From positions 1 through 30,216 of the IMG/VR virus record IMGVR_UViG_3300038461_000310: a DNA stretch of 30,216 bases; one strand, 5' to 3'. This DNA is from a virus (Duplodnaviria; Caudoviricetes). The position numbers and the translations under genes are program-made. This document shows, in pieces, positions 1 to 30,216 of the stretch. The notes under the pieces are model-generated. The model had not been told where the DNA came from and searched no databases. It saw nothing but the letters and a program-made list of their open reading frames with translations. How positions within the stretch are numbered: position 1 is the first letter of the stretch; each line of letters begins with the position of its first letter.

Positions 1-69
1 CGACAAACGGAATGTGGGCTGGACAAAGCAAGCACCTTTCAATGTCATCATCTTTAACCATGTGGTCAT
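1..69 (-). CDS. 5' end of a hypothetical protein running off the window (MTTWLKMMTLKGACFVQPTFRLS...)
   Basis: ATG at 69 preceded by GAAAGGA, 30 nt after the stop of the 2074-aa gene; open to the window edge. Confidence 0.5.
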   Translation of the reverse strand, partial: MTTWLKMMTLKGACFVQPTFRLS

Positions 70-99
70 TTTGTCCTTTCGTGGCCTTTTTATTCTATC

Positions 100-3000
100 T
101 CACTTCGACAATTCCCGCCTGATCTCTTCCAGCTTCGGGAGAGCCTTGGACCTCTCTTCCGGGCTCCGGCTGTTCCAGAAGTGGCGGAAGATTGTCGGCC
201 CGATTTTCTTCTTTTCTTCCTGATTCGCTTTCTCCCATATCCGAAGGGATTCTGTCAAGCTCAAATGGCCAACGGTTTGCTCCAGGGGTTCGTTGGTGAT
301 CCGGCGCTGGAACTTCTTTACATCGGAAGATTGCAGCTTCCCCGCCTTCACGGCGGATGCCACTGAATCCATGATCGGCTTGGTGGGCGCCCCGGACCTC
401 TGGGCATCCAGGAACTCTTTGGACTTCTGCTTCAGGAGCTTGTACCGCTCAAACTCCGCCTTGCTTCGTCCCCCTGTGGGGAGCTTCTCCGCGGCGATCT
501 CCGTGGCAAGTTGTTGGGCCGGAGACTTCTCAATCCAGTAAGGGGCCTTGGTCCCCCCGAGGAACCCGGTGATCGACCGCGCCGTACCCTGCCCCTCTTC
601 GCTCATTCTCTGCCAGGTGGAGAAAGAGAAGGGCAATGGGACCAGGTGAATCATATCGTCGATCCTCTGATTCAAAACATTGTCATCCGGGTCATGGACT
701 TTGACCCCATAAAAATCTTTGTTGTTCAGGACCTCTCCCAGCCGACCAATCCACCCAGACATCGAGCTCGTCACATATTTGATCGGAGAATGGGCGACAT
801 GGAACAGATCCCGCATGTAGGTCGGAAGGGAGATCCGGTCTCCCTGCTCGTTGATCTTGGGGTAAACCATATCCTTCCACTCTTCCGGTCCCTTCCCGGT
901 GAAGGCATACTGAGCGATCGAGGCGAGCGCCGTGGTGGTGGCCAGGAGGCCCCAGGACCAGGCCATTTCCTGTGTCAGCTTCGGCATCCGTCCTTCTCGA
1001 AGAGCGTTGACCAGCTCCGCCGATTGCCCGGTGATCGCATTACCGTAAGCCCGGATGTTTCCCATCTTCCAGGTGACTGAACGGGTAAGCATCTGAAGGG
1101 AGGTCTTGAAATTCCGGTCCCAGAAGAGGTTATCGAAATTCATCTCTCCAAACCGGTTCTCCACAAAATCCCACACACTCCGGGCCAGCTCTCCCCGGGT
1201 CGTCTTGCCCGCATCGATGTCCGCCCTCTTGGCCGACAGTTCATTCGAGAATTCCTTCATGAAGAGGCCCCATTTCAACTTGGGGATGTAGTTCTCGAAG
1301 AGGGGCTTCATCATCATTTCGTTCAAAGCGGGGATGGACCGGAGGCCAGCTCCGATGTAATTCTTTGACTTTAGATTTGCCTGAAAGGTCTTCAGGGAGT
1401 TTATCCGGTAATCCTCGTGCATCCCCAGCTTTCCGCCGGCGCCGAAGAGGTCATCGATCATCTCCGCCGCCCCGGGGTACTTCTGGATGAAGTCCTGCCC
1501 CTTGACGGTCTGTAGGAATTCTTGGGGGTTGGCAAAATATTTCATGGCCGCGCCCCCCTCCTTGGCCATCTTGATGGCCGCCAAGGGAGCCTTGAGCATG
1601 TCCACCAGGCCCTCTTCGACCTTTCCTTGATTCCACACCTTCCTCAATCCAAGGCCGAATTGCGAGGACACCGCCTCCAGGGTTTCAAAAGCGAAGTGGA
1701 AAGGAGAAAGGCTCAACTCCATCGCCGTGCTGACGTTTTTCCAGAACATGAGGCCGGAGCCGATCGGGGATTCCCGGAGGTAATCCCGGCCAAGGTAATT
1801 GTTCAGGAGGCGGGCCGCGTTCTCTTCGACGTACCATTCCCCGGCCTGCACCATCCCAAAGTCTCTCCCCTTTCTCTCCGCGGTGACGGTGCGCTCCGGG
1901 AATTCCATCTTGAGGTCCACCGGGCGTTCTTTGGCCGGGAAGAAGACTTTGGCTATTTTGTCGTTCAGCTTGGAGAATCCCGTGGGAGCCTGCTCGCCCT
2001 TCCTCACGAATACTCGAGCCCCGATGTCCTTCAGACCGCTCCACATCTCCTGAGTGGATATGAATTTCAGGGCGTCCCGGTAGTGCATCTCCATGAGCTC
2101 CATCGGATTATAGGAGAAAGGTATTCCGCCCGCCTTAATGCCTTCAGAAAGGGTCGGATAAATCATTTGTTTGAAATATCCCTTCGAACCCTCAAGGTTT
2201 CTTCTACTGAGCCAATGCTTGAATTCCTCTTCGGTACGTCCAGGGATTACCTTCCACATCAGCCGTAAATGGTTCTCGATCCAATTCATGTCCGGCTTGT
2301 ATTTTCGGTACTGCTCCCCGATATCCCGGTCCAGGTCCCGGATGAACTGGTCCATTTGCTGAAGCCGGGGGGTCTCCTGGGGAGTCCCGGTTTTGACGTT
2401 ATCGATGAATTTAATCAGATCCGCTTGAGGCATCGCGGCAAATTCCTTGGTCATGTTCTGATTGACGCGATCGACCATGAATTCGGAAATCTTCCGCTCC
2501 ATGTATCCCTTGCGGTCCATGATCAGGTCCAGGATCTTCGTGGGGACCCCGTGCCGGGGAACAGCGGCATGGACGATGCCCGAGATCGTCTTCCCGAGGC
2601 CCTCCTTAAATTGGTAGGCCTTGGGGATGATATCCTCATCTTTGAATCTTTTGGCCGTGTCTCCGGCAACCGATTGGAGGTTGGGGAAATTCTGGGCTAC
2701 ATCCTGCAGGGTGTGGGGTTGGCCTCCAAGGGTTATGGTGGGCTCTGCCATTGGTCCAGGGCCTTTTCTCAGGTGCTCTTGAGCCTTGGAGATGGTGCTA
2801 CGGAGCTGCTCATCGGTCAGGTCTTTTGCCCATTTCCCCCCGGACAGCTTGTAAATCGCATCCCGGAGGAGAGCGTAGAACTTTTCGAGCATCGAGGGAT
2901 TCGTGTGATTCTCAGCCATGAGGGCAATCTTTTCCCACGCCGCCGTCCCCCTCCCTTCGGCGGTATCCAGGTCGAGGCCCCATCTTTTAGCGATATCGGC

Positions 3001-6000
3001 CATCCCGCTTTTTCCGGAGGAATTGAAAACTCGTTTAAGAAATTTTCCCAACTCCGCATCGGTGAGCATGGCATCAAGGGCGTAGTGGCCCAGCATCTCG
3101 TGGCGGATAACTTCGCCCACCCGCCTCAGGTCCCCCATCCGGCTAGAGATGACGTAGATGGTTTTCCCGTCCCTGGAGTACATGGCCTCGGTCGAAGGGC
3201 CTGCCGCTTCTCTCGCCCCCGGAGGAAGCTCCGCAATACTGTCGATGATCTTCACCGCGGGGGCACCCTTCAGCCCCTTCAATTCCTGATCGACTGCGCC
3301 CTGAATTTGGTTTCTCCATTCTGCCAGTTCTGGTCTGGGTCCTTCGGTCCCTTCTCCCTGCGATAAGAGCGTCCCTTGCGCCTTCTTCTCCCCGGGAAAC
3401 AAGCCCTGGTCGGTCATGCGCTCGGCCTTGCCCTTGGTCTTCGCTTCCCCTCGGGCTTTGGCCTCTTCCGCGAAAGAACGCATGATCTGATTGAACTGCT
3501 CAGGGTTGGTTTCGGAGAGCTTCTGTAGCCGGGCTATTTCCGGATCGGAGACGCCGAAGGCCTTCAGGGATTTGATCTCCTGGGCGTTGAGCTCTCGTGC
3601 TTGGGGCTTCAGGGGCATTTCGGAACGGAGAGTCATAACAGCCTGAGTTTTCGCAATTTTAGAAAGGCTTATTTCCTCCGCCGATTGCGTTCTGGCGATT
3701 GCGTTGTAGACCTTCTCCGCTTTTTTCAAAGCCTCCTGATCCCATTCGGACTTTCTGCCACCAGAATCAACAACCCTTCCCTGAAGAGAAATATCTTCTG
3801 CGCTTCCTCCCCAACGGAAAAAGGCGAGTGTCCTATCTTCCTTCCCCTGCGTGAAGTGGTTGTAGAGTCGCTGGAGATTGTCAGTTACTTCTCTTCCCCA
3901 ATTTTTTAACCGCTCAGAAGTGGAATAAACCCCCGTTGCTCGATCATGGATTCCAAGCGCGTCAAGGGCCTTCTCTGCTTCTCCTTTTGCCAGCCCACTT
4001 CCTTTGATTGCGGCTTCTCTCCACTTCGAAAGGTCTACGCGGTCGATCCGGTCTCTATCCCCATAGAGCATTCGAAGTTGAGATAATTCATCCGGAGAGA
4101 TTTTACTTGCAGGGGGTTCGACGCCCATCTTTTGATATTCTTCGGGGAAGAGGGGAGCCTTACTGACCGCATCCCACCCGTATTTTTTAGTAAGGGTATC
4201 CTCAAGGTCATCGATCCTCTTTTGCGCTTCTTCGCTCGTTTTCGGCTTTGAAACCTCCTTGGGTCCCTCAGATCGGAGGAAACCGAAGGCCTCTTTCTGC
4301 TTTTCTTCTTCGGTCTCTACGGCTTTGTCCAGCTTCTCTTTCTCTCCCCTGGCCGGAGGCTCAATCCCGGGAATCTCCGGTCCCCGCACCTGCTTCACCA
4401 GCTCGGGGTCGCTGTACCACTTCGACCAGCGGACGATCTGGTTCTGGATGTCCTTGACCTTCTTTTGAACTCCCTGGGGATCCTGGATGTCCACCCCGTA
4501 TTTCTTTGCTATCTCCGGCCGCTTGCTGGCTCCCCTGATTGCGTTGAGCTGCTCGCGGAGGCTTTTGACGATCTCGGACACCCGAGCAGCGTCATTCTCT
4601 GCCTGGAGGATGGCCTTGTCGTTGAACTTGAAAAGCCCACCCTGCTCCTGTGGGACTCCTGCACCCTCGGGGGCCAACTTCAAGGCATTCATGAAGGACT
4701 CGATCAGGAGGGGGTCGGCCTTCGGGTTCTTGAGAGAGTACGCTACCCCCGCGTTTTGGAGGGATTCGTCTTTCGGAGCTGTGGCCGATATAGCTTCAGC
4801 GGCATCCGACGTGATTTTTCGATTTCGGAATAGGGTATAGGTCCCATCCGTAGCGAACTTGCCAATGGCGAAACCTTTTCCCGCAAGACCTCGTTTGCGG
4901 GCGTCTGCTTCGTCGTATCCGTCGGTGAGCCGGAAGTATTCTGCGTGGTCATAGACCGTCCCCTTTCCATCAAGGATGTTTGCCTCGGCGGCCTTCTGCC
5001 GGGCGTCCTGCATGGTGAACCCGTCCACTTCGCGGACGACCTGAGCGTTGAGGGTGGTGTCCGGGTTGATGCTCTTGGCATGGGCAACCCTGTGATGCCC
5101 GTTGGCCACGAAAAGAGTGCCGTCCTTTCGCTCCCAGAGAAGGACCAGGCCGGCCGCCGCTTCGTTCCATTCCCCTTCCAGGGGTTTTTGGACCCCCTGC
5201 TCATCCACGTCCTTCTTGAATTGGAGGCCCTTAACGTCCGTCTGGACGTCCCCGGCGCGAACCTGGCGGATAGGGATCTTCCGGGTATCCGCTGCCCCGG
5301 CCATCGGCTTCCCGGGTTCATCCGGGCCCGTGTTCGGTTTATCTCCCACCGGAGGAGGCGGGGGAAGGTCCGGCTCTTCTGCCTCTTTTTTAGGCACTTC
5401 CGGGGTTGGGGGTGAAACCTTTTCCGGGGCTGGGGTCTGCTCTTTTGTGGGGAAGGTCTGCTTCTGCCCGAAAAGGTCGGGTTGGTCTCCGAGATTTGGG
5501 GAAACCCCTGGTTCCAGGGGTGTTTCTTTAGGGGATAATCCCTCTCCCGTAGGTCCCGGACGAGGGGGTAAACGCCCCTCCCGTAGAGCCTCCGGGAGCG
5601 CAGGAGGCACTTTCTCTCCTGGGGGCTTGGTCTTACCCTTCCCCCCCATAAGTCCCATCCCAGCCCCGATTACGGCGGAAGGGATGCCTTCTTTGAAAGC
5701 CGGTCCAGCCGGGAGTCCTTGACGTAGATTCTCGATCACGTTCTGGCCGCCAAAGGTCGCCGCCATTCCAGCGGCCCGCTTCAGCCTACCAAGGGGATGC
5801 AGAGCTTCCAAAATGCCACCTGTGGCCGCTCCTTCCAGTCCTCTCTCCAGGGCCTTCTTTCCCCCTTCGGGAGACGCCTGCAGGGCCTCCACGCCCCCGA
5901 ATCCGGCGATGTTACCGATTGCCCGGGCTGTTCTTGCTCCCACCCCCAGGGCTTTCAAAGGGGCGGTCACCGCGGCCGAGGGGCCAAGATAGGTCGGGAT

Positions 6001-6324
6001 GGTGGGGAGAGCCTGGCCAGCTCCATAGGCGATCTTGTGGGGGATATCCAACCCGGGAACTTCCTCTTGGGGTAGGAAGGTATTCTTCAGGACCTTTTCG
6101 GCTTTGCGCATGGTCGGGGCAGGCCTTCCCGCCAGCTCGGAAAGATCGGCGCCGAGCTCGGGGATCATCCCCACCCCGTGCATGAATCCGGCCCCTGCCG
6201 TGCGAAGGTAGCCGGGTTGGGAGGTGGTCCCCCCGCCGGATGTGCGGGGGTCGGAATCAACATGCTCCCATCCACCTTCTGTTTGCCGGGGGTCGGAATC
6301 GACATGCTCCCAAGAGGTCGCCAT
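100..6324 (-). CDS. Large polyvalent / internal virion (DNA-ejection) protein, 2074 aa, with ParB-like domain and zincin-like metallopeptidase motif
   Basis: Very long ORF with AGGGAGG RBS. Gly/Ala-rich N-terminus typical of podovirus ejection proteins, ParB-like 'LFVANGHHRVAHA' (~5090-5103), 'RHEMLGHY' (3085-3102) and a long helical C-terminus. It is the last gene of the structural module. Confidence 0.75.
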   Translation of the reverse strand: MATSWEHVDSDPRQTEGGWEHVDSDPRTSGGGTTSQPGYLRTAGAGFMHGVGMIPELGADLSELAGRPAPTMRKAEKVLKNTFLPQEEVPGLDIPHKIAYGAGQALPTIPTYLGPSAAVTAPLKALGVGARTARAIGNIAGFGGVEALQASPEGGKKALERGLEGAATGGILEALHPLGRLKRAAGMAATFGGQNVIENLRQGLPAGPAFKEGIPSAVIGAGMGLMGGKGKTKPPGEKVPPALPEALREGRLPPRPGPTGEGLSPKETPLEPGVSPNLGDQPDLFGQKQTFPTKEQTPAPEKVSPPTPEVPKKEAEEPDLPPPPPVGDKPNTGPDEPGKPMAGAADTRKIPIRQVRAGDVQTDVKGLQFKKDVDEQGVQKPLEGEWNEAAAGLVLLWERKDGTLFVANGHHRVAHAKSINPDTTLNAQVVREVDGFTMQDARQKAAEANILDGKGTVYDHAEYFRLTDGYDEADARKRGLAGKGFAIGKFATDGTYTLFRNRKITSDAAEAISATAPKDESLQNAGVAYSLKNPKADPLLIESFMNALKLAPEGAGVPQEQGGLFKFNDKAILQAENDAARVSEIVKSLREQLNAIRGASKRPEIAKKYGVDIQDPQGVQKKVKDIQNQIVRWSKWYSDPELVKQVRGPEIPGIEPPARGEKEKLDKAVETEEEKQKEAFGFLRSEGPKEVSKPKTSEEAQKRIDDLEDTLTKKYGWDAVSKAPLFPEEYQKMGVEPPASKISPDELSQLRMLYGDRDRIDRVDLSKWREAAIKGSGLAKGEAEKALDALGIHDRATGVYSTSERLKNWGREVTDNLQRLYNHFTQGKEDRTLAFFRWGGSAEDISLQGRVVDSGGRKSEWDQEALKKAEKVYNAIARTQSAEEISLSKIAKTQAVMTLRSEMPLKPQARELNAQEIKSLKAFGVSDPEIARLQKLSETNPEQFNQIMRSFAEEAKARGEAKTKGKAERMTDQGLFPGEKKAQGTLLSQGEGTEGPRPELAEWRNQIQGAVDQELKGLKGAPAVKIIDSIAELPPGAREAAGPSTEAMYSRDGKTIYVISSRMGDLRRVGEVIRHEMLGHYALDAMLTDAELGKFLKRVFNSSGKSGMADIAKRWGLDLDTAEGRGTAAWEKIALMAENHTNPSMLEKFYALLRDAIYKLSGGKWAKDLTDEQLRSTISKAQEHLRKGPGPMAEPTITLGGQPHTLQDVAQNFPNLQSVAGDTAKRFKDEDIIPKAYQFKEGLGKTISGIVHAAVPRHGVPTKILDLIMDRKGYMERKISEFMVDRVNQNMTKEFAAMPQADLIKFIDNVKTGTPQETPRLQQMDQFIRDLDRDIGEQYRKYKPDMNWIENHLRLMWKVIPGRTEEEFKHWLSRRNLEGSKGYFKQMIYPTLSEGIKAGGIPFSYNPMELMEMHYRDALKFISTQEMWSGLKDIGARVFVRKGEQAPTGFSKLNDKIAKVFFPAKERPVDLKMEFPERTVTAERKGRDFGMVQAGEWYVEENAARLLNNYLGRDYLRESPIGSGLMFWKNVSTAMELSLSPFHFAFETLEAVSSQFGLGLRKVWNQGKVEEGLVDMLKAPLAAIKMAKEGGAAMKYFANPQEFLQTVKGQDFIQKYPGAAEMIDDLFGAGGKLGMHEDYRINSLKTFQANLKSKNYIGAGLRSIPALNEMMMKPLFENYIPKLKWGLFMKEFSNELSAKRADIDAGKTTRGELARSVWDFVENRFGEMNFDNLFWDRNFKTSLQMLTRSVTWKMGNIRAYGNAITGQSAELVNALREGRMPKLTQEMAWSWGLLATTTALASIAQYAFTGKGPEEWKDMVYPKINEQGDRISLPTYMRDLFHVAHSPIKYVTSSMSGWIGRLGEVLNNKDFYGVKVHDPDDNVLNQRIDDMIHLVPLPFSFSTWQRMSEEGQGTARSITGFLGGTKAPYWIEKSPAQQLATEIAAEKLPTGGRSKAEFERYKLLKQKSKEFLDAQRSGAPTKPIMDSVASAVKAGKLQSSDVKKFQRRITNEPLEQTVGHLSLTESLRIWEKANQEEKKKIGPTIFRHFWNSRSPEERSKALPKLEEIRRELSK
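6245..6312. repeat. Two-copy 26-nt direct repeat (period 42) encoding WEHVDSDPR twice
   Basis: cgggggtcggaatc(a/g)acatgctccca at 6245-6270 and 6287-6312. Confidence 0.9.
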
Positions 6325-6335
6325 TGTCTGCCTCC

Positions 6336-8456
6336 CTACTGTTGAACCTTTCTGCGCTGGAATCCACCTTGCGGGTCGCGCCGGTACTCATAGCCACCAT
6401 GGACAAACGGCTGGTTTTCTCCCTCCATTTTTTTGAGGTACTCCCGATACGGCTGCGCGATCTGCTCTGGAATCTGCCCGCCGTCGGCCCTTCTCACGAT
6501 TTCTTGAGCCGCTCCGGGCATGTCGATGGACTTGTTCCCCTGGATGTCTGTCGTCATATACCGCTGCTCGATCTGCCCCATGGTCATCTGTAGAATTTGC
6601 ATCTCTCTCCACGAATCCCTGCTCTGTTTACCCTCCATCATGGTTGCCATCCGCATTTTGGTTTGCTCCACGAGGCCCAGCCAATGAAGCTGATTGGCTT
6701 GCGCCTGGAGGCCGGCCTTGCGGTATTCGTCGGCCCTGGAGAGGAAATTATTCACTGTCCCCTCCATCTCTTTCATCGAGCGGCCCTCCCCGGACGTTGC
6801 TCCCATGGGGGTCATGAGCATTCCGCCGCCCCACGGCCCACCTGCTTCTGACATTCTGGCAATCTGCCTATCATGGGGTCCCGGGGGTATCCCTGTCCCT
6901 CCTTCACCTTCTCTCATCGTCCCAAGGTCTTTGGGAGCGAACCATTGGGAATAAGCCTTGTTGCCCTTGATCACCTGGACGGTGCGCCCTCCGGAGGGTA
7001 AATCTTCGGAAGGGACGATCCCGCCCTGGTAGGATGCCCGGTTGAATTGCTCTCCGAATCTGTCCGGAGGATCGGGGATGTCCTGCAGGTGACTAAGAAC
7101 GTCCCCTTCGGGATTACCCGCCGGTCCTCTCACGGCGAGAGATGTTGACCCTCCCCCGCGTCCCCCCAGGTAGGGTGCTGGAGTCTTGGCCGGGGGGTTG
7201 GGTGATGCCGCCCCATGCGAAGGAGCAAGGTCCGAACCTGAATCTTTCGGCTGTGGTGCGGGGGGCAAGAAACCCCGTATCGGAGCCATCAATCCTTCCC
7301 CGATCGCCTTTACCCCTCCCCAGGGGTCTCCTCCGGTACGGGTCGGGGCCGCTGGTGTTTCCGGGAGCATACCGGTCCGATGAGGATTCAGTCTTTGTCT
7401 CCAGGTGGGTTGCACCGGATCCACTTCTCCGCCTTCCGCCCTGGCAAACATCGGAGTGGTCGGAAATACATAAGGGGGACGCTCAACCGGATAGACAGAA
7501 CCCCCTTCCTTCATGGGGAACACAGGGAAGGACGAACTTCCACCCCCGGCGAAGCTCGGGGCCACCGGTCCCCCAAACTGCCGCGAAGAATAATTCCACA
7601 TCCCTTCCGAGGAGTAGGGGTCAACGGCAAAAGTAGGAATTGGAGGTTTGCGGGCGCTATCATCTGACCCCGGCTGGAATGGCGAAGGAGGGAGTGCACG
7701 CCGTTCAAACCCGAAAGGGCTGATCGAAGATCCGCTGAAAGGCGTGGGGCCTTTTCGCTCCCATGAGAAGGGGGATAGTGGAGACCCAGAAAAACCCGTA
7801 TCCGGGGGAGCGGGAGCCGCCGGTGCGCCTCCTTGATCCGGGAGAGATGGAGAAACCGGTCCTCCTTCCTGCCTGGGAGCCATGGGAAGGCCTCCCCCTG
7901 CTTGATTCGCCTGATTGGGTATAACTTCACCCGGAGCCGTCGGAAAGTAGTACCCAGGGGCCGTTACGGTCTCAGGATTGCCATCTTCGGCCACGGTGTA
8001 GCCGTGAGAGGGGGCCATACCCCCTCCCTCCGGTGATGGCGGCCCGCCGGGGTTCCTGCCGGGAGGGGCCGAGGGGGGCAAACCCCCTCCTTCTCCCCCT
8101 TGGGGGATGCCGAGAGCTTTTCTTCCCAGGTCCACAAGAAACTGCGCCACATATTCCGGGACCGAACTGAGCTGCCCCATGCTGATCGATTCAGCCGGCT
8201 TGGGGGATGGCATAGGTCCGGATCCGGAAGGCGGGGGTCCAGGGGGACCCCCTCTTTGTGGTAGGCCTGGGGGCCCTGCCTGGCCTGCAGGACCACCAGG
8301 AGGGGCCGGTGGTAAGGCGGCCCCGGGGGATGAAAAAGGACCCGAAGGGGTGCTGGTCTCCCCCATTCCCGGGGGAACACCGGCGCCCTGGAGCATCTGC
8401 CGGGCATGACTTTGAGCCCTGGAAACCAACTCCGGATGAATATATCCGCTTGCCAT
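6336..8456 (-). CDS. Pro/Gly-rich putative DNA-ejection (pilot) protein, 706 aa
   Basis: Long ORF abutting both neighbours, low complexity, repeated R-x-x-GG-x-V motifs, helical C-terminus; directly upstream of the polyvalent protein. Confidence 0.6.
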   Translation of the reverse strand: MASGYIHPELVSRAQSHARQMLQGAGVPPGMGETSTPSGPFSSPGAALPPAPPGGPAGQAGPPGLPQRGGPPGPPPSGSGPMPSPKPAESISMGQLSSVPEYVAQFLVDLGRKALGIPQGGEGGGLPPSAPPGRNPGGPPSPEGGGMAPSHGYTVAEDGNPETVTAPGYYFPTAPGEVIPNQANQAGGGLPMAPRQEGGPVSPSLPDQGGAPAAPAPPDTGFSGSPLSPFSWERKGPTPFSGSSISPFGFERRALPPSPFQPGSDDSARKPPIPTFAVDPYSSEGMWNYSSRQFGGPVAPSFAGGGSSSFPVFPMKEGGSVYPVERPPYVFPTTPMFARAEGGEVDPVQPTWRQRLNPHRTGMLPETPAAPTRTGGDPWGGVKAIGEGLMAPIRGFLPPAPQPKDSGSDLAPSHGAASPNPPAKTPAPYLGGRGGGSTSLAVRGPAGNPEGDVLSHLQDIPDPPDRFGEQFNRASYQGGIVPSEDLPSGGRTVQVIKGNKAYSQWFAPKDLGTMREGEGGTGIPPGPHDRQIARMSEAGGPWGGGMLMTPMGATSGEGRSMKEMEGTVNNFLSRADEYRKAGLQAQANQLHWLGLVEQTKMRMATMMEGKQSRDSWREMQILQMTMGQIEQRYMTTDIQGNKSIDMPGAAQEIVRRADGGQIPEQIAQPYREYLKKMEGENQPFVHGGYEYRRDPQGGFQRRKVQQ

Positions 8457-8467
8457 AAGAAGCCCCC

Positions 8468-9343
8468 TTATCCTCCCTGATTGATGTTAATTCGCGTTTC
8501 TACGGATGCGGACACACTTTCGCTTTCGCTGATGCTGGTTGACACGGAAGCGCCCAGATTTTCGTTAGCTGAAACGTGGGCCCCAAGACTCACGTTCAGG
8601 TTCATCATGGCGATTGCCGATGCCGCCAGCCGGGCATGAGCTTCGACAAAGGCCACCCCCTTGCCGTGCAATAGCTTTGCCGCCTCAATCGCAGCCTGGA
8701 GGACAACCTGGGCTTTCTGGATGGATACGGATGCCCGGGTCTTGGCCGCTTCCAGGGAACGGGTCTGGAGGGCATCGTAGAGTTTGGACATCATGTTTTC
8801 GATCTCCAGGGCCTTCGTCCATGCGAACTGCTTCCCCTGCCAGTAGAGGTCGGCCCTCTTCAGGGAGATGTCTCGGTTCACGCTGGAAATCTTTTGAGCT
8901 GAGGCCTCCACCGTCCGCTCAATCGCCTTATTGAGGACTCCGGGAGGTACGGGGAACCCGCTCACGGCGAACTGCCGCTTGACCTCTTCCGTGCCCGCTT
9001 GCGCGTTCACCTGCTCCCGGTCCCTCTCCCGGTTCCACAGGTCGGCTTCATCCTGGGGTTCCAGGCCGTACACCCCGTTCTCGATCTCATCGGCCACCTT
9101 TGCGGCCACCTGGCTTTCCAAAGCGGAGGAATAGAGGGTATCGGTCGGAGCGGTGAAGTCCTCCATCGCCGGGACGGTGATCGTCGGATCTTCGATCGTC
9201 CCAAGAAGGCCGAGGAGTTGGTTCACCAGGGACAGGGATTGATTGATGATGGTGTAGGCGTCCTGCTCCATCGTGTCCCATTCGGGCTGGAACGATTTGG
9301 TTATGGCATCGACATTGAATCCTCCCAGGCTGACGGTGCTCAT
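8468..9343 (-). CDS. Putative internal virion protein, 291 aa
   Basis: GGAGG RBS; helical protein with 'LWNRERDRE...FAVSGFPVPPG' segment of a kind seen in phage virion proteins; synteny. Confidence 0.6.
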   Translation of the reverse strand: MSTVSLGGFNVDAITKSFQPEWDTMEQDAYTIINQSLSLVNQLLGLLGTIEDPTITVPAMEDFTAPTDTLYSSALESQVAAKVADEIENGVYGLEPQDEADLWNRERDREQVNAQAGTEEVKRQFAVSGFPVPPGVLNKAIERTVEASAQKISSVNRDISLKRADLYWQGKQFAWTKALEIENMMSKLYDALQTRSLEAAKTRASVSIQKAQVVLQAAIEAAKLLHGKGVAFVEAHARLAASAIAMMNLNVSLGAHVSANENLGASVSTSISESESVSASVETRININQGG

Positions 9344-9372
9344 CTTAACCCTCCCTCTTGCCCCAGTTCTTA

Positions 9373-10788
9373 TCAGGGGCTATAAAAAGTAATGGTTTTA
9401 TCCTCTTCTTTTTCATATTGGCAACCCCGGATTATCTCGGAGGCGGTTCCCACGACCGGAATGGTACAGCCGGGGGAGAACTCAGGAATGTTAATCAGCA
9501 ATGGATACCAGGGGGTTTTATAAAGAATCCCCTTCCAGATGCAGCCATACATGATTGCCCGATCGAGCCAATCAACGTCAGGCCCCAGACCCCTTTGAAG
9601 GCTGAATACATAGAAGGGCTTCCACTGAGAAGCACCTTTGGGAAATCCATAAACCCCCCCATCCCCGAAATCCATCGGATAAAGAGAAAAGTCCGCTGCC
9701 GTCCCGGGATACTGCGCCGTGCTGTAAAAAGTCCACCGTCCGTCCTGGTTCCAGAGATAAAAAATTTTATCTTGTTGAGCTTCGGGAACGGAATGGTTTC
9801 CCGAGTCATCCAAATAGGTGTTGACCCCCCTGGCGCACGCCGTGGCGTATTCGGCCAGGAAGAGTTCCGGCCGAGTCGGGCAGGCAAACCCCTTCCCGTC
9901 CAGAAAGTTTCCGGAGTAGGTATCCTCGATGCCCGTTATCTTGTCAATGAAATACCAGGTTTCTGAACTCGGCCACCATTCCCAATATCCCTTCCCATAG
10001 CTTTTGGCATAATGGTAATAAACTGACTGCAGGAGAACCCTATCGCCGGGGTAATTCGTTCCGCCCCCCGCTATGTCCTGAAAAAGCGCCCAATTATAAG
10101 TGGTCGTCGCCGTGGTCGAATGTTCCGTCCACGTTCCCGGGGGAGGGATATTTCCATCGCCAACGGTGTGCGCCGGATGAAAAAGTCTTCCCGTGGGGGG
10201 AACCCATATCTCTTCGCCTTCCTGCGTGATGGGGTCTCCGATCTGTTTAGCGTTAATCGCTGAGACGCTATCCAGGATCAGTTCTTTGGCCGTGTATTGA
10301 GTGTTCCCCTGCATCCAAACCGAGCTGATAGGGGACGTCTGATCATTTTCTGGTTTAACCTTACTGAAGTGTTGCACATCACAGAGAGACTTGCCCGACT
10401 CATCCTTAAAAATCTTCCCGTCGATATCCCAACCGAGATTCCCGGTTTTGAGATCAACCACCCAGATTGCGGGAATGGGGAGGAGCTCATTCCACCCCTG
10501 GAGATGGGGTACTTCTCCGGGGCTTGGAGGAGGAGCCACGGGCACCTGGATCAATATTCTCGGGTTGTCCGGGTCCAGCTTGTCCAGATAAATTTGAGTT
10601 CCATCGGGCAGGAGCAGAGCCTTCCTGGGGCCTTGCATATTGATGAGCTTCCGCACAGACCACCCAAGATGAGCAAGAGCCTCTTCTGAAGGCTCTCCCG
10701 CGGAATCGATGGCTCTAAATCGAAGCCTTTCGTGGATGTCTTCTCTGTGTGGATCCCTTACCCAGGGATCATCATCTTTGGAAGCCAT
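9373..10788 (-). CDS. Putative tail-associated virion protein, 471 aa
   Basis: Starts immediately after the upstream stop; aromatic/beta-rich C-terminal part; located in the tail module. Confidence 0.55.
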   Translation of the reverse strand: MASKDDDPWVRDPHREDIHERLRFRAIDSAGEPSEEALAHLGWSVRKLINMQGPRKALLLPDGTQIYLDKLDPDNPRILIQVPVAPPPSPGEVPHLQGWNELLPIPAIWVVDLKTGNLGWDIDGKIFKDESGKSLCDVQHFSKVKPENDQTSPISSVWMQGNTQYTAKELILDSVSAINAKQIGDPITQEGEEIWVPPTGRLFHPAHTVGDGNIPPPGTWTEHSTTATTTYNWALFQDIAGGGTNYPGDRVLLQSVYYHYAKSYGKGYWEWWPSSETWYFIDKITGIEDTYSGNFLDGKGFACPTRPELFLAEYATACARGVNTYLDDSGNHSVPEAQQDKIFYLWNQDGRWTFYSTAQYPGTAADFSLYPMDFGDGGVYGFPKGASQWKPFYVFSLQRGLGPDVDWLDRAIMYGCIWKGILYKTPWYPLLINIPEFSPGCTIPVVGTASEIIRGCQYEKEEDKTITFYSP

Positions 10789-11640
10789 CTATCCCCTTGC
10801 TCTCCTGGAAAGAATGTCCACTTCCATCGAAACCTGCGTGAGGGCCAGGTCCGACCCCTTCAGGTTTTTGATGTTGAAGCCCAGATACCTCCCCACCAGC
10901 CCCTTGCCGGGCTCGACCTTGTAGGTCCGGAGCGCCGTTGAGGCGGAGTTGTTTTCGAGGTAGAGCTGTGATTGCTGATCCACTATGACCTTGATCGAGA
11001 AATCCCCGTCGGAGTAAAGGTTCAGAAATATTCCCACGGGACGTTTTTCCTGCCCCGAATTGAAGCCCATGCCGGTCTTTTCGATCTCCAGGTTGATTTC
11101 TTCGCCGTTGTCATCGTTCCCGTAGAGCTGATGAATACCGTTTGCATCGGCCCCCAGGTAGACATCCCCCATGGCGCAATAGGAATTGAAATTGAAATTC
11201 TCGTACTCGCTCATGGCAAAATTCAGGATGTTCATGACGGCGACATAATCGACGGCAAATTGAACCTGCCCGCTCGCCTCCATAATGAAGAAGGGGAAGG
11301 ACAGTTCGGCAGTCCCCGCGCTTTCATCGGCATAAAGCGTGAAGAAGGGAAGGGTGAGGGCTGCCGTCCCCACCCCTCCCTTGATGCCCGTAGCGGAAAG
11401 CTCGAAATATTGAGTTGCTCCCGCGAGAACTCCAGCATTGCCAACGAGACCTGTCGCGCTCAATGCGAAGGTGATGTCCGCCTTGAAATCCCCGGAACTA
11501 CGCTGCTCTCCTTCGCCATCCATAAGGAAATACGGAAAGCTCCCCGAGAAGTCGCCATTGTTGCTGTCCCCGGTCCCCTCTCCGTCGAGGGTGAGCTGAT
11601 AAAGCGAACCCGCGAAGGTCCCGCTGTAAGTGGTAGCCAT
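10789..11640 (-). CDS. Virion structural protein with ~6 N-terminal beta-repeats, 283 aa
   Basis: AGGAGG RBS; ~21-aa repeats (GDFSGSFPYFLMDGEG, GTAALTLPFFTLYA, GTAELSFPFFIMEASG); C-terminal domain 'AMSEYENFNFNSY...LYGNDDNG...GKGLVGRYL'. Confidence 0.65.
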   Translation of the reverse strand: MATTYSGTFAGSLYQLTLDGEGTGDSNNGDFSGSFPYFLMDGEGEQRSSGDFKADITFALSATGLVGNAGVLAGATQYFELSATGIKGGVGTAALTLPFFTLYADESAGTAELSFPFFIMEASGQVQFAVDYVAVMNILNFAMSEYENFNFNSYCAMGDVYLGADANGIHQLYGNDDNGEEINLEIEKTGMGFNSGQEKRPVGIFLNLYSDGDFSIKVIVDQQSQLYLENNSASTALRTYKVEPGKGLVGRYLGFNIKNLKGSDLALTQVSMEVDILSRRARG

Positions 11641-11652
11641 GGGAGCTCCTCC

Positions 11653-12504
11653 TTACGCTGTCGGAATGGTGATGGTGAATGACGTGAGGACCTGGATCGA
11701 ACCCAAGGCCCAGCTCACGCCGGTAGCGAAGTTGAATTCCGCGCCCGAGGTTGCCACGGCTCCATCGACCCGTTCATCGGTCGAGTTCGTGGTCCCGAGG
11801 TCTCCGGCCGATCGCAGCCGTCCCCACCCCGCGGTCCCGGCGTTTCCACAGGTCCCGCTCCAGGTCTCCGTGCTCGCTTTGGAAATAACCCCGCCGGTGG
11901 CATCGTCAAAGGTGACTCCCGCGCTGGCATTTGAGATTGTCGCCAGGAGGGTCCCCGAAGGAGCCGTGTTGGCAGAGGCGGGCTGGATGCCGGTGTAGAT
12001 GTCAACGAACCCCAGGTTGAAAATCTGCTGCAGGGTGTGGGCGTAATCGACCAGAGAAACCGAGTCGAAGAAGGAGGTCTCCGCCGCGGTCGCATCGGTG
12101 CTCTGAAGCGTGATCCGGGTGGTCGTCGCCGTGGCGATAAAATAGACCGTGTACTTCGCCCAGGCCGCGTCCGCGATGGTTCCGGAAGAGTAAATGGAAT
12201 TGTAGCTTCCCGTTGTCCCGATGAAGAAGGCCCCCGCGTCTGCCGTCCCCTTCTTGAAATAGAGGACGAGCTTGTAAAGCCTTCCGATGATCGTTGTGAC
12301 ATCCTGGTAGGCCTGCCCCGGATTGGAGCTTCCGGTTTCCGCGATGGATAGGCAGTTTCCCGACTGCCCTGATCCGGCGCTGGACAGGGTGGCATTGGAG
12401 GCCGTCCACCCCGTGTAGTCGGTCGTAAACCCACCGTTGGTGATCATCTCCGTGTTGATGCCCAGCATTTTGTTCCTGATCCCGGTGCTCAAACGAATAG
12501 CCAT
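11653..12504 (-). CDS. Virion structural protein with an inserted carbohydrate-binding (CBM4/9-like) domain, 283 aa
   Basis: AGGAGG RBS. 'MAIRLSTGIRNKML' and 'IYTGIQPASANTAPSGTLLATI' resemble a small phage virion family; they are separated by a 'MITNGGF...GWT...FFDSVSL' galactose-binding-like signature. Confidence 0.65.
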   Translation of the reverse strand: MAIRLSTGIRNKMLGINTEMITNGGFTTDYTGWTASNATLSSAGSGQSGNCLSIAETGSSNPGQAYQDVTTIIGRLYKLVLYFKKGTADAGAFFIGTTGSYNSIYSSGTIADAAWAKYTVYFIATATTTRITLQSTDATAAETSFFDSVSLVDYAHTLQQIFNLGFVDIYTGIQPASANTAPSGTLLATISNASAGVTFDDATGGVISKASTETWSGTCGNAGTAGWGRLRSAGDLGTTNSTDERVDGAVATSGAEFNFATGVSWALGSIQVLTSFTITIPTA

Positions 12505-12522
12505 TTTACTACCTCCTTTTTA

Positions 12523-13812
12523 TTATGATGAGCTCGAAGAGCTGCTACTGGATGAACTGGAACGGCTTGAACTGGAGGAGCTGGACGAGCTCCCCCCTGA
12601 CTGCTTCAAGCCAATGATCAGCTGGTTAAGACCCATCTCCTCCCTCAAAAGAGCCGTCCCGGACACAGACTCCGGGGGCATCCATTTACTCCAGGTCAGA
12701 TTTTGCAGATGGCCGCCGTCGAGTCCCATGTGAACCCCGTCGCTCGCCAGCCACATATACCCCCAGATCTTTTCCTGTCCTTGCGAGAGGTCGATGATGG
12801 TCTGCGTCCCCTCGATCGCCCCCCAGATCGTTTTGACGATCCTCTTGCTCGGCTTATCGGGGTCCTCCATCTGCCAGAAGATCGTTTCCTTCTTTGTGGA
12901 AATCCATATCCCGTCCCGCACGGGAGCCAGAAGGGTAATCCGGCCATCGAAGGGGATGTAGTTGTGAGCCAGGTTCGTCAGCTCGTAGGAGTAGGGCTCC
13001 GTGTACCAGAGGACATCGTTCGAGGCGATGTAGATCCTGCCGTTGTAATACTTGATGATATGGCCGGGACCGGGAGGATTCAGGAATTGAGTGATCAGCG
13101 GTACGTTGAACGACTTCGTATCTCCTCCGTAAATAGCTTCAGTGGTGCCGTTGGGAACGCTCATTGCGCGGTAGAGCCTCTCGCCATTGGGCGTGGAAAG
13201 GTAGATGTTCACCCAAGCAACCAAAGGATCGGGGGATGGCTGGATTCCCGTGATGTAAACCCCTCCCCTGGTTGTGAGGGTGATCTGTACCGACCCCAGG
13301 GCACCGCTTTCCTGCCCGTCCGTTTTCATGTAGGTCATCGCGCACCGGTAAATACCTGGCGGCATGGAGCCAGATACTCGCGCAATCAAGGGTTGGGGAG
13401 GAGTGCCAACCCCCCAGCCCCATGCCGTCAGGCCGTCGGTAATACCGGTGATCAGTTCATCCGAAAAATATATTTTGTCGAAAATCTTCTCGAAGGCCAT
13501 TCTCTGATTAAGAGCCAGATCTCCCCGGAGCGTGGTAGCGGACATATCCGGATTCAGTCTCCGGAGATCTCTGTCTTCCCGGAAGAGGACCGGGCCCTTG
13601 TCGCTCCAGAGTGAATGAACATTCCCGGAGTAAATACTCTTGTATCCCTTCCGCCTTCGGGCATCCAGGTTCCGGTCGATGTCGATGTTCATGGCTTTCT
13701 GCAGCTCTCCCGGCTTGCAGCTCTCCGGCCGGTCCAGGATATTCAGGCCGGTGAAATCGTCGATGTTCTGCTCGCTGGTGCTCTTCGGCTTCAATTTTTT
13801 AACGTAGGCCAT
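12523..13812 (-). CDS. Putative tail nozzle / tail tubular protein with C-terminal poly-Ser tail, 429 aa
   Basis: Start revised to ATG 13812 (GGAGG RBS, TAATG overlap with upstream gene). 'FTGLN...AMNIDID...RRRKGY' and 'YNGRIYIA...LWYTEP' beta-propeller-like motifs. Last 22 aa are nearly all Ser. Confidence 0.65.
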   Translation of the reverse strand: MAYVKKLKPKSTSEQNIDDFTGLNILDRPESCKPGELQKAMNIDIDRNLDARRRKGYKSIYSGNVHSLWSDKGPVLFREDRDLRRLNPDMSATTLRGDLALNQRMAFEKIFDKIYFSDELITGITDGLTAWGWGVGTPPQPLIARVSGSMPPGIYRCAMTYMKTDGQESGALGSVQITLTTRGGVYITGIQPSPDPLVAWVNIYLSTPNGERLYRAMSVPNGTTEAIYGGDTKSFNVPLITQFLNPPGPGHIIKYYNGRIYIASNDVLWYTEPYSYELTNLAHNYIPFDGRITLLAPVRDGIWISTKKETIFWQMEDPDKPSKRIVKTIWGAIEGTQTIIDLSQGQEKIWGYMWLASDGVHMGLDGGHLQNLTWSKWMPPESVSGTALLREEMGLNQLIIGLKQSGGSSSSSSSSSRSSSSSSSSSSSS

Positions 13813-14147
13813 TAAATCCCCTCCTCCCTCACCTGGACCAGGACATCCCATTCCCTTTCGTAGTTCGGCAGCCCGGTCTTCGCAAAAATAACCCTTCCTT
13901 TCAAAAAGTAATCCAGGCCGTCCGTTCCCCCCTTCACCGTGACCTTCAGGAATTGGGAATCGTTCGTGGGAGATCCCTCGATCATGGTGGAGGACCGATC
14001 AACGCCCTCCGAATCCACCATGGAGAAGCTATAAGAACTCAGGGCGTAGCCGGCATAGGTCGGGTTATTTACAAGCCAGTCGTACCGGAAGCGAAGGGTT
14101 TTTTGGTCTGCCGGAGCCTTGGTATAGGGTACTTCATTCCAGGTCAT
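13812..14147 (-). CDS. Putative fiber-tail adaptor protein, 111 aa
   Basis: GGAGG RBS; 'KAPADQKTLRFRYDW...VTVKGGTDGLDY' resembles small Ig-like phage adaptor proteins. Confidence 0.55.
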   Translation of the reverse strand: MTWNEVPYTKAPADQKTLRFRYDWLVNNPTYAGYALSSYSFSMVDSEGVDRSSTMIEGSPTNDSQFLKVTVKGGTDGLDYFLKGRVIFAKTGLPNYEREWDVLVQVREEGI

Positions 14148-14159
14148 GATCAGCCTCCG

Positions 14160-14549
14160 TCAATTTTTCCTGAGAGGGCCAATGGGCGCAATCGGCCTGA
14201 ACTCTACTTTCCATGCCCCTGCTGTTGTCCCGTCTGAAAGCACAGAGCATGTTGAATCCGTGGATAAACAGTAATCGCTGGTCGTAGTGTCTGCCAGGAC
14301 CGCTCTCACTTTTATGGTGAATCTCCCCGATCTCGGTCTGGGAATGACCAACTGCGTGTTCGAAGTCCCATAGGTATAGGTTTCTCCGGTATCCCGAACC
14401 AGGGTCACTTCATAGTGATCTATCGTATAGGAAACGGCATCCCAAGCGACCTGTGTTGTTCCCGGGGTGGCAACATAATTCACCTGCCCAAATAGAAAGC
14501 CTGGTAGGCTCGCCAGGATGAACACCAATATTCCCAAGTATTTTCTCAT
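14160..14549 (-). CDS. Fibronectin type III-like protein with N-terminal signal peptide, 129 aa
   Basis: MRKYLGILVFILASLPGFLFG hydrophobic leader; 'VAWDAV...HYEV...FTIKVRAV' FN3 pattern. Confidence 0.65.
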   Translation of the reverse strand: MRKYLGILVFILASLPGFLFGQVNYVATPGTTQVAWDAVSYTIDHYEVTLVRDTGETYTYGTSNTQLVIPRPRSGRFTIKVRAVLADTTTSDYCLSTDSTCSVLSDGTTAGAWKVEFRPIAPIGPLRKN

Positions 14550-14557
14550 GCCTGCCC

Positions 14558-17179
14558 TCAGAAAGTCAAAGAACCCGTGGTTAAGAGCGATTCTACGCCG
14601 GTATCATCCACGCTGGTCACGGCAAAGTTGATTGTTCCGATCAGCGCGGGAGTGTGGGCCAGGGGGATCGTGCATTGAGTGACGATGCCGAGCTGGTCAT
14701 ACGGCGTATCATAGTCCGGAACGTCCGGGTCCGCAAGCGCCCGCACCCGGACGGCCACGATGTCAAGGTCGTCTTCGGGAAGATCCCATGAAAGGGTATA
14801 CGTTAAAGTCGAAGCGGAAGAGCTTGAGCTGGAGCTCGAATACGAAGACGAAGAACTTGAGCTTGAAGATGAAAAGCTGGATGAGCTTGAACTCGATGAA
14901 GAGTTGGATTGCGAAGAAGAGCTCAAGGACATGGATGAGCTGGATAGTGAAGAGGAGCTCAAGGACAGGCTCGAAGAGCTGGAGCTAGAAACGGACGAGC
15001 TCGATGAACTCGACACGCTGGAACTCGAAGACGAGGATACGGATGACGAACTGGAAGAGCTGAAAGAGCTGGACTGAGATGATGAGCTCGAAGAGCTGAA
15101 CGATCCGGAGCTTGAACTGGAACTGGAAAACGAATAATTCGCGTAGAGCTGGAAATACGGGAACGAAACATTGAAGGTCCCGAACCTTCTTTTCTTTATG
15201 GGGGGATCCGGTAATGGAAGCTCAAACTCATAGAATTTCTTCCACTCCTCCGCCCGTGCGGATGGAACGTGGTTCACCCCGGCGATAAAGTCTTCGACCT
15301 GATCGGGGATATGGGGGATGTGAAAATCAACCTGGGATGAGGACCAGGAAGATGAAGAAGAGCTGCTCGAACTCCATGAAGACGACGAAGAGGATGAGGA
15401 CATCGAGGAGCTGCTACTCGAACTCGAAGAAAAAGACTGAGACGAGGAGCTGGAGGACGAACTCGAAAAGGAGGAGCTACTGCTCGAAAAGCTCGAACTC
15501 GAAGACGAGAACGACGAGCTTGAGCTTGAAGATGAGCTGGACAGCGAGGAACTGGAACTCGATGAAGACCTTGAGGATGAAGACGATCTGGACGAACTCG
15601 AAAACGAAGATGAGCTGAAACTCGAAGACGAGGAAAGGCTGGATGAGCTAGAGCTCGATGAAGACGAACGGCTGGAAGAAGAACTGGAAGATGAACTTGA
15701 TACCGATGAACTGGAGGACCGCGATGAAGACGAAGAGCTGAAACTTGAACTGGAAAAAGAGGATGAAGACGAGCTTGAGAAGGAAGACGAACTCGACCGT
15801 GAACTGGAAGAAAAGCTCGAACTGGAAAAAGAGGATGACGAACTGGATAGGCTTGAGGATGATGAACTGGACGAAGCCCCGGCTTCATAGAGGGCCGCGA
15901 TATCGGCATCCGATAGAATCCGGTTGTAAATGCGGACTTCATCGAGATCCCCGCGGGGAGCGCGGGCGATGGTGTAGTCATTACCTATCCTGAAGGTTGA
16001 GGTATTTCCAGATACCGATCCGGAGCCAATGGTGTCGCCGTCCAGGGCGGTGAGCAGAACGCCATCCGCATATAATTTGCAGACGCCGGTATCATAGGAA
16101 TAGGCCAGGGCAAAATGGTGCCAGCCGGTGCTCAGATTCCCCAGGCTTTTGTAATGATCCCCATATACCGCGCTCCACCGGTCGAAATCCCCGACAAGAT
16201 AAACCGGACCCCCATTATAGGTGCTCAAATACATCCGGTCGCCAGCCGTGCCCGCGCCGCTCTGACCCTTGGACATAAGCATTTGGATGGCGGTATCTCC
16301 CTGAGAGAGGAGATGGAACCAGCAGGCGAAAGTCATGTAGGTCAGGTTGTCGATCGCCGCATAGTGGGGAACGCCGAGGTTGTCGGTTGTCCCCAGATCC
16401 ATCCTTACGGCGTTGCCAACCTTCCCCGTGACGGATTTATTCGTTGCTCCTTCATTCGAGGAGAAATTCGCGGTATTACCGTTTCCCAGACCGTCCGCCA
16501 GGGTAGCGCCATTGTTGGCCGGGCTGTCATCCAGGGGCCAGTAGCCGACGAGGCCCGTGGTGTAATCCGGGGGGCCGGTACTCGATGAGCTTGAAGATGA
16601 GAACGAGGAGGAAGAAGAACTCGACTTCGATGAACTGGAGGATGAAGCGGAAGAAACGCTTGAACTGCTTGAGCTGGAAGAGCTCGGGGCCTCGGTGTTG
16701 ACCTCTATGGCATCGATTACCCGATGGTAGCAGGGGGAATATCCGTCGGGCTGGGGATAAACCAAAGTGTCGTCATCCGAGGTCTGTTTGATGGACGCCG
16801 TACCAGAGAAGGCGTAACTCCATCCCACTTTCGCTGGATTGAGAAAAGCGAAGTGAAAAGAATATCCCTTTGTCATATCAAAAACAAAAGGAATCCAGTC
16901 TGACCACTTATCAACGCCGGCGGAAACGGAGAACCCCGGGTTGCCGCCGTCGAAGGTAATGCGCGTGGGTGTGGCCGCAAAGTCCGGGGCGGTCCCCGTT
17001 TCTCCTATCGATGCGCCGCTGACCTCTACGGCAGTGAACGGTTCGGCCGGGAAGTGAACGCGAATTTGCAGTCCGCTGTATGCGAAGTCGGCGGGGTACA
17101 GACAGTTCCTAATATTATAGGGATTGGCTTGCTCCGTCTGGGCGGGAAGAGTGGTTGACCATGTGGTTTGGATGGACAC
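14558..17179 (-). CDS. Poly-serine virion appendage/fiber protein with LamG (ConA-like) domain and C-terminal FN3-like domain, 873 aa
   Basis: LamG signatures 'GLVGYWPLDD', 'GKVGNA', 'WHHFALAY', 'GDLDEVRIYNRILSDADIAALY'; Ser tracts of ~35, ~180 and ~108 aa; AAGGA RBS. Confidence 0.8.
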   Translation of the reverse strand: MSIQTTWSTTLPAQTEQANPYNIRNCLYPADFAYSGLQIRVHFPAEPFTAVEVSGASIGETGTAPDFAATPTRITFDGGNPGFSVSAGVDKWSDWIPFVFDMTKGYSFHFAFLNPAKVGWSYAFSGTASIKQTSDDDTLVYPQPDGYSPCYHRVIDAIEVNTEAPSSSSSSSSSVSSASSSSSSKSSSSSSSFSSSSSSSTGPPDYTTGLVGYWPLDDSPANNGATLADGLGNGNTANFSSNEGATNKSVTGKVGNAVRMDLGTTDNLGVPHYAAIDNLTYMTFACWFHLLSQGDTAIQMLMSKGQSGAGTAGDRMYLSTYNGGPVYLVGDFDRWSAVYGDHYKSLGNLSTGWHHFALAYSYDTGVCKLYADGVLLTALDGDTIGSGSVSGNTSTFRIGNDYTIARAPRGDLDEVRIYNRILSDADIAALYEAGASSSSSSSSLSSSSSSFSSSSFSSSSRSSSSSFSSSSSSSFSSSSFSSSSSSRSSSSSVSSSSSSSSSSRSSSSSSSSSSLSSSSSFSSSSFSSSSRSSSSSRSSSSSSSSLSSSSSSSSSSFSSSSSSFSSSSSSFSSSSSSSSSQSFSSSSSSSSSMSSSSSSSSWSSSSSSSSSWSSSQVDFHIPHIPDQVEDFIAGVNHVPSARAEEWKKFYEFELPLPDPPIKKRRFGTFNVSFPYFQLYANYSFSSSSSSSGSFSSSSSSSQSSSFSSSSSSSVSSSSSSSVSSSSSSSVSSSSSSSLSLSSSSLSSSSMSLSSSSQSNSSSSSSSSSFSSSSSSSSSSYSSSSSSSSASTLTYTLSWDLPEDDLDIVAVRVRALADPDVPDYDTPYDQLGIVTQCTIPLAHTPALIGTINFAVTSVDDTGVESLLTTGSLTF
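14810..15133 (-). repeat. Poly-Ser coding tract 3 (~108 codons)
   Basis: Mixed TCN/AGY codons with isolated F/V/L/M/Q/Y interruptions. Confidence 0.9.
15335..15874 (-). repeat. Poly-Ser coding tract 2 (~180 codons)
   Basis: Mixed TCN/AGY codons with isolated F/R/L/V/W/M interruptions. Confidence 0.9.
16580..16684 (-). repeat. Poly-Ser coding tract 1 (~35 codons)
   Basis: Linker between the N-terminal beta domain and LamG. Confidence 0.85.
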
Positions 17180-17192
17180 GAGATTTCCTTAA

Positions 17193-17354
17193 TTATTCTT
17201 TATTCTCTTCGCCGGATGATCCATTTTCTTTCTTCACGGCGGTTGCCACTCGGACCCCCCACGGGTAACTGGACATCAATGGACTCCGGCGCATTTCTTT
17301 TTCCTCAACTAATTTTCTGACAAGCTCTTTTAGAAGATGATTCTGATCAATCAA
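17193..17354 (-). CDS. Small hypothetical protein (~53 aa, TTG start)
   Basis: TTGA overlap with the stop of 17351..17740; fills the gap before the poly-Ser gene; 3' part of the 169-aa track ORF. Confidence 0.35.
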   Translation of the reverse strand: MIDQNHLLKELVRKLVEEKEMRRSPLMSSYPWGVRVATAVKKENGSSGEENKE

Positions 17355-17740
17355 GTCTTTCTCGTATTCTGATCGCTGGTGTGCGGAGACCCAGCATCCG
17401 GAGTCGTCTGAATATCCAGGAGAAACAGAATCTCCATTTCCAGAGGACGGTATTCCTCTTTTGCCAGATTCCTGAGCTTCGTTAAAAGATCCTGATACTC
17501 GGAGAAGTCTAGGGTTATCAGCCCTTCTTGGGGTGGAATCGCTCCCTTCCTTGGTTTTCGGGGCTTTGTTTTCCGGGGCTCCTGGCTCCGGGAGCCTCGC
17601 ACCCTGGTCATCAGGGCGCTGGAGCACTCCTGGCAGAGTCCTCGGCTTGCCCCATCTGTCCGGATAAGGGCGGGCTTGTCGGGGTGGTTTTTGCATCTCC
17701 AACCTCCTTCCGGGGGATTGTTTTTCCTTGAGGCTCTCAT
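17351..17740 (-). CDS. Hypothetical protein with CxxH...CxxC putative zinc finger, 129 aa
   Basis: Purine-rich RBS (GAGGAAGGGA); 'CKNHPDK...GLCQEC', basic linker and helical C-terminus. Confidence 0.6.
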   Translation of the reverse strand: MRASRKNNPPEGGWRCKNHPDKPALIRTDGASRGLCQECSSALMTRVRGSRSQEPRKTKPRKPRKGAIPPQEGLITLDFSEYQDLLTKLRNLAKEEYRPLEMEILFLLDIQTTPDAGSPHTSDQNTRKT

Positions 17741-17757
17741 TCCCTTCCTCTCTTCCT

Positions 17758-18561
17758 CTAAGAATCGAGGTTTTTAAGCCAGTCCCTTACGCCGCCATCC
17801 TGATAATTCTTGAGGTCGAAGGTCTGAATCTTCTCGTGAGTGAATCTCTCCACAGGAATCTCTCTCTGTAGGAAAGCAATCCGCTCATGCGGCATCGTTG
17901 CCATCGCACAATGGAAGTTTCCGGAGACCACCCCGATGAAGGCCCCGCAGGCCCCCAGGAGTCCCAGAAGGGTCGATACCCGCGGCGTGACCCGGCGAAC
18001 CGAGCAGTCCACGAAATCGAATTTCTGGTTTACGGGATTATGGAAGATGTGCTCAAAATGTGACTCTATAGGAATCCATCCAGCCGCGAGGATCTCGGAC
18101 CATATCTTTTTGGCAACGTCCTCCGGGCAATTTGCCAGATCAGGCAAGCACGTTATGTTCCAATGGACCGCGCACAGCTTACTCGGGAACTTCGGAAGAG
18201 GCTTGTACTCGATAGCCGGTGGAGAAATGCCCAATTCCTCCTTGCAGCACAGCTCCGCCTTGGTGAGGCCGGGGACCTCCACCGGGAAGTGGATCAGAGC
18301 CGTCAGGTCGTATCCCTCCTCGATGTTTTTGAGGTCCCCGAGAAGAATGGCTTCAGGGTAAATCGTCTCTTCATCCAGCCCTTTGCAAAACCCCAGGTCA
18401 AAATGGATGCCGGGGTATAATTCCTTCAGCTTATCGAAAAGGGGCAGGAACATCACTTGATCCCCCAGGCCGTGCCAACTAACGATGAGGACCTTTTTGA
18501 AGGTCCCCTCGTCCAGATAGGCAGCCAGCTTCTTTTCTTGCTTCCCCGGTTCTATGATCAT
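17758..18561 (-). CDS. Glycosyltransferase, GT9 (heptosyltransferase-like, GT-B fold), 267 aa
   Basis: 'KKVLIVSWHGLGDQVMFLP' and 'LLGACGAFIGVVSGNFHCAMA' match GT9 N- and C-terminal motifs. Confidence 0.8.
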   Translation of the reverse strand: MIIEPGKQEKKLAAYLDEGTFKKVLIVSWHGLGDQVMFLPLFDKLKELYPGIHFDLGFCKGLDEETIYPEAILLGDLKNIEEGYDLTALIHFPVEVPGLTKAELCCKEELGISPPAIEYKPLPKFPSKLCAVHWNITCLPDLANCPEDVAKKIWSEILAAGWIPIESHFEHIFHNPVNQKFDFVDCSVRRVTPRVSTLLGLLGACGAFIGVVSGNFHCAMATMPHERIAFLQREIPVERFTHEKIQTFDLKNYQDGGVRDWLKNLDS

Positions 18562-18718
18562 TTTTCGAAACCCCTTCTATAAATTTATGGCACAAACAAT
18601 ATTCTCTTGGCTGTGAGTATGAATTATGCCACCAACACATTCCCTTGCTATTATTGTGCATTTCTTTTCCGTGCCCACACTCTGCACATTTTTCTTGCTT
18701 CCCGGGTTCTATTATCAT
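18479..18718 (-). CDS. Small Cys/His-rich protein (79 aa) inserted ahead of the GT9 gene
   Basis: ATGA overlap with the upstream stop; 'CAECGH...H...C...CLC'; AT-rich; first 10 codons duplicate those of the GT9 gene. Confidence 0.45.
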   Translation of the reverse strand: MIIEPGKQEKCAECGHGKEMHNNSKGMCWWHNSYSQPREYCLCHKFIEGVSKNDHRTGEARKEAGCLSGRGDLQKGPHR

Positions 18719-19368
18719 CTTCGCACCGCCCATGCTGTTCCTTTGCCAGCCTCATCCCGATACCAGGAGAACTCATTTAGGTGCTTATCTTGGAAAGCAT
18801 TGAGAGCTGGTTTCAGGTCAAATCCATCTGATTGCACGGTAGCCGAAATATCGTCCACGAGGAGTACTCCTCCTGTGGCCAGAAGATCGACCACGTTTTC
18901 CAGGTCTTCCGTGAGAACCTCAACCGAGTGGCCCCCATCGCACAAGATGTAATCGAACAGGTCGGTATTCCCCTGCTTGAAGGCGGGGACGGTCTTCCTG
19001 GAATCACCAATGTAGAACTCAACGAACCCCGTGGGGATGGCCAGGTGCTCAAGGTGCTTCCTCACCAGATCCGGGCATGAGAGGCCATCATCGAACAGAT
19101 CGAACAGGCAGACTCGGAGGCCGCTGAAGTCCTGGTAAGCGGAAAGAAGGGCCGCGATGGAGAGTCCCGTTCGGGTTCCTATTTCCATGATCCTCATCGG
19201 ATGATGAGTAGCTCCCCATTGGAAGGCTAGTGCGTGAATATCGAAGAAATTATCGCCCCATTTTTTGTAGTGAGTCTGATAATTAAGGACGTAGGTGTCA
19301 CGGGGAGTGACTTTATTTAATACCCGCAGGTTGTGAAAGACCATGGCCGTGAGCAGTTTTTTATCCAT
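18715..19368 (-). CDS. Class I SAM-dependent methyltransferase (Methyltransf_24-like), 217 aa
   Basis: 'IMEIGTRTGLS', 'GDS', 'FDYILCDGGHS', 'GGVLLVDD'. Confidence 0.85.
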   Translation of the reverse strand: MDKKLLTAMVFHNLRVLNKVTPRDTYVLNYQTHYKKWGDNFFDIHALAFQWGATHHPMRIMEIGTRTGLSIAALLSAYQDFSGLRVCLFDLFDDGLSCPDLVRKHLEHLAIPTGFVEFYIGDSRKTVPAFKQGNTDLFDYILCDGGHSVEVLTEDLENVVDLLATGGVLLVDDISATVQSDGFDLKPALNAFQDKHLNEFSWYRDEAGKGTAWAVRR

Positions 19369-20275
19369 CGATCTTCACCTTGTACTCGGCCATCTTCTTC
19401 ACATAGTCCACGAGGAAGGCCAGGCAGTTCCGAGCCAGGGCCTTGCAGGTTTCCGAGCCGTTCAGCTCCCGGTCGATCATCTTGAGCTGTCCGTCAAGCT
19501 GCCATCCCTGCCACACGGAACTTAAAAATTGTCCGTGAAGAACGAACAGCTCCTCCCCGTTCACCGTCCACAGGTTCCCGTGCATCTCGCAGACGTGGGA
19601 GCAGGGCTTGAGCAGGGTCTCATGGAGGCCGGACCAGGTGGCTTCGGCCAGGGCGATGACCCTGTTCTGGTATCCGAATTTCATAATGGATAGATTTACC
19701 GAATCCATGTCGGGGCCGCGGAATCGCCGCTCAGGAGGATAGTCCGCAAAGATCTTCCAGGAGAAGACAAAGGCATCCGAAAACTTCGGAGAGTAAAAAA
19801 GAGGAGAGCAGCAGATGTCCTTTTCGTTCCAGGTCTTCGGTAGAATATGCTTTCCATCTACTTTGTGGTGCTCCTCAAATCCCTCTCCGTATGTCCTCTT
19901 TTGCTCCAATCCACAGCCGATTATCACATCCGCCTTATCCGCAATTTCAAACCAGATATCCAAATTGCGAATGATGCAGGAATCGGCGTCCAGGACACAG
20001 ATCGCATCGTACTCCACGTCCAGGAGGGCGTAGCGGTAGCGCATGAGCACTTCGCCCTCACCGAGCGCCTGCATCTCTGGGATACCCGAAACCTCGTGGA
20101 CGATGACCCGGTATCCGAGTTGATCGAGCTTGGCCAGGTACTTCGCCGGCAGGGCCCAAGAGATCAGGTGAACGTCCTGCTTGTTCCCCACCTTCTCCAG
20201 GCTGTTCAGAAGGACGTTCAGCGGGGGCAGGTACTTCTCGTTCGCCGCCACGACGAAGGCGTATTTACTCTTCAT
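19361..20275 (-). CDS. Glycosyltransferase, GT-A fold (GT8-like), 304 aa
   Basis: Start revised to ATG 20275, overlapping the upstream stop; 'AANEKYLPPLNVLLNSL' and DxD in 'YDAICVLDADSCI'. Confidence 0.75.
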   Translation of the reverse strand: MKSKYAFVVAANEKYLPPLNVLLNSLEKVGNKQDVHLISWALPAKYLAKLDQLGYRVIVHEVSGIPEMQALGEGEVLMRYRYALLDVEYDAICVLDADSCIIRNLDIWFEIADKADVIIGCGLEQKRTYGEGFEEHHKVDGKHILPKTWNEKDICCSPLFYSPKFSDAFVFSWKIFADYPPERRFRGPDMDSVNLSIMKFGYQNRVIALAEATWSGLHETLLKPCSHVCEMHGNLWTVNGEELFVLHGQFLSSVWQGWQLDGQLKMIDRELNGSETCKALARNCLAFLVDYVKKMAEYKVKIDG

Positions 20276-20786
20276 ACTCTCGCCACCAGCACCAGTCGTC
20301 TCCTTGTTTGACATCACCAATCTCCTCCTCCACGGCTTTCTTTGTATCGTCGAGCTGCCAGTCATGGCCGCCCATAATCGCCCGCTTCTTGAGTTTTCCT
20401 TTCCAGAAGCGCATATCTCTCTTTTGCTGTTCGTATCTATGGTCCCCATCCACCCAAACGAAGTCCAGGGGTTCCCGGACCGCTTCCAGGGCATCATCCG
20501 AAGTCATCCGGAGGACGATGCACCTTCCTTCGTCTATGAAGCTCTGAAGCCGCTTGACGGCCTCCAGGTAGTTCGCATCATGGTACGGCTGGGGCTCTTC
20601 CGCTTCATACAGATGCCCGGTAAAGTGCTTCCATGGGTCGATGCAGTACAGCTTCAGTTTCGGCATCCGGGCCAGCATGGAGTAGCTTCCGGAGGCCCCT
20701 TGGATTCCGATCTCGGCCCCCACAACGGGAACATCCCCAAAGAAGGGGATCAAGATTCGCTCAGGGAGGAAGATGTTCTGGTTCAT
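20265..20786 (-). CDS. Class I SAM-dependent methyltransferase (Methyltransf_24-like), 173 aa
   Basis: 'GAEIGIQGASGS', 'LYCIDPW', 'LDFVWVDGDHRYE', 'IMGGHDW'; ATGA overlap. Confidence 0.85.
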   Translation of the reverse strand: MNQNIFLPERILIPFFGDVPVVGAEIGIQGASGSYSMLARMPKLKLYCIDPWKHFTGHLYEAEEPQPYHDANYLEAVKRLQSFIDEGRCIVLRMTSDDALEAVREPLDFVWVDGDHRYEQQKRDMRFWKGKLKKRAIMGGHDWQLDDTKKAVEEEIGDVKQGDDWCWWREYEE

Positions 20787-21748
20787 TCCGGGGGTCCTTG
20801 CACGAGGTAGTCCACGTCCTCGATATTTGCTCTCAACTTCACTTTCCAGGTTTCGTTGAAAAGCCGATACATCCCGAAGGCCACACGGGTATTCTCCGCC
20901 AGCATACTCTTGAGGGGGTCTTTCGCGTCGGGGTGCTCCGTAACCCCTTTTATGAACCCCTTCGAATACCAGCAGCCATGCAGCATTTTAAGGCGCAGGT
21001 TCTCAGGGAGGTTGAGAAGGTAGGTCTTGCCATTACTCATCTTGATATCTCTCACTGGAGAGGTCAGGAAGGCGTGTTCCAGCCATTCTATGTCGTTCAG
21101 GAGAACCACCCGGTCCTTTTTCTTTAGGTAGTGGACCGCGTACCCCAGGGCTCTCATTTCATGGAATTCCGGGGTTTCGAAGATGATCTTCTTGAGGATG
21201 TAGTCCACCACGTCGGCCCACTTCAGGGGTTCCCAAAGCCAGGGGGAAGGCCAGATCGGGAAGACCGTGGGGGATACCGCCGGGTCAAAGTTCTCCAGGA
21301 AGGTTCCATGGAAGGAGTGCCACGCGGTGACCAGGAGGCCGGTCCCCTCCACCATCTTGAACCAAGGGGTCAGGTCCTCGAGTAAAAGGCAATCCGCCTG
21401 GATAACCCCCGTTACTTTGTACCGGTCCTTCAGCATGAAGGGGTAATAGACGAACCCGAAGACCACGGGCCAGTCTTGGGCTTGCCAGTATTTCCAGTCC
21501 TTGAACTCTTGCGGGACCGTCTGGATCATCTCTTCGATATCAACCAGCTCCAGGCGGTAATTGAGATCGGCCTCCTGAATCTTCTGGATCCACCAGGCGG
21601 GCATTCCCCGATGAACCAGGTGAAGATCTATTTTGCTCCCGTGGTAATCGAGGGCGTTGATGACTGCGTTGGTCCCGGGCAGGTATCTCGTCCCGCAGCA
21701 GAAGAGGGTGAAGGCAAAGTCTGATTTGGGCTTACCGTTTGTCCACAT
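20783..21748 (-). CDS. Glycosyltransferase, GT-A fold (GT8-like), 321 aa
   Basis: N-terminus 'RYLPGTNAVINALD..G.K.D.HL' aligns by eye with the 304-aa GT; degenerate DxD 'VIQADCLL'. Confidence 0.6.
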   Translation of the reverse strand: MWTNGKPKSDFAFTLFCCGTRYLPGTNAVINALDYHGSKIDLHLVHRGMPAWWIQKIQEADLNYRLELVDIEEMIQTVPQEFKDWKYWQAQDWPVVFGFVYYPFMLKDRYKVTGVIQADCLLLEDLTPWFKMVEGTGLLVTAWHSFHGTFLENFDPAVSPTVFPIWPSPWLWEPLKWADVVDYILKKIIFETPEFHEMRALGYAVHYLKKKDRVVLLNDIEWLEHAFLTSPVRDIKMSNGKTYLLNLPENLRLKMLHGCWYSKGFIKGVTEHPDAKDPLKSMLAENTRVAFGMYRLFNETWKVKLRANIEDVDYLVQGPPE

Positions 21749-21751
21749 GGT

Positions 21752-22663
21752 TCACCGCATCCTCGTAAGGTTCAGCCGGCCGCCCTGGTAGTACATTTTC
21801 ACGGCATCCACGATCGTGTTGGGTTGGATCAGAGTGAAGCAGTGTGGAGTGCCGTAGACCAGATCATCACAGGACCCCTTCACGCCGCCTTTCCAACATC
21901 CATCCCACATGCAGCACTTCAGGGCGCCGTTCGTGTAGATGTACCTCCCATGGGGATAGATATGCCACCGGACCCCTTCCTTCCCGGCCGCCAGGACAAC
22001 GTGGGGCTGTTCAAAGGCCGCGCTGATTACGAATTGGAGGGAAAGAGGGCCGATGCTTCCATGGGACCACCAGGCGAGCCGGATGAGTTGGCGGAGGTCG
22101 GTCTTCCCCACCAGATTGTAAACTCCGTCGAGGACGTGGTGCAGGTGGCCAAGGTGGCCGATCTGAACGAGGCGGATGGCCCCCCCGAAGTAATCGTTGA
22201 ACCGATCCACCACTTCCTGCCAACGGTGATACTGCTTCAGCTCATTATCCTGTTTTCTTCCAGCGTTGATGAGCCAGAATCCCCCGGTCCAGCCGAATTC
22301 TACTTCCACCTGGTTTATCCAGTGGGCCTCTTCATCGGAGACGTAAAGCTCGGGCCGGATTCCGGTCTTCTTGATCTTGACGCCCAGCTTCTTTTCGATG
22401 TCATGTCTGAAGGCATCCGTAAAGTGGTGCCCCCTCCACCCGCTCTCGTGGATCTCATCGTAGGAGATATCAAACTTCTCAACGTCGGGGTCTTTGTCGT
22501 CCAGGGGGGTGAGACGGGGGTTATGCTCCCAGATTTCGGGGCAGGGGCTTCGCACGTCGATCTGATAGTCCGGGTAAGACTCTTTCAGGTCTCCCACGGC
22601 CCGGGTCATGGTCAGGATGTCTCCGGGAGATTGACGTTGAGAGAGGATTATCTTTCGGCTCAT
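21752..22663 (-). CDS. Glycosyltransferase, GT9 (heptosyltransferase-like) with C-terminal Cys cluster, 303 aa
   Basis: 'SPGDILTMTRAV..LK..YP', 'NLVGKTDLRQLIRL', 'ISAAFEQPHVVL', 'CCMWDGCW...C...C'. Confidence 0.85.
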   Translation of the reverse strand: MSRKIILSQRQSPGDILTMTRAVGDLKESYPDYQIDVRSPCPEIWEHNPRLTPLDDKDPDVEKFDISYDEIHESGWRGHHFTDAFRHDIEKKLGVKIKKTGIRPELYVSDEEAHWINQVEVEFGWTGGFWLINAGRKQDNELKQYHRWQEVVDRFNDYFGGAIRLVQIGHLGHLHHVLDGVYNLVGKTDLRQLIRLAWWSHGSIGPLSLQFVISAAFEQPHVVLAAGKEGVRWHIYPHGRYIYTNGALKCCMWDGCWKGGVKGSCDDLVYGTPHCFTLIQPNTIVDAVKMYYQGGRLNLTRMR

Positions 22664-23167
22664 TTAACCCCCGAAGAGGAAAGAGTGGATGTCTTTCCTG
22701 GGAGGACATTCTGGAGTACCACTTCTCATAGCGGCAAAACCATAGTTTGCAAAGAGAGAGCGAATTGATTTTTGGGTGAAGTAATGCAGATGCTCCCCGG
22801 GCTTAAAATGTTTAGACTCCATAAGCTCGCCCTCTATAATAGGAACGGATACGGCTACGTTTCTGGCAAGAGCGAGGATAGGTTCGATCATTCTAAAGTC
22901 CGGTAGATGTTCCAAAACATCCCAAAAGCAAACCACGTCATACATCATCAGTTTTATTCCCGTCTGCGGGAAGTTCCCGATATCGTAGGTGTATACCTCC
23001 ACCCCAGAAGGACGGTAGGCTCTGAACCACCCCACCCCCGATCCATAGTCCAGAACGGTTTTGGGGTGTACGAAATCAACCCAATTCCATCGAAGCCGAC
23101 AAATCTCTTCCGCTGTTGCGCTGTTCTGCCGGAGCATCTTCTCAAAGTACTCCAGGTCGTACTCCAT
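22664..23167 (-). CDS. Class I SAM-dependent methyltransferase, 167 aa
   Basis: 'VLDYGSGVGWF', 'YDVVCFWDVLEHL', 'EHLHYFT'; AGGAGG RBS. Confidence 0.85.
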   Translation of the reverse strand: MEYDLEYFEKMLRQNSATAEEICRLRWNWVDFVHPKTVLDYGSGVGWFRAYRPSGVEVYTYDIGNFPQTGIKLMMYDVVCFWDVLEHLPDFRMIEPILALARNVAVSVPIIEGELMESKHFKPGEHLHYFTQKSIRSLFANYGFAAMRSGTPECPPRKDIHSFLFGG

Positions 23168-23187
23168 TTCCTCCTCCTCTACTTGTT

Positions 23188-24096
23188 TTATAGTGACCCG
23201 AAATCGGGCCGGGCGACAACTTCAGACCATCTCAGGTTGTCTTTGGCTGCTCGTGCTTTGAGCTTGTTATGCTCGAATATTTCCCCATGCTCCATGGAGG
23301 CCTTGGGGTCCAGGGTGTCCGCATCTTTCTTCAGGTAGGCCTCCCGCATGATCCCGTCCACCAATTTGATGTGATCCTCCGTGCGCATCTCCGGGCTCTG
23401 GGTATCCATGCCGGTAGCCGTTAAGGCTGCTCCCAGGCGGGTCACGGTCAGATAAAGGGTGTCGATCACCTTTCGGATGACTCCGGCCGAGGCGGTCTCG
23501 TCGGTGATGTCTTCCAGGACCGTGAAGGAATCGGCGGTCGCAGTGACCACCGTGAAGGTCGCGGGGATGATATCGGTCCCGTTTGAAGTCGTCCCGGAGA
23601 TCACAACCTCATCGCCGGCAGAAAGGGTGCCGGAGAACTTCGCGCCCGTCTGTGAGATGCTGTTGTCGGAAGCGGTGAAGACGAAGGCTTTGGAAAAGTA
23701 CCCCAGGGAAGGATCGGGAAATCTCACCACCCGGATTTTCCCGGAATCATAATCCGGGACCATGTATTCGACCGTCCCCGTGGCATACTTCCAATCCAAA
23801 ATGAATTGGCTCAGCCAGATATCGCTCTTCACCTTCACGTCTTTCTTGGCCGTGAAAAGTCGCCCATAGCGGACTTCCGTTATTTGGGGGTGAAGGGCGT
23901 AGGTGGGCTGATTGCAGAGGATGGGAATTTGGATGATTGCAGGAGTGGAATCGTCAAGGATGCAACCGGACTCCTTGACCCACTCGTTATATGCCTGATT
24001 CAGATAAAGCAAAAGCTCCCAGGATTCCCAGAGGAAGGGAGCTTTCGTGTCTTGAAGCCTTTCCCTTGAGAGGGAAAGGATATCGCTCGTAATCAT
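23188..24096 (-). CDS. Head-tail adaptor (tail tubular protein A-like) with inserted beta domain, 302 aa
   Basis: 'RERLQD...FLWESWELLLYLNQAYNEW' N-terminus, 'DHIKLVDGIMREAYLKKDADT' C-terminus, Thr/Ser/Val-rich insert ~23470-23700; synteny after the capsid genes. Confidence 0.7.
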   Translation of the reverse strand: MITSDILSLSRERLQDTKAPFLWESWELLLYLNQAYNEWVKESGCILDDSTPAIIQIPILCNQPTYALHPQITEVRYGRLFTAKKDVKVKSDIWLSQFILDWKYATGTVEYMVPDYDSGKIRVVRFPDPSLGYFSKAFVFTASDNSISQTGAKFSGTLSAGDEVVISGTTSNGTDIIPATFTVVTATADSFTVLEDITDETASAGVIRKVIDTLYLTVTRLGAALTATGMDTQSPEMRTEDHIKLVDGIMREAYLKKDADTLDPKASMEHGEIFEHNKLKARAAKDNLRWSEVVARPDFGSL

Positions 24097-24107
24097 GGCG
24101 TCCCCCT

Positions 24108-24144
24108 AAACAGGGGGAGCCCGGATAGGCCCCCCCCTTTTTTT
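24108..24144 (-). terminator. Putative intrinsic terminator, possibly bidirectional
   Basis: Minus strand A7-GGGGGGGGCC-UAUCCG-GGCUCCCCC-UGUUU; on the plus strand the hairpin is followed by T7. Confidence 0.6.
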
Positions 24145-24165
24145 ATCGTGTTAGAGCTTCCCTGC

Positions 24166-24585
24166 TTATGTCCCGCTGCTCGAAGAGCTGCTGCTCCGAG
24201 AAGAAGAGCTGCTGCTGATAGAGCTTGAGCTGGAGCTGAACGAGCTGGAACTCGACACGCTGGAGGACGAAGAACTGCTGCTCATGGAACTGGAAGAGCT
24301 GCTCCGGGAACTGGAACTCGAGGAGCTGCTCTCAAGGATCTGCCCAAACTGACAGGAGGTTGAATTACCGATATTGAAGGAGAACTGCCCGGTATCCGTA
24401 CAGATATACAGGCATCCGGTGGCGTACCCGGCCTTATTGACCGGCATGTTCGCATAGGTCCCCATAGCCAAAAGGACATGGTGCTTTTGCGTTTGGATAA
24501 GGCGCCATACATTGCCACTCTCCATGTCCTTCGAACCTTCGAGGGTCAAAACTCCTACTGACCAGTCTTGTCTCCGTGATGGCAT
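24166..24585 (-). CDS. Small virion (head-associated) protein with 52-aa C-terminal poly-Ser tail, 139 aa
   Basis: AGGAG RBS; 'AGYATGCLYICTDTG...NIG' motif typical of small phage fiber/decoration modules; Ser tract 24175-24330. Confidence 0.75.
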   Translation of the reverse strand: MPSRRQDWSVGVLTLEGSKDMESGNVWRLIQTQKHHVLLAMGTYANMPVNKAGYATGCLYICTDTGQFSFNIGNSTSCQFGQILESSSSSSSSRSSSSSSMSSSSSSSSVSSSSSFSSSSSSISSSSSSRSSSSSSSGT

Positions 24586-24626
24586 TTTATCTCCTTTCCC
24601 GCCTTTTTAACGAGTTGGCCTTCTCG

Positions 24627-24657
24627 AAAAAAGGAGAAAGGGGGGCCTGTGCCCCCC
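24627..24657 (-). terminator. Intrinsic terminator after the capsid and decoration genes
   Basis: GGGGGGC-ACAG-GCCCCCC followed by UUUCUCCUUUUUU, starting 14 nt after the stop at 24672. Confidence 0.7.
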
Positions 24658-24671
24658 AGGGTTGTTGATCT

Positions 24672-25181
24672 TTACTTCCAGGTGGTCGGTGCCGCTGTCG
24701 CCAGGTCCGGAACGATGAAGGTCGTGGCTTCCACGAACACATCGAAGATGGCCGTGGTGACACCGGCGGTCCCGAAGGTGACCTTGAGGTAATCGGCGGC
24801 ATTGTAGCTTTTCCCGAAGGTCAGCCCGTTCACGTCGCTGTTAAGGGTCATCTTCTGGGTTTTGGCGGTCGGACCCAGGGTGAAGGAAGCCAGCCAATAG
24901 GCCGGCCCGTCGCTGTCTCCGATGGTGATGGTGGCGGTCGGAGCCGCATCCACCTTCCAGAGGTACACGCCCACGCATTTGATGTGCGTGAAAGCCGGGA
25001 TGGTCCAGATCTTGATCGAGTCCCCAGCGGATCCGGTGAAGGACCCCGAGGGGAGGAAGGTGATCTGGTCAGCCATGTTGACGTGGAATCTCAGGACTCC
25101 ACGAACCCCGGCGCCCTGGGAATATTCCGGAAGGTTCCCGACGAACCCCGGATACGCTGTGCAATCGTTTACAGTCGCCAT
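24672..25181 (-). CDS. Capsid decoration/cement protein, 169 aa
   Basis: Immediately follows the capsid gene; beta-rich 'GDSIKIWTIPA...ATITIGDSD...Y' pattern. Confidence 0.65.
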   Translation of the reverse strand: MATVNDCTAYPGFVGNLPEYSQGAGVRGVLRFHVNMADQITFLPSGSFTGSAGDSIKIWTIPAFTHIKCVGVYLWKVDAAPTATITIGDSDGPAYWLASFTLGPTAKTQKMTLNSDVNGLTFGKSYNAADYLKVTFGTAGVTTAIFDVFVEATTFIVPDLATAAPTTWK

Positions 25182-25202
25182 GTTCTTATTGCCCCCTTTC
25201 CT

Positions 25203-26051
25203 TTAACTCAGGGTCGGCTGGGCGTAGACCATGCCGATCGCTGAGGGTTTGATCACTTTGCGGCCGAACACATGCAGACTCTTAATGAACCGACCGAAGG
25301 TGGTCTCGGGGTTGTCGATGTAATTCGTCTCCGTGAACTGAGAGGCGAAGGTCAACCCGTATTTGTGGCCAAAGAGGCAGTAGAAGCACAGCTTCCCGGT
25401 TGTGGTGTCCACCCCGGCCGTCCCCGGTCCCTTCGGGAGAAGGTTGGAGGCGTAGAGGGTGAAGTTGAGCAGCCGGCCCAGGCGTCCGCTTCGGAGGGTG
25501 CTGGTCGCGTCCCCCATCATCGAAGCGTCTTTGATGTCGGAGGTCTTGAGCAGCATGGCCATGACTCTCGGCATGACGAAGAACCACTCATCATCGTCCG
25601 GGACGTTCTGCTCGCCCAGGACCGCTTCGCACATGGCCAGCAATTTGATGATGTTCGAAGTGGTGACTTCGTAGGGCGCACCCACGGTCCCCAGGTCGTA
25701 CAGACCGGAGATGACTCCCGCGTTGGACCCGTAGTTGTTGGAATCGGGGAGAGCGGTGGAGTAGGGCGATTGGCCGCAGAAGTAGGCGAGAACATCGGTG
25801 TCGATCTTAACCTTCTCGTTCTTCGTGGCGTTGTCCGCCCATTGGGACATCAGATTGATGTCGCTCTGGTACTTGTCGATGGAATCGATCCCGAAATAGA
25901 AGTGCGTGCATTGGTCGATGTACAGGGTCATCGCCGGGGATTCGATTCTGTCGGGGGGCTTTAACACCCCGCCTTTCTGGTATTCGTTGAGGTACACCGG
26001 CACGTCGCCCTCTGTGCGGATCTCCACTTGGGACCCCATACCCTTGATATC
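25203..26051 (-). CDS. Major capsid protein, exon 2 (282 aa; spliced product 333 aa)
   Basis: Begins DIKGMGSQVEIRT; 'LYIDQ..FYFGIDSIDKYQSDINLM', 'GRLGRLLNFTLYASNLLP', 'FGRFIKSLHVFGRKVIKP' are HK97-fold (P22 coat-like) capsid motifs. Confidence 0.9.
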   Translation of the reverse strand, partial: DIKGMGSQVEIRTEGDVPVYLNEYQKGGVLKPPDRIESPAMTLYIDQCTHFYFGIDSIDKYQSDINLMSQWADNATKNEKVKIDTDVLAYFCGQSPYSTALPDSNNYGSNAGVISGLYDLGTVGAPYEVTTSNIIKLLAMCEAVLGEQNVPDDDEWFFVMPRVMAMLLKTSDIKDASMMGDATSTLRSGRLGRLLNFTLYASNLLPKGPGTAGVDTTTGKLCFYCLFGHKYGLTFASQFTETNYIDNPETTFGRFIKSLHVFGRKVIKPSAIGMVYAQPTLS

Positions 26052-26132
26052 CGAAAATTCACTGTTATCGGCAGGCTCTTTATCCTGCCTTCTGTGTCTT
26101 TCAACACAGTCCAGACTATATCTTCTTTTTGC

Positions 26133-26161
26133 TTGACACCAAAATCGACTTCTGGTACCAT
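26133..26161 (+). promoter_or_regulatory. Sigma70-type promoter for the intron HNH gene (leaderless)
   Basis: TTGACA (26133-26138), 17-nt spacer, extended -10 TGn-TACCAT (26156-26161), ATG at 26169, no Shine-Dalgarno. Confidence 0.75.
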
Positions 26162-26168
26162 ACCTTTC

Positions 26169-26978
26169 ATGCGTAGAACGGTGCCGATAGAAAAGGTGAG
26201 AAAACTTTCTGATTCCGGTTTGTGTGCTAAAGAAATCGCTGACAAACTCGGATTTAATCCGCACACTATTCACCGTATCGGCAGAGAACACGGCTTTGTC
26301 GTTGCTCGCTCCACGGTCGTTTCTTTCACAAAAGAATCGTTGGATAACGAGTACAGACGGTATAAGACCGTCCATGAAATCGCCCGCCGACATAATGTGA
26401 GTAACGCCACCATTCTTCGACACATGAAGATCCTTGGTATCAAATCCAACAGGAAGTTGGTTTCCTTCACCGAGGAGGAGTTGCAAAGGGAATACAGCCA
26501 AACTCGCTCTTCGTTGAAGATCTCTCGTAAATTTGGAGTGAGTAAAATCACCGTGCTTCGATGGATGAGAAAGTTCGGCATCGGGCGAAAGGTCAGGGTT
26601 GCCCCCGTAGAACAGGTTAGAGAACTTTCGCTGAAAGGTCTTTCTGCATCCGAAATCGCAGCCGAGATCGGATTTACGGCCAATTATATTTGTGAGCTTG
26701 GCAGAAGAGAGAACATTCTCATCCCGGACAAGTTCCATCCGGGATACGCCTTTAAACACAAATATATCATGGTCCGAAAGCCCGATCATCCTTTTGCGGA
26801 TTGCAAAGGATACGTTATGGCGCATCGGCTTGTCATGGAAACGAAGCTCGGTAGGTATCTCACGCCCGACGAGGTTGTCCATCATATCAACGGAATCACT
26901 ACGGATAACCGTCCTGAGAACTTGCAGGTGATGGACAGGTCCTCTCACTCCAAAATCCCCAAATTCCGGAGTCATTAA
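26169..26978 (+). CDS. Intron-encoded HNH homing endonuclease with ~4 N-terminal HTH repeats, 269 aa
   Basis: HTH-like units (AKEIADKLGFNPHTI, VHEIARRHNVSNATI, SLKISRKFGVSKITV, ASEIAAEIGFTANYI); HNH_3-like 'AHRLVMETKLGRYL...VVHHING...DNRPENL'; lies exactly within the P8 loop. Confidence 0.9.
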   Translation: MRRTVPIEKVRKLSDSGLCAKEIADKLGFNPHTIHRIGREHGFVVARSTVVSFTKESLDNEYRRYKTVHEIARRHNVSNATILRHMKILGIKSNRKLVSFTEEELQREYSQTRSSLKISRKFGVSKITVLRWMRKFGIGRKVRVAPVEQVRELSLKGLSASEIAAEIGFTANYICELGRRENILIPDKFHPGYAFKHKYIMVRKPDHPFADCKGYVMAHRLVMETKLGRYLTPDEVVHHINGITTDNRPENLQVMDRSSHSKIPKFRSH

Positions 26979-27208
26979 AGCAAAAAGTCCCGCGCTCGTG
27001 GAGATTTCTTCCGGTCTGGAATACTTTCTCTGGTCGTTGAACCTTCCACTCATTCCTGAGAGGCTTGGCTGCTGATAACCCATTGTTTCATCCGCCAACT
27101 TTTCAAGCTCTTGACGTACACCGTCACCGGTCCCGCTTTGGCATGGCGGCTTTAGGGTGTTCCAGCAATTCACGGGATTTAACGAGGGCGAAATCATTAT
27201 TTTAAATC

Positions 27209-27361
27209 ACCCTCGTAATTCGTGTTGGAGATATGGGTGAGGACGGTCGCGGCGTACCATCTTTTGACGAGCTGGGTGGACCACTTGGCGGGAACAAATT
27301 TGCTTAAACTGGTCGGCCCATAATCCGGATAGCCTACTGATCTGACAAACGATGTCGGCAT
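27209..27361 (-). CDS. Major capsid protein, exon 1 (51 aa)
   Basis: AAGGAG RBS, ATG at 27361; MPTSFVRSVGYPDYGPTSLSKFVPAKWSTQLVKRWYAATVLTHISNTNYEG matches the capsid N-terminal 'F.P..WS..L' motif; missed by the ORF track. Confidence 0.9.
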
Positions 27362-27377
27362 GAACTACTCCTTTCTT

Positions 27378-28460
27378 TTATTCACTGGGCCCGGAATCCA
27401 ATATTTTCCAGAGCTCGGCTTGGCGTTTGTCTGCTTCTTTATCTCTGCCTTCCCAGAGTCCCCGGCCAATCTCGCTGGCGAGCTTTTCCAGGTCCTCTTT
27501 GGCCTTCTTGACATCTTCCACTGTGATCTTTTTGGATCCAAGATCTTGCCTGTTGGCGGCCCCGCTTCCCGCGGGAGCGCCCAGGCGCCGTTCGAGCTTT
27601 TCTTTGTTGGGGGACGACTTGAGCTTGTCGGGGATAGGTGCTTTCGTGAAGGCGTCGAGGTACTTCAGAACTCTTCCGGCATTCAGCTTCTTGAACGCTT
27701 CGGTTAGAAAGTCATACCGGGTGTACCCGGACATTCCTTCCTCTTCGTTCAGAAACTCTCCAAATTTGGGGTCAACCCGGATCTGTTCGTAATTCGGGAA
27801 TTTCTCAAAGATGGAGTTCCAGAAGATTTCCTCTCGGCTCATCCCGATAGACTTGGTGACTTCCCCTCTGAGGTTTTTGATTTCTTCCTCATGCTCGGTC
27901 TTGATCGTCCCGACGGTCTCTTCCATGGCGCCCAAGAGCTTCTCGTAGACTTCCGGTGTGAACTCGTCCTGGAGAGCCTTCATCTTGGGATTGTCCCGGA
28001 GAGACTTTTTCTGTTGGGGCTCAGGCTTCTTAGCCTGAAGCATCTGGATCTGCTCCCGCAGAAGATTGTTTTGCTCCACGAGGCCGTTGACCTGGGTTCG
28101 GAGGTCGGGGCCGCGCTCCTTATCGTACTTCCCTTTGAGCACGTTGAATTGGTGCTGGAGGTCTTCGAAGTCTTTCTTGGGGACGGTTTCCCCTACATGG
28201 GATTCCGCTTCCAGCCTTTGCCTTTCGGATTCCTCTTCTTCGGCCTTGAGATCCTCGACGGTCTTACCCGTCTTCTCGGCCTCAACTTCCAGGCGTTGCT
28301 TCTCGGCTTCTTCTTCGGCCTTCAGCTCCTCTTCGCTTTTCTCTCCTTCCTTCCGGTTCCAGTTCTTTTCGGTGTCCTCGACCTGCTGGCGAATCGGGCC
28401 GGGCAGGGGTAGAGCAAATCTTTCTTCTGTGCTTACGGGTGCGGGAGTTGCCATTTTCAT
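27378..28460 (-). CDS. Capsid scaffolding protein, 360 aa
   Basis: Glu/Lys-rich coiled coil with 'FNVLKGKYDKE'; directly upstream of the capsid gene; AAGGAG RBS. Confidence 0.75.
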   Translation of the reverse strand: MKMATPAPVSTEERFALPLPGPIRQQVEDTEKNWNRKEGEKSEEELKAEEEAEKQRLEVEAEKTGKTVEDLKAEEEESERQRLEAESHVGETVPKKDFEDLQHQFNVLKGKYDKERGPDLRTQVNGLVEQNNLLREQIQMLQAKKPEPQQKKSLRDNPKMKALQDEFTPEVYEKLLGAMEETVGTIKTEHEEEIKNLRGEVTKSIGMSREEIFWNSIFEKFPNYEQIRVDPKFGEFLNEEEGMSGYTRYDFLTEAFKKLNAGRVLKYLDAFTKAPIPDKLKSSPNKEKLERRLGAPAGSGAANRQDLGSKKITVEDVKKAKEDLEKLASEIGRGLWEGRDKEADKRQAELWKILDSGPSE

Positions 28461-28469
28461 TTCTCCTTT

Positions 28470-28551
28470 GGGAGCCGACTTTACGGTCTTCCCTTTTTTT
28501 ATTTTTGCGAGCCTGCCCGGGGAGCCATTCGGTATTCCCCGCGGTCTTCGC
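28470..28551 (-). promoter_or_regulatory. Structured leader of the scaffold gene: two hairpins with three copies of a GA-A(G/U)A-CC / GG-C-UC internal loop
   Basis: GCGAAGACC-G-CGGGGAAUACC-GAAU-GGCUCCCCG-GGCA-GGCUCGC (28551-28507) and GGGAAGACCG-UAAAGU-CGGCUCCC (28493-28470), ending 3 nt before the GGAG. Confidence 0.6.
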
Positions 28552-28568
28552 TTATTTCAGGCCCCACT

Positions 28569-28829
28569 TTAGAGAATCTGGGGAGACCTGTCAACGAATT
28601 TATTATTCCCGGCCTGGTCAATGTCTCTCAATAATTGCCTTGCGTTGTCGATGGTATCGATGATCTGCACAAGCTGATAAGCCATGCCTCTCGAAACTCC
28701 GCTGTCGGGGATTTCGAGAGAAGGCTTGAGGCTGTCCTTGAGCCATTTCCGAATGGTGGGCCATGCATCCCCCCCTTCGGTGTTCAGCTTATTGAATGCG
28801 ACCAAAACTTCGCGGGTTGGGTCGATCAT
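28569..28829 (-). CDS. Small conserved-position head-module protein, 86 aa
   Basis: Start revised to ATG 28829 with GGGAG RBS; helical 'W..IRKWL...RGMAYQL..II..I' pattern typical of small genes between portal and scaffold. Confidence 0.6.
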   Translation of the reverse strand: MIDPTREVLVAFNKLNTEGGDAWPTIRKWLKDSLKPSLEIPDSGVSRGMAYQLVQIIDTIDNARQLLRDIDQAGNNKFVDRSPQIL

Positions 28830-28921
28830 CTTTTCTCCCTTAAAAAATCTTCTTCTGACGTGCGATGTCATAAACTCCGATTGATGGGCCAGGGGCCCCA
28901 GGCCACGGAGAAATGAGTCCG

Positions 28922-29134
28922 TCAAGGTCCGTCCATGTCCCCGTTCCCGCTGATCGTCCCGCCGCCTCCTCCCGTACCGCAGACCCATGTATTCGTGGAG
29001 GTCTGCCAGGTGGGCACTTGGCCATTGGTACATCCCGAAGGAAGCTGCCCCGGGTAAACGATAACCCCCGCTGCCCAAGCCGGGGATGCAGTGAACAGGA
29101 GCAGGGCCAAAATTAAGAATATCCCCTTTTTCAT
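28922..29134 (-). CDS. Small protein with signal peptide (70 aa), possibly a truncated or frameshifted gene extending to 28840
   Basis: GGAGG RBS; MKKGIFLILALLLFTASPAWA signal peptide; C-x17-C module and Gly linker. Confidence 0.6.
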   Translation of the reverse strand: MKKGIFLILALLLFTASPAWAAGVIVYPGQLPSGCTNGQVPTWQTSTNTWVCGTGGGGGTISGNGDMDGP

Positions 29135-29136
29135 TT

Positions 29137-29514
29137 CTACCTCCCGCTCTGATAGAAAGCGTCTGGCCGGTAAACGATATCCACCGTCACGCTCCCGATC
29201 AGGCCGCTCACTCCATCAAGAACGACCGTGGCCGTTTCCTGCTCGACCAACGGGGCCTCTTCGGTCGGATAGATGGTGTAGTAATAAATCCCCGATCCGG
29301 ACTTGACGAGGGCGCCTTGCGACATCAGCGCAATTCCGTCTTTGTTGTAAAGCGTCACGGTGGCCGAAGGGTTGTTCGTCCAGACGGGGATGCCGACGTA
29401 AAGGCAGATGACATCACCGAAAAACACTCCGGCGTTTTGACTGATCTTGAGCGAAGTAGCTGTTAGGCTGCTCGCCGTGAAAGGAAGAACGATGCGTGGC
29501 ACCTGTTTGGCCAT
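29137..29514 (-). CDS. Hypothetical beta-rich virion protein, 125 aa
   Basis: Start revised to ATG 29514 (GGAGG RBS, just after the portal stop). Confidence 0.6.
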   Translation of the reverse strand: MAKQVPRIVLPFTASSLTATSLKISQNAGVFFGDVICLYVGIPVWTNNPSATVTLYNKDGIALMSQGALVKSGSGIYYYTIYPTEEAPLVEQETATVVLDGVSGLIGSVTVDIVYRPDAFYQSGR

Positions 29515-29515
29515 C

Positions 29516-30216
29516 TTACCCTCCTTGTTGTGCTGGCCCCGTCGGGGCTGTTCTCGTATCCACTCCCTGCGTCGGGTTGCCCGCGGCATCAAGCCGTTGT
29601 TCTCCCGGTGCGGGAGCGTGTTCCTTTTCCGCTCCCGGCAAAGGCTTCACCATATCCTCTTCCGGAATCAGCTTGTCAACGTCCAGGTGCATCCTTTTTG
29701 CCGTCTCCTGCTGGAGGTATCTCCGCCCCTGCATCCCCTGGATCTGAGCATCAATCGGGTTTGCGGTAGTCCGCATGAACTCCGTCAGGCGTATGGCCTC
29801 TTGCTCTTTTGCCATCACTATCTGAGATCCTCGGGCCACGATCTTCACGTCCCCGATATATTCAAGGGCATCGTCCAGATCGAAGTTGTCCCAATAGAGC
29901 GCCATGATCGAGGGCTGGATGATGTACTCGTCAAACTCCCCCATCACGTCCTCGATGCCCACGCTCGCCGTCCCCAGGAACATGGAGAGTCCGGAAGCCG
30001 TCGTCGTTGCCCCGCCGCCACTCCTCTCCCCATGGGCTGCTCCCATGACCCCCGACCCGGAATCGGTATCGTCCTTAAAGGACTTGAAAACCGTCAAAAG
30101 CTCTTGAGCATGCATTTCGGGCTGGTAGAATTCCAGGAGCTTCTGATCCCCTGTCTGAAAGAGCTTGCGGACGAAGGGCCAAATCTTCCAAGGAGTGATC
30201 TTCGTGGGAGGGGCGC
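29516..30216 (-). CDS. Portal protein, C-terminal part (5' end outside window)
   Basis: Frame is open to the window edge (...ITPWKIWPF...LEFYQPEMHAQELL); 'TASGLSM' and 'GDVKIVARGS' are podovirus-type portal motifs; synteny. Confidence 0.8.
   Translation of the reverse strand, partial: APPTKITPWKIWPFVRKLFQTGDQKLLEFYQPEMHAQELLTVFKSFKDDTDSGSGVMGAAHGERSGGGATTTASGLSMFLGTASVGIEDVMGEFDEYIIQPSIMALYWDNFDLDDALEYIGDVKIVARGSQIVMAKEQEAIRLTEFMRTTANPIDAQIQGMQGRRYLQQETAKRMHLDVDKLIPEEDMVKPLPGAEKEHAPAPGEQRLDAAGNPTQGVDTRTAPTGPAQQGG

Follow-up and report, generated by a model that had tools for sequence, protein, structure and literature searches.

Why would a tailed phage keep a run of glycosyltransferase (GT) and methyltransferase (MT) genes inside its morphogenesis operon, among genes for predicted virion proteins that bear long runs of serine? 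The question is raised by a 30,216-nt stretch of a Caudoviricetes record (IMGVR_UViG_3300038461_000310; hereafter the window), for which a preliminary description had proposed a virion O-glycosylation system acting on poly-Ser tracts. To our knowledge, phage particles are usually regarded as bare protein, the reported exception being the mycobacteriophages, whose virion glycosylation was reportedly described by Freeman et al. in Cell Host Microbe in 2023. Glycosylation of a poly-Ser virion tag by phage GTs was not found in the literature searched, which included few subscription papers and no supplements.

The enzyme block and its serine-rich neighbours

The block comprises seven co-oriented genes inside the morphogenesis operon, namely three methyltransferases, two GT9-fold and two GT8-like transferases, and its genes and coordinates, as first described, were reproduced upon re-derivation. 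The relevant features are as follows:

24166..24585 (-): 139-aa protein, second gene after the major capsid gene, predicted acceptor (by position only)
23188..24096 (-): structural protein phrog_399 flanking the block, adaptor-like by position, no Ser tract (PHROG E 1.5e-9)
22664..23167 (-): MT1, class I SAM methyltransferase, Methyltransf_23 (Pfam)
21752..22663 (-): GT9a, 303 aa, GT-B/GT9-fold transferase with SPGD motif (D15) (ESM Atlas, model and fold search)
20783..21748 (-): GT8a, GT8-like GT-A transferase, predicted chain extender (ESM Atlas and family profile)
20265..20786 (-): MT2, Methyltransf_24, predicted sugar O-methyltransferase (Pfam E 5.7e-13)
19361..20275 (-): GT8b, second GT8-like transferase, DAD motif (family profile)
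18715..19368 (-): MT3, Methyltransf_24, predicted sugar O-methyltransferase (Pfam E 4.4e-15)
17758..18561 (-): GT9b, compact 267-aa GT9-like transferase, HGLGD motif (model and fold search)
14558..17179 (-): 873-aa fibre-like LamG protein, main predicted acceptor (Pfam, Ser count)
12523..13812 (-): head-closure Hc3/nozzle protein with C-terminal Ser tail, predicted acceptor (PHROG)

The description of the block as mostly abutting or overlapping applies as far as MT3, with successive gaps of 0, 3, -4, -11 and -8 nt, but not to the last gene, since 153 nt, with an 84-aa ORF inside, lie between MT3 and GT9b. Similarly, the order adaptor, block, fibre holds, with the qualification that a 129-aa non-enzyme ORF separates the block from the fibre gene. 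Judging from homologs, GT8b probably starts at 20275 rather than at 20497, to which its open frame extends; the frame of the head-closure protein extends to 13851. By their own sequences the four block GTs found no match in Pfam, PHROG or NCBIfam. No membrane segment is predicted for any of the block enzymes, in keeping with substrates in the cytoplasm, and neither a membrane protein nor a flippase is predicted inside the block.

Poly-Ser tracts occur on three predicted proteins of this phage, with the counts and coordinates originally given. In the 139-aa protein residues 86–137, at the C-terminus, include 46 Ser in 52 residues (24330–24175). Its assignment to the head module is upheld with respect to its tract and its location near the capsid gene, but no family (Pfam, PHROG) and no homolog was found for it, so that its place in the virion follows solely from position. 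The 873-aa protein consists of an N-terminal domain, a LamG domain (residues 263–428) and Ser tracts at 166–200, 436–615 and 683–790, whose 35, 180 and 108 residues (323 in all) hold 277 of its 314 serines. The nozzle-like protein proved to be phrog_8040, head closure Hc3 (PHROG E 5e-55), with 22 Ser within its final 25 residues (12600–12526). All six Ser codons are used in the tracts, and the 180-codon tract shows a best lagged identity of 0.46 against a codon-shuffle mean of 0.48, with no DNA tandem period, and is thus not a slippage repeat. With the same three tracts also present in a second assembly (L505), slippage or an assembly artefact was ruled out.

Comparison with homologs supports the earlier notion of poly-Ser as a portable tag. 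Four head-closure homologs of 75% identity terminate exactly at the point where the Ser tail begins here, the tail is found in none of 120 homologs of this protein, and a tract is found in only one of 150 homologs of the fibre N-terminal domain. Carriers in relatives include many unrelated virion proteins: tail tube (PF18906), distal tail (DUF2460), cement (PF09956), minor tail, and LamG and F5/8-C fibres. Judged from sequence, the Ser tails are add-on elements of their proteins. Separately, the most serine-rich case encountered is a protein of 973 aa, 88% of them serine.

It could be argued that such tracts are unmodified flexible spacers, that the block remodels the host LPS core or another surface glycan (for superinfection exclusion or serotype conversion), and that linkage alone keeps tracts and block together. 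Polyserine is known as a linker in Saccharophagus carbohydrases, and the internal tracts flank the LamG domain as linkers would. A tract at the free end of an ORF, however, joins nothing and cannot serve as a linker, and the last tract runs to the ORF end in 57 of 97 carrier ORFs, some of these ends being contig ends.

Transferase folds and the known systems they resemble

GT9a belongs to a large unannotated enzyme family, which at 90% identity forms at least 606 clusters. A PDB sequence search with GT9a or its profile returned nothing significant, and its assignment comes from an ESM Atlas score of 0.98 against PF01075 clusters and from a predicted model (pLDDT 92) whose four best fold matches are 3tov, 1psw, 4rap and 2h1f (Z 19.3–23.9, rmsd 2.8–3.3, 243–268 residues). 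Among these is the GT-B catalytic domain of the autotransporter heptosyltransferases (BAHT: TibC, AAH; PDB 4RAP/4RB4), TibC being matched with TM 0.60–0.69 and Z 19.6 over 259 residues. Ser O-heptosylation from ADP-heptose, the chemistry of these enzymes, is also that predicted for GT9a; TibC modifies Ser and not Thr, according to the accessible text of PMC4358343. TibC has a four-Cys iron finger, of which GT9a holds a putative counterpart: its four Cys towards the C-terminal lobe (C250, C256, C265, C275) are invariant across 37 sequences, and a four-Cys pattern occurs in 45 of 56 cluster representatives, although the spacing is x5-x8-x9 in GT9a and x2-x15-x11 in TibC (accessible text of PMC4358343). 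Identity to BAHT is 13–16%, and GT9a starts with the catalytic lobe and lacks the N-terminal β-barrel (TibC 1–97), since residue 1 of the model aligns to TibC residue 95. Whereas BAHT, which form dodecamers, act on an autotransporter β-helix, GT9a is predicted to act on low-complexity runs of Ser in virion proteins; no autotransporter was seen in Pfam and PHROG scans of the window, and GT9a, unlike BAHT, is accompanied by extending GT8s and methyltransferases.

The GT9a model matches WaaF (Z 21.1) and a Veillonella GT9 (Z 23.9) as well as TibC or better, and WaaC (Z 19.3) about equally well, and as modelled the fold cannot separate protein from LPS acceptors. The heptosyltransferases WaaC and WaaF (GT9; PDB 2h1f, 1psw) likely share the donor class of GT9a; their acceptor is lipid A-Kdo, whereas the gene context of GT9a points to proteins. 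The parity of WaaF and 3tov with TibC is compatible with a scheme in which priming of the Ser tracts falls to an enzyme of the host, or the tracts receive another modification (such as phospho-sugar or phosphonate), so that the block would only extend or decorate and GT9a would be a WaaF-like sugar-to-sugar transferase. Such a scheme would also suit the differing GT families that adjoin poly-Ser in other phages, and the LicD-like and phosphonate-pathway-like genes present in some blocks of relatives. We nevertheless deem it unlikely, because GT9a recurs as the common element in phages of three or more capsid types, a search for such a host enzyme identified none, and TibC shows that a GT9a-type fold can use Ser directly (accessible text of PMC4358343).

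Initiation of the glycan by GT9a would require a donor, and that this first sugar is heptose we consider an even chance. In seven clusters an HldE-kinase-like gene is found a short way upstream of GT9a, adjoining HldD-like epimerases, with matches below the curated cut-offs (182–312 bits versus 345, and 190–211 versus 274.6). The record of this phage itself, 68% complete, yielded none of these heptose-pathway genes; E. coli synthesises ADP-heptose.

GT9b best matches WaaC and TibC by model (E about 1e-6, TM only 0.34–0.40), and its profile finds only weak matches in the PDB (3tov, E 0.003). GT8a is assigned by ESM Atlas (GT8, 0.96) and by TM 0.65–0.69 to GT8 models. The GT8 family consensus contains DAD, the DxD motif of the GT-A fold, and PF01501 is matched by 10 of 45 family members, the first window member not among them. 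In streptococcal serine-rich repeat (SRR) systems the glycosylation roles fall to GtfA/GtfB and GlyE, alongside the accessory SecA2/SecY2, and the acceptor is a cell-wall-anchored adhesin of SX repeats. There, as here, a Ser-rich acceptor gene lies next to several GTs, and the best PDB match of the GT8 family profile (5gvv, E 6e-7, followed weakly by glycogenin) is S. pneumoniae GlyE, according to the accessible text of PMC10709319. The tracts here differ in being near-pure Ser on predicted virion proteins rather than alternating SX repeats, and neither GtfA/GtfB nor SecA2/SecY2 was found in the window (Pfam, 28 proteins; NCBIfam, 18 proteins).

Two viral systems offer further comparison. In chloroviruses, virus-encoded cytoplasmic GTs and a sugar O-methyltransferase likewise build a methylated capsid glycan, although there a eukaryotic giant virus attaches its glycan by N-linkage to a capsid protein that is folded, and the accessible text of PMC7826918 mentions no Ser tag. 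In mycobacteriophages, phage-encoded GTs glycosylate the C-termini of capsid and tail-tube subunits, in what is described as a shield; the accessible text of PMC11256854 and PMC12619734 mentions neither long tags of homopolymeric Ser nor a route by GT9 and heptose, and GT9a, GT8b and GT9b found no match among 50,697 isolated phage records.

Co-occurrence of poly-Ser and GT9a

The association was analysed in 56 GT9a clusters, against 60 control clusters of the same structural clade anchored on the head-closure gene; one locus (L072), for whose match no ORF was assigned, was left out of the clustering. A same-strand poly-Ser ORF lies within the fetched locus in 41 of the 56 and in none of the 60 controls (Fisher p 4e-19, uncorrected for kinship), and among loci of at least 15 kb in 28/41 versus 0/28 (Fisher p 1e-9, likewise uncorrected). 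In six of the 15 poly-Ser-negative clusters Ser tracts do occur in another part of the record, and tracts are present in all ten GT9a records at least 90% complete (10 among 40 submitted, from eight clusters). The 50 control records contained neither GT9a nor a GT2 above cut-off, and Ser-pattern matches in three of them, one each, all had in-frame stops. The MT1 family, often directly upstream of GT9a, is present in 28 of the 56 clusters, and the GT9b family in 31. A metagenome set (80 loci) gave the same pattern and was kept out of the counts, being mostly short contigs and partly duplicating the viral set.

GT9a clusters are mutually related, so that independent gains must number far fewer than 56, and linkage in one operon can by itself yield co-occurrence. 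A matched within-family contrast in a second clade drew on a capsid-anchored set of 69 loci: GT9a and a Ser tail on one capsid-adjacent protein occur together in 20 of 21 near-clade loci with at least 4 kb downstream, and both are absent from seven of seven in the sister group; a tailless homolog of the carrier protein occurs in nine sister-group loci. The preliminary description had tied its proposal to joint distribution among relatives, and indeed these counts do not bear out an independent distribution of poly-Ser and the GT block. Given their joint presence in numerous unrelated phages and joint absence from relatives, it is likely that this phage adds a coat of sugar to its own particle at the Ser runs, and we consider it probable that the tracts are glycosylated and that these enzymes take part.

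The link is not one-to-one. Poly-Ser is lacking from two loci with a divergent GT9a+GT9b pair (L074, 82% complete and read whole; L080, 54%), and in the near clade one locus (L465) carries three poly-Ser ORFs with no GT9a in 8.9 kb downstream. Other loci without GT9a pair poly-Ser with other transferases: a GT2+GT4-type fusion with a poly-Ser gene on either side (L325), a GT2 overlapping one (L351), GT2s beside a Ser tract (L340, L333) and a GT29 beside another (L296). The pair lacking poly-Ser, together with the standing of GT9 and GT8 as classic LPS-core families, would favour LPS remodelling with unmodified spacers. This reading is nonetheless quite unlikely, as co-occurrence persists where tract genes are over 10 kb away from the block or adjoin another GT family, and the block, devoid of a predicted membrane protein or flippase, is part of a late morphogenesis operon.

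DNA hypermodification by these GTs, unrelated to the Ser tracts, has precedent in the many phage GTs that glycosylate hydroxymethyl-cytosine, and MT2 partially matches a PHROG labelled DNA methyltransferase. However, such pathways are encoded in clusters together with 5mYOX or ThyS genes (both points from the accessible text of bioRxiv 10.1101/2023.12.21.572611), and no 5mYOX/TET or ThyS-type gene was found among the window proteins by Pfam and PHROG. A thymidylate-synthase-family gene occurs in only 2 of 18 GT9a records (1 of 11 near-complete ones), and a TET search, whose control was also silent, gave 0 of 18. As the poly-Ser link would be left unexplained, this possibility appears very remote.

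Reverse scans, starting from poly-Ser, tell in part against the link. Among the matches listed, 24 loci hold 100 Ser or more, and a GT was found in the locus or record for only 12 of these, the rest being mostly fragments; the pattern used, the second of two, was selected for how sensitively it picked up the tracts of GT9a loci, which biases its matches towards them. The whole-record Ser pattern misses genuine tracts (0 matches in G106, G128, G131 and G132), so that zero counts in fragments carry little weight. A first scan with a TCN-only pattern returned mostly TCN-only tracts, read from codon classes as the antisense of acidic regions, or none, and was discarded except for L210, with 506 Ser beside GT9a, and L183.

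A predicted glycan coat and its implications

Returning to glycosylation of the tracts, a phage-encoded cytoplasmic system would O-glycosylate the Ser tracts of its own predicted virion proteins. GT9a, the best initiating candidate, would place the first sugar on Ser, probably heptose from host ADP-heptose, GT9b, GT8a and GT8b may then lengthen the glycan, and the three methyltransferases would O-methylate it. A Ser tract could in this manner act as a portable tag attachable to any surface protein. Densely glycosylated, the tracts would become brushes and stalks, extended, hydrated and resistant to proteases, that keep the LamG domain off the particle and shield the particle surface; that this brush or shield is the main benefit of the coat is proposed only tentatively.

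More broadly, tailed phages may have repeatedly evolved a general poly-Ser tag and GT kit, giving a mucin-like coat on capsid, neck, tail or fibre proteins by means of a GT9 Ser-heptosyltransferase or, convergently, GT2/GT4 enzymes, with methyl, sulfate, phosphonate or other decoration, a generalisation that could equally well prove right or wrong. If true, many uncultured phages of unrelated capsid types would wear methylated glycans built on heptose, directed there by a simple sequence tag, and the large unannotated GT9a family, for which no match was found in isolated phages, would acquire a function. A transferase acting on any Ser-tailed protein may also find use in glycoengineering as a tool for tag-directed O-glycosylation. 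As a post-translational code that is widespread on phage particles yet so far unrecognised, such tagging would call for a revised view of their stability, adsorption, host recognition and proteomic detection.

Serine tracts of the morphogenesis operon

The window belongs to a tailed-phage genome, and its DNA is contained in a viral record of 49.7 kb (68% complete). All relevant genes lie in a morphogenesis operon on the minus strand.

Gene order of the operon (minus strand)
Major capsid protein (phrog_267)
169-aa protein
139-aa protein
Structural protein (phrog_399)
23167-17758: seven enzyme genes, three encoding class I methyltransferases (MT) and four predicted glycosyltransferases (GT9a, GT8a, GT8b, GT9b)
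129-aa ORF
873-aa LamG protein
Two small proteins
Head closure Hc3 (phrog_8040)
Further virion proteins

The three serine-tract proteins claimed in the preliminary description are borne out, with 46 Ser in the 52-aa tail of the 139-aa protein, 277 Ser in 323 aa of LamG tracts and 22 Ser in the 25-aa head-closure tail. These tracts use a mixture of all six Ser codons, and the longest is less periodic in its DNA than codon shuffles (0.46 vs 0.48), so that slippage was rejected as its origin and selection on the protein is indicated. Further features were observed in the window:

100-6324 (-): probable ejection protein of 2074 aa, part of which weakly resembles ParB (phrog_1033, E 0.004); a Pro/Gly-rich protein of 706 aa precedes it
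14160-14549 (-): product of 129 aa that gives a weak fibre-J/FN3-like match and has a signal-peptide-like hydrophobic N-terminus, unusual within a virion operon
17351-17740 (-) and 18479-18733 (-): small Cys/His-containing ORFs without a family, in or after the enzyme block; the first (129 aa) has no tblastn match in other phages' loci
27208-26052 (-): group I intron (Rfam RF00028, 61.8 bits) splitting the major capsid gene, where joining the exons at one U/G pair (ends at 27209 and 26051) that fits an expected capsid motif yields a 333-aa open frame
26028-26978 (+): HNH ORF of the HTH-HNH endonuclease carried by this intron on the opposite strand

Folds of the block enzymes and known systems

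The four glycosyltransferases have no match in Pfam, PHROGs or NCBIfam, and GT9a, GT8b and GT9b none among 50,697 isolated phages; the family of GT9a (21752-22663) numbers 606 or more clusters at the 90% identity level. The GT9a model (pLDDT 92) matches Veillonella GT9 (Z 23.9), WaaF (21.1), TibC (19.6; 259 residues, rmsd 3.0) and WaaC (19.3), followed by a plant NDH subunit (16.9) and all others at 11.5 or below. WaaC and TibC are also the top fold matches of GT9b, at low TM. Both GT8-like proteins fall into a single family, and its profile matches 5gvv. A hydrophobicity scan of the enzymes indicated no membrane association, the most hydrophobic stretch, in GT9b, mapping to a helix-strand of the fold.

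Four Cys are invariant in GT9a, and the pattern is present in 45 of 56 cluster representatives. In TibC, according to PMC4358343, four Cys form an iron finger, and Ser is modified, not Thr. GT9a lacks the N-terminal barrel of TibC, and is therefore not a member of the bacterial autotransporter heptosyltransferases (TibC, AAH). By analogy, the block is predicted to combine heptosylation of the TibC/AAH kind with the multi-enzyme logic of serine-rich repeat adhesins (the block itself not being such a system) and an outcome resembling the virion glycosylation reported for mycobacteriophages (as cited in PMC11256854 and PMC12619734) and the glycan coat of chloroviruses (PMC7826918). No report of poly-Ser tags with phage glycosyltransferases was found in the literature searched (main texts, few subscription journals).

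The modelled GT9a fold alone cannot tell a protein from an LPS acceptor. That the Ser tracts are unmodified spacers and the block remodels LPS is considered quite unlikely; that these enzymes glycosylate DNA is hardly credible.

Poly-serine and glycosyltransferases among relatives

Of 121 stretches around GT9a relatives confirmed in the viral set, the best 80 served as GT9a loci; with L072 left out they form 56 clusters (90% identity). They were compared with 80 control loci anchored on the window phage's head-closure gene (the best 80 of 97; 60 clusters). The proposed co-occurrence held up: 41/56 GT9a clusters vs 0/60 controls have an ORF on the same strand in which a 20-residue stretch holds 14 or more Ser, and the counts become 28/41 vs 0/28 when only loci of 15 kb or longer are considered; ORFs with at least 40 Ser occur in 35/56 GT9a clusters. 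The 60 control clusters gave no tblastn match to any block enzyme, two control loci showing a weak methyltransferase profile match, and 50 longer control records were free of GT9a, of any GT2 scoring above cut-off and of real Ser tracts. Among 40 chosen GT9a records, all ten near-complete ones carry Ser tracts. Fifteen clusters are locally negative: six have tracts farther off in the whole record, seven are fragments (19-49% complete), and a long-branch pair, L074 and L080, is apparently without poly-Ser. In this pair, divergent GT9a and GT9b lie amid many small fibre-like genes, and the enzymes may use a different acceptor. Within the 56 clusters GT9a is accompanied by GT8-like genes in 40, GT9b in 31 and the MT families in 18-28; one phage whose capsid is of the Mu-gpT type (L005) carries a homolog of each of the seven genes (33-73% identity), indicating that the block moves between backbones.

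A matched contrast came from a capsid alignment of 12 GT9a loci, which retrieved 69 loci, seeds included. In the near clade a Ser-tailed protein follows the capsid gene in all 32 loci that extend 1.5 kb or more downstream, and of the 21 extending 4 kb or more, 20 have GT9a as well. In the sister group, whose capsids are 26-41% identical, 13/13 loci have no tract and 7/7 have neither tract nor GT9a; nine loci of this group carry a tail-less homolog of the Ser-tailed protein. The comparison counts as a single strong contrast rather than several. In protein comparisons made apart from gene neighbourhoods, four 75%-identical head-closure homologs end where the window protein's Ser tail begins and 0/120 homologs carry one; the head-closure tail is an add-on. 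Among 150 homologs of the first fibre domain, only one carries a Ser tract.

A reverse scan, using a mixed-codon DNA pattern and biased by that choice, returned at least 78 loci, 24 of the matches listed having at least 100 Ser. Among these 24, block enzymes lie within 10 kb in six, GT9a is elsewhere in the record in two, and GT2/GT4-type genes adjoin the tracts in four; the remaining 12 are mostly fragments, at least two sharing carrier families with complete GT9a phages. Two of these 12, L338 and L343, show no glycosyltransferase in the stretches examined. Overall, GT9a occurs in 7/43 poly-Ser records searched. Poly-Ser thus follows glycosyltransferases generally more than the GT9a family alone. 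The non-Ser parts of 99 carrier segments, most without a family, include tail tube, DUF2460, cement/decoration, minor tail, LamG and F5/8-C domains. The tracts vary: a 973-aa ORF (L435:4782-7703, record G108) has 855 Ser in one tract and almost no folded domain, Cys is scattered through tracts of L014 (2-9229; 104 Cys among 1205 Ser), L015, L031 and L083, and spacers in other clades are Glu, His, Arg or Phe. Such interspersed residues could serve cross-linking, S-glycosylation or charge tuning.

Sugar supply and the proposed coat

An HldE-kinase-like gene lies immediately upstream of GT9a in seven clusters with an HldD-like epimerase close by, both under curated cut-offs, and the kinase was found in 4/18 records searched. 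The window phage's own record (68% complete) has none, so here the donor would have to be supplied by the host or encoded on unseen DNA. That a host enzyme primes the Ser tracts, leaving extension to the phage block, is unlikely. Host clues are weak: among 185,579 prokaryote genomes only three matched (L082, L083, L084, assigned to Deltaproteobacteria, Ca. Anoxychlamydiales and WOR-3), all contigs of metagenome-assembled genomes, one equalling a viral record in length and flanks.

Candidate decoration genes were seen in individual loci. The GT9a block of L029 (11726-15197) includes PEP mutase-, split phosphonopyruvate decarboxylase- and Fe alcohol dehydrogenase-like genes and a CTP-transferase/LicD-like fusion ending in a short Ser tract (NCBIfam, all below cut-off), possibly a phage-made phosphonate decoration of the glycan. 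A Sulfotransfer_3 gene adjoins a poly-Ser gene at L003:5656-6330, and a similar-looking N-terminus (the sulfotransferase part judged by eye) is fused to an FkbM methyltransferase at L351:13521-14885.

Gene layout, folds, co-occurrence and add-on tails are the observed part of the mechanism proposed here, glycosylation of the Ser tracts by the phage's own block. Late in infection, GT9a would act in the cytoplasm to attach the first sugar, probably heptose, to the tracts; GT9b, together with both GT8-like enzymes, would lengthen the glycan, and the methyltransferases would cap it. So densely glycosylated, the tracts would become stiff and hydrated, forming a stalk for LamG and a brush at the head and neck.
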